Source: Ignavibacteriota bacterium (GTDB taxonomy: Bacteria; Bacteroidota; Ignavibacteria; Palsa-1295). From it: 64,000 bases of DNA. Within the stretch, counting starts at the first letter, position 1. Every line of letters starts with the position of its first letter. A model generated the notes under the pieces. It did no database searches and had not been told where the DNA came from. It was given only the letters and a program-made list of their open reading frames with translations. This document shows positions 1-64,000 of the stretch, piece after piece. The stretch is taken from NCBI GenBank assembly GCA_963787835.1, contig CAWBEI010000002.1, forward strand, positions 476,369-540,368. Reading direction: 5' to 3'. Both the position numbers and the translations under genes were made by a program.

Positions 1-471
1 GGTATTTACACGATCCTTCTGACAAAACCAGGATTCGATACTCTGGCTTTCTCCAATTTTGCATTTCGCGGTGTTGGAACATCCTATTTCCTGAGCACCG
101 GTATTCAGGAGATCCCGATGGATTCCCTAGTTTATGCGGTGATCAACACCACGGAAGATTCGAATGTGAACGAGTATGAAGGTCTGATCAGCATGACTGG
201 AAACGCATCTGGCCCCGATAGCGCTTTCTTGGGCGAAGGGTTGATGGCGGCTTCCGGCGGAATCAATCAATCCGTTAGCGCAACTTTAACGAATGGACAA
301 ATTTCTAATTTGGTTAAGGGCGTCATTGGCTATTCCGAACCACCCTACACCAAAGGTGCAGTCGTAACATTTCGCGGATACATCTACGCAAACAATCCCA
401 TTATAGCATTCACTAATTTCCAACGAGCTGCGTCGCCCTATATCGTTCAGCGCACACTTACGCTGCCTTAG
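1..471 (+). CDS. Hypothetical protein, 5'-truncated at the window edge; the frame is open from position 1
   Basis: Frame 1 has no stop codon from nt 1 to 471. No recognisable motifs. Confidence 0.35.
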   Translation, partial: GIYTILLTKPGFDTLAFSNFAFRGVGTSYFLSTGIQEIPMDSLVYAVINTTEDSNVNEYEGLISMTGNASGPDSAFLGEGLMAASGGINQSVSATLTNGQISNLVKGVIGYSEPPYTKGAVVTFRGYIYANNPIIAFTNFQRAASPYIVQRTLTLP

Positions 472-487
472 CGATGCAAGACACCCC

Positions 488-1066
488 ATGACGAACGAGC
501 GCCAGCGCGAATTCCTGGAGATGTTAGAACCGGCGTACGACCGGCTCTCTCGCTATGCGCTCGCCGTCACTCGAGACGAGATGGATGGCGAGGATCTGGT
601 AGGAGCAACGGTGCTCGCCGCGTATGAACAGTTTGAACGATACACAGACGAAGCGCCCTTCTTGCACTTCCTGGTCAAAATTGCCTCGAGGTTATACAAG
701 CGGCAGCGTTATCGCGAACGCAATCGGGTGCCATACAATGAAGCATTGGCACTCGCAAATCGGGATTCAGGGACTTCCCCTGAAACCGCTGCCGAAATAC
801 GATTAGTCACAGAAGCATTACAATCGCTGCCGGAAAAAATGCGTGAGACGGTCGTATTATTTTATGTATCCGATTTTTCGCTCGAAGAGATCCGTCGCAT
901 TCAATCCGGAACGTTGAGCGGAGTAAAATCCCGCCTCAAGCGCGGTAGAGAACAATTAGCTCAAGTGCTTGGCGAGGAACCTTCGCAGGTGAGATCGCCG
1001 GTCATGAAGAAAAGGTCAGAGGATAATATGGCATTCTTTCTTATTGCCGAGGAACGTTATGTATAA
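488..1066 (+). CDS. RNA polymerase ECF-type sigma-70 factor
   Basis: Sigma-70 regions 2 and 4 are recognisable (…DLVGATVLAAYEQFERY…, …LPEKMRETVVLFYVSDFSLEEI…). The 3' end overlaps the downstream gene. Confidence 0.85.
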   Translation: MTNERQREFLEMLEPAYDRLSRYALAVTRDEMDGEDLVGATVLAAYEQFERYTDEAPFLHFLVKIASRLYKRQRYRERNRVPYNEALALANRDSGTSPETAAEIRLVTEALQSLPEKMRETVVLFYVSDFSLEEIRRIQSGTLSGVKSRLKRGREQLAQVLGEEPSQVRSPVMKKRSEDNMAFFLIAEERYV

Positions 1067-2162
1067 CAAAGACTATCAAGACTATTTCCAGGTGCTCCGC
1101 ACGCGCGAAGCTCGACCCTCCTTCGAGCAGATCGTGCAATTAGTAGCGAGCGCCGAAACTCGGGACCGATCGTTGATGCCATTCTATGCCAGGCTCGTAG
1201 GCCCGTTCGTGCTTGGCAGCATCATGGCGGCAGGTGCATGGGCACTTTTTACGCCACAGGGAGGGTCGAACGCGTCGCGAATCGTTCCTATCCGAGCAGC
1301 GATCTCAGTACGTGTTTCCGCATCATCTCTTCCGTCAGTTCCCGCACCAACAACGGAACTCGTTAGTGGAAGCGACATGAGGTTCGTTAGTACGAATGTC
1401 ATCGAAAGTGGGAAAAATGTCAAAAATGGAACCCAAATAATTCATAAGCAGATTATTGAGCCAATCTCGGTCATTCAATCCGATGCTCCGTCGGAGATAG
1501 TGATTCCGCAAGCGAATGTCGGCGACATAAATGCTCCACTTTCTACATGCAATGTCCGGCAGCAAGCTTCCTCAATTCATCCAATTAGATATGAAGATCA
1601 ACCAGCTCCTATCGCCATTCCATCGTCGGATGAAGAACTCACTGAAGATCTATTTGTAACTCTTGGCGGAGCGATCTCACAGCAACTTGGTACAAATACA
1701 CAATTTCATCAGACCTCTTTCAGCGATGCATTCTTAGGCATTGGCTACGCATTCACGGCAAATTCGTCGGTACGCCTACTTGTCGGCGAGGAGGCGTTCT
1801 CCGAGCCATCCTCATTAACGACGGGCACCATTGTTTTTTACGACACGATCTTGGGCTCCAGCCATGACGTGATCGGCATGGAGAGAAACTCCAACACCCC
1901 TATACTGACCAGAATATGTTGGCTTGGAGGAAGTTACCGATATACCCTCGGCGATGAATCCTCCGTGCTCAGACCCTTTGCGGAAGTAATGGCTGGTGGC
2001 TCGACCGATGGATTCCTAACGCACCAGTCGATTGGTGCTGAATTCATTACTTCGAATTCCATTAACTTCGATCTCCTCTTCGAAACGAGCGAATTGTTAC
2101 CCTTGAATAGCTCGTGGCTGACAAAAGCTGGGATCTCCGCAGCTATGCAATTCCGCTGGTAA
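1044..2162 (+). CDS. Putative anti-sigma factor / membrane protein cognate to the upstream ECF sigma
   Basis: Overlaps the sigma gene by 23 nt. One transmembrane segment (…LVGPFVLGSIMAAGAWALF…) is followed by a long extracytoplasmic domain. Confidence 0.4.
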   Translation: MPRNVMYNKDYQDYFQVLRTREARPSFEQIVQLVASAETRDRSLMPFYARLVGPFVLGSIMAAGAWALFTPQGGSNASRIVPIRAAISVRVSASSLPSVPAPTTELVSGSDMRFVSTNVIESGKNVKNGTQIIHKQIIEPISVIQSDAPSEIVIPQANVGDINAPLSTCNVRQQASSIHPIRYEDQPAPIAIPSSDEELTEDLFVTLGGAISQQLGTNTQFHQTSFSDAFLGIGYAFTANSSVRLLVGEEAFSEPSSLTTGTIVFYDTILGSSHDVIGMERNSNTPILTRICWLGGSYRYTLGDESSVLRPFAEVMAGGSTDGFLTHQSIGAEFITSNSINFDLLFETSELLPLNSSWLTKAGISAAMQFRW

Positions 2163-2218
2163 GTTTGGTTCAGAACGTGAATGGGATTGCAAATCTCTCA
2201 TTCTCGGTTTCCTGACTC

Positions 2219-3440
2219 ATGACTTATCACATCACCAGAGCTGTAATCCAAGATCCAAGAAAAATTTCTCTCCTTCGCGCATTGCTGTTTGGCAGTGTGC
2301 TTATTTCCACTTCACTCTCAGTGGTTTCGTTTGCACAAATTCGAACGTTGTCGTCGCTTCCAAAGCCGGACCACATCCTTGTTGTTATTATGGAGAATCA
2401 TAGCTATGACGAGATCATCGGCTCATCGGCAGCCCCGCATATCAACGCTCTCGCGAGTGGTGCAAACTCCGCAGTGTTTACACAATCGTTCGCCATCGAG
2501 CATCCGAGCCAACCGAACTATCTTGATCTCTACTCCGGCAGCAATCAGGGGGTGACCAGTGACGACCAACCGACAAACTTGCCGTTCACAACACCTAATC
2601 TTGGCGGAGAACTAATCGACGCCGGACTTTCCTTCGCAACCTACTCCGAAGATCTTCCAAGTGTCGGATTTGGTGGCGCAACTTCCGGGAATTATGCCCA
2701 AAAACACAATCCCTCATCCGAATGGATGGGAACCGGAACGAATCAGCTCTCGGATACCACGAACCAACCGTTCACAGCATTTCCCTCGGATTTTACACAA
2801 CTGCCCACCGTGTGCTATGTCATCCCGAACCTGAACGACGACATGCACAACGGCACCGATCCATCTACCATTATCGCTGGTGACATGTGGGTCTATAACA
2901 ATCTAAACACATATATCCAATGGGCGAATACGCACAATAGTCTTTTTATCATCACTTTTGACGAGGATGATAATTCACCGGTAAATCAGATTCCGACCAT
3001 TTTTTCCGGGCAAATGGTAAAAACGGGGCAGTATTCTGAAACGATCAATCATTTTAATGTACTTCGAACCATCGAAGATATCTATGGCCTTCCTCATGCC
3101 GGCAGTGCTGCAACGGCAACTCCGATCTCGGATACCTGGCTCGTTTCATCTGACGTAACAACGCCAGAGAATCATCAACCAACGATCTCCATCTTCCCAA
3201 ATCCAGCCACGAGCGGCACAAAAATTCAGTGCTCAATCGATAACATAGGTTTGGGAGAAGTTTTTATTGTCAACACACTCGGTGTTGAAGTGTCACGACT
3301 GTTTTCCGGGACACTCGTCACAGGAGATTACTCGTTTGTTTGGGATTCGACTGGAATGCCGGGCGGGGATATATGAATGTTGTATCAGAACGATCGGAAC
3401 AATGGCTCATTTTCCGATTGTCTTAGTGGATCGAAACTGA
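2219..3440 (+). CDS. Phosphoesterase-family protein (phospholipase C / acid phosphatase-like) with a T9SS C-terminal sorting domain; a 1-nt frameshift splits the C-terminal domain near nt 3365
   Basis: …HILVVIMENHSYDEI…PNYLDLYSG… matches the phosphoesterase family. The annotated ORF ends at 3376, but the +1 frame continues …GIYECCIRTIGTMAHFPIVLVDRN*, which matches the terminal strand pattern of other T9SS C-terminal domains in this window. Confidence 0.6.
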
Positions 3441-3447
3441 TTCTGGA

Positions 3448-4104
3448 ATGCCCCGATTCATAAAATATAAATATTGCCTCGTCATCCTTGCGCTTGCAGG
3501 GATAACAGGCTGTGGAATGTTCGGTAAGGCAACGAAGCCTGTTCCGATCGCCTCCCCGTATCCGCCGCTTGCCGGTGTGCTTGATGAAGAGTATCTACAC
3601 TCACCATCCGGGGACATTGCCGGTCAATTTCCTAAGGGGTGGCTGCAAGTTGATATTCAAACCATCCCAATGAATAATGTCGAGGAGGTCTATACCGACC
3701 CAGAGCGCCGTTGGGCTCTGGTTCTTGCGGAGATCCCTTCAACGGCAGAATTCCGCCGCAGCGTAGCCCGCGATGGCATGCTGGCGCTTCCGGACCAATC
3801 TTTTGCCTCAAAATATGCCAAAGCGCCCGGAAATCTTGTCCTGACAAGGCCAGCAGAGGTCTATTCCGAAAATGGAAAGCTATTTGCAAGCTATAACTAC
3901 TCTGAAACAGGAACAGACTCGCTGCACCGAATAGAGAACCGGCAAGTGCTATTTACGACCGGCTCTAAGTTTTACGAGCTTGGAATGATAGAAATCGATA
4001 CGACCGCGAACAGCCAGTCAGAGCGTGTTCAGAACTTCCGCCTGTTGGAGTCTGTTACGGCGTCGCTCGAAGGAGTAGCCGAAATTCGAGCAGACACGCT
4101 TTGA
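3448..4104 (+). CDS. Hypothetical lipoprotein
   Basis: Lipoprotein signal peptide with a lipobox Cys (…LALAGITGCGMF…). Confidence 0.5.
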   Translation: MPRFIKYKYCLVILALAGITGCGMFGKATKPVPIASPYPPLAGVLDEEYLHSPSGDIAGQFPKGWLQVDIQTIPMNNVEEVYTDPERRWALVLAEIPSTAEFRRSVARDGMLALPDQSFASKYAKAPGNLVLTRPAEVYSENGKLFASYNYSETGTDSLHRIENRQVLFTTGSKFYELGMIEIDTTANSQSERVQNFRLLESVTASLEGVAEIRADTL

Positions 4105-4160
4105 AAGGATGAGGGCTGAAGGATAAAGGATGAAGGTAGGAAAATCCAAGAAATTTCCCC

Positions 4161-4382
4161 GTTCATACTTCATAATTCATACTTCATACTTGCCATTGGG
4201 GCGTCGCCAAGCGGTAAGGCACCGCCCTTTGGAGGCGGCATTCGGAGGTTCGAATCCTCCCGCCCCAGCTTTTTGGGAAAAGATGAATTATGAAGTATGA
4301 AGTATGAAAGAATATCGGTATTTTTTCTCGCTTCTTAATCACTAAATTTTCCGGCATTTTTTCATACTTCATAATTCATACT
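4161..4382. repeat. Tandem-heptamer (TTCATAC/TTCATAA) inverted-repeat arms at 4161-4190, 4281-4307 and 4355-4382, bracketing tRNA-Gln and ending 10 nt before the der start codon
   Basis: The outer two arms are in the same orientation. The middle arm is the reverse complement and can pair with either. Confidence 0.7.
4196..4267 (+). tRNA. tRNA-Gln (anticodon TTG)
   Basis: Cloverleaf with a U1:A72 acceptor pair, anticodon stem CCGCC/GGCGG, loop CTTTGGA and T-loop TTCGAAT. CCA is not encoded. Confidence 0.8.
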
Positions 4383-4391
4383 TGCTCAAAA

Positions 4392-5702
4392 ATGTTACCT
4401 ACAGTTGCAATAGTCGGTCGGCCGAATGTCGGGAAATCGACGCTGTTCAACCGGCTGGCCGGTGAGCGGCGCGCTATCACCGAAGCGACATCCGGCGTTA
4501 CCCGCGACAGGCATTACACCAAAGCCGAATGGTCCGGGTATGAGTATAATCTGATCGACACCGGCGGAGTTGTATCCGGTTCCAATGACATTTTCGAACG
4601 TGCGATCAAAGAACAAGCTGAGATCGCGATCGAAGAAGCCGATGTGATCCTCTTTGTTGCCGATGTCACCTCCGGACTTCATCCGCTCGATTCCGAAGTA
4701 GCGCAGATGCTGCGGAAATCCGGCAAACCCATTTTTTTGCTTGCTAACAAAGCCGATAACGAAAAACGCGAACCGCTTGCAGCCAGCGAATTTTATCCGC
4801 TCGGCTTGGGCGAACCAATTCCTATCAGCGCCATCAACGGACGCGGCGTAGCGGATTTCCTCGATGAGCTTCTGAAGAAATTCCCGCCCAAAGAAGAAAA
4901 AAGCGATGAGCCGGAGCCATTGAAACTTGCAATCGTCGGCAAGCCGAACGTCGGAAAGTCAAGCTATTTGAATGCCCTGTTAGGACAAGACCGCGCCATT
5001 GTCACCCCCATCGCAGGAACCACGCGCGATACGTTACATACCGATTACAGCTATTACGGACAAAAGATCACGCTCATAGATACCGCCGGACTTCGCCGTA
5101 AGAAATATATCTCCGACTCGATAGAACTTTATTCCACCATCCGCACGATGAAGGCCATCGAGGAGTGCGACGTTGCACTGGTCATGCTCGATGCCACGCA
5201 GGGGATGGAAAATCAGGATGCAAAGATCGTTAATGAAGTGGTTGAGGCGCGAAAGGGTGCAGTGATCGTCATCAACAAATGGGATGCCGTTGAAAAGGAC
5301 ACAATGACCTCAGCGAATTTCGAAAAGCAACTGCGCGAGACGTTCCGAACGCTGGATTACATTCCCATCGTCTTCATCAGCGCACTGACCCATTTGCGGC
5401 ACACGAAACCCATTGATATTGCTCTGAAAGTAAATGCCGGTCGCAAGAAACGCATTGACACCAGCGAGCTGAACGGTGTTCTTCTCGAAGAGATCGGCCG
5501 CACTCCACCGCCCGGCGTGCGCGGACACGACCTGCGCATCAATTATATCACGCAAGTCAATACCGAGCCGCCCGTCTTCGCCTTTTTCTCCAATTTTCCC
5601 GAGGAGATCCCCAGCGCCTACAAACGCTTCCTCGAACGCGCGCTCCGTAACCATTTCGGCTTCGAAGGCGTGACGGTTTCGTTTGTGTTTAGGAAGAAAT
5701 GA
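4392..5702 (+). CDS. der: Ribosome-associated GTPase Der/EngA (tandem GTP-binding domains)
   Basis: Two G domains (GRPNVGKSTLFN…DTGG…NKAD and GKPNVGKSSYLN…DTAG…NKWD) plus a KH-like C-terminus. Confidence 0.95.
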   Translation: MLPTVAIVGRPNVGKSTLFNRLAGERRAITEATSGVTRDRHYTKAEWSGYEYNLIDTGGVVSGSNDIFERAIKEQAEIAIEEADVILFVADVTSGLHPLDSEVAQMLRKSGKPIFLLANKADNEKREPLAASEFYPLGLGEPIPISAINGRGVADFLDELLKKFPPKEEKSDEPEPLKLAIVGKPNVGKSSYLNALLGQDRAIVTPIAGTTRDTLHTDYSYYGQKITLIDTAGLRRKKYISDSIELYSTIRTMKAIEECDVALVMLDATQGMENQDAKIVNEVVEARKGAVIVINKWDAVEKDTMTSANFEKQLRETFRTLDYIPIVFISALTHLRHTKPIDIALKVNAGRKKRIDTSELNGVLLEEIGRTPPPGVRGHDLRINYITQVNTEPPVFAFFSNFPEEIPSAYKRFLERALRNHFGFEGVTVSFVFRKK

Positions 5703-5748
5703 GCGGGGTCTATATTCATTCTTTCGTCAAGCTAAACATTAAGAGGCC

Positions 5749-6576
5749 ATGATTCGAATTGATGGTAAAGATACTTACATAGTATATGCCGACTGGAATA
5801 TTTTTGACGATATTACAAAATCAAGACAGAATGAGCTCGAGAAAGTTGTTGCTTTAGCAAAAGAGAAGAAATCAATTATTTGTCCATATTCCATCATCCA
5901 CCTCCATGAGGCTAGCAACGTCGATCTTACAATTCCCGATGGAGATAAATTAGTTGATATTAACTATAATTCAATCCGTTCTTTCTCAGATTTTTGGCAT
6001 ATCGAGAATGCCGATGCTTCGGATCTCAGAGTGCGAAGAGTCGATCCTTCCGAAATTCTTGACCCACCTTTAGCCCGATCGTTTATCACGAACTTTGAAA
6101 ATGCGATAGCTCCAATTATGGAAGGAATTGCTATAGTCCGTCAAAATGCTAAAGATCATGGATTAGATTCAAAAGTTTTAAATAACACATCGTCAAAAAA
6201 TTTTATATCAAGAGTTGATGATATTCTTGTTTCACAAGAAAATTTAGCAGAATACAGGCATCTTGCACCTGAGGGTTTAACCTTCGATGATCTCTTGGTT
6301 TTAGGCTCAAAAATTGCTGGGACAAATGCCCATCAGGAGCTTGTGCTTGTTTATGTTCTCTCAGACCTGACTGGCTATCACAGTGATCGCGTCGCTGATT
6401 TAAAATCGCTCTGGAGGGACGCCTCCCATGTCGCCTTTGCACGAGGTGCAGATGTTTTAATATCTTCAGATAAGCGTTTGCGACAGAAGGCTACCTTAAC
6501 TTATGAAAAGCTTGGTTGGCCAACCATAGTTCTTGATGCCGTTGATGCTGCAAAATTAATTGAGCAAATCCCTTAA
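5749..6576 (+). CDS. Hypothetical protein in a low-GC island; the C-terminus has a PIN-like signature (…HVAFARGADVLISSDKRL…)
   Basis: The ORF is about 40% GC against ~55% for its flanks, and nothing else recognisable is in it. Confidence 0.5.
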   Translation: MIRIDGKDTYIVYADWNIFDDITKSRQNELEKVVALAKEKKSIICPYSIIHLHEASNVDLTIPDGDKLVDINYNSIRSFSDFWHIENADASDLRVRRVDPSEILDPPLARSFITNFENAIAPIMEGIAIVRQNAKDHGLDSKVLNNTSSKNFISRVDDILVSQENLAEYRHLAPEGLTFDDLLVLGSKIAGTNAHQELVLVYVLSDLTGYHSDRVADLKSLWRDASHVAFARGADVLISSDKRLRQKATLTYEKLGWPTIVLDAVDAAKLIEQIP

Positions 6577-6709
6577 TTTGATAGGCATTAAGAAATCCCC
6601 TCCCCATTCGGCACAACTTGGGCGATCTGTAAGTTTAAGAGCGTCCCGCATGATTGCTCATCCGATGACCGCTCATCCCCCGCGCATGATTGCTCATGCT
6701 TGATTTTTC

Positions 6710-8131
6710 ATGGTTTTTAACAGCCTTGCGTTCGCCATTTTCCTGCCGATCGTCCTAATCGGCTATTACCTGCTGCCCTTCAAAGGCCAGAACAGGTTTC
6801 TGCTGGTGGCCAGCCTCTTTTTTTATGCCTGGTGGGACTGGCGGTTTCTGTTCTTGCTTGGCCTCACCATCGTCGTAGATTACTATTCCTCGCAGGCCAT
6901 CAAGCGGGCTACGGAAAGGAAAATAAAGCTCCGCTGGCTTAGGCTATCGCTTGGAAGCAATCTTCTCGTACTCAGCATATTCAAGTACAGCAATTTTTTC
7001 ATCTCTTCGTTCGCCGCGATGCTTACGCAGATCGGGTTCCATGTGCATCCGGTTACACTCCAACTTGCGCTGCCGATCGGAATAAGTTTCTATACGTTCA
7101 TGTCGATGTCCTACGTGATCGACGTGTATTGGGGCAAGTTCGATCCGGCCGAGAATTTCTGGGATTTCGGGCTCTTCGTTTCTTATTTCCCGCATCTTGT
7201 GGCTGGCCCAATTTTGCGTGCAGGTCAACTTCTGCCGCAGATCATGAAGCCGCGCACTGTTTCGAAAGAGCAGATACGCGATGGATTGGCGCTCATCCTG
7301 CTCGGACTCATTCGCAAAGTGCTTATCGCCGATCTTGTGGCGGGTATGGTCGATGAAGCATTCACCAGCGTTCACGCGATGACAAGCGCCGATCTGCTGT
7401 TCCGCATGTGGCTCTTTACCATCCAAATTTATGGCGATTTTGCAGGATATAGCGACATGGCTCGCGGCATCAGCAAATTATTTGGGATCGAACTCCATAT
7501 CAATTTCGCGACGCCATTTCTATCGCAGAACATCACGGAACTTTGGCGCAGATGGCATATCTCGCTTTCAAGCTGGCTGCGCGATTACGTTTATATCCCG
7601 CTCGGCGGAAGCCGAAAAGGACCTGCCCGAACCTACTTCAATAATTTTATCACCATGATCGTGAGCGGCCTTTGGCATGGCGCGAACTGGACGTTCGTCG
7701 GTTTTGGCGCAGTCAATGGGATCGGACTTGCCATTCATAAAGCGTGGCTTAGGATCACCAAACGAACGGTTCCCAAAGGATTTGGAACTCCCAAATGGAC
7801 GTGGAAATCGCCATTTATGATTCTCATGACGATCAATCTCTATTCTTTCTCCCTGTTGCTGTTTCGCACTCCAAATTTTGCTACATTCGGCGCGTATGTG
7901 TCTCGAATGTTTTCGTTCGTGCCGGGAATTCATAAAGGAGCCACACTTTTTGTTCTGCCACTAATATTACTCTCGTTCACACTCGATATTCTGCAATACA
8001 CAGGATTCGGACAGCGTATGTTCGAGCGCATGAATTTTGCAACGCAAACCGTGGCCTTCGGTATTCTCTTCGCGCTCGTGCTCATTGCCGGTTCGGATAA
8101 TAGCATTCCATTCATTTATTTTCAATTCTAA
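6710..8131 (+). CDS. Membrane-bound O-acyltransferase (MBOAT; AlgI/DltB family)
   Basis: Multi-pass membrane protein with the MBOAT motifs …RWHISLSSWLRDYVYIPLGG… and …SGLWHGANW…. Confidence 0.9.
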   Translation: MVFNSLAFAIFLPIVLIGYYLLPFKGQNRFLLVASLFFYAWWDWRFLFLLGLTIVVDYYSSQAIKRATERKIKLRWLRLSLGSNLLVLSIFKYSNFFISSFAAMLTQIGFHVHPVTLQLALPIGISFYTFMSMSYVIDVYWGKFDPAENFWDFGLFVSYFPHLVAGPILRAGQLLPQIMKPRTVSKEQIRDGLALILLGLIRKVLIADLVAGMVDEAFTSVHAMTSADLLFRMWLFTIQIYGDFAGYSDMARGISKLFGIELHINFATPFLSQNITELWRRWHISLSSWLRDYVYIPLGGSRKGPARTYFNNFITMIVSGLWHGANWTFVGFGAVNGIGLAIHKAWLRITKRTVPKGFGTPKWTWKSPFMILMTINLYSFSLLLFRTPNFATFGAYVSRMFSFVPGIHKGATLFVLPLILLSFTLDILQYTGFGQRMFERMNFATQTVAFGILFALVLIAGSDNSIPFIYFQF

Positions 8132-8134
8132 GGA

Positions 8135-9157
8135 ATGCAGAACCGATTCATCTCACAATACTTTGCGGAATTTCGCTACACATTTGCAGCGGGAATCTGC
8201 ATTGTTGTAATTGCCTACGCGGTGATCGTTGGGCTTGTGCTTGCCGTGCCGCATTTGCCATTGGCGAACAAGCGCACCTTCTATGGCTTACTCCGAGCAC
8301 AGATGGCAATCGATGAAGGCAAAAAGCTTCCGGAAACGAAGCAGGAGATGGTGCTTTTTCTTGGCAGTTCTGTGGTCGAACGCGGAGTTTCCGAACTTTC
8401 GATGGATAGCGTCTTCCGGAACGAACATCTTCCTTATGAAACGATGAACGCTGGCACCGGCGGTTTCTGCGCCGATGCAAACCTTCCTATGTTCCGCGCC
8501 ATGCTCGATGATGGATTAAAGCCAACGTTCGTCATTTACGGCGTTAGCATTCAGGAGTTGAATGGCGCTTCAACCGTCCATGCTTTTTTGGGAACGAAAG
8601 ATACGGCCTCCGTAAAACTAAAACCCAAAACATTCTGGAATATCTTGCGTTATGGCCCAACGGCGCTTGCTCCTCTTATGAGTGGCGACCACTTCCACCA
8701 GTATGTTTTTGCGGCGAATAATGCCTTTCGAGATGTGCCGAACCTGAACCTCTTCAACCGCCTGATGTTCGGCGAGAATAGCCCGCCACGCGACAGCACC
8801 TACGTGTTTAACCCTATCTACCTTCAGGATCTAAAAGAGATCGTGACGATGTGCCAGTCACGCGGGATAAAGGTAGCTCTTTATAATGCCCCGCTCCGCA
8901 AGCGCACAACGAGTGAGGTGGATATTCCGTACGAACATCGCGGCGACAGTTACGAAAAAGTTCTCGGCCTCGCGAAAGAGCAGCATATTCCATTCTGGAA
9001 TTTTGACAGAGTGGGAATTTTCACTTATTCGGAATTCCAGGATAATTACCATCTCACCCCGATGGGCGCGAAGAAGATCTCTGCCATGCTTGCCGATTCC
9101 ATTGCTCACTGGCAAGCAAGTTCTCACACTCAGGATGGCATCGAGACGCTGGAATAA
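8135..9157 (+). CDS. MBOAT-associated periplasmic partner protein (DltD/AlgJ-like), putative
   Basis: Lies 4 nt downstream of the MBOAT gene. It has an N-terminal membrane anchor and an extracytoplasmic domain, the usual arrangement for MBOAT partners. Confidence 0.4.
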   Translation: MQNRFISQYFAEFRYTFAAGICIVVIAYAVIVGLVLAVPHLPLANKRTFYGLLRAQMAIDEGKKLPETKQEMVLFLGSSVVERGVSELSMDSVFRNEHLPYETMNAGTGGFCADANLPMFRAMLDDGLKPTFVIYGVSIQELNGASTVHAFLGTKDTASVKLKPKTFWNILRYGPTALAPLMSGDHFHQYVFAANNAFRDVPNLNLFNRLMFGENSPPRDSTYVFNPIYLQDLKEIVTMCQSRGIKVALYNAPLRKRTTSEVDIPYEHRGDSYEKVLGLAKEQHIPFWNFDRVGIFTYSEFQDNYHLTPMGAKKISAMLADSIAHWQASSHTQDGIETLE

Positions 9158-9817
9158 CTAACTTCGGATCAGAAAAAAAAGCGCCACAACAGCAGCAGCC
9201 CCAAGCACGACCATAATCGGTTCCAGCGTGTTCGACCAAAAACCGCTCTGCGGAGGTCCGTAGTGCACGTAGCGCGATGCGTTATTCTGTAACTGCATCC
9301 AATCGCTCGGGGTGAGATCAATAGTTACTGTGCGAGCAAGCGTGCGTGAGACCGCGATGGAATTCATCGGCTGCAGGAGTTCGCCTTGCATTCTAATATC
9401 CATACGGGCCTTCCCGGAATCCATCCGCTGAACATTCGCAGAAAGTTGGGATACATAAAAAAGCGGTGCAGAGGCAACCATCGCCTTTTGCACCGCCGTA
9501 AATAATGGAGTATAGGTGCTATCGCCAGCCAGTAATGCCTGGCTACCGTTGATTGAAGGCACCATCGGCATGAGCGAAGACGCAAGCACACTATCTACTC
9601 GAGTAAGTTGCGCACACAATCCTGACGGTAAGGCGAAGATCGTCGAGGTGAAGATCAAGAGATTTAACGCCATTGCGAGGAGAATAAAGCGACCCGCATG
9701 ATCGGTCATGCGTGAAGGAATCTTATTAGACGAAGCAATCTCCGTCTCAACATGCAGCGATTGCTTCGAAAGAATCACTCCGCTTCGCTTCGTGACTCTT
9801 TCTCGCAATGACATCAT
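9158..9817 (-). CDS. Hypothetical membrane protein
   Basis: ORF with N- and C-terminal hydrophobic segments. Confidence 0.35.
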   Translation of the reverse strand: MMSLRERVTKRSGVILSKQSLHVETEIASSNKIPSRMTDHAGRFILLAMALNLLIFTSTIFALPSGLCAQLTRVDSVLASSLMPMVPSINGSQALLAGDSTYTPLFTAVQKAMVASAPLFYVSQLSANVQRMDSGKARMDIRMQGELLQPMNSIAVSRTLARTVTIDLTPSDWMQLQNNASRYVHYGPPQSGFWSNTLEPIMVVLGAAAVVALFFLIRS

Positions 9818-9847
9818 ATCAATGTTTTTATTCTAGCGACGTGTACC

Positions 9848-11173
9848 TTATCCGTAGATGCCTCGCAACTTGAGCGTGCGGGCGACCTTATCGATCGCGA
9901 GGATATACGAGGCAAGCCTTAACGAGACCTTGTAATGAACGGACGTTTCATAGACCCGGTCGAACGCGCCATTCATCACCTCTTCAAGCCGATCGTTGAC
10001 GACTTCAAGGGTCCAATGATATCCCATGCGGTTTTGCACCCACTCGAAATAGCTGACTGTTACTCCACCGGCATTTGCAAGAATATCCGGTACTACAAGA
10101 ATGCCTTTGGATTCCAGGATCGGATCGGCACCGGCTGTGGTCGGACCGTTTGCGCCCTCGACGATCAGTTTCGCCTGAATATTATGCGCATTGCGCTTGG
10201 TGATACGGTCCTCACGAGCGGCCGGAACAAGTACATCACAATCGAGCGTCAGGAGCTGTTCATTAGTGATCTTTTCCCCGCCCTTCCAGCCCTCGAGCAA
10301 GAAATCGTGCGATTCCGAATAGCGAATGGCATTTTCAACATCAATACCACCATCGTTATAATAGGCTCCAGAAATATCTGAGATACCGATCACTCTTGCA
10401 CCTTCGCGAGAGAGCAACTGCGCTGAGATCGAGCCGACATTTCCGAATCCTTCAACGGCAACGGTCGTGTCCCGAGGTTTGAGTCCAATTTTATCCATGG
10501 CACGTAACGCCGCGTGCATCACACCGCGCCCGGTGGCCTCTTTCCTTCCCTTACTGCCACCAAGCACGAGCGGTTTGCCCGTGACGACGCCTGGCTCGGT
10601 ACGCTTCATGTGCATGGACCATGTATCTAAGATCCACGCCATAACCTGCTCGTTGGTGTTAACATCCGGCGCTGGAATATCGCGATCCGGGCCGAAGACA
10701 TCGAGCATATTAGCAGTGTATCTCCGCGTGATCTTTTCGAGCTGCTGGATCGTAAGGTGCCGCGGATCGCAACGGACTCCGCCTTTTGCACCACCGAATG
10801 GGATATCGACGACTGCGCATTTCCATGTCATCCAGGCGGCTAAGGCTTTTACTTCGTCAAGATTTACATCCGGCGCGTAACGGATACCACCCTTGCTGGG
10901 ACCTAAAATATCATTATGAATAACGCGGTAGCCGTCAAAGACCTGAATAGAGCCATCATCCATTTGAATGGGAATAGAAACGATGACGGATTTGACTGGG
11001 GTTTTGAGATATTGATAAATGCCTGGTTCGAGGTGAAGGATCTCTGCTGCGCGATCGAATCGCTGCATCATGGACTCTAATGGATTATCTTTATCAAGGA
11101 TCGGAGCCGGCTCTTTATATACCGATGGAGCGGATTCGGCAGTTTGGGGGAGGTCGTTCGTTGTAGTTGCCAT
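9848..11173 (-). CDS. gdhA: NAD(P)-dependent glutamate dehydrogenase
   Basis: Glu/Leu/Phe/Val dehydrogenase motifs (…GGSKGRKEATGRGV…, …GFGNVGS…). Confidence 0.95.
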   Translation of the reverse strand: MATTTNDLPQTAESAPSVYKEPAPILDKDNPLESMMQRFDRAAEILHLEPGIYQYLKTPVKSVIVSIPIQMDDGSIQVFDGYRVIHNDILGPSKGGIRYAPDVNLDEVKALAAWMTWKCAVVDIPFGGAKGGVRCDPRHLTIQQLEKITRRYTANMLDVFGPDRDIPAPDVNTNEQVMAWILDTWSMHMKRTEPGVVTGKPLVLGGSKGRKEATGRGVMHAALRAMDKIGLKPRDTTVAVEGFGNVGSISAQLLSREGARVIGISDISGAYYNDGGIDVENAIRYSESHDFLLEGWKGGEKITNEQLLTLDCDVLVPAAREDRITKRNAHNIQAKLIVEGANGPTTAGADPILESKGILVVPDILANAGGVTVSYFEWVQNRMGYHWTLEVVNDRLEEVMNGAFDRVYETSVHYKVSLRLASYILAIDKVARTLKLRGIYG

Positions 11174-11259
11174 TCTTGTTTTGTTGAGTCAAGTCTGGGC
11201 GCAAGCCCTTTAAATGGGTACGCCGTTAAAATATTTGCCGGGGTATAACAATCCTCTTC

Positions 11260-12129
11260 CTACTTTCTTTCCACGAGATCAAAGAGTATTTCCCCTTCAT
11301 CCGCGGATACAATGTCTGTGCCAAGTACCCGGGCAAGAAGACGCTGAGTAAGTGTGGGGTCATCATCCAGAAAATGGCGAGAGTGCTGACGCGCCTGACG
11401 AACCTGCTCTGGATCGATATCGGCAACGATCAGGTCTTCCTCAAAAAACGCCCCTCTATCGATCGTTTCTCCCGATGGAGCGACTATTTCCGATCCACCC
11501 CAAAAATTTACACCATCCTCGACTCCCACACGATTAACGAATATGACGTAACAACCAAGCAACCTCGCATACGCTGCGTGATGCTCGCGGTTGATGATGT
11601 AATTCTCTGGTACGTTGGGATGATGGAGCTGGTTTTCTCCGGTACCTAAGCGGGTCGGGCTTGCAGCGATGGTTATGATAAGCTGCGCACCATCGAGTGC
11701 CAGAACATACGGAAGAGCGGGATGCCAGAGATCTTCGCAAACCAGCATTCCGATGCGGCCTAGCCGATCTGATGTGAACGCCTCGGCTGCACGGCCAGCG
11801 GTAAAATATCTTCCTTCCTCGAAAATTCCGTACGTTGGAGGATAGACTTTACGATGGGTATATTTGACCGTACCATCCTCGAATAAAAGTGCGGCATTGT
11901 AAACCGCGCCGCGCTCATCTTCCTCGATAGCCCCACAAATAATAGTGATCCTTTTTGAAAGTTTCCGTAATGGTGCGTAGGCCGCTGCTTCCGATCCGGC
12001 CGCACAATCGAAATTAAGATCGCGGACGGTGTAGCCGGTAAGTGAAAGTTCGGGAAAAATGATGGCATCAGCGCCCCGTTCGATCGCACGTTCTGCCCGT
12101 TCCACATGCCGCTCGACGTTGCGATCCAC
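11260..12129 (-). CDS. Carbon-nitrogen hydrolase (nitrilase superfamily) protein
   Basis: Catalytic Cys motif …LVCEDLWHP… and a four-layer CN-hydrolase fold signature. The start appears to be a non-ATG codon (GTG at 12129; the in-frame upstream sequence reads …IALAQISS…). Confidence 0.85.
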   Translation of the reverse strand: MDRNVERHVERAERAIERGADAIIFPELSLTGYTVRDLNFDCAAGSEAAAYAPLRKLSKRITIICGAIEEDERGAVYNAALLFEDGTVKYTHRKVYPPTYGIFEEGRYFTAGRAAEAFTSDRLGRIGMLVCEDLWHPALPYVLALDGAQLIITIAASPTRLGTGENQLHHPNVPENYIINREHHAAYARLLGCYVIFVNRVGVEDGVNFWGGSEIVAPSGETIDRGAFFEEDLIVADIDPEQVRQARQHSRHFLDDDPTLTQRLLARVLGTDIVSADEGEILFDLVERK

Positions 12130-12205
12130 ATCACCAAGAACAGAGGAGATCTGGGCTAATGCAATGCGGGAGGGTTTTCAAAAGCATCTTGTTTGGAAAG
12201 TCATT

Positions 12206-13507
12206 TTAGCGATCGATCACGAACATCCGCTCCGCATGTTGATCTCCAGACTCCAGACGATAATAATATGCACCGTTCGGGAGGGAGTGTCCGTCAAACG
12301 AAACATTGTATCTCCCTGGAGAATAATAGCCATTGGTAACTATTGCTACCATGCGTCCGGTGAGGTCGAAAACGGAGAGCGAAATTGGCCCTGGGTCTGA
12401 AAGTGAAAAACGGATCGACGTCGCCAAGCTAAAGGGATTCGGTGAATTCTGATCCAGAACGATGGCAGACTGCGATCCCGCAGAGCCCTCCTTCACACCA
12501 CCTAATCCGCTGGGGCTATATTTAAAAACACCGTTATCTGTAGCCGCGAACAGGGTTCCACTATTATTGAACGCAAGCGCATTGATAGTATCGGTCGTCA
12601 ATCCAGAAGAAATGTCTTTCCAGGTTTTTCCGGTATCGGGCGAGACGGATATCCCCCCCGTCTTGCCATTGGTAGAATTCGTCCCTATGAAGATTTCTCC
12701 GTTCGAGGCTACCACTAAATTGTAGTACGTGGAATTGGTGGCCCACGGAGGGGTGATCGAAGCCCAATAGTTACCGCTATCCTTAGAAAAATACAGTCCG
12801 CCCGTTCCGCCTGCCACGATTAGCCCACTATTGAGAAAGCCGAATGCAACGCCAGCGCCGAAGGCTGGAGCTCCAGGAATCGAATCCCAAAACTCACCGG
12901 TTCGCCCCAAAGCGCGCGCAAGAGACGTTTGTGTTCCGGCAAAGATCAGCCCGGATTGGCTTGCTGCAACAAAGGAAGGAAAGTTGGTGTAATCCTGAAA
13001 GACCCCCTGCTCGTACCAGCTATCCCCATAATTGTCGGAGGCCCATAACTCGCTGCCCTGCGAGGAAGCGAACATCGATCCCATCAGTCCAATGGAATAT
13101 GATCCTATTACCGGATCAAATGGGTTGCCAGAATCGATCACCATTTGCTGCCACGAATTTCCATCGTCCGGCGATCTGAATTGCCGTGTGCTCCCGCCCA
13201 CAAAAAGTTCACCTTTCGCATCCACGCCATACACGGGACCCAGTTGGGCTTCCGCTATTGCAGGTTTAGGAATTAGTACCCAGGACCCTCCATTATTCGT
13301 CGAACGAAATACGCCTGCAAAACTGCCGAATTTGGTCAAAGCCCCGGCAAAAAGAGTTCCATCCGGGGAGACGGCGAGTGAACCTACCGGCGCGGAAAGA
13401 CCAACCGTATCCGGTACCCAATATTGCGCATTCGCCACACCAGAACTAAGAGCAAGACTGAACGTTAGAATCCAAATGCATTGGATGAATGACAAGAAGC
13501 GAAGCAT
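12206..13507 (-). CDS. Secreted BNR/Ycf48-like repeat protein with a T9SS type-A C-terminal sorting domain
   Basis: Signal peptide, repeated S-x-D-x-G-x-(T/S)-W BNR-like motifs, and a C-terminal …GAYYYRLESGDQHAERMFVIDR sorting domain. Confidence 0.7.
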   Translation of the reverse strand: MLRFLSFIQCIWILTFSLALSSGVANAQYWVPDTVGLSAPVGSLAVSPDGTLFAGALTKFGSFAGVFRSTNNGGSWVLIPKPAIAEAQLGPVYGVDAKGELFVGGSTRQFRSPDDGNSWQQMVIDSGNPFDPVIGSYSIGLMGSMFASSQGSELWASDNYGDSWYEQGVFQDYTNFPSFVAASQSGLIFAGTQTSLARALGRTGEFWDSIPGAPAFGAGVAFGFLNSGLIVAGGTGGLYFSKDSGNYWASITPPWATNSTYYNLVVASNGEIFIGTNSTNGKTGGISVSPDTGKTWKDISSGLTTDTINALAFNNSGTLFAATDNGVFKYSPSGLGGVKEGSAGSQSAIVLDQNSPNPFSLATSIRFSLSDPGPISLSVFDLTGRMVAIVTNGYYSPGRYNVSFDGHSLPNGAYYYRLESGDQHAERMFVIDR

Positions 13508-13682
13508 AACGTAAAAAACCCTTCCTATACTAAAGTGAACATCGTTGAGACCTTTTTGCGACTTCTAAAAAACAACTCAATGGCTGGAAAGTTACAGCCA
13601 ATCATATGGTTTCTATCAGAAAGACCGCGCACCTCACGAGCTTCGCTGGTGTTCACTGTAATCCGCACCACTATTCATTACG

Positions 13683-14513
13683 ATGATCACGACTTTTCGA
13701 GGCAAATCCAGCATCGCAGCACACGCTATTCTCCTTGTCGGGTGCATAACGATGTTCTTCCCGCTGGTGTGGATGGTGCTGCTTTCGGTAAGTAATAACC
13801 CTCCGGGCGATGCTTCGATTGGCGAACTGCTTCGCGGCGTATTTACGCTTTCGAATTATACGGACGCATTGCGATCCGATCAATTTGGGATCTATTTTTT
13901 GAATTCCGTGCTGGTCGCTTCGGTGGTTGCTGTTGGCAGCGCATTGTTCTCGACCACTGTAGCTTATGCCTTCGCCCACCGAGAGTTTAAAATGAAGAAC
14001 TGGCTCTTTGCGAGCGTTCTTGGGGTACTCATGGTCCCTCCACATGTTGTAATGATACCGCTCTTTCGTGAGATCGTGAATTTTGGATGGATCAATACGT
14101 ATTTTGCCCTTACACTTCCGTTCATCGTCACACCGTTCGGGATCTTTTTGATGAGGCAATATATCGAAGGACTTCCAAAAGAATTAGAAGAAGCCGCTCG
14201 AATCGATGGTGCAAGAACAGTTGGTATATTGCGTAGCATCATTTTTCCGCTCTCTACACCTATGCTGGTGGTGCTTTTCATCTACCAATTCCTTACAACG
14301 TGGAATGCATTCTTATTCCCATTTCTCTTCGTCAATAAAGCGACCATGCGTACCCTGCCGGTCGGGCTGGCATTTTATCAGGGCAAACAGTCGATCGATT
14401 GGGGCCATCTGATGGCTGGCGCAGGGATGAGCGCCATCCCCGTGCTGATCTTATTCGCTGTGTTCCAACGTAAGATCATTACCGGATTCACCGCCGGCGC
14501 GCTCAAAGGTTGA
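13683..14513 (+). CDS. ABC transporter permease (binding-protein-dependent, MalG/carbohydrate type); orphan
   Basis: Six-TM permease with the EAARIDGA signature. No ATPase or solute-binding partner is nearby. Confidence 0.8.
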   Translation: MITTFRGKSSIAAHAILLVGCITMFFPLVWMVLLSVSNNPPGDASIGELLRGVFTLSNYTDALRSDQFGIYFLNSVLVASVVAVGSALFSTTVAYAFAHREFKMKNWLFASVLGVLMVPPHVVMIPLFREIVNFGWINTYFALTLPFIVTPFGIFLMRQYIEGLPKELEEAARIDGARTVGILRSIIFPLSTPMLVVLFIYQFLTTWNAFLFPFLFVNKATMRTLPVGLAFYQGKQSIDWGHLMAGAGMSAIPVLILFAVFQRKIITGFTAGALKG

Positions 14514-14527
14514 GCATGTCCATGTTA

Positions 14528-15088
14528 TTAATTCAACTTCAAGTATCGTTTCATTTTATCAAAACGAGTTTCCCCAATACCGTGGACATTCATTAGTTCT
14601 TCGAGCGTTCGAAAATTCCCACGCTCTGTCCGGTATGCAAGGATCAGTTCCGCGGTTGCCGGACCAACCGAAGGCAGCCGAATAAAGTCTTCTTTTGTGC
14701 CCAGATTCAATGAGATCGAATACGGCGTGAGGCCATCGGTCTTCGAATGAGGTTTTGCCTTTGCTCGACGTACAGCCTCGGGCAATAGAGAATCTTCAGG
14801 AAGCGAAAAGAAGAGAGAGTCCCGAGTATTTGCTGCACCTGAGAGTGCAAGAAAAAGGCTGTCTGCTCGACGCCTATCGAGAGTCTCACTCGAATCTCGT
14901 TTTTCTGGAAACCATGTAAAATATGTCTGCTTGCCAAAACGGAATAAGAGCACAGCGATCCCAATACCAAGGAATAACGCCAAAGCCCGAAATTCACGCG
15001 GTGTGTAGAATTGAGAACCAGCCGCTACGATCTGCCGGCGAATTTTGCTCAACCATTGACGGAGTTTTCCTGGGACTATTCTTCTCAT
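14528..15088 (-). CDS. ComEA-like helix-hairpin-helix DNA-binding protein
   Basis: N-terminal TM plus C-terminal tandem HhH (…LPSVGPATAELILAYRTERGNFRTLEELMNVHGIGETRFDKMKRY…). I placed the start at the internal Met (ATG 15086-15088); the upstream extension overlaps the dnaJ 3' end. Confidence 0.65.
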   Translation of the reverse strand: MRRIVPGKLRQWLSKIRRQIVAAGSQFYTPREFRALALFLGIGIAVLLFRFGKQTYFTWFPEKRDSSETLDRRRADSLFLALSGAANTRDSLFFSLPEDSLLPEAVRRAKAKPHSKTDGLTPYSISLNLGTKEDFIRLPSVGPATAELILAYRTERGNFRTLEELMNVHGIGETRFDKMKRYLKLN

Positions 15089-15131
15089 CCCAGCGAAGTT
15101 ACGGAAAAAATAGGAGTAGGACCAGAAACCC

Positions 15132-16334
15132 TTATGCGAAGATACTTCGAATATTCTCGAAGAGCCCGTCTTTGGAGGTCGCTTTCTTATGTCCCTTGCC
15201 CTGCTTGCCTTTTGGTTTATCCACCGGAGGCGCTTCTTTAGACGGTCGAAAATGCTCAAGGGTGGCGAGCCGTTCGAGAAGATCACGCTCCTCTTTCGTC
15301 AAATGATCGGGCGTAGCGATCTGTATTCGGACGAGTTCGTCCCCTTTCCCGGAATGAGATAAATGTTGAATGCCTTTTCCTCGCATTCGAAGCAATGTCC
15401 CTGCCTGCGTACCCGCCTGGATCGTTAACAACGAATGCCCGGCAAGCGTAGGAACTTCGACATCTGCTCCAAGCAATGCCTGCGGCACGGTGATCTCAAG
15501 ATCAAATACGACATCATCCCCATCCCGCAGGAAATGATCGTGTGGAAGCTCTTGGACGACAACGAGCGCGTTCCCTGCCGGTCCGCCGCGCCGGCCCGCA
15601 TGTCCCTGACCTGAAAGCGTGAGATAGTTACCTTCGCTAACGCCAGCGGGAATTTTCACGGAGAGTGTTGTTTCCTCCTGCACTCGGCCATCTCCATGGC
15701 AGACAGTGCATCGCTCACGGATCGTCTGGCCCGTACCTTGACAGGTAGGACAAACCGTCACATTCACAAATTGCCCAAAGCCCATAGAGCGAACCTGGCG
15801 AATTTGGCCTGACCCATGGCACATCTGGCATGTTTCGATCGCTGTTCCGGCTTTGGCGCCCGTGCCGGAGCACGTGGAACACGTTACTAAATGGCGAACT
15901 TTGATCTTCTTTTCAACGCCATCCGCGATCTCTTCCAGCGTGAGCGCTAACGGAATTTGAAGATCATTCCCACGCTCCGGCGCATTGGGATTGCGGCTTT
16001 GGCCGCCTCCAAAGAACTGCTCAAAAATGCTTCCGCCGCCCATGCCACCAAAAATGTCGGCAAAATGGGAAAAAATATCGTTGGTATTCTGATAGTGTCC
16101 AAAATCGGTCGCGCGAACGCCTTCATGCCCGAAGCGGTCGTAGCGGGCACGTTTGTCGGTATCACTCAATACTTCATACGCTTCGGTCGCTTCCTTGAAT
16201 TTTTCTTCCGCCTCTCTATTGTCAGGATTGCGGTCCGGATGAAACTCCATCGCAAGCTTACGATACGACTTTTTGATCTCGTCGATCGTAGCTCCACGCG
16301 ATACGTTTAGTATCTCATAATAATCACGCTTCAT
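15132..16334 (-). CDS. dnaJ: Molecular chaperone DnaJ
   Basis: J domain with HPD (…[14 protein letters not shown]…), a G/F region and four CxxCxGxG zinc motifs. Confidence 0.95.
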
Positions 16335-16358
16335 GTATTAGCCGTACGCTCCCATTAA

Positions 16359-16871
16359 TTATTCTACCGCCTTTGACACGAACACTTTTGCATGGCGCAG
16401 AATAGCATCATGCAGAAAATATCCTTGTTGGATCTCACGAGTGACCATACCAGGCGCAATATCGCTGCGCGGCTCTTCTAAGAGCGCATCGTGCTTCATT
16501 GGATCGAAGGCTTCGCCAACGGTCTGCATGGGGCGCACCCCATATCGTTCGAGCATCTTGAGAAAACTCTTGTAGATGAGTTCGACGCCTTGCGTCATAG
16601 GATCTTTTGCGGATAATGCATCTTTCGATTCCGAGGCGTGCTCAATTGTACGCTCAAGATCATCAATAATTCCGAAAAGATCCATGATGAGCCTTTTGTT
16701 TGCATCGTAGATCAGTTGCTCTCGCTCCTGCTGATGACGGCGGCGCATGTTTTCGAGCTCGGCAGTTCGCCGGAGCAGTTGATCGCGGGTACTGTCGAGC
16801 GTTCGCTCGACCTCGGCGATCTTGTCATCTACAACATCCTCATTGATCAGATTTTCTTCGTTCTTCGCCAT
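16359..16871 (-). CDS. grpE: Nucleotide exchange factor GrpE
   Basis: GrpE coiled-coil and C-terminal beta-domain. Operon position between hrcA and dnaJ. Confidence 0.9.
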   Translation of the reverse strand: MAKNEENLINEDVVDDKIAEVERTLDSTRDQLLRRTAELENMRRRHQQEREQLIYDANKRLIMDLFGIIDDLERTIEHASESKDALSAKDPMTQGVELIYKSFLKMLERYGVRPMQTVGEAFDPMKHDALLEEPRSDIAPGMVTREIQQGYFLHDAILRHAKVFVSKAVE

Positions 16872-16883
16872 ACATTTTAAATA

Positions 16884-18008
16884 TTATTTTATAGCCAATA
16901 GCCCGGACATGGCACGCGCCACATATTCTACGAGCGGTGCAATGCGCCCATAGTCCATTCTCTTCGGCCCGATCAAGCCTATAATACCCCGCTCCCCGCC
17001 GATCTGGTACTTTGTGCTTATAAGGCTATAGCCCGTCATATTCTGTTCTTCCAGTTCACTACCGATGCGGATTGCGATCCCTCCAGTGGAAATAGAAGAA
17101 TCATTTCCTGCCGCCCCTTCGAGTACATGGATCACGACCTCTTGATTATCGATGAGTTCTATAATGCTTTGAAATTCTTCATCGCGAGTCAGATCCCGGC
17201 GCTGAAATTCCGGTTGAACGAAAATATTTTTTGCACCGCTGATCTTTACACGATCCGAACCACTCTCGTCGAACAGCCTTTCCGGTGCATCGATAAAAAG
17301 CCGGAGAATCGATCGATCATGCTCAGAAAGATCGCTCATCCGCTCTCGAAAGGTTGCTTTTACTTCCCGAAAGCTGCGTCCGGCCAGCCGCTCGTTGAGC
17401 AAAAATCGGAGTTCGTCCAGCTTAGATTGAGCAAGCACGTTATCCGTTTCAAGCGTCACCGTTCTTACTCGTCCACTCGATGCCGCAAGGACCACAAGCA
17501 AACGGTTCGAGGAAAGCTGGGCGATCTCTACTCGTTCCAGTATTCCCTCATCCAATGCCGGAAGCAATGCAATCGAAAGTTGCTGCGAGAGCTTTGCAAG
17601 AATATCAGAGGACGCTTCCAAAACATCCTCTGCCGTGACAGCATCCGCAAGCGACCGTGCAACTGCTTTGCGATCTGCTGGTGTCACATGTTCCCGAGCC
17701 ATCAGGTCGTTTACATAAAGCCGGTAACCTTTGTCCGTAGGCATTCGGCCTGCGCTTGTATGAGGATGATCGACATACCCCATATACTCGAGATCCGCCA
17801 TGATATTCCTAGTGGAGGCATCGCTCAAACCTAACGAACTTACACGCGCAAGGTAACGAGAGCCGACCGGATTGGCTGTCAGAACATAATGACGTACGAT
17901 CAACCGTAATATTTCTCGCTGGCGCTCGGTTAATTCCGCACTTTGTGCTGTCACTACAGATTGATGTCGCTGTTTCGTGTCCTCCTTCATATCCTTGGCG
18001 AAGAACAC
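16884..18008 (-). CDS. hrcA: Heat-inducible transcription repressor HrcA
   Basis: N-terminal winged-helix segment …ILRLIVRHYVLTANPVGSRYLA…RNIMADLEYMGYV… and the HrcA C-domain. Confidence 0.9.
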   Translation of the reverse strand: MFFAKDMKEDTKQRHQSVVTAQSAELTERQREILRLIVRHYVLTANPVGSRYLARVSSLGLSDASTRNIMADLEYMGYVDHPHTSAGRMPTDKGYRLYVNDLMAREHVTPADRKAVARSLADAVTAEDVLEASSDILAKLSQQLSIALLPALDEGILERVEIAQLSSNRLLVVLAASSGRVRTVTLETDNVLAQSKLDELRFLLNERLAGRSFREVKATFRERMSDLSEHDRSILRLFIDAPERLFDESGSDRVKISGAKNIFVQPEFQRRDLTRDEEFQSIIELIDNQEVVIHVLEGAAGNDSSISTGGIAIRIGSELEEQNMTGYSLISTKYQIGGERGIIGLIGPKRMDYGRIAPLVEYVARAMSGLLAIK

Positions 18009-18075
18009 GTTGGTTTACGAAGGGAGTTTCGTGAAGCGTATTAATGGTGCTATTCTGTAGCATTCGTTTAAATCG

Positions 18076-18109
18076 GGACTGCCCGCCGTGGATAACCACG
18101 GTGGGCAGT
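18076..18109. terminator. 15-bp-stem GC-rich hairpin followed by a U-rich tract, immediately downstream of giant gene 1; an identical copy sits at 24035-24068
   Basis: GACTGCCCGCCGTGG-ATAA-CCACGGTGGGCAGTC, then GCTTGATTTCGGTTGGGATGTTTTTTGC. Confidence 0.6.
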
Positions 18110-18172
18110 CGCTTGATTTCGGTTGGGATGTTTTTTGCTTCCCGTATGTCCGTCTTACCGAGCTTTCCCGTC

Positions 18173-21100
18173 TTACTGTTTTTCGATGGTGAGCTTGCTC
18201 GAGAGCGTGGCGCTGCGGCCGTCGGCTCCGGTGGCGGTCATCTCATAGAGATAGCTGCCGCTCGGTAGCGAGGTCAGGTCGAGCTTCACGTTCTGGGTGC
18301 CCGCCTCGAACGACTGGTTCGTCACCTCGCTGTTGACCACCTTGCCCGTCACGTCCATCACCCGCAGCGTTACCTGCGAGGCTTCCGGAAGCGTGAACGA
18401 TACCTCCGTCACACCGGCCGAGGGATTCGGATAGCTCTGGCCCAGTGTAAAGCCAAGCTGGCTTGCATCCGGACCCAGTTCCACCGTATTCGAGTACGTC
18501 TCCGCACCCGTCTCATCGACCGCCGCAATGCGGTACGTGTACGACTGCGAAGGATCCAGACCCGTGATCGAGGAGGCATAGTCCGTCTGATCCGCGACCG
18601 CCGTCACCGGATGCAGCACCGTCCAGCTGTTCTGGTTCTGCTGCTCCACATCGTAGCGTACCACGTTCGGCAAGCCTACCACATCCCACGTGATCGTCGC
18701 GGCATTACCGCTGACCCGCTGAATGCTCGCACTCACATTGTCGATCGGTAGGATCGTACCATTGTGACTGCGGAAGAAGGCAAAGGCTGCTGCAAGCGTT
18801 CGTGTCGTACCGCTCGTCAATGCATCCTGTGCCGCCGTGCTCGGAGACGTCTGGTGCGGGTTCGCCCAGTCAAAGGCATAGAACACCGTGTTCACCAGGG
18901 GATCGTAATACGATACACCCGCTCCATTGTTCGGATTGCTGTACGAGTAGTTCGAGTACGTGTACGCATACCCGTTGACCTTCGGACCCACCGCAGGCGT
19001 CGTCAGGGATGGCATGATCACGTTCGGTGTCAGGCTCGAGGTCAGATCCGTCGAGCATTCCTCGCAGTCACTCCCGTTCGGATTGACCGGGATCGAAAGG
19101 CTGTCCGCAAACGTCCAGTACGCCGGCTGCTGGCCCACGATCCGGCCAATATACGAGGAACTCGTCGGGTAGTTCGCCACATACTGTGTGTGCATCGTCG
19201 ATTGCATCCATTGCGTATCCGTCACCGGATTGTTCGACTGCACATACCCATTGTAGTAGGCAATGTGCTGGCCCGCGATCACAAGGCTCTTCTTCGCATA
19301 GCTCTGCCCTGCGCCCAGATACCGCGTGATCTCATCCGTCTCCTGCAGCGTCGGACCGCCCTGACCCGTCGACTGACCGGCAACCGGGGCAACGCCCGGA
19401 TCGCCGCTCGACCACACGATCGTCCACCACGGCGTGTAATCGATGATCGTCGTGTTCGGAAGGCCCTTCGGAGCGTTACGGTCGATCGTGTCGAACGGTA
19501 CCCCTAATCGGTTCAACGCCGCGATCACCGAATCACGGTTCTGACGGCCATCCGAGGCCGCACCATTATAGGAAAGCAATACCGCATTCTGCTTCAACAG
19601 GATCGTAAACGTCTTCGTCTGCGAGTTGTTCGCGTCGTTCTGGTCGTTCGGGACGCTCACCGTTACCCGGAACACCCCCGTGCTGTTCGACGCCGTCAAC
19701 GCCGGACCCTGGAACGCGACGCTCTTCGACTCGCCCACCTGCCACGTCAACGGGGCAGACGTGCCCGTATACACCGTCGTCCATACACCATTGACCGAAC
19801 GCTGCACCGTCGCCGTGACCTTCTGGCTATAGACGCCTACGCTCGATAGGTTCTTCACCACGCCCGTGATCCATAACGGACTCTCCGTCGTCACTAAGGA
19901 CGTGTCGCTCGTCTGCGAGAACCCGCCCGGCTGTGAGATCTCTAAGACCGCAAGATCGTTCGTGAACTGGAACCCGTCCCATTCATCCGCCCCGATGTCC
20001 GGGCTCGGATTGTTCTGCGAACGAACGTCTCCGTCGAAATCATGAGCCTCCGACGACGTACCAAGCCACGCGCCGTTGTTCGAGGCCGGACTTTCGATGT
20101 ACGTCAAGGCCGGTGGCATGTGCAACGAATCCACTCCCATCGCTGGCGTACCGAACAACGGATCGCCCGATAACGAGTGGCTGTCCTGACCCACATACGT
20201 ACGCCAGTCGTTCAAACGGCGGAAGTACAGGCTCTGGAATACCGTCCCATACCGTGCGTCGTACTCCGTCACCGAGTCGAAGACGTTCGTGCCACGCAAA
20301 TCGAATACGTTATAGTCCGAACTGATCGAACTTGCATACGGACGAGGTACCTCTAAGTTGTAGTTCGTGTACGGACCGGTGCCCGTGTTCTGGAAAATGT
20401 TGTTCCAGATGAACGCGTGCTTCGCGTATTTGATCGTGATGTTCGATGTCGCGTTGTTCGTCGAGATCGAGTTGTTGAACACCGAATCCTTGTCCGTCGA
20501 ATACGGAACCGTGCCCGACGTCGAAGAGATCGTCGTCATCAGGATCGGGAACACCTTCCCCGCGCTCGTACGAAGGTCTAAGATCATGTTGTTCGTCAAT
20601 CGGTTCTGCGTTACCGCCGGTAACGTCGATTTCACATTCGTCAGACCCGTGCTCGTGTACTGCCACGACGACTGCTGCAGCGCGATCCCATGCGTGTTGC
20701 CCGCTGCCGATGTCATGATACGGATCCGGTTCGCATCGATCCAGGCACCCGTCACGTTACCCGTGTCACCCGCCCACTGAGGGTTCGAAGGCGGGCCGAT
20801 GTACGTGTTCATGTTCGGCTGTACAATGCCATACACATTCCACGTCGCTCCGCCGCCCTGCGGTACTACGTTCGCGTTCACGTTCGAGATCTCGTTGTGT
20901 GAGATCACGATCCCGGTCTCGCTGTTGAACTGGATGCCCGCGTACGATAATGGGTTCGACGACGTACCTACCGTGTTCCGCGTGATCACGTCATTGTAGT
21001 TGCGCCACGTCGTGTACGCACCCTTCACCGGATCGTACGCATCGTGGTACCCGTGATCGTAGATCCCATACTTCGCATTGCCAAGCTCGCAGTTGTTGAC

Positions 21101-23791
21101 CGTGATATTGCTCGTCGCAACCGTATCGTGGATCCCGGATGAATACACGAAAAAGTTGTGCTCGTTGTAGATACGAACCGCCGAGCACGAGTCGTTCGCG
21201 AACATCCCGTTCCCGTGGATCACCAGATCCTTCAGCGTGATGTTGCTTGCACCGTATTCGATACCGAAGACCGCACCCGCCTTCGTCTCGTTGCTGACGA
21301 TCGTCAAGCCGCGCTTCAAGGGCTCTGCCGTCACCTTGTCCGGGGACGGAACCGTCGACGGGTTATAGCCCTCGAAGTTCATATAACCAGGGAAGTGGTC
21401 GCCCATGTAAAAACAGAATGGCTGTGAGCCGCTGAACGTGATCGTCGGATTTTGGCCCGGATATGGGATCCATGTTACCGTCGAACTCGCCGAAAGGCCG
21501 TTGATCTGGCCAAGGTCCACCGCGCCATACGGAGAGGCCACATCGGTGTTCCCGTTCTCCGTGTAGGACGCATCCGTCAGGATCATCCGTACGTTCGCTC
21601 CGATACCGCGGAACCGCATCGTGTCCACCGCCTGATGGATCGTCTGGAACTGGCGCCCTACGCCCACATAGTAATCGCCCTTCAAACGGTCGATGATCGA
21701 AAACTGCGTGCACGACGTGTCGTTCGTCTGGTTCTCGTCGCTGCCCGCGCTGCTGCTGAAGTCTGCGATCGCGCACAGCGTGTAGCATCCCGGCGGGATC
21801 GTCGCGATCGTGTGGTATGCACCCGCGTTCGCTGTCGTTGGAAACTTGAACAGCACCTGACCCTGGTCGATGTTCAAGGCATCTTCTACCGTATCCGACT
21901 GGAATGCCAGCAACCCATCCGAACAACGGCGGATCTGGCAACGGATCTTGAAGCTGAACAGGTCCGATACACCCACCGACTGGAACAGCGCCGATGGCTG
22001 CCACGTCGTCAAATACGGCTTCTCTTCACCCGGCTGAGGGTTGAACACTCCCACCGAGGCCGCATCGTAAAGTGGAAGGATCGGCGTCGGAGATTTCGTC
22101 GTGTCGTCCGCACGCAGCTGATCGTTACCCATGATCGCAATACCGAAGACCGTATCCACGCCCAGCGTCACCGGAGTCCACGTCGGGCTTGAAGGGAACG
22201 CCGTATCGTAATACGCGCCTCTACCCGGACCCTGACCGCTCGAGGAATAATCCGTCACCCCATCCGAGTTGCCACCCATTGGGCCGGAAGGCCAGTATGG
22301 GATCACGACCGTGTCACGGAAGACCACTTTGCCCGTCGCGTCGTGTACCGTTGCCGTCACCGGTACATTGTATTGCGTGTCCGTTCCAAGGTTACGGAAA
22401 CGGATCGAGATCGGCGTCGCAATATCCACCTGAGTACGGGAACCCGCCGGAGGATTGATCACCGAGACCCCCTTGATATCGTTCGGTGGAGCGCACGTCC
22501 ACTCATCCGTCGATTGGTTGTCCGATGGATCCTGATCTGCCGTCGGCTGCAGATTGAACACCGTCATCGTGTCCTCGTAAATACCGTAGCCCGTGCTCTG
22601 CGCTTCGCCGAACTGCGCCGGTTCGCCAGGTGCGAACGCCGGGAACGTGATCGTCGTCTGGCTGAACCCTGCCGGGATCTGCGAGCTGTTCAGCGTGATC
22701 GTCTGATTATACACCTGGCCTACGCCATACTCCGAGATCGTGAAGTTCACCTGGCACGACGTCGAGACCTGGGAACCCGAATTAGCAAGGATCGCCGTTG
22801 GGGTGAAATACGTATTGATCGCCTGTGGAGTTTCGCTGGCAGGATTGGTGATCGTACCGGCCGTCAGATTATATGGCCAAGCAATCGCGATGCGGTAACT
22901 GACCTGCGGGAGCAACGGCTCCGTCGCGTTGTCTTCCGCATATCCGTAATAATCGACGATCGGCTGATTCGATGGGTTGCCGCCGTTGCCGTTCCAGCCA
23001 ATGGTCAGGAAGTCGCCGCCGCCCGATCCCTTAATGCCGGTCAGGCCGCTGTAAGCTTCAATAAGCCAGCCGCCATAGGAGTAATAGTAACCCCAGCTCG
23101 AATTAAATGTACCACTCTGTGGACCATAATTGAATTGGAAACTCGATATACCGCTTTCATAGACAACAGCCTGAAAATCTCCATTGAGGCCGGCCGAAGA
23201 GCCGTATTCATATGCATAAAGGCCGAGGGTCTGCACGACGAGCTCGCGGTTCGGGGCAGAGCCTAAAACGGCATAAGAGCAATTCGGAGCCGGACCATAC
23301 GTGAGGAAGCCCTCGAACGGTGCTAGCTTATAGTTTGGATAATAGGACTCATAAGGAGCATAGTCATATTCACTCTCCAAAAAATCATACTCATAATCCT
23401 CGTACACATAGCCATACTCACTCAGATAAAAAAAATCGGCATCATAATCGTACGCATAGTTGGCGGTCCAAGTGGGGCTAAAGATGACAGAACCGTATGA
23501 ATTAACTTCAAAATTGCCGGTGGTGGCGATCTGTTGGTTTTCAAACCGGAACGCGAACGGCACCGTATAACTCGGAGACATCTGATAATAATATCCCAGA
23601 CCCGAGACCGCCGTTCCGCTGATCGCACTCCAGTTCGGGCCTGAACCCAAACCCTGAGCATCAGGCGTCGTGATCATGTGCACAAGATAGCTTCTCATAG
23701 AGTACGTTTGCGCACGCACGACCCCGGTGGAAATCAAGCCGAACGCAACGAGCATGATTAGGAAAGCGTAGAGTTTTTTCATAGACTTCAA
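18173..23791 (-). CDS. Giant (1,872 aa) secreted T9SS cargo protein: Tyr/Gly/Ser-rich N-terminal region, right-handed parallel beta-helix (pectate-lyase-like), FN3 domain, and T9SS type-A C-terminal sorting domain
   Basis: Signal peptide. Beta-helix-like repeats (…NITLKDLVIHGNG…, …NNCELGNAKYGIYDHG…). An FN3-like block (…RIAAVDETGAETYS…). The C-terminus …LRVMDVTGKVV…GSYLYEMTATGADGRSATLSSKLTIEKQ is the sorting domain. Confidence 0.85.
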   Translation of the reverse strand: MKSMKKLYAFLIMLVAFGLISTGVVRAQTYSMRSYLVHMITTPDAQGLGSGPNWSAISGTAVSGLGYYYQMSPSYTVPFAFRFENQQIATTGNFEVNSYGSVIFSPTWTANYAYDYDADFFYLSEYGYVYEDYEYDFLESEYDYAPYESYYPNYKLAPFEGFLTYGPAPNCSYAVLGSAPNRELVVQTLGLYAYEYGSSAGLNGDFQAVVYESGISSFQFNYGPQSGTFNSSWGYYYSYGGWLIEAYSGLTGIKGSGGGDFLTIGWNGNGGNPSNQPIVDYYGYAEDNATEPLLPQVSYRIAIAWPYNLTAGTITNPASETPQAINTYFTPTAILANSGSQVSTSCQVNFTISEYGVGQVYNQTITLNSSQIPAGFSQTTITFPAFAPGEPAQFGEAQSTGYGIYEDTMTVFNLQPTADQDPSDNQSTDEWTCAPPNDIKGVSVINPPAGSRTQVDIATPISIRFRNLGTDTQYNVPVTATVHDATGKVVFRDTVVIPYWPSGPMGGNSDGVTDYSSSGQGPGRGAYYDTAFPSSPTWTPVTLGVDTVFGIAIMGNDQLRADDTTKSPTPILPLYDAASVGVFNPQPGEEKPYLTTWQPSALFQSVGVSDLFSFKIRCQIRRCSDGLLAFQSDTVEDALNIDQGQVLFKFPTTANAGAYHTIATIPPGCYTLCAIADFSSSAGSDENQTNDTSCTQFSIIDRLKGDYYVGVGRQFQTIHQAVDTMRFRGIGANVRMILTDASYTENGNTDVASPYGAVDLGQINGLSASSTVTWIPYPGQNPTITFSGSQPFCFYMGDHFPGYMNFEGYNPSTVPSPDKVTAEPLKRGLTIVSNETKAGAVFGIEYGASNITLKDLVIHGNGMFANDSCSAVRIYNEHNFFVYSSGIHDTVATSNITVNNCELGNAKYGIYDHGYHDAYDPVKGAYTTWRNYNDVITRNTVGTSSNPLSYAGIQFNSETGIVISHNEISNVNANVVPQGGGATWNVYGIVQPNMNTYIGPPSNPQWAGDTGNVTGAWIDANRIRIMTSAAGNTHGIALQQSSWQYTSTGLTNVKSTLPAVTQNRLTNNMILDLRTSAGKVFPILMTTISSTSGTVPYSTDKDSVFNNSISTNNATSNITIKYAKHAFIWNNIFQNTGTGPYTNYNLEVPRPYASSISSDYNVFDLRGTNVFDSVTEYDARYGTVFQSLYFRRLNDWRTYVGQDSHSLSGDPLFGTPAMGVDSLHMPPALTYIESPASNNGAWLGTSSEAHDFDGDVRSQNNPSPDIGADEWDGFQFTNDLAVLEISQPGGFSQTSDTSLVTTESPLWITGVVKNLSSVGVYSQKVTATVQRSVNGVWTTVYTGTSAPLTWQVGESKSVAFQGPALTASNSTGVFRVTVSVPNDQNDANNSQTKTFTILLKQNAVLLSYNGAASDGRQNRDSVIAALNRLGVPFDTIDRNAPKGLPNTTIIDYTPWWTIVWSSGDPGVAPVAGQSTGQGGPTLQETDEITRYLGAGQSYAKKSLVIAGQHIAYYNGYVQSNNPVTDTQWMQSTMHTQYVANYPTSSSYIGRIVGQQPAYWTFADSLSIPVNPNGSDCEECSTDLTSSLTPNVIMPSLTTPAVGPKVNGYAYTYSNYSYSNPNNGAGVSYYDPLVNTVFYAFDWANPHQTSPSTAAQDALTSGTTRTLAAAFAFFRSHNGTILPIDNVSASIQRVSGNAATITWDVVGLPNVVRYDVEQQNQNSWTVLHPVTAVADQTDYASSITGLDPSQSYTYRIAAVDETGAETYSNTVELGPDASQLGFTLGQSYPNPSAGVTEVSFTLPEASQVTLRVMDVTGKVVNSEVTNQSFEAGTQNVKLDLTSLPSGSYLYEMTATGADGRSATLSSKLTIEKQ

Positions 23792-24034
23792 TGAATGGAA
23801 AAATAAGTGACTACAAATCGTTTTGCCCCAAAGGACGACCAGTTAAATAAAATAATACCTCAAGAATCGACCGGTTTTCCCCCAAGTATTTAACTCGACA
23901 CGCCAGAACCACCGAAAGTTACATCCCGTTCTCAATTTTTTTGAAAATTTCTTAGAGAATCCTAAAACTAAGGCTTTGTCATATCTCCTTTGGCAACCCA
24001 CAATTTTATATTGTATTTACTGCGTTTAAATTGG

Positions 24035-24068
24035 GACTGCCCGCCGTGGATAACCACGGTGGGCAGTC
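24035..24068. terminator. Second copy of the hairpin terminator, downstream of giant gene 2
   Basis: Same sequence as 18076-18109; part of the duplicated unit. Confidence 0.6.
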
Positions 24069-24130
24069 GCTTGATTTCGGTTGGGATGTTTTTTGCTTCC
24101 CGTATGTCCGTCTTACCGAGCTTTCCCGTC

Positions 24131-27100
24131 TTACTGTTTTTCGATGGTGAGCTTGCTCGAGAGCGTGGCGCTGCGGCCGTCGGCTCCGGTGGCGGTCATC
24201 TCATAGAGATAGCTGCCGCTCGGTAGCGAGGTCAGGTCGAGCTTCACGTTCTGGGTGCCCGCCTCGAACGACTGGTTCGTCACCTCGCTGTTGACCACCT
24301 TGCCCGTCACGTCCATCACCCGCAGCGTTACCTGCGAGGCTTCCGGAAGCGTGAACGATACCTCCGTCACACCGGCCGAGGGATTCGGATAGCTCTGGCC
24401 CAGTGTAAAGCCAAGCTGGCTTGCATCCGGACCCAGTTCCACCGTATTCGAGTACGTCTCCGCACCCGTCTCATCGACCGCCGCAATGCGGTACGTGTAC
24501 GACTGCGAAGGATCCAGACCCGTGATCGAGGAGGCATAGTCCGTCTGATCCGCGACCGCCGTCACCGGATGCAGCACCGTCCAGCTGTTCTGGTTCTGCT
24601 GCTCCACATCGTAGCGTACCACGTTCGGCAAGCCTACCACATCCCACGTGATCGTCGCGGCATTACCGCTGACCCGCTGAATGCTCGCACTCACATTGTC
24701 GATCGGTAGGATCGTACCATTGTGACTGCGGAAGAAGGCAAAGGCTGCTGCAAGCGTTCGTGTCGTACCGCTCGTCAATGCATCCTGTGCCGCCGTGCTC
24801 GGAGACGTCTGGTGCGGGTTCGCCCAGTCAAAGGCATAGAACACCGTGTTCACCAGGGGATCGTAATACGATACACCCGCTCCATTGTTCGGATTGCTGT
24901 ACGAGTAGTTCGAGTACGTGTACGCATACCCGTTGACCTTCGGACCCACCGCAGGCGTCGTCAGGGATGGCATGATCACGTTCGGTGTCAGGCTCGAGGT
25001 CAGATCCGTCGAGCATTCCTCGCAGTCACTCCCGTTCGGATTGACCGGGATCGAAAGGCTGTCCGCAAACGTCCAGTACGCCGGCTGCTGGCCCACGATC
25101 CGGCCAATATACGAGGAACTCGTCGGGTAGTTCGCCACATACTGTGTGTGCATCGTCGATTGCATCCATTGCGTATCCGTCACCGGATTGTTCGACTGCA
25201 CATACCCATTGTAGTAGGCAATGTGCTGGCCCGCGATCACAAGGCTCTTCTTCGCATAGCTCTGCCCTGCGCCCAGATACCGCGTGATCTCATCCGTCTC
25301 CTGCAGCGTCGGACCGCCCTGACCCGTCGACTGACCGGCAACCGGGGCAACGCCCGGATCGCCGCTCGACCACACGATCGTCCACCACGGCGTGTAATCG
25401 ATGATCGTCGTGTTCGGAAGGCCCTTCGGAGCGTTACGGTCGATCGTGTCGAACGGTACCCCTAATCGGTTCAACGCCGCGATCACCGAATCACGGTTCT
25501 GACGGCCATCCGAGGCCGCACCATTATAGGAAAGCAATACCGCATTCTGCTTCAACAGGATCGTAAACGTCTTCGTCTGCGAGTTGTTCGCGTCGTTCTG
25601 GTCGTTCGGGACGCTCACCGTTACCCGGAACACCCCCGTGCTGTTCGACGCCGTCAACGCCGGACCCTGGAACGCGACGCTCTTCGACTCGCCCACCTGC
25701 CACGTCAACGGGGCAGACGTGCCCGTATACACCGTCGTCCATACACCATTGACCGAACGCTGCACCGTCGCCGTGACCTTCTGGCTATAGACGCCTACGC
25801 TCGATAGGTTCTTCACCACGCCCGTGATCCATAACGGACTCTCCGTCGTCACTAAGGACGTGTCGCTCGTCTGCGAGAACCCGCCCGGCTGTGAGATCTC
25901 TAAGACCGCAAGATCGTTCGTGAACTGGAACCCGTCCCATTCATCCGCCCCGATGTCCGGGCTCGGATTGTTCTGCGAACGAACGTCTCCGTCGAAATCA
26001 TGAGCCTCCGACGACGTACCAAGCCACGCGCCGTTGTTCGAGGCCGGACTTTCGATGTACGTCAAGGCCGGTGGCATGTGCAACGAATCCACTCCCATCG
26101 CTGGCGTACCGAACAACGGATCGCCCGATAACGAGTGGCTGTCCTGACCCACATACGTACGCCAGTCGTTCAAACGGCGGAAGTACAGGCTCTGGAATAC
26201 CGTCCCATACCGTGCGTCGTACTCCGTCACCGAGTCGAAGACGTTCGTGCCACGCAAATCGAATACGTTATAGTCCGAACTGATCGAACTTGCATACGGA
26301 CGAGGTACCTCTAAGTTGTAGTTCGTGTACGGACCGGTGCCCGTGTTCTGGAAAATGTTGTTCCAGATGAACGCGTGCTTCGCGTATTTGATCGTGATGT
26401 TCGATGTCGCGTTGTTCGTCGAGATCGAGTTGTTGAACACCGAATCCTTGTCCGTCGAATACGGAACCGTGCCCGACGTCGAAGAGATCGTCGTCATCAG
26501 GATCGGGAACACCTTCCCCGCGCTCGTACGAAGGTCTAAGATCATGTTGTTCGTCAATCGGTTCTGCGTTACCGCCGGTAACGTCGATTTCACATTCGTC
26601 AGACCCGTGCTCGTGTACTGCCACGACGACTGCTGCAGCGCGATCCCATGCGTGTTGCCCGCTGCCGATGTCATGATACGGATCCGGTTCGCATCGATCC
26701 AGGCACCCGTCACGTTACCCGTGTCACCCGCCCACTGAGGGTTCGAAGGCGGGCCGATGTACGTGTTCATGTTCGGCTGTACAATGCCATACACATTCCA
26801 CGTCGCTCCGCCGCCCTGCGGTACTACGTTCGCGTTCACGTTCGAGATCTCGTTGTGTGAGATCACGATCCCGGTCTCGCTGTTGAACTGGATGCCCGCG
26901 TACGATAATGGGTTCGACGACGTACCTACCGTGTTCCGCGTGATCACGTCATTGTAGTTGCGCCACGTCGTGTACGCACCCTTCACCGGATCGTACGCAT
27001 CGTGGTACCCGTGATCGTAGATCCCATACTTCGCATTGCCAAGCTCGCAATTATTAACCACGAGATTGTTCATCGCTACGGTATCGCGAATACCCGAGCC

Positions 27101-29791
27101 ATAGACATAGAAGTTGTGCTCGTTGTAGATACGGACCGCCGAGCACGAGTCGTTCGCGAACATCCCGTTCCCGTGGATCACCAGATCCTTCAGCGTGATG
27201 TTGCTCGCACCGTATTCGATACCGAAGACCGCACCCGCCTTCGTCTCGTTGCTGACGATCGTCAAGCCGCGCTTCAAGGGCTCGGCCGTCACCTTGTCCG
27301 GGGACGGAACCGTCGACGGGTTATAGCCCTCGAAGTTCATATAACCAGGGAAGTGGTCGCCCATGTAAAAACAGAATGGCTGTGAGCCGCTGAACGTGAT
27401 CGTCGGATTTTGGCCCGGATATGGGATCCACGTCACCGTCGAACTCGCCGAAAGGCCGTTGATCTGGCCAAGGTCCACCGCGCCATACGGAGAGGCCACA
27501 TCGGTGTTCCCGTTCTCCGTGTAGGACGCATCCGTCAGGATCATCCGTACGTTCGCTCCGATACCGCGGAACCGCATCGTGTCCACCGCCTGATGGATCG
27601 TCTGGAACTGGCGCCCTACGCCCACATAGTAATCGCCCTTCAAACGGTCAATGATCGAAAACTGCGTGCACGACGTGTCGTTCGTCTGGTTCTCGTCGCT
27701 GCCCGCGCTGCTGCTGAAGTCTGCGATCGCGCACAGCGTGTAGCATCCCGGCGGGATCGTCGCGATCGTGTGGTATGCACCCGCGTTCGCTGTCGTTGGA
27801 AACTTGAACAGCACCTGACCCTGGTCGATGTTCAAGGCATCTTCTACCGTATCCGACTGGAATGCCAGCAACCCATCCGAACAACGGCGGATCTGGCAAC
27901 GGATCTTGAAGCTGAACAGGTCCGATACACCCACCGACTGGAACAGCGCCGATGGCTGCCACGTCGTCAAATACGGCTTCTCTTCACCCGGCTGAGGGTT
28001 GAACACTCCCACCGAGGCCGCATCGTAAAGTGGAAGGATCGGCGTCGGAGATTTCGTCGTGTCGTCCGCACGCAGCTGATCGTTACCCATGATCGCAATA
28101 CCGAAGACCGTATCCACGCCCAGCGTCACCGGAGTCCACGTCGGGCTTGAAGGGAACGCCGTATCGTAATACGCGCCTCTGCCCGGACCCTGACCGCTCG
28201 AGGAATAATCCGTCACCCCATCCGAGTTGCCACCCATTGGGCCGGAAGGCCAGTAAGGGATCACGACCGTGTCACGGAAGACCACTTTGCCCGTCGCGTC
28301 GTGTACCGTTGCCGTCACCGGTACATTGTATTGCGTGTCCGTTCCAAGGTTACGGAAACGGATCGAGATCGGCGTAGCAATATCCACCTGGGTTCGGGAA
28401 CCCGCCGGAGGATTGATCACCGAGACCCCCTTGATGTCGTTCGGTGGAGCGCACGTCCACTCATCCGTCGATTGGTTGTCTGCGGGATCCTGATCTGCCG
28501 TCGGCTGTAGATTGAACACCGTCATCGTGTCCTCGTAGATCCCATAGCCCGTGCTTTGGGCTTCGCCGAACTGCGCCGCCTGACCTGGCGCAAACTGCGG
28601 GAACGTGATCGTCGAATTGCTGAACGCCGCCGGGATCTGCGAGCTGTTCAGGGTGATCGTCTGATTATATACCTGGCCTACGCCATACTCCGAGATCGTG
28701 AAGTTCACCTGGCACGACGTTGAGACCTGCGAACCCGAATTTGTAAGGATCGCCGTTGGGGTGAAGTTCGTATTGATCGCCTGTGGAGTTTCGCTGGCAG
28801 GATTGGTGATCGTACCAGCCGTCAGATCGTACGGCCAAGCGATGAACACACGATAGCTCGATTGCGGGAGCAGAGGCTCCGTCGCGTTGTCTTCCGCTGC
28901 ATAGCCATAGGCAAAACTGGTGTAGCCACTATTAGAATAATTATTGCAGTATTGAACCAACGGTTGATTCGAAGGGCTGCCGCCGTTGCCGTTCCAGCCG
29001 ATCGTCAGGTAATTACCGCCTGTGGATTTGACGGCAGTGTAGCCCGAGTATGATTCGATCAGCCAGCCGCCATAGGAGTAATAATACCCCCAGCTTGAGT
29101 TCCACGTCCCGGTCATCGGACCATAATTGAACTGGAAGTTCGAGATCCCTGACTCATAGACAACCGTCTGCCAGCTTCCAAAACATTGTGATAAGCCATA
29201 ATAATAAGAGGGTACAGCATCGGCCTCTACGACAAGCTCACGATTCGGAGCCGAGCCGAGAACCGTATAGAGCACGTTATAGCCAGAGCTGGGGCCATCT
29301 GTCAAAAACCCTTCGAAGGGGGCCAGCCTGTAATTGCCGTAATAGGAGTACCCGTAGTTGTAATCCTCTTCGTTCTCATAGAGGCAGTATGGAATGTAGT
29401 CATACACGTACCCATATTCACTTAGAAAAAACCAATCGTACCCACCGTAATCGTAGTTGGCAGTGCTGGGCCAGGTGGGGCTGAACACGACCGTGCCATA
29501 GTTGTTAAACCGGAACGTGTTTGTCGTCGCGATCTGCGTGTTTAAGAACCGGAATGCAAACGGCACCTGATAGGCCGCCGACATTTGTTCGCCATCGTAC
29601 TGCGATGACAATCCGCCGCTGGTGCCTGTGACGGAATGCCAGTTCGAGCCGGAACCTAATCCCTGCGGATCAGGCGTATCGACCTTCCGGACGAAGTAGC
29701 TGGTCATCGTGTACGTTTGCGCCTGCGCAACCTCGGAGGAAATGATTCCGAGCGCGAAAAGCGCGAGAAGAAAAGCGTAGAGTTTTTTCAT
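24131..29791 (-). CDS. Giant (1,886 aa) secreted T9SS cargo protein, tandem paralog of 18173..23791. Identical over the C-terminal ~1,560 aa except one ~25-aa patch; the N-terminal ~300 aa are diverged
   Basis: The reverse-frame ORFs in the six-frame track are sequence-identical between the copies (for example 18764..19507 and 24722..25465). Same domain order as gene 1. Confidence 0.85.
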   Translation of the reverse strand: MKKLYAFLLALFALGIISSEVAQAQTYTMTSYFVRKVDTPDPQGLGSGSNWHSVTGTSGGLSSQYDGEQMSAAYQVPFAFRFLNTQIATTNTFRFNNYGTVVFSPTWPSTANYDYGGYDWFFLSEYGYVYDYIPYCLYENEEDYNYGYSYYGNYRLAPFEGFLTDGPSSGYNVLYTVLGSAPNRELVVEADAVPSYYYGLSQCFGSWQTVVYESGISNFQFNYGPMTGTWNSSWGYYYSYGGWLIESYSGYTAVKSTGGNYLTIGWNGNGGSPSNQPLVQYCNNYSNSGYTSFAYGYAAEDNATEPLLPQSSYRVFIAWPYDLTAGTITNPASETPQAINTNFTPTAILTNSGSQVSTSCQVNFTISEYGVGQVYNQTITLNSSQIPAAFSNSTITFPQFAPGQAAQFGEAQSTGYGIYEDTMTVFNLQPTADQDPADNQSTDEWTCAPPNDIKGVSVINPPAGSRTQVDIATPISIRFRNLGTDTQYNVPVTATVHDATGKVVFRDTVVIPYWPSGPMGGNSDGVTDYSSSGQGPGRGAYYDTAFPSSPTWTPVTLGVDTVFGIAIMGNDQLRADDTTKSPTPILPLYDAASVGVFNPQPGEEKPYLTTWQPSALFQSVGVSDLFSFKIRCQIRRCSDGLLAFQSDTVEDALNIDQGQVLFKFPTTANAGAYHTIATIPPGCYTLCAIADFSSSAGSDENQTNDTSCTQFSIIDRLKGDYYVGVGRQFQTIHQAVDTMRFRGIGANVRMILTDASYTENGNTDVASPYGAVDLGQINGLSASSTVTWIPYPGQNPTITFSGSQPFCFYMGDHFPGYMNFEGYNPSTVPSPDKVTAEPLKRGLTIVSNETKAGAVFGIEYGASNITLKDLVIHGNGMFANDSCSAVRIYNEHNFYVYGSGIRDTVAMNNLVVNNCELGNAKYGIYDHGYHDAYDPVKGAYTTWRNYNDVITRNTVGTSSNPLSYAGIQFNSETGIVISHNEISNVNANVVPQGGGATWNVYGIVQPNMNTYIGPPSNPQWAGDTGNVTGAWIDANRIRIMTSAAGNTHGIALQQSSWQYTSTGLTNVKSTLPAVTQNRLTNNMILDLRTSAGKVFPILMTTISSTSGTVPYSTDKDSVFNNSISTNNATSNITIKYAKHAFIWNNIFQNTGTGPYTNYNLEVPRPYASSISSDYNVFDLRGTNVFDSVTEYDARYGTVFQSLYFRRLNDWRTYVGQDSHSLSGDPLFGTPAMGVDSLHMPPALTYIESPASNNGAWLGTSSEAHDFDGDVRSQNNPSPDIGADEWDGFQFTNDLAVLEISQPGGFSQTSDTSLVTTESPLWITGVVKNLSSVGVYSQKVTATVQRSVNGVWTTVYTGTSAPLTWQVGESKSVAFQGPALTASNSTGVFRVTVSVPNDQNDANNSQTKTFTILLKQNAVLLSYNGAASDGRQNRDSVIAALNRLGVPFDTIDRNAPKGLPNTTIIDYTPWWTIVWSSGDPGVAPVAGQSTGQGGPTLQETDEITRYLGAGQSYAKKSLVIAGQHIAYYNGYVQSNNPVTDTQWMQSTMHTQYVANYPTSSSYIGRIVGQQPAYWTFADSLSIPVNPNGSDCEECSTDLTSSLTPNVIMPSLTTPAVGPKVNGYAYTYSNYSYSNPNNGAGVSYYDPLVNTVFYAFDWANPHQTSPSTAAQDALTSGTTRTLAAAFAFFRSHNGTILPIDNVSASIQRVSGNAATITWDVVGLPNVVRYDVEQQNQNSWTVLHPVTAVADQTDYASSITGLDPSQSYTYRIAAVDETGAETYSNTVELGPDASQLGFTLGQSYPNPSAGVTEVSFTLPEASQVTLRVMDVTGKVVNSEVTNQSFEAGTQNVKLDLTSLPSGSYLYEMTATGADGRSATLSSKLTIEKQ

Positions 29792-29998
29792 AGACTTCTA
29801 ATGAATGGAAAATAAGTGACTACAATTCTGTTGCCCGAAGGATGGCCGGTTATTCAAAACAATACCAAAAGAACCGGAGGGTTTCCCCCAGGTATTTACT
29901 CGACACGCCAAAACCACCGAAAGTTACATCCAGTTCACGATTTTTTATGTATTCTTAAGGAGTGCCTGGGATAAGCAGGGAAATTCTTTCTAAAGATC

Positions 29999-32900
29999 CT
30001 ACCGGTCAATAATAAAAGGAGTGGCAACCCGCCATCCAAGCGAGCTCACCTCAAGCATATACCGGCCAGAACTCAAAGCGTCCATCGGTATATTAATGGT
30101 ATAAGTGCCACGGGTAAAGCTCTGAGCCAGAATGTTTGTGATCAATTTCCCCGTCATATCATAGAGTCCGGCTTCAACGAACCCGTCGTTGCCAAGTTGA
30201 AGACCGAAACTGGCGGACTCCGAAGCCGGATCTGGCGTGACTGGTCCTATCGCGTAGTTGCCACCAGGCACGAATTGCCCATTCAATCCAGTGCAATCCG
30301 TCACCACAACGCTTCCACGGGTTACCTCAATATTTACTGAAGTATCGGTCGTAAGTTTGAGCCCGATCGCAGAGGATGCTCGCGGGCCGAGCAGCGTCAG
30401 CCACGAAATGGCTTCTATAAAACCTGGGTTGCTGAAATCGATCGTTTCAGAAAAAGCAACGGAATCCTGCAAAACGGAATGCGCAGGGCTTGTAAACCCA
30501 CTGATAAAAGCAACAACGGATGGATCGTAGGTAACAGCGACACTTGCCGGATATTGGCCTTTCAGCGATGATGAATCAAGACGGATCGTTGTGACAACAG
30601 TATCGCCTGCACGCGCCGCCGCATTAGAAATAGTGAAATGTGCCCAGAGACTTCCCTCTTTGAACCCTGTTCCACGAAGTGCCAATTTGAATGGCTGACC
30701 GATATTCGGATAGAGCGTCGCTGTATCGATCTCTGTGCCGGAGTCCGATGGACAAAAACGAAACTTCACTTCTGCCGATCCGAAAGATGGAACCAGAATC
30801 GGCATTGAAGAAGCAGGTTGAAACGCTGAACTCTTCCAGGCAATGGAGTCGATCGATACAGAGGGCCCACACGGGTTCCCGATGAGCGAGGAATCTTCGC
30901 CGCAATCCGGCACGAGAACGGAATCGAAGTCAATACTTTCTGCGGCCAGACCGCTATCAATTCCTTTTCCGGATAGAATAATATCAATAGTAGAATCGCA
31001 GCCGGCATCACCCAAGATAAGTTGGACAGTGTCCAACATTTCGACGGTATCCGACGGCTCCGATGGGGTAAACGAAAATCGTAATGAGGAAATCTGGCCA
31101 GGAAGCATCCGGCTCACAGTATCCAGGATGGCGAACCGTCCTCCTGAATTGAGATTAGAAATCGAAACGGCAAGCGTGTCAAGCCCGAGATTGACCAAGC
31201 TATCGCCGGCCATCACACTATCGCTGATGCAGACAAAATGAAATGGAACGACCGAATCGAAATGAACCTGTGCGCCCACCACTCGATACGAAAGGATCGT
31301 AGAAAGAATAGTATCGGAAAGCTGATAGAGGATCGTATCGGTAAATCGCCCAGTGGAATCGGGAACCCATGAAATTTGCACAGGATAACGCTCGTTCGGC
31401 TGGAGTATCACATCGATGCTATCGTGTTGGGGAGGCTCTTTACGTTGCAATGTTTGGAGCGTGATGGTGTCATTCCCTAAGTTTGAGATAGTATCGGTAA
31501 AGGTGATGGTGTGTCCTAAGCAATTCGGCCCAAGATCATGTGCTCCAAGCGACGATGCAAGACGACTCACTCCTACACCTGCTAATTCGATCGAATCCTG
31601 ACGGTCATCGAGCGCTTGCGTTTGTCGAACATCGCCCGAATCCGTTGGGCAAAATGTAAGGATCAGCATTCTTTTCTGCGAAGGTGCAATTGCGGTATCA
31701 GGCGGATCGAGCCTCATAGAAAAAGGTGGAGTGTTCCACGAACTACGATCAAGGTAAAGCGTATCCGCTCCGGCGGAAAGAAGAGACACGGTGTCACTCT
31801 TGCACTGCCCGATCGGTACATTCCCAAAGTTGACATTCGATGGGGAGATCACGAGGGAATCCTGCCTTACAAGTCCTGTTCCAAAGAGGGTCATAACTTT
31901 GGTTGAATCGGTTGGATCGTTAGAAAGGAATGTGATAGCGGCCACATCAGAAGCTGCAGAATCCGGGCAGAATTCTACCTGAAGTGTATCCGACTGGGAT
32001 GGAGGGATCCGAAGCGCGGTATCGGGAACCAGTGAAAACCCGGAAGGGCCGGAGATGGAACCTTTGCCAATCGAGAGCGGTGCTTCCCCTTCATTCCGGA
32101 TGACCAGCGCAAGTGTTTTGCAGCGGCCAACGCGCACGGTTCCAAAATCCAGTGTATCCTGAACAACAAGGAATGGCGATGCCGAATGGGAAATGATCGC
32201 CATGCTGACATCAGACACCAGCCAGCCCGGTTCATAGGTGAAGTGCATTGGATCGGATGATGGCTGGTTTACTTCAACAAACGCGACCACATAGAGCAAG
32301 GAGTCATGTAAAAGTGGTAACCATTTTGCCCAATTCCCGGCCGGAGCTCGAACGGTGTCAACCCACTCCCAATCCGTGTGTTGCGTTCTATAGAATATCC
32401 TAATGGTATCGAGCGTATTTGTGAGATCCTGAGCGGTTCCCGTTACAAGCACAGAACCGTTCGAATTCACAATGGTCGGCGTGGGCACGACAGCGATGCC
32501 CTCAGTCCAGACCGGCGATAGTTGTTGAGCCGGAGTCATGTTCGAAGCACCATCTATACGTACGCGCCCAAGCCCACCAAGCCCACCAGCAAACCCAGAT
32601 GAATCTATGCCCGGTTGACCTGCATTTCCACCATCGACATTAATACTTGTAGAAGAACCACGAATGCCTTTTGGACTTGCCAGATAGATCGCACCACCTG
32701 ATCCGCCGCCGCCGCCCGCAGCAATTTCTATGCCCGAAGTGCCTGAATCTCCTCGCGCGCTGAACGTTGAAGAAATTGCGACTATCGAATCGAAAGAAAC
32801 CAGTTCGATCGCACCACCACCACCACCGCCCGAACCACCTAACGTACCATCGCCAAGATCGACCGAATTTCCCGCACCGCCGCCGGAACCTCCCGCAAGC

Positions 32901-34018
32901 GGCACGAGAAATCTTCCACCATTTACTTGACCGCCATTCGCCCCGTTCCCAAATTGCTGATCAAAACCACCAATGCCCGCAGTACCAAATCCCCCACCTC
33001 CGCCGCCGTATTCAATGAACGGATTAACATCCTCTCCTCCGCCGGAACCGCCACCAAAACCGCCAGATGACGATGGCGATGAACCCAAACTTGCCACACC
33101 GCTCATTCCATAGGGCGCACCGGTACCACCACCACCACCCTGATCATCCGGATTACTTTGCCCTCCCACGACACCGGTCGCAGCGCCTCCTCCGGATGCG
33201 CCAAGCGTATCGAACCCCTCAGAAGCGGAACCGGAATTCCCAAGTGAATCGCTCGGGCAACTTCCTCCGCCAGTGAAACCTATTCCGCCGGCACCGCCCC
33301 AACCATGTCCACCCCCACCGCCACCGGGGCCCCCGTTGATACCTTCGGCATCGACGGAGACCGTCGAATTCGAAAGGCGAACCGGTCCTTTGGAAAGAAG
33401 CACAACCGGAAGGAGTCTTGGGTTGCTCGGGAACGTATCAGGGTTAATTGTTGAAAAAAAGATATGTGCGTTCGTAACGATGAGCGAATCAACCAATAAG
33501 GTATTGCTTCCCGAGAGCTGGCCAAATCCATCACCGATGGTGGTATCCTGTGTGATGGGGCCTAAGTGTTGCAGCGAATCAATATAAAAATTTACCGTGT
33601 CGGACTGCCCCAATAGCGGGCTAAATACAAAAAATGGCACTGACCCAAACGAGGCGCCGGGTACAATAAAGAGGGGGATCTGAAGCACCCTCCCATTCCA
33701 GGTAACGATGGTTGGTCCGACGATCACACGATCGGTGTCCGCAGCATTTAATAGAACAAAGCGTACCGAGGAATCGAGTGCATCATATCCAAACGGACGG
33801 AAGTCGCTCCCGCGCGCAAGAAGTTCCACAACTACATTCATTCCCGGCGCGGCACGGTCCGGACGAATCGTTACTATATGACCAACCTGAGCCTGTGCGG
33901 GAAACGCGAAAGACAGCGCGAGAATCAATAACAACAAATAACCACTAACGAATGATGGATGAAGGAATTTTTCCCCCCATTCACCATTCGCCATTCGTAA
34001 TTCGTAATTCCTTTTCAT
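29999..34018 (-). CDS. Giant (about 1,339 aa) secreted T9SS cargo protein with a Gly-rich beta-helix-like region and multiple ASH / choice-of-anchor-D-like repeats. The exact start is uncertain
   Basis: Signal peptide (…LLLLILALSFAFPAQAQ). Long GGxGG glycine-rich tract. Repeated …DFG(T/N)V.(V/I)G…L.I.N.G… modules. The type-A sorting domain …GRYMLEVSSLGWRVATPFIIDR. The first ~13 codons fall inside a heptamer-repeat element. Confidence 0.8.
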   Translation of the reverse strand: MKRNYELRMANGEWGEKFLHPSFVSGYLLLLILALSFAFPAQAQVGHIVTIRPDRAAPGMNVVVELLARGSDFRPFGYDALDSSVRFVLLNAADTDRVIVGPTIVTWNGRVLQIPLFIVPGASFGSVPFFVFSPLLGQSDTVNFYIDSLQHLGPITQDTTIGDGFGQLSGSNTLLVDSLIVTNAHIFFSTINPDTFPSNPRLLPVVLLSKGPVRLSNSTVSVDAEGINGGPGGGGGGHGWGGAGGIGFTGGGSCPSDSLGNSGSASEGFDTLGASGGGAATGVVGGQSNPDDQGGGGGTGAPYGMSGVASLGSSPSSSGGFGGGSGGGEDVNPFIEYGGGGGGFGTAGIGGFDQQFGNGANGGQVNGGRFLVPLAGGSGGGAGNSVDLGDGTLGGSGGGGGGAIELVSFDSIVAISSTFSARGDSGTSGIEIAAGGGGGSGGAIYLASPKGIRGSSTSINVDGGNAGQPGIDSSGFAGGLGGLGRVRIDGASNMTPAQQLSPVWTEGIAVVPTPTIVNSNGSVLVTGTAQDLTNTLDTIRIFYRTQHTDWEWVDTVRAPAGNWAKWLPLLHDSLLYVVAFVEVNQPSSDPMHFTYEPGWLVSDVSMAIISHSASPFLVVQDTLDFGTVRVGRCKTLALVIRNEGEAPLSIGKGSISGPSGFSLVPDTALRIPPSQSDTLQVEFCPDSAASDVAAITFLSNDPTDSTKVMTLFGTGLVRQDSLVISPSNVNFGNVPIGQCKSDTVSLLSAGADTLYLDRSSWNTPPFSMRLDPPDTAIAPSQKRMLILTFCPTDSGDVRQTQALDDRQDSIELAGVGVSRLASSLGAHDLGPNCLGHTITFTDTISNLGNDTITLQTLQRKEPPQHDSIDVILQPNERYPVQISWVPDSTGRFTDTILYQLSDTILSTILSYRVVGAQVHFDSVVPFHFVCISDSVMAGDSLVNLGLDTLAVSISNLNSGGRFAILDTVSRMLPGQISSLRFSFTPSEPSDTVEMLDTVQLILGDAGCDSTIDIILSGKGIDSGLAAESIDFDSVLVPDCGEDSSLIGNPCGPSVSIDSIAWKSSAFQPASSMPILVPSFGSAEVKFRFCPSDSGTEIDTATLYPNIGQPFKLALRGTGFKEGSLWAHFTISNAAARAGDTVVTTIRLDSSSLKGQYPASVAVTYDPSVVAFISGFTSPAHSVLQDSVAFSETIDFSNPGFIEAISWLTLLGPRASSAIGLKLTTDTSVNIEVTRGSVVVTDCTGLNGQFVPGGNYAIGPVTPDPASESASFGLQLGNDGFVEAGLYDMTGKLITNILAQSFTRGTYTINIPMDALSSGRYMLEVSSLGWRVATPFIIDR

Positions 34019-35499
34019 TGGCCTCGCTCGATGGTTATGTTAACGGTTCGAGAGAAGAAACGTCCCTCAGGAAGGTTGTTGTCGTACGGAAGATCTCGAG
34101 AACCACGCCCCTGACTATGAATCTCGATGGCTGTGGGTTCGACCCCTTCCGTACGAAGCATACCTTCGAGGCGAGATCGCACATTATCCGCCCGCGTCTC
34201 ACTTAGTTCGTCGTTATGTGCGGGATCTCCCATTTCATCCGTGTATCCTTGAATGAGGACACGCTTTACAGGCACTTTGGGTGTCATATCCGCTGCACTT
34301 CGAATCGAACGCTCGTTTCCAATGCCAAGCTGGGATTCGTCGAAGCCAAATAGAATAAGGCTAAAACGTTCGATTCGTTCCGGCCGGTCGCTCGCAACGC
34401 GGATGATACTCAGCGGGATGCTTGAATGCGCATGAGCATGATCGCCAAGCGAGTCTGACACATCATAATCAATGTCGAGTGAATCTCGAAGCTTGTTCAA
34501 CGTCTCTTCCGTCGGTGCCCATTCTTTTTCCTCGGCACGGTTCATGGAATCATTTCCAAAACTTTGAAGCACGATGCCCTGTGCACTGATCGTGGCGCTG
34601 GAACGGTCAATTGGTGATTGGGTCGTTACGGTGGGAAGCAGCTTGATTCGGTCCGGAGTAGCCAGATGCTCGATGTTCGTCACTGTAACGGGCGCCGTGA
34701 TACGAAACGCCGTCGAATCGCTTCCATCCACGCGGAATTCTACCCGGCGATCCTCTTCCCGCCCATGTTCTGTTCCCGAAGGACTCGGCTTCGCTGGTAA
34801 TAGCATCGCTTCAACTTTCAACCGCGAGGGATCTATCTTCCAAATTTTGACAAGATAATTCTTTACCGTCTCCGCCCGTTTTCTTGCGAGCGCGAGTAAT
34901 GCCGCATCGGAGCGATCTGCAATGCTATCGCGGTCGTCGGTATTATCCGTACTGCCGATGAGCGTGATACGAGTCTTCGGGAATTTTCGCATCCGGTCAC
35001 CAAGAATATTCAATGTTTCCCGGTAAAGATCCATCAGCTTAACGTCATGCCGTTCCGAGGAACCCTGAAATTCCCGCGCTGCCTCTTCCGGCGTGGCATA
35101 CGTTACATATCGCGAGGGGAAATTTACAGACCCGGCATCGAAGAAAATATAATTAAGGATCGGGTCGGCGTTACGGGTACGGATCTCCTCGACCGTCATT
35201 TGCACCACCGGCGAGGTATCGCCACTCGATGAGATAGCAATTGCCCGAATCGAAGCACGTAGCTTTGGAACTTCCTCTGCTTGCGCTTTAGACAGTAGTG
35301 GCACGACGACCGGAACTTCACTTTTTACAAAAACGGGTACCCGCTCCATCCTTGGCGTGAGATCGAACAGTAATGCGAACGTTGCATTTAATTCTATCTC
35401 TCGCCAATAACTTGCATCCCGCCCAATCGGAACAGCGATGTTCCGCCACCGGCTTGACCACCGAATGGCATTGTTACTCCAAAGCCCGGCTCGGCCCAC
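34015..35499 (-). CDS. OmpA-family protein with two OmpA/MotB-like peptidoglycan-binding domains. Start uncertain (a likely internal Met is at ~35349)
   Basis: …RITLIGSTDNTDDRDSIADRSDAALLALARKRAETVKNYL… and …RVLIQGYTDEMGDPAHNDELSETRADNVRSRL…. The stop overlaps the giant-gene start (ATGA). Confidence 0.7.
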   Translation of the reverse strand: MGRAGLWSNNAIRWSSRWRNIAVPIGRDASYWREIELNATFALLFDLTPRMERVPVFVKSEVPVVVPLLSKAQAEEVPKLRASIRAIAISSSGDTSPVVQMTVEEIRTRNADPILNYIFFDAGSVNFPSRYVTYATPEEAAREFQGSSERHDVKLMDLYRETLNILGDRMRKFPKTRITLIGSTDNTDDRDSIADRSDAALLALARKRAETVKNYLVKIWKIDPSRLKVEAMLLPAKPSPSGTEHGREEDRRVEFRVDGSDSTAFRITAPVTVTNIEHLATPDRIKLLPTVTTQSPIDRSSATISAQGIVLQSFGNDSMNRAEEKEWAPTEETLNKLRDSLDIDYDVSDSLGDHAHAHSSIPLSIIRVASDRPERIERFSLILFGFDESQLGIGNERSIRSAADMTPKVPVKRVLIQGYTDEMGDPAHNDELSETRADNVRSRLEGMLRTEGVEPTAIEIHSQGRGSRDLPYDNNLPEGRFFSRTVNITIERGQ

Positions 35500-36203
35500 A
35501 GCTTCTTCGAAAGCGGCGCATCATAGTTCATGCCAAGTGAGAGTGCGGGAACCAGTGCAAATTTTTTCGGAAAATTTCCGGAACCGGTGGTCGTATCCCG
35601 TGTTCCGTCGTTGAGTTCATTCCCAGGCTCAACCACATGGAGTGATGTCTGATACGATTGCAAGAAAAGCATCCCTACATTTGCTCCGGCAATGGCATGC
35701 CACCGTTTTGCGAACTCATAATAAAAACCGCCACCAATTCCAGCTTCACCGATCGTTGCAAGCAGTTCATGGCGGATGCTGAACGGCGTAAGCGTGTGAT
35801 TGACCGCGTCATAGCTCAGATCGCTTTCGGTCCAGTTGAATTCCGGATGGTGATACTGCAGGAACAAACTCGGCTGAAAACTCCAAGGATCATTATCACC
35901 CCAGAGTGGCATATCGGCAAGGAATCGAAATCCATAATCATTGCCGGTTCCCATCGAGTATTCATCACAACCGATCAAAGCTATTGGCGCAGGGATCGTC
36001 GCTTCATAATAATCCCCCCAACCATAATTGATCTGGATTCCTGCTCGGAGCGGCTTATGCTCGATCAGGAAAGAACTTTCGATCAGCGTATCCTTCATCA
36101 CAAGGGAATCTCGCCGGGCACTGCTTGGAGCTTGCGCCCGCACGCCGGCAGAGGCAAGGAGAAATATGCTCACATATAGATACAGGAGATTTCTTCGCCT
36201 CAT
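35394..36203 (-). CDS. Outer-membrane beta-barrel protein (porin-like; possibly PorP/SprF-like)
   Basis: Signal peptide (MRRRNLLYLYVSIFLLASAGVRAQA), alternating amphipathic beta strands, aromatic-rich. Lies upstream of the OmpA and cargo genes. Confidence 0.45.
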   Translation of the reverse strand: MRRRNLLYLYVSIFLLASAGVRAQAPSSARRDSLVMKDTLIESSFLIEHKPLRAGIQINYGWGDYYEATIPAPIALIGCDEYSMGTGNDYGFRFLADMPLWGDNDPWSFQPSLFLQYHHPEFNWTESDLSYDAVNHTLTPFSIRHELLATIGEAGIGGGFYYEFAKRWHAIAGANVGMLFLQSYQTSLHVVEPGNELNDGTRDTTTGSGNFPKKFALVPALSLGMNYDAPLSKKLWAEPGFGVTMPFGGQAGGGTSLFRLGGMQVIGER

Positions 36204-36384
36204 TCGCACTAATAGAAATTTCAGCCATGCAGGTAGCACTTCCCTTTAACGGGTCAGAACCATGATAATTTCCCGTGCCAGAAAATTAGGAAGCTCGCTC
36301 CGACCTAAGGAAAGTATTTCCTGCGATCCAAGCGAGCTTCGGGATGAGATGTACTACAACTATTTTTCTTGACCCAGTGAACGG

Positions 36385-37059
36385 TTAGTGCCCTGGACTG
36401 ATTTTCGGCGGCTCAAGACTTACTGGCCCTCCACCGGCTGCACCACTAACTGGTTCTGAATCTCTGGTTTGAACCGCATTCTGTTGGTGGTTCATTGCAT
36501 GGGCCGATCGAGAGTGAACTACAGGTTTATTCTCCGCCGACTTCATTTCATTGCTGATCGGAGCAGAAGAAACATTCGGAGCCACATTCGTCGATGGCAA
36601 TTCTTTCACAGACGGAGAAACCGGCTGGGCCATACGAGTAACTTGCTGAACCTGAGGTACGACGGGATTAACGACCGCGCGTACTCCATATCCCACAAGC
36701 GCCGCAACCGAGAGGCTGGCCACAGTAACGAGCGTACTCAGCTTCGTGGCAAATAGCGCCTTGATAACGCTGCCCGAAGATGCCGCCTGAACCGTACCCG
36801 CTTTGGTCGCGCTTAGTCCCGAACCGCTTAGACCGGCGCCGAGGCCGAGCGTCGCAAAGACTGCGCCGCGAAGGTTACGCGGAGGGTTCAGAACTGCTTC
36901 ATCGTGATGAAGAACTTTTTTCAGCACGAGTTCCGAGCGAAAGGACTTTCTGAGCGCCTCGCTGGAGGCGAGCGCGATCAGGAATTCCTGCTCATGTTCG
37001 GCAGAGAACTCGTTATCGATGTATGAACTGATTCGATCGTCGTGTGTCATAAAATTCAT
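36385..37059 (-). CDS. Putative anti-sigma factor (single-TM)
   Basis: Immediately downstream of an ECF sigma gene. N-terminal cytoplasmic domain (…YIDNEFSAEHEQEFLIALASSEALRKSF…), a Gly/Ala-rich TM, and a C-terminal extracytoplasmic tail. Confidence 0.55.
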   Translation of the reverse strand: MNFMTHDDRISSYIDNEFSAEHEQEFLIALASSEALRKSFRSELVLKKVLHHDEAVLNPPRNLRGAVFATLGLGAGLSGSGLSATKAGTVQAASSGSVIKALFATKLSTLVTVASLSVAALVGYGVRAVVNPVVPQVQQVTRMAQPVSPSVKELPSTNVAPNVSSAPISNEMKSAENKPVVHSRSAHAMNHQQNAVQTRDSEPVSGAAGGGPVSLEPPKISPGH

Positions 37060-37127
37060 TCGATTCCATTAATCCTGAAAATCAAGCCTGAACATCCGCT
37101 TGAATCGGCGTACTCCAGGTTCTGGCT

Positions 37128-37775
37128 CTACTCCGTTTTCCGGAGTTCCAGCCAGGCTGCGATCATTTTTCTCAAACGCTCGCGTGCGCGCCACGCCCTT
37201 GTTTTTGCGGTCACAGCAGGAGCTCCGATGATCTCGGATAGCTCATCGTACGAATACCCGAAGTACTCATGCAAAATGAACGCCTCTCGCTGTGCTGCCG
37301 GAAGCCTAAGTAACGCTCGTTCGAGCATATCGCGCAGGTCCGAATCTTCCAGCCCATCGCCGCGCACCGCAAGTTCCGTCTCGGGCGTATCGTCGATCGA
37401 GATGTTCGGCAGCAGCTTTCGGTCGCGGATGGCGTTCAGCGAAAGATTTCGTGCCACCGTAAATAGCAGTCCCGAAAATTTCAGGACAGTCTTTCGCTCG
37501 CCGCGGAGTCGGTACATCCGTGTCCAGACATCCTGAAAGACATCCTCCGCATCGCTCCTCGATCCGACGAAACGCACTACATATAAGTAGAGCGGACGTT
37601 CGAATGCATCGTAGAGCGCCCGGAAAGCCTCGTCGTTCCCATCCAGAAAGCTGTTAAAGGCTTCTGTGTCGGCATCGGTGGAGGGGGGCACTGTGCCAGG
37701 ATCAAATTCCGAGACGCCAGTCGATAACTCGGCTGGAAAAACATCATAAATGCTCTCGTTTCGATCTAATGGCAT
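37128..37775 (-). CDS. RNA polymerase ECF-type sigma-70 factor
   Basis: Region 2 (…FRALYDAFERPLYLYVVRFVGSRSDAEDVFQDVWTRMY…) and region 4 (…LRLPAAQREAFILHEYFGYSYDELSEI…). Confidence 0.85.
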   Translation of the reverse strand: MPLDRNESIYDVFPAELSTGVSEFDPGTVPPSTDADTEAFNSFLDGNDEAFRALYDAFERPLYLYVVRFVGSRSDAEDVFQDVWTRMYRLRGERKTVLKFSGLLFTVARNLSLNAIRDRKLLPNISIDDTPETELAVRGDGLEDSDLRDMLERALLRLPAAQREAFILHEYFGYSYDELSEIIGAPAVTAKTRAWRARERLRKMIAAWLELRKTE

Positions 37776-38459
37776 AGCTTAGGAACCCCAGAAATCCGAC
37801 TTTTGCGCCCGGCGCATCCGTTTTGCACCATACATCGCCGCCCGATCAACTGGTAATTCTATCCCCCTCCCATGAGCGACACGGCGATAGACCCAAAAGT
37901 TACAAGCAGTATCAAAAAAACGCATTTTGTCTCCAAGAAATGCTTGGCAGTGTGTTTGTTCTTTTGGAGTTCATGAACTGTCGCGTTATAGACTCGGAAA
38001 CGCCATCTGTTCTTTCGGCAAAGTGCCATCATATTTTTTTTACATATTCATTTAATGAACTTTTTTCTCGCTCGAATCAACTATTCATGAATTCAAGCGT
38101 CATTACGTTCGAAATTCCCATCCTTCTTTAATCTTTAAGATCCATCCTTTCTTAATCCTGAAAATCCTGTAAATCGTGGTCTAATTTACACTTTCCGAAA
38201 CAGGTGCCCATAATCCCACTCTCAAACATACAACATCCCAAACCCAAAAGCAAGGAAAATCTGAATATAATTGAATTTTTTCAGCGCCGTTAGGCGCGGC
38301 CCGTTTGTAGAAAATGATCGTTTTATGAAATCGATCGAGCTCCGTAAGAGCGGGCACAGGTCGCTCCTACGGAGCTTGAAATGCCTAAATGGGATAATTT
38401 CTACAAACTGGCCACGCCTACGGCGTTGTCATTGTCTGAACCTGGAATTCTGAGATAAT

Positions 38460-38519
38460 GTGTACACCGGGTTTCAACCCGGTGCGGGATTCTTCACCGG
38501 GTTGAAACCCGGTGTACAC
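38460..38519. terminator. Perfect 25-bp inverted repeat; each arm is itself palindromic. It lies downstream of the 822-aa gene
   Basis: GTGTACACCGGGTTTCAACCCGGTG-cgggattcttc-CACCGGGTTGAAACCCGGTGTACAC. Confidence 0.6.
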
Positions 38520-38529
38520 TTGAAACAGG

Positions 38530-40998
38530 TTACCGCATCAACACCACCGGCTGCGTCTCCACCTGCCCATTTATCCGAACGAGGCATTCATACATCCCCT
38601 GTGTAGCGCAGGCATTCTTGCCTGCGTCCCATGAGAAGTTATGCTCTCCAGCACCCAACTCACCCGAAAACAGCCGCGCAACCTCCACGCCAAGCATATT
38701 CACAATAGAGACCTCCGCATATCCGGCGGATTGCGAAGCGAAGCTGATTTGTGTGGATTGCGAGAATGGATTGGGCGCTGCCGTTACTATTGAAGAGAAC
38801 TCCGATTGTGGCTCAACTCCTGCTACCCCGTTAGCCGTACCGATAAGTGTAATGTTTATTCTCTTTGCTTCCGATACTATTCCAATGTTAGCAGTATAAA
38901 CTCCCGGTTGCGTTGGCGTGAATAGAACTTCGAACGTGAAGTGCTCGCCAGGATTTAGGATTACCTCACTTGATAGATCGCTGGTGATGAAAGCATTTTG
39001 CGATTGTGTAATCGGAAATGACTCGATAGTGACTGCCGCTTTTCCATCATTCGTTATAGTTACAAATTGCAAGGAATCTTTACCCACCGGGATGGTACCA
39101 AAGTTGATCGTGTCGGCACTTGCGCCTAAAATGTAAGGCGATGTAGTCATTTCGGAAAGTGGACGCCGCCAGATTGTGGGAGATGATGAACTGTAAGAGT
39201 TAATGGAATAAGCGCTGGCGTAGAGCATGCTCTCAAAGATCGTTAGGGCCCTAACGGAAGTATCTATCATTCCGGAGTCTTGTTCAACCCAATTATCTCC
39301 ATTATCATAAGAAACAAAAAATCCATTCTGGGAACCGGCAAAAAACATCGAGTCAAACGACATTATAGCTGAAATATCTTCCAAAGAATCACCTATAAGC
39401 ACCCAAACCTGGTTATGGATACTTGATCGATACATACCGGCAAAATCAGAAATCGCAAAAATAAAAGTATCGATTGAAGTCACAAATTTTAAGTCACCTT
39501 GTGGTGTACTATGTGAAACCCACGTCTGTCCTTCATCGCTCGAAATGAAAATTCCCCATATGACACCATAAGGAGGACTGGAACTCTCTACCATAATATC
39601 ATTTCCCGCCGCGCTGAGAGCTAATACTTGTAATTCAGATGACAACCCATTATTTGCCTCGTTCCATGTTGCTCCACTATCTGACGAGACAAATACACCA
39701 TTACTCTTGGTACCAGCAAAGAGTTTGGAATTTTTTGAAATAAGAGATACAACATAATCTGCCGGCAATCCACTGTCTCGAGGTATCCATGTATTTCCAT
39801 TGTCAGTGGTAAGAAATACTCCGTTCGACCCTGCGTAAAAATTAGGCCCAAGAGAAGCAATAGAAGAAATCGTGTTCAAAGTAGAATTTGCCAGTGCATG
39901 AACTCCATCCAGATAAAATGACCATGTATAACCGGAATCCTTCGATCGGAGAATAGCGCCGCCTACATTAGCGTAAAGAGTGTTGCCGCAAGGCATAAGC
40001 GAAGAAGCAGGTACGGATTCTCCCGTATTAGCAAGAACCCAACTTTTGCCAGTATCATACGAAATGAATACACCATAACTACCAGTACCAGCAAAAAGAG
40101 TTTCGCCATTGGAAGTAAGAGAAAGAATCCAATCCTGCGGTAGCGTGAGCGGACTTTGCCAACTCGATCCATCATCTGTGGAATAAAACAGACCTTGAGG
40201 CGTACCCGCAAGAATGGTATTACCCAAAATAGTCAGATTAATAATCTCTGTCCAACCAGGATTATTTGTTAGTGTTTCCCACGTAACTCCCAAATCGGAA
40301 GAGATTAAGATAGTACTGAGAGAGGTTCCAGCCAATAGATTTCTCCCGTCTGCTGAAAGACAAGCAATCTCAGATGCAGCCGATCCCGAATCGACATAGC
40401 TCCAATTATTTCCAAGATCCGAGGAGCGAAACAATTTTCCTGTATTCGTTCCCACAAAAAGGGACGAATCTATTACAGCAAAACCGGAAACCACATCACT
40501 GTATGGATTAATGTTTATACTATCGCTTACAATTTCCCATGTAAGTCCTTGATCCGTGGAACGTTCAATGTCGGTTGTCGGCGGGACAGTGGTATTAGTT
40601 CCCACAAAAATGGCACCATCACTGCCTATATATGAACTTATATACGGGCTTTCAGCTTGCATTTTTCCTCTCTTTATCCATTCGGAACTACTGTCAGACC
40701 AGAGGTATATGGCAGAATCGGTAGAGAGCAAGATTATGCCACCGCCGCCTATCAGTGCAGTATTGCCGCCGAGACTGATGCCTTTATTTGAAGGTATCCA
40801 GTTTAAACCATGATCAGTTGTTCGGGAGAGTCCGTACCCTGCAGCGAATACGAAAGTTTCTTGTTCGTTTGAAGCTGAAGTTTGTATCTCTCCTCCATAA
40901 AGCCCATTCATCGGCTGCCACTGCGCGCGCAGCACACACGTCGGCATCACCGCAAGTGCGGCGAAAAGAGCGAGAGTAAGAAGACGTTTCGGGAACAT
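38530..40998 (-). CDS. Secreted BNR-repeat (sialidase/Ycf48-like beta-propeller) protein with a T9SS type-A C-terminal sorting domain
   Basis: Signal peptide, at least ten S-x-D-x-G-x-(T/S/N)-W motifs (STDQGLTWE, SSDLGVTWE, SYDTGKSWV…), and the C-terminus …GMYECLVRINGQVETQPVVLMR. Confidence 0.75.
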   Translation of the reverse strand: MFPKRLLTLALFAALAVMPTCVLRAQWQPMNGLYGGEIQTSASNEQETFVFAAGYGLSRTTDHGLNWIPSNKGISLGGNTALIGGGGIILLSTDSAIYLWSDSSSEWIKRGKMQAESPYISSYIGSDGAIFVGTNTTVPPTTDIERSTDQGLTWEIVSDSININPYSDVVSGFAVIDSSLFVGTNTGKLFRSSDLGNNWSYVDSGSAASEIACLSADGRNLLAGTSLSTILISSDLGVTWETLTNNPGWTEIINLTILGNTILAGTPQGLFYSTDDGSSWQSPLTLPQDWILSLTSNGETLFAGTGSYGVFISYDTGKSWVLANTGESVPASSLMPCGNTLYANVGGAILRSKDSGYTWSFYLDGVHALANSTLNTISSIASLGPNFYAGSNGVFLTTDNGNTWIPRDSGLPADYVVSLISKNSKLFAGTKSNGVFVSSDSGATWNEANNGLSSELQVLALSAAGNDIMVESSSPPYGVIWGIFISSDEGQTWVSHSTPQGDLKFVTSIDTFIFAISDFAGMYRSSIHNQVWVLIGDSLEDISAIMSFDSMFFAGSQNGFFVSYDNGDNWVEQDSGMIDTSVRALTIFESMLYASAYSINSYSSSSPTIWRRPLSEMTTSPYILGASADTINFGTIPVGKDSLQFVTITNDGKAAVTIESFPITQSQNAFITSDLSSEVILNPGEHFTFEVLFTPTQPGVYTANIGIVSEAKRINITLIGTANGVAGVEPQSEFSSIVTAAPNPFSQSTQISFASQSAGYAEVSIVNMLGVEVARLFSGELGAGEHNFSWDAGKNACATQGMYECLVRINGQVETQPVVLMR

Positions 40999-41049
40999 GG
41001 TTTGCTACATTGCAAAGCCGCACGGGAAGTTAAAAGTGCCCGATAATCA

Positions 41050-41442
41050 CTATTCGAGGATGGTAATTTTGATCGGAGAATCAATGCCGCGAAAGTGACG
41101 ATCGATCGTGATAAACTCCAGTCCGAAAAGCTCCGCTACAGCAAGTTGGTATGCATCGTCGAATCCTAAGCGATGCCGCTGGTGGATCGCAATTAAAAGA
41201 GAATATTCGGTCGAGGGCAATGCGAGCAAATAGTTCCGTACGAGCACATCGTTCAGGAACGCCTGAAAGAGCATTGCCTTTTGCTGGCCGAGCAGTGTGA
41301 CTCCGATAGAGTGTAATGCAAAATCGGTAAGCGCGGACACTCCACGATATTGGCGTAACAGATCTTCGCATACGCTCCAACGCTTCTGCTCCAGCAGAAC
41401 TTCGAGAAAAATGTTGGTGTCTATCAGGATTCGAGCCGCCAC
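41050..41442 (-). CDS. vapC: PIN-domain toxin (VapC-like)
   Basis: …ILIDTNIFLE… N-terminal Asp and a C-terminal …GLEFITIDRHF… acidic motif. Confidence 0.8.
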   Translation of the reverse strand: MAARILIDTNIFLEVLLEQKRWSVCEDLLRQYRGVSALTDFALHSIGVTLLGQQKAMLFQAFLNDVLVRNYLLALPSTEYSLLIAIHQRHRLGFDDAYQLAVAELFGLEFITIDRHFRGIDSPIKITILE

Positions 41443-41666
41443 TCGGATGCCTTATGCTGAAGTTCGACGGACGTGTAGTGATCGCGGAGTTCCTTGAGTC
41501 CTCCGGCCCAGTCGAACGAGTAATCGTCATTCGTCTTTTGCAGCCGTCGTGCTGCGCGGAGCTTTTCTGCAAAGTGCTCCAATTGTGAGCGAGCCTCCGA
41601 AGGCAGCTCTTCAAATATTTCGACTAATTCACGCGTGCTCATCTTCATTAAAGCAAACACTTCCAT
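41424..41666 (-). CDS. Putative antitoxin (VapB-like) of the PIN toxin
   Basis: 80-aa ORF overlapping the toxin start by 19 nt. Classic upstream-antitoxin arrangement. Confidence 0.5.
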   Translation of the reverse strand: MEVFALMKMSTRELVEIFEELPSEARSQLEHFAEKLRAARRLQKTNDDYSFDWAGGLKELRDHYTSVELQHKASEWRLES

Positions 41667-41820
41667 GCACTAAGGGTTCCTTCTATACATTCGTCTGCAT
41701 CTCTGCGCATGATGCATAAGTTCATTCAGAAATTATGGAGATGGTAAATAGTCATTCCCGCTTTCGCGGGAATGACACGAATCCATCTGCGTAATCCGCT
41801 TTAATCCGCGTAATCCAGGT

Positions 41821-42369
41821 TTACAATCCGAAATTCAGCGTGGCGATCCCACCCCATCCGGTGATCGGCGCAACGCCGTTGGATTCGCCGATGTAATTGA
41901 CTCCGATGCCGAGCGAGAGCATTTCGGGAACGATCTCGAATTGATACTGCGCCTGCGCATCGTACGCAAGGGAGTTATACGACGAGATGTTCGTGGAGAT
42001 CGAAGTCGGTATGCTTGGCGGCTGCGACGTAGTGGCTCCAAAGCCCACTGCACCCGAAACCATGATATGGAATAAGGTAAAATCCCCACCGCCGAGAATT
42101 CCATTCTCGCGAACAAAGGCATTGCTCTTGCCCCAATCGACATGCCGGTATTCAAGGAAGAACGTCATGAATGAGCCTCGCACGGCGAAGAAATCGTTCG
42201 TGCCAAATCCTACGGAACCGACACCCGAAAGGCTGGAGGTTTGCCCGCCTCCGATGGCAGTAGCGCTGATCACAGCACCCGGCACCTGCGCGTACGCCTC
42301 ATCGATAAACGAGCTTGTTATGCTTAATGTGAGGAAAAAGAAGAGAGTTAGAACTAATAGCTTTTTCAT
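41821..42369 (-). CDS. Small outer-membrane beta-barrel protein (OmpW/OmpA-barrel-like)
   Basis: Signal peptide plus alternating beta-strand pattern, ending …ATLNFGL. Confidence 0.45.
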   Translation of the reverse strand: MKKLLVLTLFFFLTLSITSSFIDEAYAQVPGAVISATAIGGGQTSSLSGVGSVGFGTNDFFAVRGSFMTFFLEYRHVDWGKSNAFVRENGILGGGDFTLFHIMVSGAVGFGATTSQPPSIPTSISTNISSYNSLAYDAQAQYQFEIVPEMLSLGIGVNYIGESNGVAPITGWGGIATLNFGL

Positions 42370-42423
42370 AATGATCGGTTTTTGGTATATCTTGTCATAC
42401 GCGACAAGTGCTGTGCCGATTCA

Positions 42424-42948
42424 TCATTGCTGAAATGGCTTCGTGACAAATTGTTCAGACTTCCCCCGTGGTATAGAAAGCGTTTTCCATTCGGAACCCT
42501 TCAAATGCTTACCAATATACACAATCTGTCCTACATGGTAGCCATAATGGCTGATCTGCCGTAGGATCGCCTCCATCACCGTGTGGGATTCACTACGAAT
42601 GAAAATTTCTTTATCGAGATCGCTGTCGGTCAGCGGGCGGATCGCAGAGAAAACGAGATCCCAGCCAGCACCCCAACGCTTCTGCAATTCATCGAGCGAT
42701 AAGCGTTGCTCGATAAATTCCCCATCGCGGTTGCGATCTGGCTTTTCACCATCGCTCGTGAGGAAATCGGTAAAACGAGAGATCATGTTGCCATACAGAT
42801 GCTGCACGATGATGGCGATAGAATTCGATTCCGCGTCGGGCGACCAATGGATCTGTTCGTCGTTCAATTGCTCCAATGTTTTCGTTCCAAGCGAATGAAG
42901 CTGCTCGAACCGGTCGAGCGAAAGAGTAAGGAAAGTTTTGTCGTTCAT
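42424..42948 (-). CDS. DinB/YfiT-like (DUF1572-type) four-helix-bundle metal-dependent protein
   Basis: …IHWSPDAESNSIAIIVQHLYGNM… and …HYGYHVGQIVYIGKHL… histidine motifs. Confidence 0.5.
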   Translation of the reverse strand: MNDKTFLTLSLDRFEQLHSLGTKTLEQLNDEQIHWSPDAESNSIAIIVQHLYGNMISRFTDFLTSDGEKPDRNRDGEFIEQRLSLDELQKRWGAGWDLVFSAIRPLTDSDLDKEIFIRSESHTVMEAILRQISHYGYHVGQIVYIGKHLKGSEWKTLSIPRGKSEQFVTKPFQQ

Positions 42949-42983
42949 AATTATTTGTTATTCTTAATCTGATTGGCAGCGGC

Positions 42984-43595
42984 TCACGAGCGAAAGAACA
43001 GGCCCAGTCCGAAGACTCCTTCCATGAACGTGACCGAATTTCGTCCGTATGCCTGAATGCGGTTCATCCCAACGTACTCCCGGAATTCCACATAGAATAA
43101 TTGGTCCGACCATCCGGCGCCAGCCGTCACTACCGGCGAGGAAAAAGTCGCCGCACCATAGTATTGTTTTAACGCGATGTTACTTGCGGAATCGGTAGTT
43201 CCCAAAGCATATCCGGCCCCGGCGCTGGCGAATACGTTATTCAAGAAATAGTATCGCAGCACCAGACTATTGATCTCGACGCTGCTCGAATAGCTTAAGT
43301 TCTCATAGCTATACGGATCGGCCAGGATCGAATGCTCATACCGATAGACGCACTCGAACCGCCCAAGAAAGCTCATGCCGCCTGTGAGTTCCCAATGCGG
43401 AATAATGAGCGGGATCTGTCGCGAGGGCGAAACAATGCCGACCCCAAGCGCAAGATACACATGTGGATGGAAGCCGGACGCGGTATCCGGAAAAGGACGC
43501 GATCCGTCGTCCGCATTAAAATTGAATTGTGCAAAGCTTGACCGTGCTGAGAGCGCGATCAATAAGCAGGATCCGATAATAACCCTTTTCATCAT
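42984..43595 (-). CDS. Hypothetical secreted / outer-membrane protein
   Basis: Signal peptide MKRVIIGSCLLIALSARSSFAQ and a beta-rich C-terminus. Confidence 0.4.
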   Translation of the reverse strand: MMKRVIIGSCLLIALSARSSFAQFNFNADDGSRPFPDTASGFHPHVYLALGVGIVSPSRQIPLIIPHWELTGGMSFLGRFECVYRYEHSILADPYSYENLSYSSSVEINSLVLRYYFLNNVFASAGAGYALGTTDSASNIALKQYYGAATFSSPVVTAGAGWSDQLFYVEFREYVGMNRIQAYGRNSVTFMEGVFGLGLFFRS

Positions 43596-44191
43596 TGTCC
43601 TGCAAAACTTCCCACATCCCAATCCTTCTTTGCCAATTCACTGCGGAAATGCTGAACGTACATCAGATAATTCGTCGAGCCATCGAGGACCATCTTGCGC
43701 TCATACTCATTGAGCGGACGCAAAATCTTCGCGGGAATACCCGCGACAAGCATTCCCGGCGGCACGACGGTCCCGCCGAGCACAACAGCCCCGGCTGCTA
43801 CCAACGATTCTTCACCGATCACCGCGCGGTCGAGCACGACGGCGTTCATGCCGATGAGCGCCCGATCTTTAACAGTGCAGCCATGCAGCACCGCGCCATG
43901 ACCAACGGTCACTGCTTCACCGACCCATGTAGGATTCGAGAAATTGGTAACATGGATCGTCGCGTTATCCTGAATATTGGTATCCTTCCCAATGCGAATG
44001 CGCTCGACATCCCCGCGAATAACCACATTGAACCACACGCTCACGTTCTCGGCGAGTTCCACATCGCCAATGACTCGTGAACCAGCCGCAAGAAAAACAC
44101 TTTCGTGGACTTTGGGAATTTTACCGTCGAACGCATAGAGCTTGCCGGTCTCAACGGATGATTCAATGGGGAGTAGTTCTATTTCGCGCAT
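43592..44191 (-). CDS. Gamma-class carbonic anhydrase-like / hexapeptide-repeat (LbH) protein
   Basis: Left-handed beta-helix hexapeptide repeats with His ligands (…VWFNVVIRGD…IGKDTNIQDNATIH…). Confidence 0.8.
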   Translation of the reverse strand: MREIELLPIESSVETGKLYAFDGKIPKVHESVFLAAGSRVIGDVELAENVSVWFNVVIRGDVERIRIGKDTNIQDNATIHVTNFSNPTWVGEAVTVGHGAVLHGCTVKDRALIGMNAVVLDRAVIGEESLVAAGAVVLGGTVVPPGMLVAGIPAKILRPLNEYERKMVLDGSTNYLMYVQHFRSELAKKDWDVGSFAGQ

Positions 44192-44224
44192 GATATTATG
44201 AACAACAGGCCGTGCAGTGGGCGT

Positions 44225-45163
44225 TCAGCTTCTCGATCGGGCTTTTGGCGCGTGTTTGACGCTCCCAGCAGCATCGTTTGATGGGCCCCTGCGCGTGCGA
44301 GGGATTCTTACAAGCCCATGCCGCTCCTTATAAAGCCATCCCACTTCCGCACCAATGAGAAATGCAAGACTGGCATAGTATAACCACAGTGCAATACCGG
44401 CGAGAAACGCGTAGGTCCCATAGAGCGTCCGAATGGAACTGATATGTGTCATGTAATACACGAACAATAAGCGCATGGCTTCCGTAAGGATGACGGACGT
44501 TGCAGCAGAAACATAGATCACCTTTCTCGGTAGCCGTTCATGCGGTAGCATCCAAAATAACACTCCATACAGCACGATCGAAACAGCGAGCGTCAGGAAG
44601 CGTGGCACCGTCGTATTTACGATCGCGGCGAGCCATTGCGGCAGCACTTCCGATCCAAGCCGCTGCATCAAATTTACTACGGGCGAAAGAAAGGTTGAAG
44701 TGAGCAAGAGCACAAGAACGAGGATGATCAGAACAAAATCCAGCAGCTTTTGAAAGACCATGTTCTTCTTCGCGTTCTGGTGAAAGACAATATTGACCGA
44801 CGTGCGCAGCGTCGAGAACAGGATGCTCGCCAGCCAAAAAAGCGTTATCCCGCCGACAATTCCGGCAATGGTACTATTGTGGCCCATTTTCGAAAGCTCA
44901 CCCACTAACCACGCCCGAACGTCATGCGCGCTGATCGGGATGGGAAACGATGCCGCCACATAGCTGACCACATACCCTACCGCTCGGCCTCTTGAAAGAG
45001 CTGCTGAGAAAAAATAAAAGATCACAAGAGAAAGTGGCAGCACGCAATACAGCACGTTGAATGCAATACCCGCCGCCAACAGGAAATAGTGATCCTCGTC
45101 AGCATGTTTATAGATGCCTACGATGTAATACCTGATCGATTTTGCGATGCGGGTTAGATTCAT
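44225..45163 (-). CDS. YihY/BrkB family inner-membrane protein
   Basis: …HYFLLAAGIAFNVLYCVLPL… plus a six-TM topology. Start set at the internal Met (MNLTRIAKS). Confidence 0.65.
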   Translation of the reverse strand: MNLTRIAKSIRYYIVGIYKHADEDHYFLLAAGIAFNVLYCVLPLSLVIFYFFSAALSRGRAVGYVVSYVAASFPIPISAHDVRAWLVGELSKMGHNSTIAGIVGGITLFWLASILFSTLRTSVNIVFHQNAKKNMVFQKLLDFVLIILVLVLLLTSTFLSPVVNLMQRLGSEVLPQWLAAIVNTTVPRFLTLAVSIVLYGVLFWMLPHERLPRKVIYVSAATSVILTEAMRLLFVYYMTHISSIRTLYGTYAFLAGIALWLYYASLAFLIGAEVGWLYKERHGLVRIPRTRRGPSNDAAGSVKHAPKARSRS

Positions 45164-45298
45164 TTGCTTCAAAAATACGACACCGCCACGCTTATCATCC
45201 TGAGCGGAGCAAATCAGGGTCACATTAACTCATTTCATATTATCAAATCTTTTCCTTACGGATTGCTGTTTTCTCATACTTCGTTATTTTACGCTACT

Positions 45299-48200
45299 AT
45301 GAACCATCGTCTCCTACTCTTCGTCGCTACATTTCTTCTCTCTATTCCAGCTCTTCGCGCATCTGCGCAACAGCCGGACACGATCGTCGTGCAAACTCTC
45401 ACCTTTGATTCGATCGGCCGCGCCGGATACTATCAATTCCCGGATACGGGTTCGTTCGAGAAAGTGATCATGCAATACACGATGCGCTGCCATAATGCGC
45501 TCATTTCCAACGATAACAGCCCCAATCAAGGCTGCGGCCAATGGGATTACAACTGCGAATCCTACATCTGGGACTCGACTCGAACCGATTCGCTACTCAA
45601 TTATGCCCCTTCCGCGATCATTTCCAATTACCCGGAGTATGCCAAATTCTCATACACTACGATAGGGACTTCATCCATCACACGAAGAGACGAGAAGCTC
45701 GTAAGCTATCCAGCCGGAACAACGTTTATCTCGGTTACCGGCGATACCACACAAACAATTCCGGTATGGCATCAGGAATGGACTAAACCGTATCAGCGAA
45801 CGCTCTACGTTTTGCCTGCAAGTAAGAACGTGTGGAGAGGCGTGAAAAATGCTTCGCTCATCCAGGGGCTCATCTATAAATCAGGAATAGGTTCGATGTA
45901 CGATTTCCGGATCAGGATGCACACCGTTAAGCCAGGCACCTACAATACATTATCTATTTTCGCAGACACCAGTTTTGTAGAGGTCTTTCATGCTTCGACC
46001 CTTTACACATCAAAACCTGATACGCTCTTTTTTTACAATCCGTTCAAGTGGGATACTACTTCGGACGTCGTGATGGAACTAAGCTATGCGGGCACTGGAA
46101 GCCAAAATGCCGACACGTCCTCCGAATCGGCGCTCAGTTTTGCAGGCTCCGAATTTGTGCCGGTTCCCGCTACCGCGCTCAACCAGATCTACGATCACGT
46201 CTCCATCGCTTTTTGGGCCTACGGCGACACCAGCTACCTCCCCGGTACTAATTGCGTCTTTGCGGAAGGCCTGGACAATTTGAAAAACAGACAGATCAAC
46301 ATTCATCTTCCCTGGAGCGATGGAAACGTATATTGGGATTGCGGCGGTGATTCGCTTGGGAACTACGACCGCATCCAGCAAGCACTTCCGAAACGGTATG
46401 CCGCAGGCAGATGGAACCATTGGGTCTTCACCAAAGACGCCATCGCGGGCAAAATGTCGATCTATTTGAATGGAGCACTGTGGTTAAGCGATACCGGAAT
46501 GCACCGACCCATTCATGCAACAGAAATGCTGCTCGGCGGCGCAGCAAGTTCCGGAATAGGGTACTATGGCGATGTACGCCAATTTGCGATGTTCGATGCG
46601 GTGCTTGATTCGAGCCAGGTCACGCAGATCATGATGCAGGATAGTGCGATACCCGCACTTCAGCCCGTCACGTATTTCAAGTTAAATGAGGGTTCTGGCG
46701 GAACTATCGCAAATGCTGCATACCTGATGCCGAACTCGAGCGTCATCGGAGTTCCAGTCTGGCACTTCGTAAACGCGAAGGATCTCCCGAATAATTTTGG
46801 TGCTTCGAGCTTCCAACCATCGTTCGTATTCCCTAATGTTACCGTCCTGCAACTTTCCGATTCTGCAAAACCACAGATCGCGGACCATTATACCTACGAT
46901 ACCATTCCCGATCATGCACATATCGTATCGAACTATGCCATCGGCCACAACTATGCATTCAATGCGAACGACAGCGTGTATGCAACCGATACGATCTATG
47001 GAGATTATCTCGCTACAAAATCCTACACGTATGACGAGAGCGGAAATAAAGTGGATTCGGTAAATGTCGCCGCGCAGGACACGGTACGCCCCGACACCCT
47101 CTTTTATTTCACGCGTGGACCGCAAAAATTCGAATTGATGTCATTCGTCACTCCGTATGGACTTGGCCTGGATCTTGGCAAGACCGGCAAAATGTGGGAA
47201 TTCGATGTGACCGATTACCTTCCTATCATGAAAGGATGGCATCGCCTAACAATGGAGCGCGGCTCCGGCCAGGAAGAGTTCGACCTTAAGTTCCTATTCA
47301 TTAAGGGAACCCCCGCACGAAACGTGATCGATCTGGATCAAATCTGGCCGATGACAGAGGAGAATTATCAAACCATCCAGTCCAACTTGCGCTATCAGCC
47401 GCTTTCTGTCTATCTTGAGCCAAGCGCAAAGGCATACAAATTGCGTTCTTATATCACCGGCCACGGTCAGCAAGGGGAATTTATTCCGCAGACGCATTAT
47501 ATTTCAGTCGATAACACGAAGTACGAACGGCTTGTCTATAAAATATGCTCGCTCGATCCGCTCTATCCACAAGGAGGAACATGGACGTACGACCGTTCTG
47601 GATGGTGTCCCGGCATGGCGACCGATCTCGCTGAATATGAGATCACGGGAACCGTTACACCCGGAGATTCTGTGACGATCGACTATGGAGTAGAGCCAGG
47701 GCCTACCGGCGATTCACGCTATGACCCCGGTACGCAACTTGTCAGTTACGGCCCACCCAATTTTACACTCGACGCTGCCATTGTGAACATTCAGCGGCCA
47801 TCGCCACTCATTGCGTATGGGCGTATCAATCCTGCCTGCGACCGTCCCATTGTGTTCATCAAAAATAATGGCTCCCAAACGCTGACCTCACTTCAATTCG
47901 ATTATTATGTCGATAACGGGCCGCACGAAACTTTCCAATGGACGGGCAGTCTTCCGTTTTTGGATACAGCATCCGTTACACTTCCTGTGGACTCCCTGAA
48001 TTTTTGGACTTCCGCAGATTCGGGCGGTTTCCACGTCGATATTTCCAAACCCAACGGCGGCACCGATCAATACGATCAGGACGATCATTACTCTACTTCG
48101 TACAAACAACCTCCGGCGTATAACGGCATCGTGGTCGTAAATTTATATACCAACAACGACCCACAGGATAATTATTATGAAGTCCTCGATCATGATGGCG

Positions 48201-48733
48201 ACACCGTATTCTCGAATGGTAACTTCGATGCAACAACCTCCTATTACGATTCACTGATCCTTCCGGTCGGTTGCTATACTCTCGTCTTCCATGATGACGG
48301 CGAGGATGGACTTTCCTATTGGGCCAACCCGGATCAAGGAAACGGATACCTTAGGCTTCGGCAAACCTCAAAGACAGGAAAAATTCTTAATACATTCAAT
48401 CCCGATTTTGGTATGGGCGTCCAGTATGATTTTTCAATTGTTAGCTCGCCACTTGCCGTTGGAACAACCCAACCCCAGTTCCGGCATGTTGGGCTTTACC
48501 CAAATCCTACGGCTGGCGAACTCAATATCGATCTCGAAGGAATGCCGGATGGGATGATCACGCTGGAGGTGATCGACGCGACCGGGCGAACACTCCGACG
48601 AGAGCAGCGATTCACCGATCCTTTAGGAGCGCTGCACTCCGGCATGGATCTAACTGGAATCCCCGCAGGAAACTACTTCTTGCGAGTTACCACCACCGAC
48701 GGCCAAACAACTCAGAATTTCGTAGTGGAATAG
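45299..48733 (+). CDS. Large secreted T9SS cargo protein with a concanavalin/LamG-like lectin region
   Basis: Signal peptide MNHRLLLFVATFLLSIPALRASAQ. …WNHWVFTKDAIAGKMSIYLNGALWLSD… is LamG-like. The C-terminus is a type-A sorting domain …GNYFLRVTTTDGQTTQNFVVE. Start set at ATG 45299. Confidence 0.75.
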   Translation: MNHRLLLFVATFLLSIPALRASAQQPDTIVVQTLTFDSIGRAGYYQFPDTGSFEKVIMQYTMRCHNALISNDNSPNQGCGQWDYNCESYIWDSTRTDSLLNYAPSAIISNYPEYAKFSYTTIGTSSITRRDEKLVSYPAGTTFISVTGDTTQTIPVWHQEWTKPYQRTLYVLPASKNVWRGVKNASLIQGLIYKSGIGSMYDFRIRMHTVKPGTYNTLSIFADTSFVEVFHASTLYTSKPDTLFFYNPFKWDTTSDVVMELSYAGTGSQNADTSSESALSFAGSEFVPVPATALNQIYDHVSIAFWAYGDTSYLPGTNCVFAEGLDNLKNRQINIHLPWSDGNVYWDCGGDSLGNYDRIQQALPKRYAAGRWNHWVFTKDAIAGKMSIYLNGALWLSDTGMHRPIHATEMLLGGAASSGIGYYGDVRQFAMFDAVLDSSQVTQIMMQDSAIPALQPVTYFKLNEGSGGTIANAAYLMPNSSVIGVPVWHFVNAKDLPNNFGASSFQPSFVFPNVTVLQLSDSAKPQIADHYTYDTIPDHAHIVSNYAIGHNYAFNANDSVYATDTIYGDYLATKSYTYDESGNKVDSVNVAAQDTVRPDTLFYFTRGPQKFELMSFVTPYGLGLDLGKTGKMWEFDVTDYLPIMKGWHRLTMERGSGQEEFDLKFLFIKGTPARNVIDLDQIWPMTEENYQTIQSNLRYQPLSVYLEPSAKAYKLRSYITGHGQQGEFIPQTHYISVDNTKYERLVYKICSLDPLYPQGGTWTYDRSGWCPGMATDLAEYEITGTVTPGDSVTIDYGVEPGPTGDSRYDPGTQLVSYGPPNFTLDAAIVNIQRPSPLIAYGRINPACDRPIVFIKNNGSQTLTSLQFDYYVDNGPHETFQWTGSLPFLDTASVTLPVDSLNFWTSADSGGFHVDISKPNGGTDQYDQDDHYSTSYKQPPAYNGIVVVNLYTNNDPQDNYYEVLDHDGDTVFSNGNFDATTSYYDSLILPVGCYTLVFHDDGEDGLSYWANPDQGNGYLRLRQTSKTGKILNTFNPDFGMGVQYDFSIVSSPLAVGTTQPQFRHVGLYPNPTAGELNIDLEGMPDGMITLEVIDATGRTLRREQRFTDPLGALHSGMDLTGIPAGNYFLRVTTTDGQTTQNFVVE

Positions 48734-48764
48734 AAAACTCTATAAAAAGGATGTTTTCGTATTC

Positions 48765-48910
48765 TGTCATTGCGAGAAGGAATCACGGAGCGATAGCGGA
48801 GTAATTCCGACGAAGCAATCTCTTCACTTCGAGACTGAGATTGCTTCGTCTCCTTCGGCCAGCATCGTCGGCGATGCGCCTCCGGTCGCCGAATGCTCCT
48901 CGCAATGACA
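48765..48910. mobile_element. MITE-like element (146 bp) with 12-bp perfect terminal inverted repeats (TGTCATTGCGAG…CTCGCAATGACA) and an internal 14-bp-stem hairpin
   Basis: Terminal repeats at 48765-48776 and 48899-48910. Internal GACGAAGCAATCTC…GAGATTGCTTCGTC. No coding capacity. Confidence 0.5.
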
Positions 48911-49056
48911 TTATGCTAAAGGAACCGAAGGGCACGGCTTTTTGTCTATTCGCGCTCTGGGAATGCTGTCCGGTAGGATTTTCTTGATCCTTCCGGCTTT
49001 TTTTTGGAAAATAAGCAGATTTCAGCGAATATCTAAGTGACACGGGCGGGCAACGC

Positions 49057-49129
49057 GCGGGAGTAACTCAGTTGGTAGAGTCACAGCCTTCCAAGCTGTT
49101 GGTCGCGGGTTCGAGTCCCGTCTCCCGCT
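49057..49129 (+). tRNA. tRNA-Gly (anticodon TCC)
   Basis: Acceptor GCGGGAG/CTCCCGC, anticodon loop CTTCCAA, T-loop TTCGAGT. Confidence 0.8.
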
Positions 49130-49139
49130 CTTTATTGGC

Positions 49140-49212
49140 AAAGATGAAATATTAAAGATGAAAGATGAATTTCATCCTCGGTTTCATCTTTCATCTTTAA
49201 TATTTCATCTTT
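49140..49212. repeat. Perfect 30-bp AT-rich inverted repeat built from tandem AAGATGA heptamers, immediately 3' of tRNA-Gly
   Basis: AAAGATGAAATATTAAAGATGAAAGATGAA…TTTCATCTTTCATCTTTAATATTTCATCTTT. Confidence 0.7.
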
Positions 49213-49219
49213 AGTACAG

Positions 49220-49474
49220 GTGACGCCACCAAAACTATGCGGCGATTGCGGGACGCAGATGGATGTCAATCCAGAGCTGTTCGCACTGCCAAGTTTGGAT
49301 CCGATTCCGAATCCGAATGGTGGCATCACGCTGAATTTTAATTTTTCACGTGCGCTGCCCATAACGGCGTACGTCTGCCCGAACTGCGGGCGGTTCAAGT
49401 TCATGTCGGCGATCTTATTGAATAATATCGAAGGGATGCCGGCCCCTCAACCACGAGCTTCGGAAGAAGCATAA
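49220..49474 (+). CDS. Small hypothetical zinc-ribbon protein (two CxxC pairs)
   Basis: CGDCG…CPNCG pairs. Weak, since the sequence is short and has no other support. Confidence 0.25.
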   Translation: MTPPKLCGDCGTQMDVNPELFALPSLDPIPNPNGGITLNFNFSRALPITAYVCPNCGRFKFMSAILLNNIEGMPAPQPRASEEA

Positions 49475-49539
49475 CTGCTGTTCAAGAAGTTTTTTGCTGC
49501 AAAGCGTAACAGCTTCTTGAAGAAGCGAAGGATCCTATC

Positions 49540-49689
49540 ATGAGAGACATTATCACACTCGAGTGTACCGTCTGCAAAATGCGGAATTACTCGACCACAA
49601 AGAACAAACGCAAGCAATCGGGCCGCGTAGAATACACGAAATTCTGCCCGAAGGATAACAAGCGGACCCTGCACAAGGAGACGAAGTAA
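49540..49689 (+). CDS. rpmG: 50S ribosomal protein L33
   Basis: 49-aa [52 protein letters not shown]. It is absent from the track (under 60 aa) but has the typical L33 C4 zinc ribbon. Confidence 0.85.
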
Positions 49690-49760
49690 CTCGTAGGCGT
49701 AACCTTTAGGTTACGGTGTGATCGCTTCGCCACCGTGACCTAAAGGTCACGGCTACCCAT

Positions 49761-49834
<74 letters not shown>

Positions 49835-49842
49835 CGAGCTAA

Positions 49843-49925
49843 AAAATTATGAATTATGAAAGAGGAATTATGAAAATAATTCGCCAAACCAATCTCATAA
49901 TTCGTAATTCATAATTCATAATTTC
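49843..49925. promoter_or_regulatory. Inverted arrays of ATTATGA / TCATAAT heptamers between tRNA-Trp and the secE start codon
   Basis: ATTATGA-ATTATGA-…-ATTATGA … TCATAAT-TCGTAAT-TCATAAT-TCATAAT. Ends 8 nt before the secE ATG. Confidence 0.6.
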
Positions 49926-49932
49926 CCCTACG

Positions 49933-50166
49933 ATGGCTGAAACAACAGTAATACAACCGGGCGAAAAGCAAGGGCTTGGAAAAAAGTCCTTCTCGTTCTT
50001 TACAGACGTTGCGCGCGAAATGCGCAAGGTAAGCTGGCCCAAGCGCGCAGAACTTCAGGATGCGACCGTTATCACGCTGGTACTCTGTGTGGTGCTCGCA
50101 CTTTTTACGTTCGGGGTCGATAAGATCTTTGAAACGATCATTCGCGGAATTTTCAGGTTATTCTAA
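49933..50166 (+). CDS. secE: Preprotein translocase subunit SecE
   Basis: Small protein with a single C-terminal TM (…ATVITLVLCVVLALFTF…), upstream of nusG. Confidence 0.9.
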   Translation: MAETTVIQPGEKQGLGKKSFSFFTDVAREMRKVSWPKRAELQDATVITLVLCVVLALFTFGVDKIFETIIRGIFRLF

Positions 50167-50720
50167 TGACAGCAGAACCACAAGCGATCGCTTTAAAATG
50201 GTATGCACTCCGAACCTTCACTGGCTCGGAGGCGAAAGTCAAGGCCTATATTGAGGACGAGATGAAGCGTCGCGACCTCACCGAGCGCGTGCCAGAAGTT
50301 GTGATCCCGAATGAGAAGGTCTATGAAGTTCGCGACGGAAAAAAGAAGGTAAAAACCAAGAGCTTCCTTCCCGGCTATATTCTCATCGAAGCTGCGCTCG
50401 ATAAAAAACTGATCGATCTTATTCTCTCCATTCCCGGCGTCGTCAGCTTCGTCGGCCCGACGAAAACACAGCCCACCGCGCTCCAGCCCGACGAAATGCG
50501 CCGCATTCTCGGCAAGGTAGAAGAAAAACGCGGACTGGAGTCACCGGAAGTACGTTACCACATGGGCCAGCCCGTGAAGGTAATCGATGGACCGTTCTCC
50601 GGCTTCGGCGCTCAGATCAAAGAGATCAACGAAGACAAGCAGAAGCTGAAAGTTGAAGTCTCCATCTTCGGACGCAAAACACCCGTCGAGCTGGACTACA
50701 CGCAAGTCGAACCGGAGTAA
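50166..50720 (+). CDS. nusG: Transcription termination/antitermination factor NusG
   Basis: NGN domain (…WYALRTFTGSEAKVKAYIE…) and a KOW motif (…KVIDGPFSGFGAQIKEI…). Confidence 0.95.
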   Translation: MTAEPQAIALKWYALRTFTGSEAKVKAYIEDEMKRRDLTERVPEVVIPNEKVYEVRDGKKKVKTKSFLPGYILIEAALDKKLIDLILSIPGVVSFVGPTKTQPTALQPDEMRRILGKVEEKRGLESPEVRYHMGQPVKVIDGPFSGFGAQIKEINEDKQKLKVEVSIFGRKTPVELDYTQVEPE

Positions 50721-50725
50721 ATCAG

Positions 50726-52060
50726 GTGCGACGCGCGCTTTTTGTCCTCCTGATCGCGCTCGTTCCATGCACTATATTTGCGCAAGGCTACCGCGGCCGC
50801 GATTTCTGGATCTGCTTTCCGCAAAATGCGGTCATCGAACAGAATCACACGCTTCATCTCTCCATCTATATTACTGCTGAGTCGCGCGCGATCGGCTCGA
50901 TCACAAATTTATTAGACAGCACCACTCAAAATTTCTCGGTTGAATCTGGCGCATCCATTGAACGGGACATCGATACCGAGATCGAGATCGGTTCATCGGA
51001 ACGATCGCAGCGTAATTCCGTCCACATTGTAAGCGATCAGGACATTTCGGTCTATGTCGTCGATCACCGCCCCGCATCTACCGACAGCTACATGGCGATA
51101 CCAACAGAATATTTAGGAAAGGAATATGTGGTCGCTGGATATACCACCCTACGCTATGGTGGTATCAGATTTGGATTTACTTCCCAAGCCACGTTCGTTG
51201 CGACCGAGGATAACACCTGGATCGCGGTTCATCTTGCAGGAACTACTACCGGAGGACTCCCTAAAGGACGAACCCTTATGTTCGGATTGAATCGTGGCGA
51301 GACGTATCAAATTCAAGGCGGATACGAGAGTGGGGATCTCACGGGTTCCACCATTTCCTCGACGAAGCCCATTGCGTTCTTCACCGGTCACAGATGTGCA
51401 CAGGTGCCAAGCGAAGTCGAGTTCTGCGATATGTTGCTGGAATCGGAACCACCCGCAAATGACTGGGGAAAAGCATTTGTGCTTACAAAATTCGAGGGTA
51501 AAGACTATTCGGTGGCGCGAGTAATCGCAAATGCCGATTCCACTCAGGTCTCGATAAACGGAGCCAATGCCAAAACGATCAACCGTGGCGAATTCTATGA
51601 AGTGGACACGTTGTATCACGATGCGATCATTACCACGAGCAGACCAGCACTCGTTGCGCAATATTGCACAAGCTCGGACGCCGATACGATCAAAATTGGA
51701 GATCCGTTCATGCTCATCGCAATCCCAAGCGATCGGTTCACCAAAGAAACGACAACCACATCCGTCGTCGATACTCGATTCGAGCATTTTCTGAATATCG
51801 TTGTGCCTGATTCCGGCGTTACTTCTCTCAAGATCGACGGAATGATGGCAGCACTTGGATCATTACCACCGGGAGTTTCCCTTTCTTCGAAACGAATACT
51901 TGCCGCTGCCAGAGCGACCGTGTTTGCATTTCGCGTCCCATCCGGCCGGCATATGGTAGAGTGCAATGCTCCAGTAGCTGTTTATTCTTACGGCTTTGGA
52001 GTAGCCGATCAAAATTACGACTCCTACGGCCACTCCTGCGGAATGCGGCTGGACAAATAA
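50726..52060 (+). CDS. Secreted hypothetical protein with an IgGFc-binding-protein-N-terminal-like (beta-helical) signature; no T9SS sorting domain
   Basis: Signal peptide, then …GYRGRDFWICFPQNAV…, resembling the G-x-E/D-F-W-x-x-F-x-x-N start of that domain family. Inserted between nusG and fusA. Confidence 0.45.
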   Translation: MRRALFVLLIALVPCTIFAQGYRGRDFWICFPQNAVIEQNHTLHLSIYITAESRAIGSITNLLDSTTQNFSVESGASIERDIDTEIEIGSSERSQRNSVHIVSDQDISVYVVDHRPASTDSYMAIPTEYLGKEYVVAGYTTLRYGGIRFGFTSQATFVATEDNTWIAVHLAGTTTGGLPKGRTLMFGLNRGETYQIQGGYESGDLTGSTISSTKPIAFFTGHRCAQVPSEVEFCDMLLESEPPANDWGKAFVLTKFEGKDYSVARVIANADSTQVSINGANAKTINRGEFYEVDTLYHDAIITTSRPALVAQYCTSSDADTIKIGDPFMLIAIPSDRFTKETTTTSVVDTRFEHFLNIVVPDSGVTSLKIDGMMAALGSLPPGVSLSSKRILAAARATVFAFRVPSGRHMVECNAPVAVYSYGFGVADQNYDSYGHSCGMRLDK

Positions 52061-52156
52061 TTATCGTAAACTTGCCATTAGGTGCGATAATAGCCATATA
52101 ATGCCCTTTTTTGAACTAACGGAAGCCCCTTCGGGTTACAGGCGCGCCTTCCAGAA

Positions 52157-52236
52157 AATGATGAATGATGAATTATGAATGATGAAGTGGGAAGGAAGTT
52201 AAAGAAATCAACATAATTCATCATTCATAATTCATA
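52157..52236. promoter_or_regulatory. Inverted arrays of ATGATGA/ATTATGA and TCATCAT/TCATAAT heptamers ending 1 nt before the fusA start codon
   Basis: ATGATGA-ATGATGA-ATTATGA-ATGATGA … ATAATTC-ATCATTC-ATAATTC-ATAATTG. Confidence 0.6.
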
Positions 52237-52237
52237 A

Positions 52238-54343
52238 TTGTCAGCAATGTCACGCAAACAACCTTTAGAGCGCACGCGAAATATCGGGATCATGGCGCAT
52301 ATCGACGCCGGTAAGACCACGACCACCGAGCGCATCCTCTTTTATACCGGCCGGGTTCACCGCATGGGCGAAGTCCACGAGGGCGGCGCAACTATGGACT
52401 GGATGGAACAGGAGAAAGAGCGTGGCATCACGATCACGTCTGCCGCCACAACCTGCACCTGGCGCGATACCGCGATCAACATCATTGACACCCCAGGCCA
52501 CGTTGATTTTACCGTAGAAGTCGAGCGTTCGCTGCGCGTACTCGATGGTGCGGTTGCGCTGTTTTGCGCGGTTGGCGGAGTAGAGCCGCAATCGGAGACG
52601 GTGTGGCGTCAGGCCAACAAGTATGGTGTGCCCCGTATTGCGTTCGTCAACAAGATGGATCGCGTCGGCGCAGACTTTTTTAACGTCATCACGATGATCA
52701 AGGAGCGGCTCGGAGCAAATCCGGTTCCGATCAATCTCCCGATCGGTGAAGGCGAAATGTTCGCCGGCGTCATCGACCTGGTCGAGAACAAGGCGCGCAT
52801 GTATAATGAAAGCTCCCTTGGCACAACGTGGGATGAAATTGAAATTCCCGAAAAGCTGAAAGAACACGCCAAAGAATGGCGTACACGCCTCTTTGAATCT
52901 GTTGCAGAAATTGATGACACGCTGCTTCTGAAATATCTCGAAGGCGAAGAGATCACGCGTGAAGAAGTGATGCGCGTGCTTCGTTTGGCTGTTATCGATT
53001 CGAAGATCATTCCCGTACTTTGCGGGTCGGCGTTCAAGAACAAGGGCGTGCAGGATCTGCTGGATGCCGTCGTGGATTACCTCCCAAGCCCCGTCGATGT
53101 CGGCGCGATCGAAGGGCATCATCTGAATTTGACCGATCACATCAAGCGCGAGCCGGACGATAAAGAAAAATTCGCCTCGATCGCGTTCAAGATCATGACC
53201 GACCCGTTCGTCGGGAAGCTCACGTTCTTCCGCGTGTATTCCGGTACCTTGAAATCAGGTTCCTATGTATTGAATTCCGTGAGCGGACGCAAGGAGCGCA
53301 TCGGGCGCATCCTGCGCATGCACGCGAACCATCGTGAGGATATTGAAGAAGCTTACACAGGCGATATTTGCGCCGCTGTCGGACTCAAGCAAACACGCAC
53401 CGGCGATACGCTCTGCGATGAGGATGATCCCATCGTGTTGGAACGAATGATCTTCCCGGAACCCGTTATTTCGCTCGCCGTCGAGCCAAAAACCAAAGCA
53501 GATTCCGAAAAAATGTCGGAAGCATTACAAAAGCTTGCCGATGAAGATCCTACGTTCAAAGTGAAAACGGATGAAGAGACCGGGCAGACCATTCTTTCCG
53601 GTATGGGCGAGCTGCATCTGGAAATTCTGGTCGATCGCATGAAGCGCGAATTCCGCGTGGAGGCCAACGTCGGTAAGCCGCAGGTCGCGTACAAAGAAAC
53701 GATCCGCAAGAAAGTTACACAGGAAGGCCGCTTCATTCGCCAGTCTGGCGGACGCGGTCAGTTTGGTCACGTCTGGATCGATGTCGAGCCGAACGAGCCA
53801 GGAAAGGGTTACGAGTTCGAGAATGCCATCGTCGGAGGAACGATCCCGAAGGAATATATTTCCCCGGTCAGCGCGGGCATTGTCGAAGCGATGAAGAATG
53901 GCGTGCTCGCCGGGTATCCCGTCGAGGACATCAAGGTTCGTTTGTTCGATGGCTCGTTCCACGAAGTCGATTCGAGCGAAATGGCGTTTAAGATCGCAGG
54001 CTCCATGGCCTTTAAGGAAGCCGCGCGTAAAGCGAATCCCGTTATTCTGGAACCCGTGATGGATGTCGAAGTCGTGACGCCGGAAGATTACATGGGCGAC
54101 GTGATCGGCGATCTCACCAAACGCCGTGGCAAGATCGAAAGCATGACTGCGCGCTCGGATGCACAGGTCGTAAAAGCCTCTGTGCCGCTCTCGGAAATGT
54201 TCGGGTATGCGACGGTGATGCGCTCGATGTCGCAGGGCCGCGCGATCTACTCCATGCAGTTCTCGCGGTACGAAGAAGCGCCGCGCGCCGTGCAGGAACA
54301 GATCATCGAAGCCCAAAAGGGCAAGAGCGGGTCGGGATCGTAA
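52238..54343 (+). CDS. fusA: Translation elongation factor G
   Basis: G1-G5 motifs (…[19 protein letters not shown]…, …DTPGHVDF…, …NKMD…) and full EF-G domains II-V. Confidence 0.95.
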
Positions 54344-54722
54344 TCACGAATTTCAATCCCGAAAGGACGGCATATTTGCAGCCCCGGACGTGAGTCCGGG
54401 GTTTTGCGTTTTGTATAAACGCGTAGGTCGGTGCTTCCATCGTGGGCGATGGAGCCAGCCCGACAATCCCCGAGAACGAAAGAAAAAGTGCCGTAGGGAC
54501 GTGCTGCGCACGTCCTTTGTGCCGGAGCGCTAATTCCAGATTTTGGATGATCTCAAATTCGTTTGACATTCACCGGGGCGGACGTGCGCAGCACGTCCCT
54601 ACGGATCCAGCTCCGATATGAGCGGCATATTGGTAGCCCCGTGCGTAAGCGCGGGGTGCGCGGGATCTTTTTAAGAGCCAGAGTCCCGGAGCGACGACAC
54701 AAAAAAGTGCCGGAGGCACGAA

Positions 54723-54926
54723 GTACCCGCAGCCCAGGGTGGAGCGAAGCGGAACCCTGGGTAACGAATAAAATTAGAGTTTATTAGCCCTGAAAGGGCG
54801 ATGTTTGCCGCCGGGATTTTACAACGCCCTTTCAGGGCTTGGGAACATAAAACGCAACGCTAACCCAGGGTTCCGCTCGCAAGCTCGCTTCACCCTGGGC
54901 TGCGAGTACTCCGTCGCTCCGCGACT
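54723..54926. mobile_element. MITE derivative of the IS200/IS605-like element (left-end hairpin, inner palindrome, right-end hairpin; no tnpA)
   Basis: Left GTACCCGCAG-CCCAGGG…CCCTGGG (54723-54766). Inner AGCCCTGAAAGGGCG…CGCCCTTTCAGGGCT (54786-54839). Right …CACCCTGGG-CTGCGAGTAC-TCCGTCGCTCCGCGACT (54862-54926). It ends 7 nt from the stop of the 298-aa gene. Confidence 0.55.
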
Positions 54927-54932
54927 AATTGC

Positions 54933-55829
54933 TCATTCAATTATTGGAACTATCTGAATTTTGTTGGACAGTTCGGTACGACCGAAACTTTTCAGGAAGG
55001 ATTGCAGGGCGTTGAAGCCGGATTGGTCAGGTACGACGATTTCCAAAACATCCTCATCGTTGAACGTTAAGTTGAATTCGGGCTTTAACCATTTATCGTC
55101 AGAACCAGCGTCAATAGTTTCGTCGCCCTTAAAACCATGAGGAGACAGTGCGCGCCATTCCCTCTCATCATAATTGCGAATGCGCTCTCCGGTTGGGAGA
55201 TTTTCTTCGTAGCAGCGCATATAGGAGTCGCGATCCTCAAGTTCATTGTGGAGCCTGCGTATAGCCCACATTAGAGCACTGAAGGTTTGCCGCATTGCTT
55301 CATCTTCTGGCAGGTTGCCATCTGCAATCGCAACTAATTCCCGCATGTATTTTTCGAGTTTGCCGTGTTCGGTTCGAAGAGCCGTTGGGTCCATTGGCGT
55401 TCCATCTCCATATTGCTCAGAGAGTTCACGGAGTCTTGATGCCTGCAACATTTGCAAATAACTTCTGTCCGAACTATATGGCTCCGGCAACACGTCCGGC
55501 AAATGATTTAAGTTCTTGAATGCTAAGTACGAGCCTCCGACACCTACGGAGTCAGTATGCACATAACGGACGGGCGAAATCCGATTTTTTATTCCCCATT
55601 CCTTTGTCAAACCAATGGCCACCGGACGCGCTTTGCGAAGGTGTGGAGCGTCAGATGAAGGCAGGTCGCAAAAACAAACAACATAATTGGTCTGCGTGTA
55701 AGGAAACTTGGGGTATGGAACCGTTTCGACCTGTTTAGAATAGCGGAACCCGCCACAGGCCAGAATCGATTTGCATGCCTCTAATGATGTATAATGGAAA
55801 AGCGTGTCAGTACTGATCTTATTGGGCAT
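54933..55829 (-). CDS. Hypothetical protein with an AbiGi/DUF2971-like N-terminal motif; candidate abortive-infection / defense component
   Basis: N-terminal …TLFHYTSLEACKSILACGGF… matches the FHYT…IL signature of those families. The rest is unassigned. Confidence 0.4.
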   Translation of the reverse strand: MPNKISTDTLFHYTSLEACKSILACGGFRYSKQVETVPYPKFPYTQTNYVVCFCDLPSSDAPHLRKARPVAIGLTKEWGIKNRISPVRYVHTDSVGVGGSYLAFKNLNHLPDVLPEPYSSDRSYLQMLQASRLRELSEQYGDGTPMDPTALRTEHGKLEKYMRELVAIADGNLPEDEAMRQTFSALMWAIRRLHNELEDRDSYMRCYEENLPTGERIRNYDEREWRALSPHGFKGDETIDAGSDDKWLKPEFNLTFNDEDVLEIVVPDQSGFNALQSFLKSFGRTELSNKIQIVPIIE

Positions 55830-55854
55830 ATCCCCTCCAAAATTTTACATTATT

Positions 55855-56391
55855 TTACGCCTTCAAAAACCCCAGCTCATACACCATTGGCTGTAACTTT
55901 TCCGTCAATGCTTTGTAGGCCGATTCGAAGGGTTTGAAGCTGACGGGCGGGAAATCGCCGCTTTCGTTACGAGCTTGCAACGCCTTGCGGATTTGATACC
56001 ACCCCACATCCGCGCGGTTTAGTTTTAGTTCTTCGCGGACGGTGTGAACGTCAGTATCGGCAAAATATGCTTTCCACAATGCTTTTCCGGCTTCGAGCAC
56101 TGCGCTGGCTTCTTTCGAGAATTTCTTACCGCGCATATATTGCACCATAAAATCGCTCTCGAACCTGTCGGGCGCGCCGACCTCTTTTTCAGTGAAGGGA
56201 ATGAAATGGTTCACGATGCTCCACTTCTTTCCGTTCCATTCTAAATCGTTGGCGCTGGCGGTGAGGTTGCTGCCTAAGAATTTAGTCCCGAAGGGATGGT
56301 GTACTCGCAGCCCAGGGTGTAGCGTAGCGGAACCCTGGGTTCGAGGTAGGTATAAATTTCTAAGCCCCGAAGGGGCGATGTACCTAATCAT
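55855..56391 (-). CDS. Hypothetical protein. Its 5' end is overlapped by the IS200-like left end, so the true start is uncertain
   Basis: ORF encoding …GKKWSIVNHFIPFTEKEVGAPDRFESDFMVQYMRGKKF… with no recognisable family. The first ~30 codons coincide with 56301-56377 of the element. Confidence 0.3.
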   Translation of the reverse strand: MIRYIAPSGLRNLYLPRTQGSATLHPGLRVHHPFGTKFLGSNLTASANDLEWNGKKWSIVNHFIPFTEKEVGAPDRFESDFMVQYMRGKKFSKEASAVLEAGKALWKAYFADTDVHTVREELKLNRADVGWYQIRKALQARNESGDFPPVSFKPFESAYKALTEKLQPMVYELGFLKA

Positions 56392-56803
56392 CGTCCTTCA
56401 AAAAATATTTTGGATCGTATTCAATCCCTGCCGCTTTCAACATATCCTCAAACTCTTCTTGGAACGTCTTATGACGATGATGTTCCTCTTGATTTTCGAT
56501 GTATTGCGCGACATTCTTGAGATGACTTGCGCTTACGCTGAATACACCATAACCGCCTTGCCAGCTAAAATCTTTTCCTAATTTTGATTTCAACCAAGCC
56601 GATGATTTCGATTTTATCTCACGAACGACGGTTGCGACCGACGATTCACGACCGAGATCGATCAGGAGGTGCACATGATCAGGCATTCCGCCTTCCATAA
56701 TCAATCGCGCCTTGCATTCGTGCAAGATCGGAGGTTAACCCAACATTCCGTCCGCCGCGGCGGACTCCATGTTGGGCTGCGAGTACTCCGTCGCTCCGCG
56801 ACT
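56301..56803 (-). mobile_element. tnpA: IS200/IS605-like insertion element: left-end hairpin, N-terminally truncated Y1 (HuH) transposase TnpA (56384..56725), right-end hairpin
   Basis: The 113-aa ORF carries the HuH motif (…PDHVHLLI…), the catalytic Tyr block (…GGYGVFSVS…) and the family C-terminal motif …YIENQEE. It starts at TTG directly after an in-frame TAA at the right-end boundary, so it lacks the N-terminal ~40 aa. Left end: GTACTCGCAG-CCCAGGG…CCCTGGG. Right end: CCCAACAT…ATGTTGGG-CTGCGAGTAC. Confidence 0.7.
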
Positions 56804-56830
56804 ATTGAATCTCAGTGGCGAAGCCACGAT

Positions 56831-57009
56831 GTACTCGCAGCCCAGGGCGCGCGAAGCAAGCCCTGGGTCATGAATTTTAACAAAATCAAGCCCTGTAAGG
56901 GCGGTGTACTTCGCCCTTTCAGGGCTTGATAAAAATAAGAATGGTTCCGTTAACCCAACATTCCGCTTCGCTCCATGTTGGGCTGCGAGTACTCCGTCGC
57001 TCCGCGACT
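56831..57009. mobile_element. Second MITE derivative (left end, inner palindrome AGCCCTGTAAGGGCG/CGCCCTTTCAGGGCT, right end); its last bases supply the stop codon of the HNH ORF
   Basis: Same terminal and subterminal hairpins as the element at 54723-54926. Confidence 0.55.
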
Positions 57010-57322
57010 AAGATTCGCCAACAAGTGCATCCATGATTGGAATATTTCTCCGGCGGGAATTATCGTGCAAGCAACATGTCACGAGATTATCGTATGAATT
57101 ATCCCCGCCTTTTGTGACAGGCTGAATGTGATCGAGCGTCGCGCTGAATCGTGTTAGCTGCTTACCGCATTTGTAACACTTGTAGCCGTCCCGTTCGAAA
57201 ATCTTGAGACGATTTTCAGCGACATTGTAAAAGAGTGCCGAATTCCACGACCGAGTGACGAAACAAATACCAATAGAATGCGGCCTCGTATGGTAACAAT
57301 CGGGGCTGAAGAAAATCCACAA
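57008..57322 (-). CDS. HNH endonuclease
   Basis: …GYKCYKCGKQLT…LDHIQPVTKGGDNSYDNLVTCCLHDNSRRRN… gives the full HNH / zinc-finger motif. The start is probably downstream of the annotated Met. Confidence 0.7.
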   Translation of the reverse strand: MWIFFSPDCYHTRPHSIGICFVTRSWNSALFYNVAENRLKIFERDGYKCYKCGKQLTRFSATLDHIQPVTKGGDNSYDNLVTCCLHDNSRRRNIPIMDALVGES

Positions 57323-57449
57323 TCTGACAGACGATACCTGGATGTTCGAGAGCGTCGAAGTTTCTCTCGAACGAATCCGGAGCGGCAGCCTTTGAATCCG
57401 TTTCGATCTCGTTAAGCAGTTCTCGAATTTTTTCGATTTGTTCTTTCAT
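57216..57449 (-). CDS. Small hypothetical ORF; overlaps the HNH ORF in another frame
   Basis: 77 aa. Its stop overlaps the HNH ORF by 107 nt, so the pair may be one frameshifted gene. Confidence 0.25.
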   Translation of the reverse strand: MKEQIEKIRELLNEIETDSKAAAPDSFERNFDALEHPGIVCQIVDFLQPRLLPYEAAFYWYLFRHSVVEFGTLLQCR

Positions 57450-57700
57450 ATTTTTACAAAATTACGAATAAACTCATCTTCCTGCGTTTCGATCTTGAAG
57501 GAAACGAGGTGCGTACCGATATACTGCGAGACGGTGTCCAGCGCTTCCTGCGTAACGTCGCTCGCCCGCTTGCCCCACTTGATCGTCTTTTTTTCGAGGA
57601 ACGGAATAACGTCCGCGCTCTTCATTATAGCCGCTTTCTGCGTATCGACCACCGCAAGAAATGGCGGAACATACTCGCCCTTGTTCAATGCCTGCTGCAC
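57446..57700 (-). CDS. Small hypothetical ORF (GTG start) in 4-nt overlap with the next ORF
   Basis: 84 aa, with ATGA-type coupling to 57216..57449. Confidence 0.25.
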   Translation of the reverse strand: MQQALNKGEYVPPFLAVVDTQKAAIMKSADVIPFLEKKTIKWGKRASDVTQEALDTVSQYIGTHLVSFKIETQEDEFIRNFVKI

Positions 57701-57897
57701 ATAATGCAGACCGCCGCGGCGGACGTGAACATCGCATAACTGGAAAGCTTGGAGTTATCCTTCGCCTCGAACCAAATTTCTTTGGTTTGAATATCGATCA
57801 GGTTTTTCGAATACCCCTTCAACCCCAGCGCCTTGATGTAAATATCCTTCACATCCTCCTCGCTTTTGCACTGTTTCAGTTTTTCAAAGAGGGTCAT
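57685..57897 (-). CDS. Small hypothetical ORF; first of four consecutive overlapping minus-strand ORFs
   Basis: 70 aa. Its 3' end overlaps the next ORF at a CCGCCGCGGCGG palindrome. Confidence 0.25.
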   Translation of the reverse strand: MTLFEKLKQCKSEEDVKDIYIKALGLKGYSKNLIDIQTKEIWFEAKDNSKLSSYAMFTSAAAVCIMCSRH

Positions 57898-58047
57898 GCG
57901 TGTGAAGGGTTATGGATTGGGTTATGAATTCGGGATTGATGCTTTGCGGGCGCGGGAAAGAACATAGTGGGCACCTATTTCGTGTTCCATCCATCCCACG
58001 ATTTGTGCCGTCCCTCCGGGACTTTTAACTCTAAAAAAATCGCTAAC

Positions 58048-58067
58048 CCCGGACTCACGTCCGGGGC
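58048..58067. repeat. GC-rich hairpin CCCCGGACTCACGTCCGGGG. It is the exact reverse complement of 54383-54402, and together the two bracket the island
   Basis: Flanking bases also match (…catatt[t/c]g[c/t]agccccggacgtgagtccggggtt…), giving ~35-bp imperfect inverted repeats. Confidence 0.6.
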
Positions 58068-58561
58068 TACGAATATGTCGTGCCTATCGGCACTAAGAAA
58101 ATAATTTGGAATTTTGAGGCGTCTCGGAAAAGTGTCGTATATTAGGTGGTGAGATGATGGGCACCTATATCAATTACGAATTAAGAATTACGAATTAAGA
58201 GTAGGGGCTCGGGGTTCATTGACAATCGTCGGCGGTGGCTTTCGTTATGAACGAGTCCTTTGAGAAAATGGATTTTACTATTCTTTCAGAACAAATGGCG
58301 AAAGCAGCTCGGAAACGAGGGGTCTTCGGGAACTCACAAGAAAAAGAAATGGCACCTATTTCCAATAGAACATTAGTAAGGGTGGTAAACATTTTTACCT
58401 ACGTACCGGGAAACGGGAAGGAGCAAAATTCGTTGTGAAGGTACTCTGGCACGTTTAGCCGGAACATCCTCCATAATCACGACACGTTGCCTTTGATCGA
58501 ACCACCCTCCACTCCCACTGGAAATCCGGTCCCGCCGGATCTGCCACCCGATCCACATATC

Positions 58562-59746
58562 ATGGATTACGTGGTGCTTGCGACCAGCCGTAAGTGGACT
58601 ATGCTTGCGATCACGCTCCTGTGCGGGTTTGGAGCGCTGGCACTTACCTATATGTTGCCACAGGTGTTCATGGCGCAGGCGACGTTGCTGCCGCCGGATC
58701 GGCTATCCTCCTATAACCTTCTATCGAAGTTCAAGTCGGGTTTCGCCTTGGAAATGTTGAAGGAGGTGGAAAATCCCTCCGTCGATCTGCTCCAGAATAT
58801 TCTGGAATCCCGTTCGCTCGATGAGCGGCTCGCTCAGGATAGTGCGATCCATCGCTATTTTAGCGCGCAGGGTCTGCATGGGAAAGAGTTGGTCCTTGCC
58901 GTCCAAAAATCGATCAAGGTTTTACCAGGATTTTCGAAAGTGGATGTTCAGGGAACCGTGGGTACAGGTTGGTTCCCAACCGGAGCGCAAAAGGAGAATG
59001 CCAGGGTAATGTCATCGTATTTCACGAATCTGGCGATCGACTGTATGGATAGTACGCTCCGAGCGGCTATTCGTTCTTTGGCTCACTCGACGATGCTGTT
59101 TGCCGATTCCGATTATGCGCTTAAGAGCCGGGAATTGGATTCTCTTGACCGCGTTCAGGAAGCGTTTGAGCAAGCCAACGGAGTCGTGAAATTGGAGGCA
59201 CAAACCATAGCTTCCATCGAGCATTTGGGCGAACTGAAAGCTGCTCGCGATGAGGCAGAGATCAAACTCCACCTCCTCGAATTGGACTTGTCCGATGATG
59301 ACACTAAAAAGGAAGAGGCCGTTGCAAAGCTGAATGAAGCTGAGTTCGTCGCCAACACGTATGAAACGGAACGGCAGATCGGCCCCGCATTCGACTCGCT
59401 TCCGGAAGTAAGCCGGCGTTATGCAGAATTACTTCGTTCCAGGAAAGAATTGGAACCGATTGTTTCCTTCCTCCGAATAGAAACCGAGCAACAGCGGATC
59501 TTCGAGGTTCGAGAAAAATCCTTTATCACAGTTTTAGATCCTGCGGAACCTCCGGAAACCCGGATTAGCCCGATACGATCCCAGATGGGAATTCTGGGAT
59601 TGATTGTCGGCGCCGCTCTTTCGATCCTGTATATGGCCTTCTATGGGCTGCGTCTTTCCTGGAAGAAGGAGCGAAAATCGCGCAATGAGACCAGACCGGA
59701 AGTATTAGAAGCCGCAAAGAGCATCTTTGCCCATAATAACCTATGA
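58562..59746 (+). CDS. Polysaccharide chain-length determinant (Wzz/PCP-family) protein
   Basis: N- and C-terminal TMs (…WTMLAITLLCGFGALALTY…, …ILGLIVGAALSILYMAFY…) flank a long coiled-coil periplasmic domain. Start set at the internal Met (MDYVV). Confidence 0.65.
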   Translation: MDYVVLATSRKWTMLAITLLCGFGALALTYMLPQVFMAQATLLPPDRLSSYNLLSKFKSGFALEMLKEVENPSVDLLQNILESRSLDERLAQDSAIHRYFSAQGLHGKELVLAVQKSIKVLPGFSKVDVQGTVGTGWFPTGAQKENARVMSSYFTNLAIDCMDSTLRAAIRSLAHSTMLFADSDYALKSRELDSLDRVQEAFEQANGVVKLEAQTIASIEHLGELKAARDEAEIKLHLLELDLSDDDTKKEEAVAKLNEAEFVANTYETERQIGPAFDSLPEVSRRYAELLRSRKELEPIVSFLRIETEQQRIFEVREKSFITVLDPAEPPETRISPIRSQMGILGLIVGAALSILYMAFYGLRLSWKKERKSRNETRPEVLEAAKSIFAHNNL

Positions 59747-61140
59747 GCAACATACGGATCCCCGAGCATGCTCTCGATCGCAGAAGGGTGTTCTTCTCGA
59801 TACGGATGGTAAAGTATTTCCTTTGCTGGCTGCTCCTCTGGCAGGATGGGATGGTTCCCGGTTCATTACTTCAACTCCGGACCTTCATCCCCATACCGCA
59901 CGACATCACGATGATGGAGGTGTTAGCCGCAATGCTGTTCATCGTAGTACTTATCGAGCGTTCGATCACACTGGATTTCACGATACGGCGATCCTATTTC
60001 AGCGGTCCACTCCTGTTGATGGCGCTGGCGTTTTTTATCTCATGGTGCCGTGGGAGTTATATGAAACAGCAGATCGCGTTCATCCTGGAATTCCACGATG
60101 CCTTTGAACTTCCATTCACATTCCTTCTTATTAGTTCCGCATTTCGCGATGAACAAGACCGGGAAATGCTATGGAAGCTGCTGTTCTATGCCATTATTGC
60201 AAAGGCATTCGATGGAACATACATCTACTTCTTTTCCGCCCGGCCTGAAAAATATTGGGGCGTGGTGCAGTCCTGGCGGGATGGCTACCTTCTCGGAATC
60301 GGATCGATCGGGTTCCTCTTGTTGCTCCAATACCACGGAACATATCTTCGACGTCTGAAATGGCTCATGATCGCAACCTTTCCTGTACTGGCGCTCACCT
60401 TTGTCATGAGCTTCCGGAGAACATTTTTTGTCGGGGCCTTCATTTGCATGGTGGCAATGTTTTTTACTCTTCCGAGTGAAAAACGAAAGCTGCATCTGTT
60501 GTTAGTAGTTTGTGTGTTGGGAGGATTTCTCCTCACCGTCTTTCTGACCAACCCTCTGGAAGTTGCCACGCGTCTGACCGGTATCGTTGCACCCCAGAAT
60601 GAAGGTTCTGCCTTCATCCGTCTGATGGAACTTCCAAACGTCGTGCAAAATATCCTGAGAAATCCCATTTTCGGTGTACCGGTAGGTATCCCCTGGACGA
60701 CCTACTACCGCATGCCTGTCTCCGCAGTTTATACGACGCTTGGCACGCATAATACGTATCTGTACTGGTCTCTTCGAGCCGGTATCGCCGGCTCCATTGC
60801 CTTTATCTGGCTGATCTGTAAGATATGGAAAACTGCCCTCATCAACTATCGGCTTCGAAAAACAGAGGAGGACTTCCTGTTCAGCCAGTGGGGTATTCAG
60901 ATGATGATCATGTATCAAGTAGCTTGCTTTTTTGGACTCATGTATGGTGATGCAATGTCTGGTGTTATGTCAGTGCTGATGACGGTCTTTCATCTCCAAA
61001 CCAAACACCTTACTGGACGTTCGAGTCTGCGAGAGGTGGCATTCCTGAAAACGATGCGAGCTGGAGAACTCGTTTATAAAGAACCTTTCCTCCGCAAGCT
61101 GTATGGTCTTTATAGGAAACGTCCTCTCGCTATTCAATGA
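59743..61140 (+). CDS. O-antigen polymerase/ligase-like (Wzy_C family) polytopic membrane protein
   Basis: About 10 TMs. The start overlaps the wzz stop (ATGA). Confidence 0.6.
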   Translation: MSNIRIPEHALDRRRVFFSIRMVKYFLCWLLLWQDGMVPGSLLQLRTFIPIPHDITMMEVLAAMLFIVVLIERSITLDFTIRRSYFSGPLLLMALAFFISWCRGSYMKQQIAFILEFHDAFELPFTFLLISSAFRDEQDREMLWKLLFYAIIAKAFDGTYIYFFSARPEKYWGVVQSWRDGYLLGIGSIGFLLLLQYHGTYLRRLKWLMIATFPVLALTFVMSFRRTFFVGAFICMVAMFFTLPSEKRKLHLLLVVCVLGGFLLTVFLTNPLEVATRLTGIVAPQNEGSAFIRLMELPNVVQNILRNPIFGVPVGIPWTTYYRMPVSAVYTTLGTHNTYLYWSLRAGIAGSIAFIWLICKIWKTALINYRLRKTEEDFLFSQWGIQMMIMYQVACFFGLMYGDAMSGVMSVLMTVFHLQTKHLTGRSSLREVAFLKTMRAGELVYKEPFLRKLYGLYRKRPLAIQ

Positions 61141-61150
61141 GCTTAGTTCC

Positions 61151-63616
61151 TTACACTAATCTTCTACGCCAATAGATTGCGCACAGGAGAACTATAACTG
61201 CAGTAGCCACTGAGCACCCTGCACCAATAATGGCACTGTATGGCTTGAATATAAAAGAAATATGATGTTGCCCAGGACTTAGAAAAACCGCACGCATCGC
61301 GAAATTTGCTCGATAGATCGGCTGTTCGCGGCCATCCACATAACACTTCCAGCCAGGATAATAGGTATCCGACAGCACGAGATAAGCAGGTCTTGAAGGA
61401 TTCGCAGTAATATCAACCTCGTTATCCTCTTCTTTTATAATGTGTGTCGTGTCTGGAATGGCTCCAATTGCCGAAGAATTATAAACGTTAGGTGTAGGAC
61501 CGGAACTCGCTGTAAAGAGTACCTCATTATGATCGTTGCTTTCATCAAAAATAGCAGTGAGCACAGCCGAGTCGTTGGGCAGAACCTTTGAGCGATAATA
61601 CAATGTGGCCCGGTTACGCACGCACGTATCCGAATAGATCATCACCGCTCCCGAATCAGCGACAGGCAAGGTTCCCGGCGGAACAACACCAGGCACGAAC
61701 ATCAGGTATTTCACTCCCATGAGTCCCAGGGCGTGTGTATGCGGCGATGAACCGGAAATGGTATCGAGGTATGGATAAAATGACCGTAGAACTTCGCTTT
61801 CATACCCGGTTACTTCGGAGATGCCATACAGCGAAGGAATGTTATCAAGAAAAAGGTACTGACGCCCCGGATACCCGCGTCGGACAATAAAGGCGCGCTC
61901 ATCGCCAAGATGGGATTTCAAGTATGTAATGGAGCTGTGTGTCGGTTGTAACGGGAAGCGATGTGGATCGAGCATTGGGAGATAGCTGAACCACCAAAAA
62001 ATACTATGAAGAAACGAACATGCAAACAGCGCCATAATAAAATAACGCTGATAGGAATGTGACCATCGCTTCCAACGCAGGAACAACAAACATACTGCAA
62101 AGACTACCCCAAACGGAACGAGCATCATCGGCGAAAGAACAGAATAGTGCTGAAACGTGTCAGCGACGCGATCGTGAACCCAGCCAGCATTTCCATCTGC
62201 GAACGGTGTTCCTGCAGCATGCGAGAAAAGGAACGATTCCATTGCGGAATGGAGCGTGGGAATCAAGGCCAAAAGCAAATTTAAAAGTATCAACAGCGTA
62301 AACCCAGCGAGTCCAGCGCGAACGGCCCACCTAGCCCATTTTCGTCCCCGTTCGCGGAGTTCAGCGTTGGTAAGAAACGCTTCGAGCCGTTCGGCAGCAA
62401 GAACCGCAAGCCCCAGCGTTCCGACAATAAAAAAACGATGATACAGCCACGCAAAGAGCGGTGTAAAGATCGGTAGCAGAAATCCCGCGGCTACAAGCCA
62501 GACGTAGGGACGAACATCCTTTTCCGAAGAACGCATACTGAATATGGCCCATACCCCAAGTAACATTTCGGCAAACCCAAGATATCCACTGAAATCCATC
62601 GGATATAGCCCCACCAAGGATGTCACGCTCATGCTTCGGACGATCCCCATCGTTTCAGGCACAAAAAAAGTGAGAAGCAAGAGAAATGAAAGCAAACGAT
62701 TGATCAACGAGTACGAGTGCGCGTGTGCCGGAGAGTAAAGGGTTCCATGCTTCGTTACTTCTAAAAACAGTTCCATCGCGGGCACCCACATAATAGCAGC
62801 AAGTGCTAGCGCCACGCCCAAAGGGATTCCAATACTTCTAAATACTTTTCGCATCCACAATCGCAGCCGCATGGTCCACAATGCTTCCGAAGACGCTATA
62901 CCCCGTGCAGACCATCCAGCATTCACTATTACAATGGTGATCGTCGCGAACCCGACAGACTGAATGGTTGAGCCGAGCAACGCGAGGCCAAGAAAAAACC
63001 CTGCGGCCAACAAATAGCTGGGCGATCCCTTACGATGATATAGGAATGACATCGCAAGTGAGAACGGTATCCAGCAAAAAGTAGCAAGTGCCCATAAATT
63101 GAGCAGATCGGTAAGAAACATCCCATTGAATATCCACGCCGATGCGAACATGGTGGCAATAATGCGTCGCCTGCCATGCACTCGGAGCAGCACATACATT
63201 CCTACTCCGGCAGTAAATAGCTCCAGGATTATGATCATGTTGAATGCGAACGGTAGGTCGAATGGAATAAGAAGGAGATTAAAGACATCGTATGTTTGCC
63301 GCGATGTGGCATACTGCGGGTATCCATTCAAGATAAGAGGGTTCCAATAATAGAATTCCCCGTTGCGGAACGCGTGTTGCGCAGCGACCTTCCACGGGTA
63401 GCTCTGCATCAATCCATCGGTAAAATTATGATTGTATGCTTGCGGAGGGCCGAATTCGCTCGAAAACGGAAGCGTCATCGTATCGAATTGATCGGTAGGC
63501 AGCAATAAGCGCCCCTCGAAGAGAACCGGCCAAAAAACGATCACGATGAGGATCCCAAGGAACGAGAGGCAAATCGCGTCTTTCCAACAGCGCTCGAACA
63601 GGCGAATTCTCATCAA
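61151..63616 (-). CDS. YfhO-family membrane protein (putative glycosyltransferase)
   Basis: 821 aa, polytopic. …FYYWNPLILNGYPQYA… and a large C-terminal extracytoplasmic domain are typical of YfhO. Confidence 0.65.
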   Translation of the reverse strand: MMRIRLFERCWKDAICLSFLGILIVIVFWPVLFEGRLLLPTDQFDTMTLPFSSEFGPPQAYNHNFTDGLMQSYPWKVAAQHAFRNGEFYYWNPLILNGYPQYATSRQTYDVFNLLLIPFDLPFAFNMIIILELFTAGVGMYVLLRVHGRRRIIATMFASAWIFNGMFLTDLLNLWALATFCWIPFSLAMSFLYHRKGSPSYLLAAGFFLGLALLGSTIQSVGFATITIVIVNAGWSARGIASSEALWTMRLRLWMRKVFRSIGIPLGVALALAAIMWVPAMELFLEVTKHGTLYSPAHAHSYSLINRLLSFLLLLTFFVPETMGIVRSMSVTSLVGLYPMDFSGYLGFAEMLLGVWAIFSMRSSEKDVRPYVWLVAAGFLLPIFTPLFAWLYHRFFIVGTLGLAVLAAERLEAFLTNAELRERGRKWARWAVRAGLAGFTLLILLNLLLALIPTLHSAMESFLFSHAAGTPFADGNAGWVHDRVADTFQHYSVLSPMMLVPFGVVFAVCLLFLRWKRWSHSYQRYFIMALFACSFLHSIFWWFSYLPMLDPHRFPLQPTHSSITYLKSHLGDERAFIVRRGYPGRQYLFLDNIPSLYGISEVTGYESEVLRSFYPYLDTISGSSPHTHALGLMGVKYLMFVPGVVPPGTLPVADSGAVMIYSDTCVRNRATLYYRSKVLPNDSAVLTAIFDESNDHNEVLFTASSGPTPNVYNSSAIGAIPDTTHIIKEEDNEVDITANPSRPAYLVLSDTYYPGWKCYVDGREQPIYRANFAMRAVFLSPGQHHISFIFKPYSAIIGAGCSVATAVIVLLCAIYWRRRLV

Positions 63617-63625
63617 AATATAAGG

Positions 63626-63982
63626 TTACAACAGAACGAGGGTCGTCATCAAGTGTTCAAGTTCCTCAGCTGGATTCGTGCAGATTCCAGAGTGCACTTC
63701 CGAAGTTTGGATCATCGTGCTTTTCGGCGAAACAAGCCAGTGCCAGCGCTCATGTTGGGGAAGTTCCCCAATCGGCCCTGCGCCAATTCCACCCTCACAA
63801 ATTTTTGGAACAAGCGATAAATGCCGCTCGATCTCTGAAATATCAACTTCCGGAAAAAGAGACCTCAGGCGATCCAAATCAAGATGAGCACGCGCATCCA
63901 GATAGCGAAGCGTTCGCGCAAACACGATCACGCCCGCGTTGATAAATTCCGCGCGCTCGACACGCGGAACAATGCGAATCAC
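63626..63982 (-). CDS. Hypothetical protein; the 5' end may lie beyond the window
   Basis: ORF only. Confidence 0.3.
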   Translation of the reverse strand: MIRIVPRVERAEFINAGVIVFARTLRYLDARAHLDLDRLRSLFPEVDISEIERHLSLVPKICEGGIGAGPIGELPQHERWHWLVSPKSTMIQTSEVHSGICTNPAEELEHLMTTLVLL

Positions 63983-64000
63983 CGCATAATCAAATGAGAT

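What the first reader, a model, noticed from the sequence alone, without database searches (positions are those of the whole stretch)
4161..4382. Family of AT-rich tandem-heptamer inverted-repeat elements at tRNAs and immediately 5' of housekeeping start codons
Short arrays of 3-5 heptamers (TTCATAC/TTCATAA, AAGATGA, ATTATGA, ATGATGA, ATTACGA) occur as inverted pairs that can form 20-30-bp AT-rich hairpins. They occur in six places. They flank tRNA-Gln and end 10 nt before the der ATG (4161-4382). They sit just 3' of tRNA-Gly (49140-49212). They lie between tRNA-Trp and secE (49843-49925). They end 1 nt before the fusA ATG (52157-52236). They occur upstream of wzz (58173-58200). They occur at the stop/start junction of the OmpA and giant-cargo genes (33979-34012). 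Their placement exactly where a ribosome-binding region would normally be is striking. They may be a lineage-specific leader or regulatory structure, an RNA-processing signal, or traces of a small repeat family.
Basis: seen in the sequence. Interest (0 to 1): 0.55.

Follow-up and report, generated by a model that had tools for sequence, protein, structure and literature searches.

The report
Heptamer-repeat hairpins at gene junctions
Runs of 3-5 copies of a 7-base unit, mostly arranged as inverted pairs that can fold into 25-35-bp hairpins, fill the gaps around tRNA genes and end a few bases before the start codons of essential genes in this uncultured Kapabacteria-like bacterium and its close relatives. 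They are real and evolve fast, they resemble the still-unexplained heptamer repeats of cyanobacteria and giant sulfur bacteria, and their function is not settled.

Summary
The window holds 10-12 period-7 arrays at seven intergenic sites, against about 0.02 expected by chance. Most are inverted pairs predicted to form 25-34-bp near-perfect stems. All three tRNAs are flanked by them. The TTCAT-type arm ends 7-8 nt before the start codons of der, secE, fusA and a small ORF upstream of rpmG.

About 20 relatives (NusG 79-96% identical) carry such hairpins in the same slots, but with different units (AATTATG, AAAGATG, CCTGAGT, GTAACGA, AAGCTTN) or a REP-like palindrome. Arms co-vary. A 3-nt change appears in three arms at once. 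The only indel between two 99.9%-identical strains is two heptamer units. The same roughly 30-nt arm sits at different loci in different genomes. A more distant relative (NusG 61%) has no hairpins.

My reading: this is a lineage-specific, self-homogenising family of palindromic heptamer-repeat elements, REPIN-like in behaviour and STRR/TAACTGA-like in build. It occupies the slots between RNA units and is probably transcribed into long stems that act as processing or end-protecting punctuation. It is not a canonical terminator, a sigma-70 promoter or a Shine-Dalgarno substitute. No transcript data were available, so function is inferred. It is a new variant of a known but unexplained kind.

The parts
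4105..4136 (+). Degenerate 5' arm (AAGGATG-type units). It starts right after the stop codon of ORF 3448-4104 and pairs weakly with 4162-4191.
   Evidence: TRF; folds; aligns with the AAAGATG-type arm of L085.
4162..4191 (+). 3' arm, (TTCATAC/TTCATAA)x4. It ends 5 nt before the tRNA-Gln 5' end and is also complementary to 4276-4308 across the tRNA.
   Evidence: pairs I6, I15, I21.
4197..4269 (+). tRNA-Gln(UUG), with no encoded CCA, flanked on both sides by arrays.
4276..4308 (+). 5' arm (AAGATGA ATTATGA AGTATGA AGTATGA) of the hairpin between tRNA-Gln and der. The stem base begins at 4270, directly after the tRNA.
4361..4383 (+). 3' arm (TTCATAC TTCATAA TTCATAC). It ends 8 nt before the der ATG at 4392. 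The predicted stem extends to position -1.
33945..34013 (-). Hairpin on the sense strand of the OmpA-family and T9SS-cargo genes. The 5' arm is AATTACG AATTACG AATGGCG AATGGTG; the 3' arm is imperfect (TTCATCC ATCATTCG).
   Evidence: (dG -27, z -4.4).
49140..49212 (+). Perfect 30-nt inverted pair, (AAAGATG)n / (TTTCATC)n. It starts 9 nt after tRNA-Gly and ends 7 nt before the GTG of the small ORF 49220-49474.
   Evidence: pair I4; dG -40.1, z -9.
49693..49756 (+). Non-heptamer, REP-like hairpin with GTAG...CTAC feet, in the equivalent slot between rpmG and tRNA-Trp.
   Evidence: pair I11; dG -42.5.
49844..49924 (+). Inverted pair, (AATTATG)n / (TCATAAT)n. It starts 8 nt after tRNA-Trp and ends 8 nt before the secE ATG at 49933.
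   Evidence: (pair I7).
52157..52239 (+). Inverted pair, (AATGATG/AATTATG)n / (TTCATCA/TTCATAA)n. It lies 96 nt after the upstream stop codon and 7 nt before the fusA ATG at 52247.
   Evidence: (pairs I13, I18).
58172..58200 (+). Lone 5'-arm-type array (AATTACG AATTAAG)x2 with no partner. It resembles the 5' arm of the dnaE-upstream hairpins of relatives L082 and L093.
   Evidence: (z -0.7).

Best explanation
These are copies of a lineage-specific, dispersed family of intergenic palindromic elements whose arms are short tandem arrays of a 7-nt unit. The common form is ATGAANN on the 5' arm and NNTTCAT on the 3' arm.

At the DNA level the arrays turn over by slipped-strand gain and loss of whole units. 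Arm-to-arm copying (template switching or gene conversion, within a hairpin and between neighbouring hairpins) keeps the stems near-perfect while the unit sequence drifts, and occasionally carries an element type to another locus.

The elements persist only in the narrow slots between RNA units: from just after a tRNA 3' end or stop codon to a few nt before a tRNA 5' end or start codon. They must therefore be co-transcribed with their neighbours. In the RNA they would fold into 25-35-bp stems. I think these most likely act as punctuation in tRNA-mRNA polycistrons, either as double-strand-specific (RNase III-type) cleavage sites or as 3'/5'-terminal protective stem-loops after RNase P and RNase Z release the CCA-less tRNAs. 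That would leave a short, G-poor, unstructured leader before the SD-less start codons.

Shown: the anatomy, positions, lineage restriction, concerted evolution and unit-number polymorphism. Inferred: transcription through the elements, cleavage, and any benefit to the host.
For: Non-randomness and pairing.

Slot positions:
- The TTCAT-type arm ends 1-11 nt before a start codon in about 20 of 24 cases. The rest end 5-14 nt before a tRNA 5' end.
- In long spacers the hairpin sits at the start-codon end: fusA in the window and L081, speA in L085, dnaE in L082 and L093.
- All 3 window tRNAs are flanked. Helices of at least 18 bp lie next to 15 of 31 tRNAs downstream and 12 of 28 upstream in the clade, against 0 of 17 and 1 of 17 in other bacteria.

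Same slot, different sequence: the tRNA-Trp>secE spacer has a long hairpin in 14 of 15 distinct relatives, built from at least 6 different units or a REP-like unit.

Maintenance:
- The window and L081/L085 are about 88% identical in genes and about 70% at third codon positions. Stems are still 90-100% paired. Arms are 73-90% identical, loops about 43%.
- Co-variation occurs at the odd unit.
- L107 carries AAATTGG/CCAATTT in three arms where its relatives have AAATATA/TATATTT.
- In the window the AGTATGA unit has spread, and both complementary arms follow.

Slippage: L083 and L084 are 99.92% identical, and the only indel is 14 nt in a heptamer array.

Dispersal: the window's tRNA-Gly arm is nearly identical to the tRNA-Gln arms of L085 and L086.

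Not terminators or promoters: there is no U-tract and no sense-strand sigma-70 match, and a canonical terminator exists after fusA. tRNAs lack an encoded CCA. No Rfam family matches at gathering score.
Against: - No transcript or 5'/3'-end data could be consulted.
- Sense and antisense folds are about equally stable, so there is no G.U asymmetry pointing to RNA-level selection.
- A more distant relative manages with 9-27-nt spacers and no hairpins, so the stems are not a general requirement.
- One relative (L095) has a decayed hairpin, and some arrays are lone arms (window 58172; L085 5288), as expected for neutral or selfish DNA.
- A 30-bp stem reaching to within 0-8 nt of an essential gene's AUG should block initiation unless it is cleaved or unwound. 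That step is assumed.
- No cognate enzyme (RNase III, RAYT-like transposase) could be looked for in the genome.
- The locus sampling is biased towards the two neighbourhoods used to fetch relatives.
Confidence: 0.45

Rival explanations
1. The elements are purely selfish or neutral DNA: heptamer microsatellite palindromes (MITE- or REPIN-like) that spread and renew themselves. They appear next to start codons and tRNAs only because these are the only places in a compact genome where about 90 nt can be tolerated. Any RNA hairpin is a by-product with no role.
For: The elements are lineage-restricted and absent from a 61% relative with tight spacers. There is a decayed copy in L095, and there are lone arms. 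Different families, including a REP-like one, are interchangeable in the same slot. The same element occurs at different loci. Unit number is polymorphic. There is no strand asymmetry in folding.
Against: 14 of 15 relatives keep a strong hairpin in the tRNA-Trp>secE slot despite about 30% neutral divergence. In long spacers the element still sits next to the start codon, not at a random position. No target-site duplications were seen at the element ends. Elements sit next to essential, highly expressed genes, where a 30-bp stem at the AUG should be costly if it did nothing.
Confidence: 0.3
2. The start-proximal TTCAT-type array is itself a translation-initiation leader for SD-less genes. It would be an unstructured, G-poor platform for ribosomal protein S1 or another RNA-binding protein, as proposed for TAACTGA repeats in Beggiatoaceae. 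The upstream complementary arm would be a regulatory anti-leader.
For: The array ends 1-11 nt before start codons of der, secE, fusA, dnaE, speA and others. Lone start-proximal arrays exist without a partner (L085 speA). No SD lies in front of these genes. There is a parallel with PMC4679880, where repeats also precede fusA, and with Nostoc heptamers near start codons.
Against: The same arrays also end just before tRNA 5' ends, where no translation occurs. Unit sequences differ widely between relatives at the same gene, including G+C-rich ACTCAGG and CTCGTTA, and a REP-like palindrome can take the place. Most SD-less genes in the window have no array. When paired, the leader would be sequestered.
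Confidence: 0.12
3. The arrays are multimeric protein-binding sites with 7-nt register. They could act on DNA, like the heptad operators of the omega repressor of pSM19035 or the ToxR TTTTGAT heptads. They could act on RNA, like HutP, which reads three UAG triplets spaced 4 nt apart. Either way they would co-regulate growth-related genes.
For: A shared core (M-Y-G-A-R-W-N, i.e. ATGAA / TTCAT) is recovered across arrays with more information than permuted controls (5.1 against 3.6 +/- 0.13 bits). Arrays have 3-5 units. The neighbours are growth-related genes (tRNAs, rpmG, secE-nusG, fusA, der, dnaE).
Against: The arrays are not independent, because they share descent and are copied, so the shared core may be ancestry. 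Units such as CTTAAAG, ACGCGTA, GTGGATA and the REP-like unit do not fit. The unit differs between sites within one genome. No candidate binding protein was identified.
Confidence: 0.08
4. They are ordinary transcription signals: factor-independent terminators for the upstream tRNA or gene, and/or promoters for the downstream gene embedded in the 3' arm, possibly giving leaderless mRNAs.
For: Hairpins directly follow tRNAs, where terminators are common. An array of TTCATAA units places TTCATA and CATAAT 17 nt apart, and one such match was found. The array-to-ATG distance of 7-8 nt would fit a transcription start near the start codon.
Against: There is no U-tract after the stems, and none was called by the terminator scan. 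The only promoter-like match is on the antisense strand. The genome has canonical GC-rich + U-tract terminators elsewhere. Hairpins also sit 2-7 nt upstream of tRNA-Trp and tRNA-Gln, leaving no room for a promoter, so efficient termination there would silence them. G+C-rich arm types have no -10-like hexamer.
Confidence: 0.05

Closest known systems
Intergenic TAACTGA heptamer direct repeats of marine Beggiatoaceae, some Cyanobacteria and Bacteroidetes (MacGregor 2015, PMC4679880)
   Same: Both are 7-nt units in sets of 2-6 copies. Both are almost all intergenic and end within a few nt of start codons, including fusA and ribosomal genes. No SD lies in front of those genes. Distribution is sporadic and lineage-specific. 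Related variant units are interspersed. Function is unknown.
   Different: In Beggiatoaceae the repeats are nearly all direct, with only one indirect repeat in 170 sets. Here 33 of 41 arrays have an inverted partner and form long hairpins. There a single unit is used genome-wide; here there are many units that change between close relatives. The orientation relative to the start codon is opposite (NNNNTGA-type there, TTCATNN-type here). No tRNA association was reported there.
Cyanobacterial STRR / contiguous heptamer repeats (e.g. TTTTGAA/TTCAAAA of Nostoc PCC 7120, bioRxiv 10.1101/2022.06.06.494920; STRR1-3 from my own knowledge), and heptamer-dominated long SSRs (Mrazek 2007, as summarised in PMC4679880)
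   Same: They are heptanucleotide tandem arrays in intergenic DNA near promoters and start codons. Units are gained and lost by slippage. The Nostoc TTCAAAA unit shares the TTCA core. Deleting the repeats changed reporter expression in Nostoc and E. coli.
   Different: They occur in a different phylum. Arrays there are often much longer. They are not described as matched inverted pairs abutting tRNAs. No arm co-variation has been reported.
REP / REPIN elements (Bertels & Rainey 2011, PMC3116915) and hairpin-forming MITEs such as Neisseria Correia elements (own knowledge)
   Same: They are dispersed intergenic inverted doublets that form roughly 100-nt hairpins. There are several families per genome. 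They are co-transcribed with neighbouring genes. Copies are kept similar within a genome. A genuine REP-like family with GTAG/CTAC feet occupies the very same slots here.
   Different: The arms here are tandem heptamer arrays, not a single palindromic REP. They have no GTAG foot and no target-site duplication was seen. No RAYT or transposase was identified. Renewal appears to be by slippage and local copying.
RNase III processing stems: rRNA operon stems, phage T7 intercistronic sites, and 23S rRNA intervening sequences that carry a PF05635 ORF (own knowledge)
   Same: They are long near-perfect stems that bracket functional RNAs and sit between cistrons just upstream of start codons. In five relatives a PF05635 (23S-rRNA-IVS protein / bAvd-like) gene lies inside the array-bounded interval between tRNA-Gln and der.
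   Different: Cleavage is untested here. The stems are AU-rich repeat arrays, not unique sequences. Whether this lineage processes tRNA-mRNA precursors this way is unknown.

Membership tests
Heptanucleotide intergenic tandem repeats (STRR / TAACTGA-type / heptamer LSSR) | Head-to-tail copies of a 7-nt unit, at least 2-3 copies | tested here: met
   TRF reports period 7, 3.0-4.6 copies and 73-100% matches at 12 places. Period 7 is uniquely enriched.
Heptanucleotide intergenic tandem repeats (STRR / TAACTGA-type / heptamer LSSR) | Intergenic location, concentrated just upstream of start codons | tested here: met
   All arrays lie outside credible coding sequence. They end 1-11 nt before start codons in about 20 of 24 start-proximal arrays.
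Heptanucleotide intergenic tandem repeats (STRR / TAACTGA-type / heptamer LSSR) | Same unit sequence as a described family (TAACTGA; STRR1-3; TTTTGAA) | tested here: not met
   The units here are ATGAANN-type and others. None equals a described unit.
Heptanucleotide intergenic tandem repeats (STRR / TAACTGA-type / heptamer LSSR) | Arrays occur as direct repeats without a matched inverted partner | tested here: not met
   33 of 41 clade arrays have an inverted partner within 450 nt. Window pairs are 85-100% complementary.
REP / REPIN | Inverted doublet forming a hairpin, dispersed in intergenic regions, several similar copies | tested here: met
REP / REPIN | Each unit is a short imperfect palindrome with a conserved GTAG foot | tested here: not met
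   The heptamer arms have no internal palindrome and no GTAG. The separate family at 49693-49756 does have both.
REP / REPIN | Cognate RAYT (Y1 transposase) gene in the genome | not testable with these tools
   Only 64 kb of this genome, and 20-kb pieces of relatives, are accessible.
MITE (e.g. Correia, ERIC) | Terminal inverted repeats plus a target-site duplication | tested here: not met
   Inverted arms are present, but no duplicated flank was seen at element ends in the window, L081, L085 or L107-L109.
Intrinsic (factor-independent) terminator | Short G+C-rich stem followed by a U-tract | tested here: not met
   None of the arrays was called by the terminator scan. The stems are AU-rich, 25-34 bp long, and are followed by a start codon rather than a T-run. 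A canonical terminator exists after fusA.
RNase III processing stem | At least about 20 bp of continuous double-stranded RNA in the transcript | tested here: met
   The main helices are predicted to have 19-38 pairs with 0-10 unpaired nt. This is a prediction only.
RNase III processing stem | Staggered cleavage in vivo or in vitro | not testable with these tools
   No RNA-end data were available.
Heptad operator arrays (omega repressor type) | Contiguous 7-bp heptads with consensus WATCACW, bound by a ribbon-helix-helix protein | tested here: not met
   The register and array form match, but the consensus does not. The protein was not tested.
Any curated Rfam family | Score at or above the gathering threshold | tested here: not met
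   Only tRNAs and Acido-Lenti-1 reach threshold. The hairpins give only sub-threshold matches to eukaryotic miRNA precursors.

The most novel reading that the evidence does not exclude
The heptamer hairpins are a domesticated RNA punctuation system specific to this SD-poor lineage. Polycistronic tRNA-mRNA precursors would be cut at perfect repeat-built stems. The 7-nt register would exist because a ring-shaped oligomeric nucleic-acid-binding protein reads or renews the arrays. One candidate is the pentameric bAvd-like PF05635 protein encoded between the arms in five relatives. This would link bacterial heptamer repeats (STRR, TAACTGA) to a dedicated protein partner for the first time.
Probability: 0.1. 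Interest if true: 0.8.

Novelty: new variant of a known kind. Interest (0 to 1): 0.5.

Why it matters
Heptanucleotide tandem repeats next to start codons have been known in cyanobacteria since about 1990, and in Beggiatoaceae and Bacteroidetes since 2015, without an accepted function or origin.

This lineage offers an unusually informative version. The arrays come as matched inverted pairs, so complementarity can be used as a read-out. They occupy the same slots in a graded series of relatives. They show unit turnover, arm-to-arm copying and unit-number polymorphism directly.

That makes two questions testable: whether such repeats are kept by selection on an RNA stem or by a DNA-level copying process, and whether tRNA-mRNA precursors are punctuated by them.

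For annotation, they explain apparently missing ribosome-binding sites and mis-called start codons. Examples are TTG 52238 for fusA and the late start called for EF-G in L081.

Tried and rejected
- An exact-protein look-up of Der found no copy of this genome in the collection.
- The closest species-level genome by EF-G (Ca. Kapaibacterium, 83%, L001) is not syntenic and has no arrays, so it was useless for comparison.
- G.U against A.C asymmetry, tested as sense against antisense fold energies on 20 hairpins, showed no consistent bias and is inconclusive.
- I first took 'the purine arm is always 5' relative to the gene' as evidence of strand-specific function. I rejected this because a perfect palindrome reads the same on both strands, so only lone arms are informative.
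- The sigma-70 promoter idea (TTCATA-N17-CATAAT, leaderless mRNAs) is not supported. There are no sense-strand matches, and G+C-rich arm types lack any -10-like hexamer.
- The intrinsic-terminator idea is not supported.
- The Shine-Dalgarno-replacement idea is weakened by the low SD usage genome-wide.
- The MITE idea is not supported: no target-site duplications were seen.
- I tested whether the PF05635 gene plus arrays forms a mobile cassette. All three close homologues fetched are at the same tRNA-Gln-der locus, so there is no evidence of mobility. There is no remnant of the gene in the window.
- Rfam at a permissive threshold gives only chance-level miRNA-precursor matches.
- The Elhai 2008 paper on small dispersed repeats in Nostoc could not be retrieved.
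Full report
**Observation.** The stretch 4161-4382 reads (TTCATAC/TTCATAA)x4, then 5 nt, tRNA-Gln (4197-4269), (AAGATGA ATTATGA AGTATGA AGTATGA), a 52-nt loop, (TTCATAC TTCATAA TTCATAC), 8 nt, and the ATG of der.
- Tandem Repeats Finder reports period-7 arrays at twelve places in the window.
- My autocorrelation scan finds 10-12 period-7 runs, against 0-4 for every other period from 4 to 12.
- Within about 6.9 kb of crude intergenic sequence there are 7 runs, against 0.02 in dinucleotide shuffles.
- The motif TTCRTNNTTCRTNNTTCRT with at most 1 mismatch occurs 19 times against 0.08 expected. It has no exact match in 80 unrelated bacterial loci.
- The arrays are mostly inverted pairs with arms of 23-33 nt, 85-100% complementary. 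Predicted stems have dG -27 to -40 kcal/mol and z -4 to -9.

Pfam confirms the neighbouring genes: Der, SecE, EF-G, Wzz-like, OmpA-family and a T9SS cargo protein.

- The fusA array ends 7 nt, not 1 nt, before the ATG at 52247.
- The 58172 array is a lone arm, far from the Wzz-like ORF.
- The 33975 site overlaps an ATGA stop/start junction, and the downstream start there is ambiguous.
- A degenerate array (4105-4136) and a non-heptamer hairpin (49693-49756) were missed.

**Anatomy.** Each hairpin fills a slot between two RNA units.
- The 5' arm (ATGAANN-type) begins 0-9 nt after a tRNA 3' end or a stop codon.
- The 3' arm (NNTTCAT-type) ends 7-8 nt before the start codons of der, the small ORF 49220-49474, secE and fusA, or 4-5 nt before a tRNA 5' end.
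- All three tRNAs of the window are flanked, and none encodes CCA.
- tRNA-Gln and tRNA-Trp have a long stem on both sides.
- For tRNA-Gln the upstream 3' arm is also complementary to the downstream 5' arm, so the tRNA can alternatively sit in the loop of a 33-nt stem.

**Organism and relatives.** EF-G, NusG and Der searches place the window in an uncultured Kapabacteria/Ignavibacteriota-related clade. I fetched syntenic loci from about 20 relatives with NusG 79-96% or Der 81-97% identity. I also fetched one more distant complete genome with NusG 61% identity. In 318 kb of clade sequence there are 12.9 period-7 arrays per 100 kb, and 33 of 41 have an inverted partner. In 1.28 Mb from 80 other bacteria there are 0.78 per 100 kb. 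This sampling is biased towards the two neighbourhoods used as bait.

**Comparative results.**
1. *The slot is conserved, the sequence is not.* The tRNA-Trp>secE spacer carries a long hairpin ending 3-12 nt before the ATG in 14 of 15 distinct relatives. Its arms are built from AATTATG, CCTGAGT, GTAACGA, GTAACGC, AGTGCTN or AAGCTTN units, or from a REP-like palindrome (CCGTGACCTnnAGGTCACGG with GTAG/CTAC feet). That same REP-like unit is found in the window upstream of tRNA-Trp. One relative (L095) has a decayed copy.
2. *Stems stay paired despite divergence.* The window and its closest long relative (L081/L085) are about 88% identical in conserved genes and about 70% at third codon positions. 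Their stems remain 90-100% paired. Two of four orthologous hairpins are unalignable. In the alignable ones the arms are 73-90% identical and the loops about 43%.
3. *Arms change in concert.* The 'odd' unit AAATATA/TATATTT of L085, L086 and L108 is AAATTGG/CCAATTT in three arms of L107. RNAalifold counts 6 pairs with double-sided changes. At the orthologous junction after tRNA-Gln, L086 has AAGATGA-AGTATGA-AAGATGA-AAGATGA and the window has AAGATGA-ATTATGA-AGTATGA-AGTATGA, and both complementary arms follow.
4. *Unit number is polymorphic.* Two strains that are 99.92% identical over 20.5 kb differ by a single indel, which is two units of a (GGTTCGC)n array.
5. *The same arm occurs at different loci.* The arm GCAAAGATGAAATATWAAAGATGAAAGATGAA sits after tRNA-Gly in the window but around tRNA-Gln in L085, L086 and L108. 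Whole elements including the loop are duplicated on both sides of tRNA-Gln.
6. *Start-codon proximity is general.* Across the clade the TTCAT-type arm ends 1-11 nt before a start codon in about 20 of 24 cases. These include dnaE and speA in divergent intergenic regions and fusA in a 186-nt spacer, so the elements sit at starts rather than stops.
7. *The tRNA association is specific to the clade.* Long helices flank tRNAs far more often in the clade than elsewhere: 15 of 31 and 12 of 28, against 0 of 17 and 1 of 17.
8. *A more distant relative lacks them.* The 61% relative has tRNA-Tyr/Gly/Thr/Trp spaced 9-26 nt apart, a 27-nt spacer with AAGGA before secE, the classical secE-nusG-rplKAJL-rpoBC order, and no hairpins or heptamer arrays.

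**Tests of function.**
- The arrays are not called as intrinsic terminators. The only sigma-70-like match is antisense.
- A canonical GC-rich + U-tract terminator follows fusA, so the genome does use ordinary terminators.
- SD-like motifs are rare in the window (8 of 46 genes by a crude count), so the arrays do not replace a normally present RBS.
- Sense and antisense folds are equally stable, so I cannot tell RNA-level from DNA-level maintenance.
- Rfam has no matching family.
- A shared unit core, M-Y-G-A-R-W-N, is recovered with 5.1 bits against 3.6 +/- 0.13 in permuted controls. Because the arrays are related by descent and copying, this may be ancestry rather than a binding motif.

**Best explanation (confidence 0.45).** This is a lineage-specific dispersed family of palindromic elements built from heptamer arrays.
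- It is renewed at the DNA level by slippage and arm-to-arm copying. The concerted change, the unit polymorphism and the inter-locus identity are shown. The copying mechanism itself is inferred.
- It is tolerated or retained only in the slots between RNA units, and is therefore co-transcribed (inferred).
- In RNA it would fold into 25-35-bp stems (predicted). These most plausibly serve as punctuation of tRNA-mRNA polycistrons, either as RNase III-type cleavage sites or, after RNase P and RNase Z release the CCA-less tRNAs, as 3'- and 5'-terminal protective stem-loops. That would leave short G-poor leaders for SD-independent initiation (inferred by analogy).
- The analogies, from my own knowledge, are rRNA and phage T7 processing stems, 23S rRNA intervening sequences, REP elements and Correia elements.
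- In five relatives a PF05635 (23S-rRNA-IVS protein / bAvd-like) gene lies inside the array-bounded interval between tRNA-Gln and der. It is at the same locus in all of them, so mobility is not shown.

**Rivals.**
- Purely selfish or neutral repeats: 0.30.
- A translation-initiation leader, as proposed for TAACTGA repeats: 0.12.
- Heptad-register protein-binding arrays on DNA or RNA: 0.08.
- Ordinary terminators or promoters: 0.05.

**Comparison with what is known.** The closest described phenomena are the TAACTGA heptamer direct repeats just upstream of start codons in Beggiatoaceae, Cyanobacteria and Bacteroidetes. Those also precede fusA and also lack an SD (PMC4679880). Also close are the cyanobacterial STRR and contiguous heptamers such as TTTTGAA/TTCAAAA in Nostoc (bioRxiv 10.1101/2022.06.06.494920). 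In genomic behaviour the elements resemble REPINs (PMC3116915). The present elements differ in several ways:
- They are matched inverted pairs.
- They abut tRNAs.
- They use many rapidly changing units.
- They are interchangeable with a REP-like element in the same slot.

I therefore rate this a new variant of a known but unexplained kind. It is not a member of any curated family.

**Limits.** There are no transcript data and no whole genome of this organism. The choice of loci is biased, start-codon calls are heuristic, and several literature analogies rest on memory. The decisive work is a whole-genome census in the long relatives' contigs and RNA-end mapping.

Noticed in passing
window 49693-49756; also L089, L090/L091, L092, L104 (tRNA-Trp>secE spacer) and L093 ~5940-5990: A second hairpin family is REP/REPIN-like. 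Its arms contain the palindrome CCGTGACCTnnAGGTCACGG with GTAG...CTAC feet. It occupies the same slots as the heptamer hairpins and replaces them in some relatives.
   Followed up: partly
window 38460-38519, 54491-54604, 54706-54926, 56773-57016: Further G+C-rich palindromic repeat families occur in long intergenic regions, for example 25-nt arms that are 100% complementary and the repeated TGGGCTGCGAGTACTCCGTCGCTCCGCGACT. This genome is rich in intergenic palindromes of several kinds.
   Followed up: no
window 58047-58094 and ~54383-54410: The Rfam Acido-Lenti-1 hit (39 bits against a 37-bit threshold) contains CCCCGGACTCACGTCCGGGG. This is the exact reverse complement of the hairpin of the canonical terminator after fusA (CCCCGGACGTGAGTCCGGGG + TTTTG). 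The hit may be a repeated terminator-like hairpin and not an sRNA.
   Followed up: partly
L085 9610-9963, L086 ~9590-9940, L107 10001-10354, L108 10001-10396, L109 8637-8984: A 115-131-aa PF05635 (23S rRNA intervening-sequence protein / bAvd-like four-helix bundle) gene sits between the tRNA-Gln hairpin and der, bounded by complementary heptamer arrays. It is absent from the window, with no remnant; there the arms are only 52 nt apart.
   Followed up: yes
L083 14755-14805 vs L084 14755-14791: A (GGTTCGC)n array differs by exactly two units between two strains that are 99.92% identical over 20.5 kb. It is the only indel between them.
   Followed up: yes
window 18173-23791 and 24131-29791: Two near-identical giant ORFs (1872 and 1886 aa) lie in tandem on the minus strand, with an offset of about 5,958 nt and the same internal repeats. 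This looks like a recent tandem duplication upstream of the T9SS cargo and OmpA genes.
   Followed up: no
window 49220-49474 (and L081 9069-9335, L082, L083): A conserved small ORF of about 84 aa with two CxxC motifs (zinc-ribbon-like) lies between tRNA-Gly and rpmG. It has no Pfam match and starts with GTG 7 nt after the hairpin.
   Followed up: partly
window 50166-54343 vs L111 9797-20561: In this clade nusG is followed by an IgGFc-binding-like gene and fusA, instead of the classical rplK-rplA-rplJ-rplL-rpoB-rpoC order seen in the 61% relative. The operon is rearranged in the same lineage that carries the hairpins.
   Followed up: partly
window 52100-52150 and L081 11935-11985: A block GCCCTTTTTTGAACTAA...GGCCCTTCGGGTTACAGGCGCGCC, including a UUCG-type tetraloop hairpin, is conserved upstream of the fusA hairpin in both genomes. 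It could be a promoter or leader element.
   Followed up: no
window 57969, 58160, 58352: The motif GGCACCTAT occurs three times in the 590-nt non-coding region that also holds the lone heptamer array and the Acido-Lenti-1 hit.
   Followed up: no
window 52238-52249; L081 12079 vs called start 12123: The heptamer arrays mislead start-codon calling. The longest-ORF rule picks TTG 52238 inside the array for fusA. The gene caller used for L081 starts EF-G 15 codons too late.
   Followed up: yes

What the first reader, a model, noticed from the sequence alone, without database searches (positions are those of the whole stretch)
29999..37775. ECF sigma/anti-sigma, outer-membrane beta-barrel, double-OmpA protein and giant Gly-rich ASH-repeat cargo arranged as one minus-strand module
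Five co-directional genes have overlapping or abutting ends (ATGA overlap between the OmpA gene and the cargo gene). Together they look like a self-contained unit: a dedicated ECF sigma and anti-sigma, a ~270-aa beta-barrel, an OmpA-family protein with two peptidoglycan-binding domains, and a 1,339-aa T9SS cargo with a long poly-Gly beta-helix-like tract and repeated choice-of-anchor-D/ASH modules. The beta-barrel plus OmpA pair next to a cargo gene recalls PorP/SprF-type cargo-specific T9SS adaptors. Here, though, the cargo carries a type-A rather than a type-B sorting domain. The two giant tandem genes follow directly downstream.
Basis: partly seen in the sequence, partly recalled or inferred. 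Interest (0 to 1): 0.6.

Follow-up and report, generated by a model that had tools for sequence, protein, structure and literature searches.

The report
ECF-regulated OmpA-like anchor with T9SS adhesin
This is a conserved gene cluster of Kapabacteria-like bacteria in which a dedicated sigma/anti-sigma switch sits next to a cell-wall-anchored outer-membrane protein (one gene, broken here by a 2-base insertion) and the large secreted adhesin-like protein it is always paired with; the pairing hints at an undescribed way of holding type IX-secreted proteins on the cell surface.

Summary
The ORFs are at the stated coordinates, but the module has four genes, not five. The "270-aa barrel" and the "double-OmpA protein" are one gene. 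The window carries a 2-nt insertion (35413-35414). In 25 of 27 orthologous loci, and in nearly all family members found, the gene is one 650-790-aa ORF.

The order ECF sigma, anti-sigma, barrel-OmpA (BO), ~1,330-aa cargo is kept in about 24 species-level MAGs, down to ~35% identity.

The barrel is not PorP/SprF. No HMM hit was found in 42 members, and its nearest folds are small barrels (NspA, OprF, OmpW). BO is therefore an OmpA/OprF-type protein.

BO paralogs are nevertheless usually adjacent to large type-A CTD proteins that share a specific pre-CTD domain. 44 of 47 adjacent CTD ORFs have it. 20 of 24 non-adjacent ones match only the CTD. BO and partner-module distances co-vary (Mantel r 0.91).

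An ECF-type promoter motif (GTAACTTT-N-CGTGTCG) precedes the sigma gene in 24 of 25 sequences checked (23 orthologous loci plus the window). In the window it also precedes both giant downstream genes (3 hits, 0 expected).

The cargo N-terminus models confidently as an Ig-like domain plus a Gly-rich beta-helix that resembles adhesins.

All function is inferred. The conserved core is a cargo-specific outer-membrane partner pair beside an ECF switch.

The parts
37877..37903 (-). ECF-type promoter motif GTAACTTTTGGGTCTATCGCCGTGTCG, about 100 nt upstream of the sigma ATG (putative autoregulated promoter)
   Evidence: TGT[AC]AC-N15-18-GTGTC, allowing up to one substitution per half-site, lies upstream of the sigma gene in all 23 orthologous loci checked plus the window, with a variable spacer. 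The paralog-group locus L061 gives only a weak, atypical match and drops out under the strict pattern. The extended motif occurs 3 times in the window against 0.00 expected.
37128..37775 (-). ECF (group 4) sigma-70 factor, 215 aa
   Evidence: Sigma70_r2 and Sigma70_r4_2. TIGR02937 80.3 bits against a cutoff of 42.9. Orthologs sit at the same position in 24 loci.
36385..37050 (-). Putative single-pass anti-sigma factor, 221 aa. Conserved N-terminal ~50 aa, one hydrophobic segment at about residues 101-125, and a variable Pro/Ser/Val-rich tail ending in a conserved PVSGxxGGGxVSxxPPKI motif.
   Evidence: No significant family hit; zf-HC2 and RseA_N reach only E ~0.08-0.09. It always follows the sigma gene.
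36278..36340 (-). Strong hairpin (36290-36340) followed by a U-rich tract; terminator-like element between the anti-sigma gene and the BO gene
   Evidence: RNA fold -42.9 kcal/mol, z -4.3, 0 of 200 shuffles as stable. Hairpin plus T-run also follows the anti-sigma gene in distant orthologs.
36247..36273 (-). Conserved motif GGAAATTATC-N-CCCGTTA upstream of the BO gene (promoter-like, recogniser unknown)
   Evidence: Single occurrence in the window, 0.06 expected. Exact in 9 of the 11 nearest relatives L001-L011 and present with one mismatch in L004. Absent from L002, L008 and the distant orthologs.
34015..36203 (-). BO gene. It encodes one OmpA/OprF-like outer-membrane protein: signal peptide, small beta-barrel, small beta unit, OmpA_C-like 1, Ig-like sandwich, OmpA_C-like 2. 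In the window it is split into ORFs 35394-36203 and 34015-35499.
35413..35414 (-). 2-nt insertion ('CA' in atgCAagt) relative to relatives. It shifts the frame just before the last barrel strand (SYWREIELNATFALLFDL).
   Evidence: DNA alignment with L001. Strand mapping on the model. No excess of window-specific substitutions downstream: 6 against 7 of 464 sites.
29999..34018 (-). Cargo, 1,339 aa: signal peptide, Ig-like domain, Gly-rich right-handed beta-helix (~160-490), beta-sandwich, ASH / choice-of-anchor D repeats (~615-1100), cohesin-like pre-CTD domain with invariant Cys1242, type A T9SS CTD (~1262-1328)
29901..29927 (-). Second copy of the ECF-type promoter motif, between the cargo stop and the ATG of giant gene 1
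   Evidence: A motif at the same position follows the cargo in L003, L005, L011, L014 and L018, and with a looser pattern in L001 and L009.
24131..29791 (-). Giant T9SS type A cargo 1 (1,886 aa), probable ECF regulon member
   Evidence: Por_Secre_tail 43.9 bits, TIGR04183 37.9 bits. Promoter motif upstream. Homologs downstream of the cargo only in the nearer relatives L003, L005, L008, L009, L011.
23896..23922 (-). Third copy of the ECF-type promoter motif, upstream of giant gene 2
18173..23782 (-). Giant T9SS cargo 2 (1,869 aa from ATG 23782), 93% identical to giant 1 with a diverged N-terminal ~340 aa

Best explanation
The locus is a conserved surface-protein module of Kapabacteria/Ignavibacteriota-type bacteria.

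Shown:
1. An ECF sigma gene and its membrane anti-sigma form the first unit. A conserved ECF-type promoter (-35 TGTAAC / -10 CGTGTC) precedes it.
2. After a terminator-like hairpin comes a translationally coupled pair.
   - BO is one gene for an OmpA/OprF-like outer-membrane protein: a small beta-barrel plus a periplasmic part with two OmpA_C-like peptidoglycan-binding domains.
   - The cargo is a 1,339-aa protein built like an adhesin (Ig-like domain, Gly-rich beta-helix, ASH Ig repeats). It ends in a cohesin-like domain and a type A T9SS sorting domain.
3. The same ECF promoter motif precedes each of the two giant T9SS cargo genes downstream.

Inferred mechanism:
- When the anti-sigma releases the sigma (signal unknown), the sigma raises its own expression and switches on the giant surface proteins.
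- The cargo is exported by Sec, then taken across the outer membrane by the T9SS through its CTD.
- The cargo is then held at the surface by its cognate BO protein. The likely contact is the pre-CTD domain that only BO-linked cargos possess.
- BO in turn is fixed to peptidoglycan.

This is functionally like the PorP/SprF(+PorE)-type B cargo arrangement, but it uses an unrelated small barrel and a type A CTD.

In this genome BO carries a 2-nt frameshift. That is either an assembly error or a very recent inactivation.
For: Anatomy.

Single-gene status of BO:
- P0002 is a fused ORF.
- 25 of 27 orthologous loci have an intact ORF.
- The exhaustive HMMER search found 18 representatives, most of them (11 of 18) 660-730 aa.

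Synteny: the order sigma, anti-sigma, BO, cargo is conserved down to ~35% BO identity, while the flanking genes differ.

Pairing:
- 47 of the 82 fetched loci have a CTD ORF directly adjacent to BO. It can lie upstream or downstream, on the same strand, often with a 4-nt overlap.
- 44 of those 47 match the pre-CTD plus CTD module. 20 of 24 non-adjacent CTD ORFs match only the CTD.
- BO and partner-module distances correlate: Mantel r 0.91 for 40 pairs and 0.78 for paralogs only, with 0 of 2000 permutations as high.
- The partners have type A CTDs: 7 of 10 pass the TIGR04183 cutoff and none is type B.

Regulation:
- The motif is upstream of the sigma gene in 24 of 25 sequences checked (23 orthologous loci plus the window).
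- It occurs exactly 3 times in the window (before sigma, giant 1 and giant 2) against 0 expected.
- It also follows the cargo gene in L003, L005, L011, L014 and L018.

Literature precedent for cargo-specific outer-membrane partners and peptidoglycan tethering: PMC9143113 and PMC12618676.
Against: - No experiment or interaction prediction links BO to the cargo. Adjacency and co-divergence would also follow from duplication of a two-gene cassette with no physical contact.
- About 30 of the 82 BO loci have no detectable module-bearing neighbour.
- In the window and in L008 the BO gene is interrupted while the cargo is intact. This argues against strict dependence, unless the lesions are errors or very recent.
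- The BO-cargo unit has its own, different upstream motif and does not show the ECF motif. ECF control of BO-cargo itself is therefore not shown.
- The published view is that type A CTDs are all handled by PorV (PMC12618676). A dedicated partner is not required by current models.
- The window's own CTD scores below the curated cutoffs.
Confidence: 0.5

Rival explanations
1. Trans-envelope signalling. BO, possibly together with the surface cargo, is the sensor arm of the ECF system. A surface or cell-wall cue changes BO's periplasmic domains. These act on the anti-sigma's short periplasmic tail and release the sigma, which then induces the giant adhesins. This would be analogous to FecA-FecR-FecI or to SusC-like/anti-sigma/ECF systems. 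It is compatible with the anchoring idea.
For: - Sigma and anti-sigma are invariably linked to this BO-cargo orthogroup, while the ECF-driven downstream genes come and go.
- A second BO paralog group (L061, L073) also carries a sigma/anti-sigma pair.
- BO-cargo has a separate promoter-like motif, so it could be expressed without the sigma, as a sensor would be.
- The anti-sigma tail ends in a conserved motif.
Against: - BO has no TonB-box or N-terminal signalling domain.
- The anti-sigma periplasmic part is short and low-complexity, with no FecR-like domain.
- Most BO paralogs have no sigma/anti-sigma neighbours.
- There is no direct evidence of contact.
Confidence: 0.2
2. Ordinary co-location. 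BO is just another structural OmpA-family porin or anchor of the envelope. It happens to be carried in a duplicating two-gene cassette with large secreted proteins. The cargo is a standard type A substrate that PorV shuttles and that is attached to A-LPS or released, with no specific BO-cargo interaction.
For: - The CTD is type A.
- Many BO genes lack a module-bearing neighbour.
- BO is interrupted in two genomes whose cargo is intact.
Against: - Adjacency survives changes of gene order (cargo upstream or downstream) and deep divergence.
- There are 4-nt start/stop overlaps.
- The pre-CTD domain is found almost only in BO-adjacent cargos. Chance co-location does not easily explain this.
Confidence: 0.25
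3. A PorP/SprF-family barrel plus a PorE-like OmpA protein act as a cargo-specific T9SS adaptor pair.
Against: - No PorP_SprF HMM match in the window protein or in 42 family members.
- The barrel is about 265 aa and aligns with 8-stranded-type barrels, not 14-stranded FadL/PorV types.
- The barrel and OmpA parts are one polypeptide.
- There are no TPR, beta-propeller or CRD domains of PorE.
- The cargo CTD is type A.
Confidence: 0.04
4. In this particular genome the module is decaying. The 2-nt insertion is real, BO is a pseudogene (a barrel lacking its last strand, and a periplasmic part with no signal peptide), and the cargo is orphaned.
For: - The frameshift is in the deposited sequence and is not in a homopolymer.
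- An independent in-frame TGA interrupts BO in L008, an Illumina MAG.
- No other split genes were seen in the neighbouring window ORFs checked.
Against: - There is no excess of window-lineage amino-acid changes downstream of the shift: 6 against 7 of 464 sites.
- No second lesion is present. Removing 2 nt restores a perfect 728-aa ORF.
- Related long-contig MAGs show many obvious frameshift artefacts, for example L011's giant gene in six or more pieces and the L002 cargo in two.
Confidence: 0.35

Closest known systems
PorP/SprF-like shuttle or anchor proteins with PorE-like OmpA_C proteins and type B CTD cargos (P. gingivalis PorE-PorP-PG1035; F. johnsoniae SprF-SprB)
   Same: An outer-membrane barrel gene sits directly next to a large T9SS cargo gene. 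There are multiple paralogous pairs per genome. The barrel is tied to peptidoglycan through an OmpA_C-like domain. The cargo's C-terminal region is the conserved, pair-specific part (PMC9143113, PMC12618676).
   Different: The barrel is not PorP/SprF by sequence or fold. It is small and OmpA/NspA/OprF-like rather than 14-stranded FadL-like. The barrel and the peptidoglycan-binding domains are one polypeptide. PorE's TPR, propeller and CRD domains are absent. The cargos carry type A, not type B, CTDs plus an extra cohesin-like pre-CTD domain.
OmpA/OprF family outer-membrane proteins (N-terminal small barrel plus C-terminal OmpA_C-like domain)
   Different: The barrel segment is longer (~265 aa, about 10-12 strand segments). 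There are two OmpA_C-like domains separated by an Ig-like sandwich. The barrel has no Pfam match in most members. The gene is conserved in translational coupling with a T9SS cargo and linked to an ECF pair.
ECF sigma/anti-sigma cell-surface signalling units (FecI-FecR-FecA; Bacteroidota ECF/anti-sigma/SusC-like)
   Same: An ECF sigma, a single-pass anti-sigma and an outer-membrane protein are encoded together. There is an autoregulation-type promoter with an AAC -35 element and a CGT -10 element.
   Different: The outer-membrane protein is not a TonB-dependent transducer. The anti-sigma lacks a FecR-type periplasmic domain. The inferred regulon consists of giant T9SS surface proteins.
Beta-helical adhesins of two-partner and autotransporter secretion (EtpA, HMW1, FHA, IcsA)
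   Different: The cargo has no TPS domain by sequence. The partner has no Omp85/POTRA domains. Export is signalled by a T9SS CTD.

Membership tests
PorP/SprF (PF11751 / TIGR03519) | Match to the family HMM | tested here: not met
   No hit for the window barrel at E<=10 in Pfam or E<=0.01 in NCBIfam. None of 42 family members hits PorP_SprF at E<=1.
PorP/SprF (PF11751 / TIGR03519) | 14-stranded FadL-type outer-membrane barrel (PMC9143113) | tested here: not met
PorP/SprF (PF11751 / TIGR03519) | Genetic linkage to a type B CTD substrate | tested here: not met
   Linkage to a cargo is present, but the CTD is type A: TIGR04183 passes its cutoff in 7 of 10 partners and there are no type B hits.
PorE-like | TPR plus beta-propeller plus CRD plus OmpA_C-like domain architecture (PMC12773672) | tested here: not met
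   Only the OmpA_C-like domains are shared.
OmpA family (PF00691) / OmpA-OprF architecture | OmpA_C-like peptidoglycan-binding domain(s) | tested here: met
OmpA family (PF00691) / OmpA-OprF architecture | N-terminal small transmembrane beta-barrel on the same polypeptide | tested here: met
ECF (group 4) sigma-70 | Regions 2 and 4 only; match to the TIGR02937 superfamily model | tested here: met
   Sigma70_r2 44.1 bits, r4_2 51.8 bits. TIGR02937 80.3 bits against a cutoff of 42.9.
ECF-cognate anti-sigma factor | N-terminal anti-sigma domain, one transmembrane segment, co-transcribed downstream of the sigma | tested here: inconclusive
   zf-HC2 and RseA_N reach only E 0.08-0.09. The N-terminus is conserved, there is one hydrophobic segment, and the position downstream of sigma is invariant. 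Binding is not testable here.
T9SS type A CTD cargo (TIGR04183 / PF18962) | C-terminal sorting domain above the curated cutoff, plus an N-terminal signal peptide | tested here: inconclusive
   Window: 18.5-20.1 bits, below the cutoffs of 23 and 27. Orthologs L003 (27.5) and L015 (30.7) pass, as do 7 of 10 paralog partners. A signal-peptide-like N-terminus is present.
Choice-of-anchor D / ASH | HMM match above cutoff | tested here: met
   NF012200 74.6 bits against 45; PF15780 81.3 bits against 27.
Two-partner secretion (TpsA/TpsB) | Omp85-type 16-stranded transporter with POTRA domains; TPS domain in the exoprotein | tested here: not met
   No such domains in BO or the cargo. Only fold-level beta-helix similarity was found.

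The most novel reading that the evidence does not exclude
BO proteins define a third, undescribed way of anchoring T9SS substrates. A family of peptidoglycan-tethered OmpA-like barrels each captures its own neighbouring type A-CTD cargo through a cohesin-like pre-CTD domain. The capture may be locked by a disulfide between the single invariant Cys of the barrel and the single invariant Cys just upstream of the CTD. In one orthogroup the pair is wired to an ECF switch that controls giant adhesins.
Probability: 0.3. Interest if true: 0.75.

Novelty: new variant of a known kind. Interest (0 to 1): 0.52.

Why it matters
Current T9SS models assign type A CTD cargos to PorV and A-LPS attachment, and type B cargos to PorP/SprF-like partners. 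Those models were built almost entirely on Porphyromonas and Flavobacterium.

A large, conserved family of OmpA-like outer-membrane proteins that is paired gene-for-gene with type A cargos carrying a private pre-CTD domain would add something new. It would show that other FCB-group lineages (Kapabacteria/Ignavibacteriota) use a different, cell-wall-tethered docking partner.

The locus also gives a concrete ECF promoter and regulon to test, namely sigma autoregulation and the giant surface proteins.

Practically, it flags a frameshifted gene that automatic annotation splits into a 'hypothetical protein' and an 'OmpA family protein'.

Tried and rejected

2. 'Five genes'. Rejected; the barrel and OmpA ORFs are one gene.

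3. Word-index homolog search with the 269-aa barrel found only itself. The exhaustive HMMER search was needed.

4. Exact-sequence contig look-ups for the window's two BO fragments found nothing.

5. The ECF motif in front of BO-cargo was not found. A different motif sits there in near relatives, and a GTAAC...GTTGT-like element with variable spacing in distant ones, which I do not count as the same promoter.

6. The generic sigma-70 and terminator scan was uninformative; counts were close to the shuffled expectation.

7. Covariation of the barrel Cys with presence of a partner. Rejected, because the Cys (often CC) is kept in BO genes without a detectable partner.

8. A profile of the cargo N-terminus against PDB sequences gave no significant hit. 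Only fold comparison was informative.

9. Rfam found no known RNA in the module.

10. The afdb50 fold library was unavailable.

11. I looked for other frameshifts in nearby window genes to judge assembly quality. None was seen, so whether the frameshift is real stays open.

12. The literature search found no paper on this arrangement or on the T9SS of Kapabacteria.
Full report
**Observation.**
- Sigma, 37128-37775. It has Sigma70_r2 and r4_2, and it passes the ECF superfamily model TIGR02937 (80.3 bits against a cutoff of 42.9).
- A 224/221-aa ORF, 36385-37059/37050.
- A 269-aa ORF with a signal peptide, 35394-36203.
- A 494-aa ORF with two OmpA stretches, 34015-35499.
- A 1,339-aa ORF, 29999-34018, with ASH / choice-of-anchor D repeats and a weak Por_Secre_tail.

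The ATGA overlap between the OmpA ORF and the cargo gene is real.

The other junctions do not abut. Sigma and anti-sigma are about 70 nt apart. Anti-sigma and the next gene are 181 nt apart, and that gap contains a very stable hairpin followed by a U-rich tract (-42.9 kcal/mol, z -4.3).

**The 'barrel' and the 'double-OmpA protein' are one gene.**
- The 269-aa ORF clusters at 90% identity with a 691-aa JGI protein, P0002. P0002 runs straight from the barrel sequence into the OmpA sequence ('...SLFRLGGM|SYWREVEV...').
- The contig that encodes P0002 (L001) is 86% identical to the window over 8.4 kb. Aligning the junction shows that the window has two extra bases, CA, at 35413-35414.
- Deleting them restores a 728-aa ORF.
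- An exhaustive HMMER search of 1.84 billion representatives with the barrel part returned only 18 proteins, most of them (11 of 18) 660-730 aa long.
- A profile search returned 55 more, mostly 630-790 aa, apart from a few partial or longer entries.
- In 25 of 27 orthologous loci the gene is a single ORF. The one other exception, L008, has an in-frame TGA in the linker after the barrel.
- In the AF2 model the frameshift falls just before the last barrel strand.
- Downstream of the shift the window lineage has no excess of amino-acid changes: 6 against 7 of 464 sites, relative to L001 with three outgroups.

The lesion is therefore either an assembly error or very recent. I could not decide which.

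**What BO is.** The AF2 model of a 78%-identical relative has pLDDT 82. It contains these parts:
- a beta-barrel at about residues 32-298
- a small beta unit
- a first OmpA_C-like domain
- an Ig-like sandwich
- a second OmpA_C-like domain

Neither the window protein nor any of 42 family members hits PorP_SprF. Three members hit the generic OMP_b-brl_2 family.

BO is therefore an elaborated OmpA/OprF-type protein and not a PorP/SprF plus PorE pair.

**Conserved synteny.** A pattern scan of one genome per species found 522 loci that encode BO relatives. Almost all are in Kapaibacterium, Ignavibacteriota, Chlorobiota or Bacteroidota MAGs, and there are several paralogs per genome.

In L001-L018 and L022-L027 the order sigma, anti-sigma, BO, ~1,330-aa cargo is kept down to about 35% BO identity, while the flanking genes change.

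Homologs of the giant gene follow the cargo only in the nearer relatives.

**The core pair.** Most BO paralogs (L028-L082) lack the sigma/anti-sigma genes. Many are nevertheless directly flanked, upstream or downstream on the same strand and often with a 4-nt overlap, by an 800-1,840-aa ORF.
- An HMM of the window cargo's last 240 residues matches 44 of 47 BO-adjacent CTD ORFs from HMM position 60 or earlier. That region covers a cohesin-like pre-CTD domain plus the CTD.
- By contrast, 20 of 24 non-adjacent CTD ORFs in the same loci match only the CTD. Two of the four exceptions are the second half of a split adjacent cargo.
- Pairwise distances of BO and of the partner module correlate strongly: Mantel r 0.91 for 40 pairs and 0.78 for paralogs only, with 0 of 2000 permutations as high.
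- The partners' CTDs are type A. 7 of 10 pass TIGR04183, and orthologs L003 and L015 pass Pfam's cutoff. None is type B.
- The window's own CTD is below the cutoffs, but it is at the homologous position.

These results show stable, ancient linkage of a BO gene with a cargo that carries a private C-terminal module. They do not prove physical contact.

**The cargo.** The N-terminal 620 residues model with pLDDT 89 and pTM 0.89. The model shows an Ig-like domain, a solenoid that includes the whole Gly-rich tract, and a beta-sandwich.
- The glycines are nearly invariant across orthologs and paralogs.
- The N-terminal/Gly-rich module (the search used the whole 620-aa N-terminal profile) also occurs in proteins of other phyla and in a Flavobacteriales type B CTD protein.

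**Regulation.**
- The motif TGT[AC]AC-N16/17-[CT]GTGTC lies upstream of the sigma gene in all 23 orthologous loci checked plus the window. The spacer sequence diverges while the two elements stay fixed. The paralog-group locus L061 gives only a weak, atypical match.
- In the window the extended motif GTAACTTT-N12-15-CGTGTCG occurs exactly three times, against 0.00 expected:
  - before the sigma gene (37877-37903)
  - between the cargo and giant gene 1 (29901-29927)
  - before giant gene 2 (23896-23922)
- The motif also follows the cargo gene in L003, L005, L011, L014 and L018.
- It resembles ECF promoters by its AAC -35 and CGT -10 elements. That comparison rests on my own knowledge of sigma-X/W-type consensus sequences.
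- I infer that the sigma autoregulates and that it drives the downstream giant T9SS proteins.
- BO-cargo sits behind the terminator-like hairpin and has a different conserved motif, GGAAAT-N-CCGTTA at 36247-36273, found only in near relatives. Whether the ECF sigma controls BO-cargo is open.

**Anti-sigma.** It has no significant family match; zf-HC2 and RseA_N reach only E ~0.08. It has a highly conserved N-terminal ~50 residues, one hydrophobic segment at about residues 101-125, and a variable Pro/Ser-rich tail with a conserved terminal motif. It always follows the sigma gene.

**Mechanism proposed (inferred).**
1. The ECF switch controls surface-protein output.
2. The cargo is exported by Sec and then by the T9SS.
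3. The cargo is retained by its cognate BO protein through the pre-CTD domain.
4. BO is tethered to peptidoglycan by its OmpA_C-like domains.

[quoted passage not shown] The parts are not homologous, and the cargo here has a type A CTD. Type A CTDs are currently thought to be handled by PorV alone (PMC12618676).

One extra observation bears on this. BO orthologs have one invariant Cys in the barrel region, and 49 of 50 pre-CTD modules have one invariant Cys about 20 residues before the CTD. That suggests a possible disulfide. However, the BO Cys is also kept in BO genes with no detectable partner, so there is no covariation to support the idea.

**Rivals.**
- BO as the sensor arm of the ECF system.
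- Plain co-location of a structural OmpA paralog.
- Real pseudogenisation in this strain.

The PorP/SprF membership claim and a two-partner-secretion reading are rejected.

**Novelty.** Each component is of a known kind. I did not find the conserved combination described in the searchable literature. The combination is an OmpA-like barrel family paired with type A cargos that carry a private pre-CTD domain, wired in one orthogroup to an ECF regulon of giant adhesins. I rate it a new variant of a known kind, of moderate interest. It rests entirely on comparative genomics and structure prediction.

Noticed in passing
window 18173-23782 and 24131-29791 (-): The two giant T9SS genes are 93% identical overall. 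The N-terminal ~340 aa are clearly diverged and the remaining ~1,500 aa are almost identical. This suggests a recent duplication or gene conversion with a variable tip. Each copy has its own ECF-type promoter and a nearly identical ~110-nt leader.
   Followed up: partly
window cargo residue C1242 (about 30293-30295); BO barrel 'GCD' loop (about 35962-35970): There is a single invariant Cys about 20 aa before the CTD in 49 of 50 pre-CTD modules. There is also a single invariant Cys (CC in many paralogs) in the BO barrel region. A possible intermolecular disulfide is suggested, but no covariation with partner presence was found.
   Followed up: partly
L008 3124-3126: A second, independent interruption of the BO gene: an in-frame TGA in the linker right after the barrel, in an Illumina MAG (Centralia_MAG_334). 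The cargo gene there is intact.
   Followed up: partly
L002/L024 12181-16155; L011 14361-18076: In related long-contig MAGs the cargo (722 + 600 aa) and the giant gene (six or more pieces) are fragmented. These look like frameshift artefacts, which is relevant to whether the window's own frameshift is real.
   Followed up: no
window 58047-58094 (+): Rfam Acido-Lenti-1 RNA motif just above its gathering score (39 bits against 37), upstream of a Wzz-like / O-antigen-ligase-like gene pair (58487-61140).
   Followed up: no
window ~38455-38515: A 25-bp perfect inverted repeat (GTGTACACCGGGTTTCAACCCGGTG ... CACCGGGTTGAAACCCGGTGTACAC) lies immediately downstream of the BNR/ASH T9SS gene 38530-40998. 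It could be a terminator or a repeat element.
   Followed up: no
window 38530-40998 (-), 45164-48733 (+), 12206-13507 (-): More secreted proteins lie around the module: a BNR/Sortilin-ASH protein and a PNGase-F-like/LamG protein that both end in T9SS-type C-terminal sorting domains, and a Sortilin-like ORF in which no sorting domain was detected. The region is rich in surface proteins, although it also contains housekeeping genes (hrcA, dnaJ, nusG, fusA).
   Followed up: no
window 54933-55829 (-): AbiGi-like (abortive-infection antitoxin family) ORF, next to an unannotated 178-aa ORF.
   Followed up: no
L061 5905-12724; L073 3-4722: A second BO paralog group also has sigma/anti-sigma genes upstream, plus a large downstream ORF with no similarity to the window cargo's N-terminal domains. 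The ECF-BO-cargo design therefore exists in at least two versions.
   Followed up: no
P0091 and P0105-P0114, P0129-P0196: The search with the 620-aa N-terminal/Gly-rich profile also hit a Flavobacteriales type B CTD protein, 'metal-binding motif' proteins of Alpha- and Deltaproteobacteria, and a widespread ~476-aa family with no annotation. The Gly-rich fold appears to be an uncharacterised domain family.
   Followed up: no

What the first reader, a model, noticed from the sequence alone, without database searches (positions are those of the whole stretch)
54361..58080. ~3.7 kb decaying accessory island between fusA and wzz, bracketed by inverted copies of a GC-rich hairpin
CCCCGGACGTGAGTCCGGGG (54383-54402, followed by a T-run that probably acts as the fusA terminator) reappears as its exact reverse complement at 58048-58067 with matching flanks (~35-bp imperfect inverted repeats). 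Between them lie an AbiGi/DUF2971-like gene, an unknown 178-aa gene, an IS200/IS605-like element, two MITEs, an HNH nuclease and three overlapping small ORFs. Several gene ends coincide with repeat-element ends. The content and the bracketing repeats suggest a defense-type island that has been colonised and partly broken up by hairpin-targeting mobile elements.
Basis: partly seen in the sequence, partly recalled or inferred. Interest (0 to 1): 0.6.

Follow-up and report, generated by a model that had tools for sequence, protein, structure and literature searches.

The report
Decayed gene island framed by hairpin repeats
The stretch between fusA and wzz is a real but largely dead accessory insertion. 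Its GC-rich "bracket" hairpins belong to the same two-hairpin repeat family as the ends of a small tyrosine transposase element and its miniature copies, a family so far listed only as an orphan RNA motif.

Summary
CCCCGGACGTGAGTCCGGGG occurs twice in 64 kb, at 54382-54401 and inverted at 58047-58066, within 37-nt arms that are 92% complementary.

The interval is an insertion. One relative has fusA followed directly by wzz. Others carry a mini version or different cargo.

The content is mostly wreckage:
- The two ends of one ~798-aa methyltransferase-like gene, with the middle 516 codons missing.
- An internally deleted HNH gene.
- A 5'-truncated IS200-like Y1 transposase.
- Two ~200-bp miniature derivatives (MITEs) of that transposase element.
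- One intact AbiGi-family gene.

The bracket hairpins are not unique island ends. They are ~95-nt REP-like units built as short hairpin, GYAG, long hairpin, T-run. This is the same module that ends the transposase element and the MITEs, and it matches Rfam Acido-Lenti-1.

The left copy is conserved after fusA in a relative that lacks the island, so it probably serves as the fusA terminator. The inverted pair also frames sister copies of the island, including one at another genomic site.

The transposase belongs to TnpAY1 subclass 1.2, which the literature describes as having no REP partner. Here it is flanked by inverted modules in four phyla. Mobilisation of the whole island by this enzyme is inferred, not shown.

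The parts
52238..54343 (+). fusA (EF-G), left anchor gene
   Evidence: 701-aa ORF. Its homologues are EF-G of Kapabacteria/Ignavibacteriota.
54355..54413 (+). REP-A1: short hairpin, GCAG, long hairpin (54382-54401), then TTTTGCGTTTTG. Probably the fusA terminator.
   Evidence: RF01687 36.1 bits; model R1 57.2 bits; terminator-like by consensus scan; DNA fold z = -3.3. An orthologous copy follows fusA in L036, L042 and L034.
54491..54604 (.). 114-bp element with perfect 25-nt inverted ends, each a GTAG followed by an 8-bp hairpin
   Evidence: (I15). Absent from all fetched loci.
54609..54703 (.). REP-A2 unit, of the 'GTGC/GCGC' stem subtype. It is the left arm of the ~90-nt inverted pair with 58002-58090.
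   Evidence: I4, I9. R1 27.6 bits, and this copy was not in the training set. Alignment with the left arms of L019 and L034.
54706..54926 (.). MITE1 (221 bp): the two ends of the Y1 transposase element without the gene
   Evidence: R1 hits at 54706-54762 (-) and 54863-54926 (+). Its left ~100 nt and right ~107 nt match the ends of the full element in L021.
54933..55829 (-). AbiGi-family gene (298 aa), the only intact gene. It occupies variable slot 1.
   Evidence: Pfam AbiGi 49.1 bits against a cut-off of 22.4; PADLOC AbiGi 3.8e-11. Identical copies lie on two ~1-kb Logan contigs. Sister islands carry other ORFs at this position.
55861..56280 (-). 3' remnant (aa 658-797) of a ~798-aa methyltransferase-like gene. 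The listed 178-aa ORF 55855-56391 runs on into the repeat.
   Evidence: tblastn with the Acinetobacter plasmid protein: 66% identity. It forms the C-terminus of a 520-aa ORF in L010. The ORF's first 36 aa match repeat ends in all loci.
56284..56803 (.). Y1 transposase element with inverted two-hairpin ends (56284-56340 and 56738-56803). The tnpA remnant at 56384-56725 (-) lacks about 40 N-terminal codons.
   Evidence: Y1_Tnp profile positions 39-121 only. Full-length relatives are 151-153 aa. R1 hits. Alignment shows DHVH, WQ and YIENQEEHH.
56814..57009 (.). MITE2 (196 bp)
   Evidence: R1 hits at 56814-56868 (-) and 56953-57009 (+). RF01687 33.1 and 25.2 bits.
57008..57449 (-). HNH gene remnant in two frames (ORFs 57216-57449 and 57008-57322). 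It occupies variable slot 2.
   Evidence: Pfam HNH. The 77-aa ORF matches the first 72 aa of ~240-aa HNH proteins. The middle ~90 aa of that family is missing here.
57467..57897 (-). 5' remnant (aa 1-141) of the same methyltransferase-like gene, frameshifted by an 8-nt net insertion that creates the palindrome CCGCCGCGGCGG (57711-57722)
   Evidence: tblastn: 76-79% identity. An intact 192-aa ORF occupies this position in L019. The insertion is shown by alignment.
58002..58094 (.). REP-A3 unit (right arm): short hairpin 58010-58022, A/T run, long hairpin 58047-58066, short hairpin 58080-58094
   Evidence: RF01687 39.0 bits, above the gathering score of 37. R1 48.6 bits, not in the training set. 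DNA fold z = -6.2.
58136..58362 (+). R3: a conserved non-coding element shared with the sister islands and also found on its own elsewhere
   Evidence: blastn and MAFFT against L034, L019, L007 and L004. A promoter-like site lies at 58114-58143.
58487..59746 (+). wzz-like gene, right anchor
   Evidence: Pfam Wzz. Syntenic wzz-wzy-yfhO in L034, L039, L040 and L042.

Best explanation
The fusA-wzz spacer of this Kapaibacterium-like (Ignavibacteriota) genome is an insertion-prone site. In this lineage it holds the wreck of a horizontally spread module: an ~800-aa methyltransferase-like gene followed by a variable small gene, here of the AbiGi family.

The large gene was split by a small element that encodes an IS200-like tyrosine (HUH/Y1) transposase of subclass 1.2. 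The two ends of that element are inverted copies of a two-hairpin module: short hairpin, linker, G(T/C)AG, long hairpin.

Decay followed:
- 516 codons of the large gene were lost.
- An HNH homing-endonuclease-type gene arrived and was itself internally deleted.
- The transposase gene lost its 5' end.
- Two gene-less copies of the element (MITE or REPIN-like doublets) and a tiny palindrome were added.

The left copy lies 12 nt after the fusA stop and most likely terminates fusA. The right copy faces the opposite way, so together they would block transcription entering the island from either flank.

Shown: the anatomy, the empty site, the gene remnants, the family relationship of all the repeats, the covariation of both stems, and the flanking of subclass 1.2 transposase genes by inverted modules in four phyla.

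Inferred: that the Y1 transposase cuts and joins these modules as single-stranded DNA, as RAYT and IS200 enzymes do; that the modules act as terminators; and that they served as landing or recombination points that let the island be copied to a second site.
For: Empty site and alleles:
- L040/L041 have fusA directly followed by wzz. Homology resumes at window 58393.
- L042 has the same bracket around a single 125-aa ORF.
- L034 has the same island with different cargo in both variable slots.
- L039 has unrelated cargo plus two MITEs.

Broken gene:
- Window pieces map to aa 1-58, 61-141 and 658-797 of a 798-aa plasmid protein.
- N-terminal homologues run on into the NPPY methyltransferase-like part seen in L010.

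HNH remnant.

Repeat family:
- RF01687 hits fall on all the ends and solo copies.
- My model R1 finds 131 copies in 35 sources. Only the 9 clustered copies lie in the window, none in the 22-kb control locus L035 and one in L036.
- 98% of cells are paired, and all 13 pairs show double compensatory changes.
- An exact 24-base end pattern occurs in 31 stretches from 11 MAG assemblies.

Transposase:
- Full-length relatives of 151-153 aa are always flanked by one minus-strand and one plus-strand module.
- The same holds in Phycisphaerae, Gemmataceae and Calditrichota homologues.
- The motifs DHVH, WQ and YIENQEEHH fit subclass 1.2 of Quentin et al. 2018 (PMC6006769).

Left hairpin after fusA without an island: L036.

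Sister island at another site with the same aa-658 junction: L019. A partial copy is in L007.

No target-site duplications are visible around 34 elements, as expected for HUH Y1 enzymes.
Against: - No activity was tested. The window's transposase copy is truncated, so any mobility would need an intact copy elsewhere in the genome, which I could not see because the source genome is masked.
- Genome-wide copy number in the source genome is unknown. The other 60 kb of the window has no copy.
- Most RF01687 hits are below the gathering score.
- The covariation counts come from an alignment fitted to the model.
- The methyltransferase assignment rests on motifs (WDMCCGVGNLE, NPPY) and weak PADLOC hits only. 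There was no Pfam or PDB match, and the structure model failed.
- Terminator function is a consensus match only.
Confidence: 0.7

Rival explanations
1. The whole ~3.7-kb unit is, or was, a composite mobile element. The Y1 transposase acts on the outer inverted REP-A pair as on a giant REPIN and carries the cargo genes from site to site.
For: - A sister copy in another genome (L019) lies between unrelated genes, yet has the same inverted REP-A pair, the same internal order and the same aa-658 junction.
- Left arms share one stem subtype and right arms another across the window, L019 and L034.
- The fusA-wzz site is empty in L040/L041.
- There are no target duplications, as for Y1 enzymes.
Against: - Homology between the copies continues about 270 nt beyond the right REP-A, into R3, which also occurs alone.
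- The left REP-A after fusA exists without an island in L036.
- Cut sites at inverted ends would lie on opposite strands, unlike the single-strand 'peel and paste' of IS200/IS605 (established mechanism).
- No empty site was recovered for the L019 location.
- Segmental duplication or recombination between repeats explains the same data.
Confidence: 0.2
2. One reading: a defence island delimited by its own private inverted repeats and later colonised by hairpin-targeting mobile elements.
For: - AbiGi-family gene.
- HNH gene.
- A methyltransferase-like gene with a possible N-terminal D..ExK motif (sequence).
- Variable cargo slots as in defence hot spots.
- Repeats that abut gene ends.
Against: - The repeats are not private. 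They belong to the same family as the elements said to have colonised the island.
- No AbiGii partner and no complete known defence system was found by PADLOC.
- The HNH gene belongs to a ~240-aa family, and the sister islands carry homing-endonuclease-type genes (HNH_repeat, MUG113/T5orf172) in that slot. This suggests selfish nucleases rather than defence effectors.
- No evidence was obtained for insertion into hairpins.
Confidence: 0.1
3. The two hairpins are ordinary, independently evolved terminators, or an assembly artefact, and the similarity is chance.
For: Both copies score as terminator-like.
Against: - Two exact 20-mers against 0.01 expected.
- The flanks also match.
- Both hit one Rfam family.
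- An independent JGI assembly (L034) and Logan contigs reproduce the arrangement.
Confidence: 0.02

Closest known systems
REP / REPIN - RAYT systems (REPtrons; Nunvar 2010, Bertels & Rainey 2011 PMC3116915, Ton-Hoang 2012, Quentin 2018 PMC6006769)
   Same: - A Y1 HUH transposase gene flanked by inverted copies of a hairpin repeat.
- The same repeat is dispersed as singles and as ~200-bp inverted doublets.
- A G(T/C)AG sits at the foot of the long hairpin.
- Copies lie at gene 3' ends with terminator-like tails.
- There are no target duplications.
   Different: - The protein is not a class 2 RAYT. It has YIENQEEHH instead of Y---NP, and scores 26-30 bits against a cut-off of 80 for NCBIfam REP_Tyr_transpos.
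- The repeat is a two-hairpin module, not a single palindrome.
- The doublets keep internal sequence from the transposase element, so they look like classical MITEs.
- One genome holds at least 3 gene copies at about 72-90% identity.
TnpAY1 subclass 1.2 (Quentin et al. 2018, PMC6006769)
   Same: DH[IV]H, WQ and Y---Q--HH motifs, about 150 aa, a conserved C-terminal tail, and occurrence in the Bacteroidota-related FCB group.
   Different: That paper reports no REP and no IS200-type terminal hairpins for this subclass, and a range limited to Cyanobacteria and Bacteroidetes. Here the genes are flanked by inverted two-hairpin modules in Ignavibacteriota, Planctomycetota (two lineages) and Calditrichota.
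Rfam RF01687 Acido-Lenti-1 RNA motif (Weinberg et al. 2010, PMC2864571)
   Same: Two hairpins with a conserved GGCUA linker. The right bracket scores 39.0 bits, above the gathering score of 37. Like the Rfam seed, it is multi-copy and clustered.
   Different: Rfam files it as an sRNA gene of unknown function in Acidobacteria and Lentisphaerae. Here it behaves as a DNA repeat that forms the ends of a transposase element. The loops of the long hairpin are often 13-30 nt, so most copies fall below the gathering score.
IS200/IS605 insertion sequences
   Same: The transposase passes NCBIfam transpos_IS200 in full-length relatives (66-69 bits against 55). It has hairpin-bearing ends and no target duplication.
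   Different: The ends are inverted repeats rather than same-strand subterminal hairpins. There is no tnpB. The Y motif is that of subclass 1.2.
TIRtrons / TIRYT (Di Nocera et al. 2013, PMC3733652)
   Same: A Y1 transposase gene flanked by terminal inverted repeats, some of them double palindromes, which form moderate repeat families arranged as dimers or clusters.
   Different: Quentin et al. assign most TIRYTs to subclass 2.1 or other class 2 subclasses, which have a C-terminal HTH domain and a GGGGWSAS motif in the repeats. Neither feature is present here.
Type IIG/IIL single-chain restriction-modification enzymes (e.g. MmeI). A resemblance only, for the broken ~798-aa gene.
   Same: The domain order suggested by motifs: an N-terminal D-x8-E-x-K stretch (IDIQTKEIWFEAK), then motif I (WDMCCGVGNLE), then NPPY, then a C-terminal domain. 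Total length is about 800 aa.
   Different: No Pfam, NCBIfam or PDB match was found. PADLOC MTase_II hits are weak (E about 1e-3). The structure model was unusable. The protein is unusually conserved across phyla, including its C-terminus.

Membership tests
Rfam RF01687 Acido-Lenti-1 | Covariance-model score at or above the gathering score (37 bits) | tested here: met
   58047-58094 scores 39.0 bits. The other copies score 36.1, 33.1, 30.1, 25.2, 21.4 and 20.7 bits, all below the cut-off.
Rfam RF01687 Acido-Lenti-1 | Two hairpins (8 bp and 5 bp) joined by a conserved linker and supported by covariation | tested here: met
   98% of cells are paired and 13 of 13 pairs show changes on both sides across 127 distinct copies. 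The slid controls give 27-52% paired. Caveat: the alignment was fitted to the model.
TnpAY1 subclass 1.2 (PMC6006769) | HuH motif DH[IV]H, W motif WQ, Y motif Y---Q--HH | tested here: met
   DHVH, SWQ and YIENQEEHH are present in the window copy and in L021, L004, L007, L044, L047 and L050.
TnpAY1 subclass 1.2 (PMC6006769) | Short protein (median 148 aa) with a conserved C-terminal tail | tested here: met
   Full-length relatives are 150-153 aa with a conserved F..E...L....E.D..Y tail. The window copy is cut to 113 aa.
TnpAY1 subclass 1.2 (PMC6006769) | Reported property (descriptive, not defining): no REP and no terminal hairpins | tested here: not met
   Inverted two-hairpin modules flank the gene in 6 Kapaibacteria loci and in 3 of 3 distant loci.
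IS200/IS605 | Transposase reaches the NCBIfam transpos_IS200 cut-off (55 bits) | tested here: met
   L021 scores 66.3 bits and L004 68.7 bits. The truncated window copy scores 42.9 bits.
IS200/IS605 | Left and right ends carry subterminal hairpins on the same strand, with no terminal inverted repeats | tested here: not met
   The left end matches the model on the minus strand and the right end on the plus strand in every copy. The ends form 42-60-nt inverted repeats.
RAYT / REPtron | Protein of class 2 type (Y---NP motif; NCBIfam REP_Tyr_transpos cut-off of 80 bits) | tested here: not met
   Scores of 25.6-29.8 bits. The motif is YIENQ.
RAYT / REPtron | Gene flanked by inverted copies of a repeat that is dispersed in the genome | tested here: met
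RAYT / REPtron | GT[AG]G tetranucleotide at the foot of the palindrome | tested here: inconclusive
   GTAG is present in REP-A2 and REP-A3, in many relatives, and in the 114-bp element. REP-A1 and all the transposase-element and MITE ends have GCAG.
RAYT / REPtron | Single copy per genome with vertical inheritance | tested here: inconclusive
   At least 3 copies occur in assembly CAVTNP (L004, L007, L019). In contrast, the gene has a single conserved context in four Phycisphaerae assemblies.
AbiG abortive-infection system | AbiGi-family protein (Pfam PF10899 above the gathering score) | tested here: met
   49.1 bits against 22.4. The NCBIfam equivalog gives only 14 bits against 300.
AbiG abortive-infection system | Adjacent AbiGii partner gene | tested here: not met
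   No AbiGii hit among any ORF of the interval in Pfam or PADLOC.
Genomic island | Present/absent polymorphism at a conserved site (empty site in a relative) | tested here: met
   In L040/L041, fusA and wzz are 213 bp apart and carry no repeat copies.
Genomic island | Integrase or recombinase gene, tRNA target, or direct-repeat att sites | tested here: not met
   No integrase family was found. The nearest tRNA is at 49761-49835. The bracketing repeats are inverted, not direct.
MITE | Short non-coding element whose ends match those of an autonomous element | tested here: met
   MITE1 consists of the left ~100 nt plus the right ~107 nt of the L021 element.
MITE | Target-site duplication | tested here: not met
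   No consistent direct repeat flanks the 34 elements inspected. This is the expected result for Y1 transposases.

The most novel reading that the evidence does not exclude
The two-hairpin module that Rfam lists as the orphan 'Acido-Lenti-1 sRNA' is really the DNA substrate of subclass 1.2 Y1 transposases. This would be a REP-like partnership spanning several phyla that has not been described. Inverted pairs of the module could also carry kilobase-scale cargo, so that this enzyme moved the whole 3.7-kb island, with its swappable gene slots, between genomic sites. The first half alone I rate at about 0.7. The probability given is for the full statement, including cargo mobilisation.
Probability: 0.18. 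Interest if true: 0.75.

Novelty: new variant of a known kind. Interest (0 to 1): 0.42.

Why it matters
The island itself is ordinary: a decayed accessory insertion in a variable spacer. Its repeats are the interesting part.

They tie together two loose ends in the literature:
- An Rfam motif with no known function (RF01687).
- A Y1 transposase subclass (1.2) reported to lack any cognate repeat.

If the link holds genome-wide, RF01687 should be re-annotated as a REP/MITE-type DNA element. Subclass 1.2 would then join the REP-associated enzymes, extending that biology to Ignavibacteriota, Planctomycetota and Calditrichota.

The locus also offers a natural allelic series at one site: empty, mini, and three different cargos. 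That series could be used to study how such repeats seed variable regions.

Tried and rejected
- Exact look-ups of the window's fusA product failed with either start codon. The source genome (1.92-Mb contig, P0001) appears to be withheld, so no genome-wide copy count was possible.
- I first concluded that the tnpA truncation at 56733 was shared with L019 and L007. The ORF lists showed those copies continue further: L007 is intact and L019 is frameshifted. The truncation is therefore specific to the window.
- The AlphaFold model of the N-terminal 332 aa of the methyltransferase-like protein was unusable (pLDDT 40), so I ran no fold search.
- PDB sequence searches found nothing. Pfam found no family for the 520-aa part.
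- RNAalifold gave no convincing structure for R3 (covariation term +2.16).
- The metagenome scan for a second-site empty-site test (the L019 left-flank lipoprotein) returned only 62%-identical relatives without synteny.
- I found no target-site duplication or clear target motif around the elements beyond A/T-rich flanks.
- The 114-bp element was not found in any fetched locus.
- I could not test whether the Rfam seed genomes (Lentisphaera araneosa, Koribacter versatilis, Rhodopirellula baltica) carry subclass 1.2 genes next to the motif.

Full report
**Observation.** The 20-mer CCCCGGACGTGAGTCCGGGG lies at 54382-54401 and, reverse-complemented, at 58047-58066. These are the only two matches in 64 kb even with 3 mismatches allowed (expected 0.01). 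The matching arms are 37 nt long and 92% complementary (54367-54403 / 58045-58081). GC content does not set the interval apart.

**All the repeats are one module.** Rfam places 58047-58094 in RF01687 (Acido-Lenti-1) at 39.0 bits, above the gathering score of 37. At a relaxed threshold the same family hits six more places: the left bracket (36.1 bits), both ends of the two ~200-bp elements, one end of the transposase element, and a third solo copy at 54609-54656. Aligned, every copy reads, on one strand, as short 5-bp hairpin, ~12-nt linker, G(T/C)AG, long 7-8-bp hairpin.

I built a covariance model (R1) from 7 window copies. It recovers the two solo copies that were left out of training, at 48.6 and 27.6 bits. 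It finds 131 copies in the window plus 34 related loci. In the window, only the 9 copies between 54.3 and 58.1 kb are found. The 22-kb control locus L035 has none and L036 has one. Across 127 distinct copies, 98% of cells pair and all 13 pairs show compensatory double changes, against 27-52% pairing when the partners are slid. The caveat is that this alignment was fitted to the model.

An exact 24-base version of the MITE end occurs in 31 stretches from 11 Candidatus Kapaibacterium/Ignavibacteriota MAG assemblies. The family is therefore lineage-wide and multi-copy, but clustered rather than evenly spread.

**The transposase element and its miniatures.** Full-length relatives of the window's 113-aa remnant are 151-153 aa (L021, L004, L007). 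Each is flanked by one minus-strand and one plus-strand module, so the ends are truly inverted. MITE1 equals the left ~100 nt plus the right ~107 nt of the L021 element with the gene removed. No target duplication is seen around 34 elements.

The protein passes NCBIfam transpos_IS200 (66-69 bits against 55) and fails REP_Tyr_transpos (26-30 bits against 80). Its motifs DHVH, WQ and YIENQEEHH, together with its length, match TnpAY1 subclass 1.2 of Quentin et al. 2018. That paper lists the subclass as having no REP and no IS200-type hairpins (PMC6006769).

I fetched three distant homologues at 45-47% identity:
- **Phycisphaerae (L044):** the gene is flanked by R1 hits at 2398-2453 (minus strand) and 3015-3070 (plus strand).
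- **Gemmataceae (L047):** the gene is flanked by 60-nt inverted repeats, 92% complementary, with the same short-hairpin / TAGCC / long-hairpin layout.
- **Calditrichota (L050):** the gene sits in an array of modules, five of which hit RF01687 at 26-36 bits.

The Rfam seed itself is multi-copy and arrayed. In Lentisphaera the flanks show neighbouring inverted copies. I could not test whether those seed genomes carry the gene.

**Comparative test of the island.** The source is a MAG with a 1.92-Mb contig. Close fusA relatives show an allelic series:
- **L040/L041 (96% aa identity):** fusA is followed by wzz after 213 bp, with an ordinary terminator and no module copies. Homology resumes at window 58393. 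This is the empty site.
- **L042 (95%):** the left and right REP-A arms surround a single 125-aa ORF.
- **L034 (99% aa, 91% nt):** the same island, but AbiGi is replaced by 174-aa and 108-aa ORFs, and the HNH gene by an unrelated HNH plus HNH_repeat gene.
- **L039 (96%):** unrelated cargo plus two MITEs.
- **L035 and L036 (97%):** other genes follow fusA. L036 still has the two-hairpin module directly after the fusA stop, with a compensatory stem (CCCAGGG/CCCTGGG) and a T-run. L035 has a plain terminator.

The left bracket is therefore tied to the fusA 3' end and probably terminates fusA.

**What the cargo is.**
- *Small ORFs o70 and o84 (57467-57897)* are one intact 192-aa ORF in L019. Homologues of that ORF continue into a methyltransferase-like region (WDMCCGVGNLE ... 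NPPY).
- *Full-length versions* of 795-798 aa sit on small Acinetobacter and Fluviibacter plasmids, annotated as hypothetical proteins. tblastn maps the window pieces to aa 1-58, 61-141 and 658-797. The middle 516 codons are gone.
- *An 8-nt net insertion* creating CCGCCGCGGCGG frameshifts the 5' piece.
- *The first 36 aa of the 178-aa ORF* are simply the repeat read as protein.
- *The 77-aa ORF* is the N-terminus of a ~240-aa HNH family. The window copy lacks the middle ~90 aa and is out of frame.
- *Only the AbiGi-family gene is intact.* It has no AbiGii partner.

**Sister copies.** L019, in assembly CAVTNP, lies between unrelated genes. It carries the same order: REP-A, MITE, variable ORF, 3' fragment, transposase element, variable nuclease gene (MUG113/T5orf172), 5' fragment, REP-A, R3. 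Identity is 81-90%, and the junction at aa 658 is the same. L007 has a partial copy. Left arms share one stem subtype and right arms another across the window, L019 and L034. The already-broken unit was therefore copied to new sites. Homology runs about 270 nt beyond the right REP-A, into R3, which also occurs alone. The hairpins are thus not clean element ends. A second-site empty-site test was inconclusive.

**Interpretation.** The interval is a decayed accessory insertion in a variable spacer. Its bracket is a pair of REP-like units of the same family as the ends of a subclass 1.2 Y1 transposase element and its MITEs.

I think the Y1 enzyme most likely processes these modules as single-stranded DNA, by analogy with IS200/IS605 and RAYT enzymes (established for those families; PMC3479197, PMC6006769). 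I also think the modules provide terminators and recombination or landing points. Both points are inference. Whole-island mobilisation by the outer pair remains possible (about 0.2).

**Novelty.** The island is ordinary. The link between RF01687 and subclass 1.2 is, as far as the searched literature shows, not described.

Noticed in passing
window 58136-58362 (core 58214-58362); L034 9042-9342; L019 7077-7220; L007 7277-7501; L004 3443-3584: A conserved non-coding element (R3), 76-94% identical between loci. It lies next to the right REP-A in the islands but stands alone in L007 and L004. It has no Rfam match, RNAalifold support is weak, and a promoter-like site sits just upstream at 58114-58143.
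   Followed up: partly
window 57970-57981, 58160-58171, 58351-58362: GGCACCTATWTC occurs three times within 400 nt (4 matches in the window with 1 mismatch allowed, against 0.27 expected). Similar GGCACCTGTTTC motifs follow fusA in L036. This may be a binding site or a promoter element.
   Followed up: no
window 54491-54604: A 114-bp element with perfect 25-nt inverted ends, each a GTAG followed by an 8-bp hairpin (canonical REP layout). It looks like a very recent REPIN-like doublet of a different repeat type. It is absent from all 52 fetched loci.
   Followed up: partly
window 56752-56763 and 57711-57722; L016 1864-1875; L039 7497-7508; L042 11022-11033: The 12-nt palindrome CCGCCGCGGCGG appears as a small insertion in the loop of a transposase-element end and inside the methyltransferase-like 5' fragment, where it causes a frameshift. 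It recurs in related loci (2 in the window against 0.01 expected).
   Followed up: partly
L037 4167-6563 (Acinetobacter plasmid pYUSHP14-3); L038 1106-3493 (Fluviibacter pSHINM1); L010 163-1725: The ~798-aa methyltransferase-like 'hypothetical protein' (NPPY) is 60-85% identical between Kapaibacteria, Chryseobacterium and proteobacterial small plasmids. It has no Pfam family and is often found truncated even on long contigs. This suggests a fast-spreading, fast-decaying gene.
   Followed up: partly
L021 6432-7932; L004 6490-7700: In two species, the intact transposase element lies between pieces that look like one N6_N4 methyltransferase / Mrr-type endonuclease gene. This is a second case of the element sitting inside a restriction-modification-type gene.
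   Followed up: partly
L044 2501-3165; L047 3-1456: Subclass 1.2 transposase homologues lie directly next to ileS in both Phycisphaerae and Gemmataceae contigs. In Phycisphaerae, four assemblies show the same context, which looks like single-copy vertical inheritance.
   Followed up: no
window 58172-58199; 49894-49923; 33986-34009: A tandem AATTACGAATTAAG repeat, with similar short A/T-rich repeats elsewhere in the window.
   Followed up: no
window 49761-54343; L034, L035 and L040 upstream regions: fusA here is not in the rpsL-rpsG-fusA operon. Instead it follows tRNA-Trp, secE, nusG and an IgGFc_binding-domain gene. This order is conserved in all the relatives fetched.
   Followed up: no
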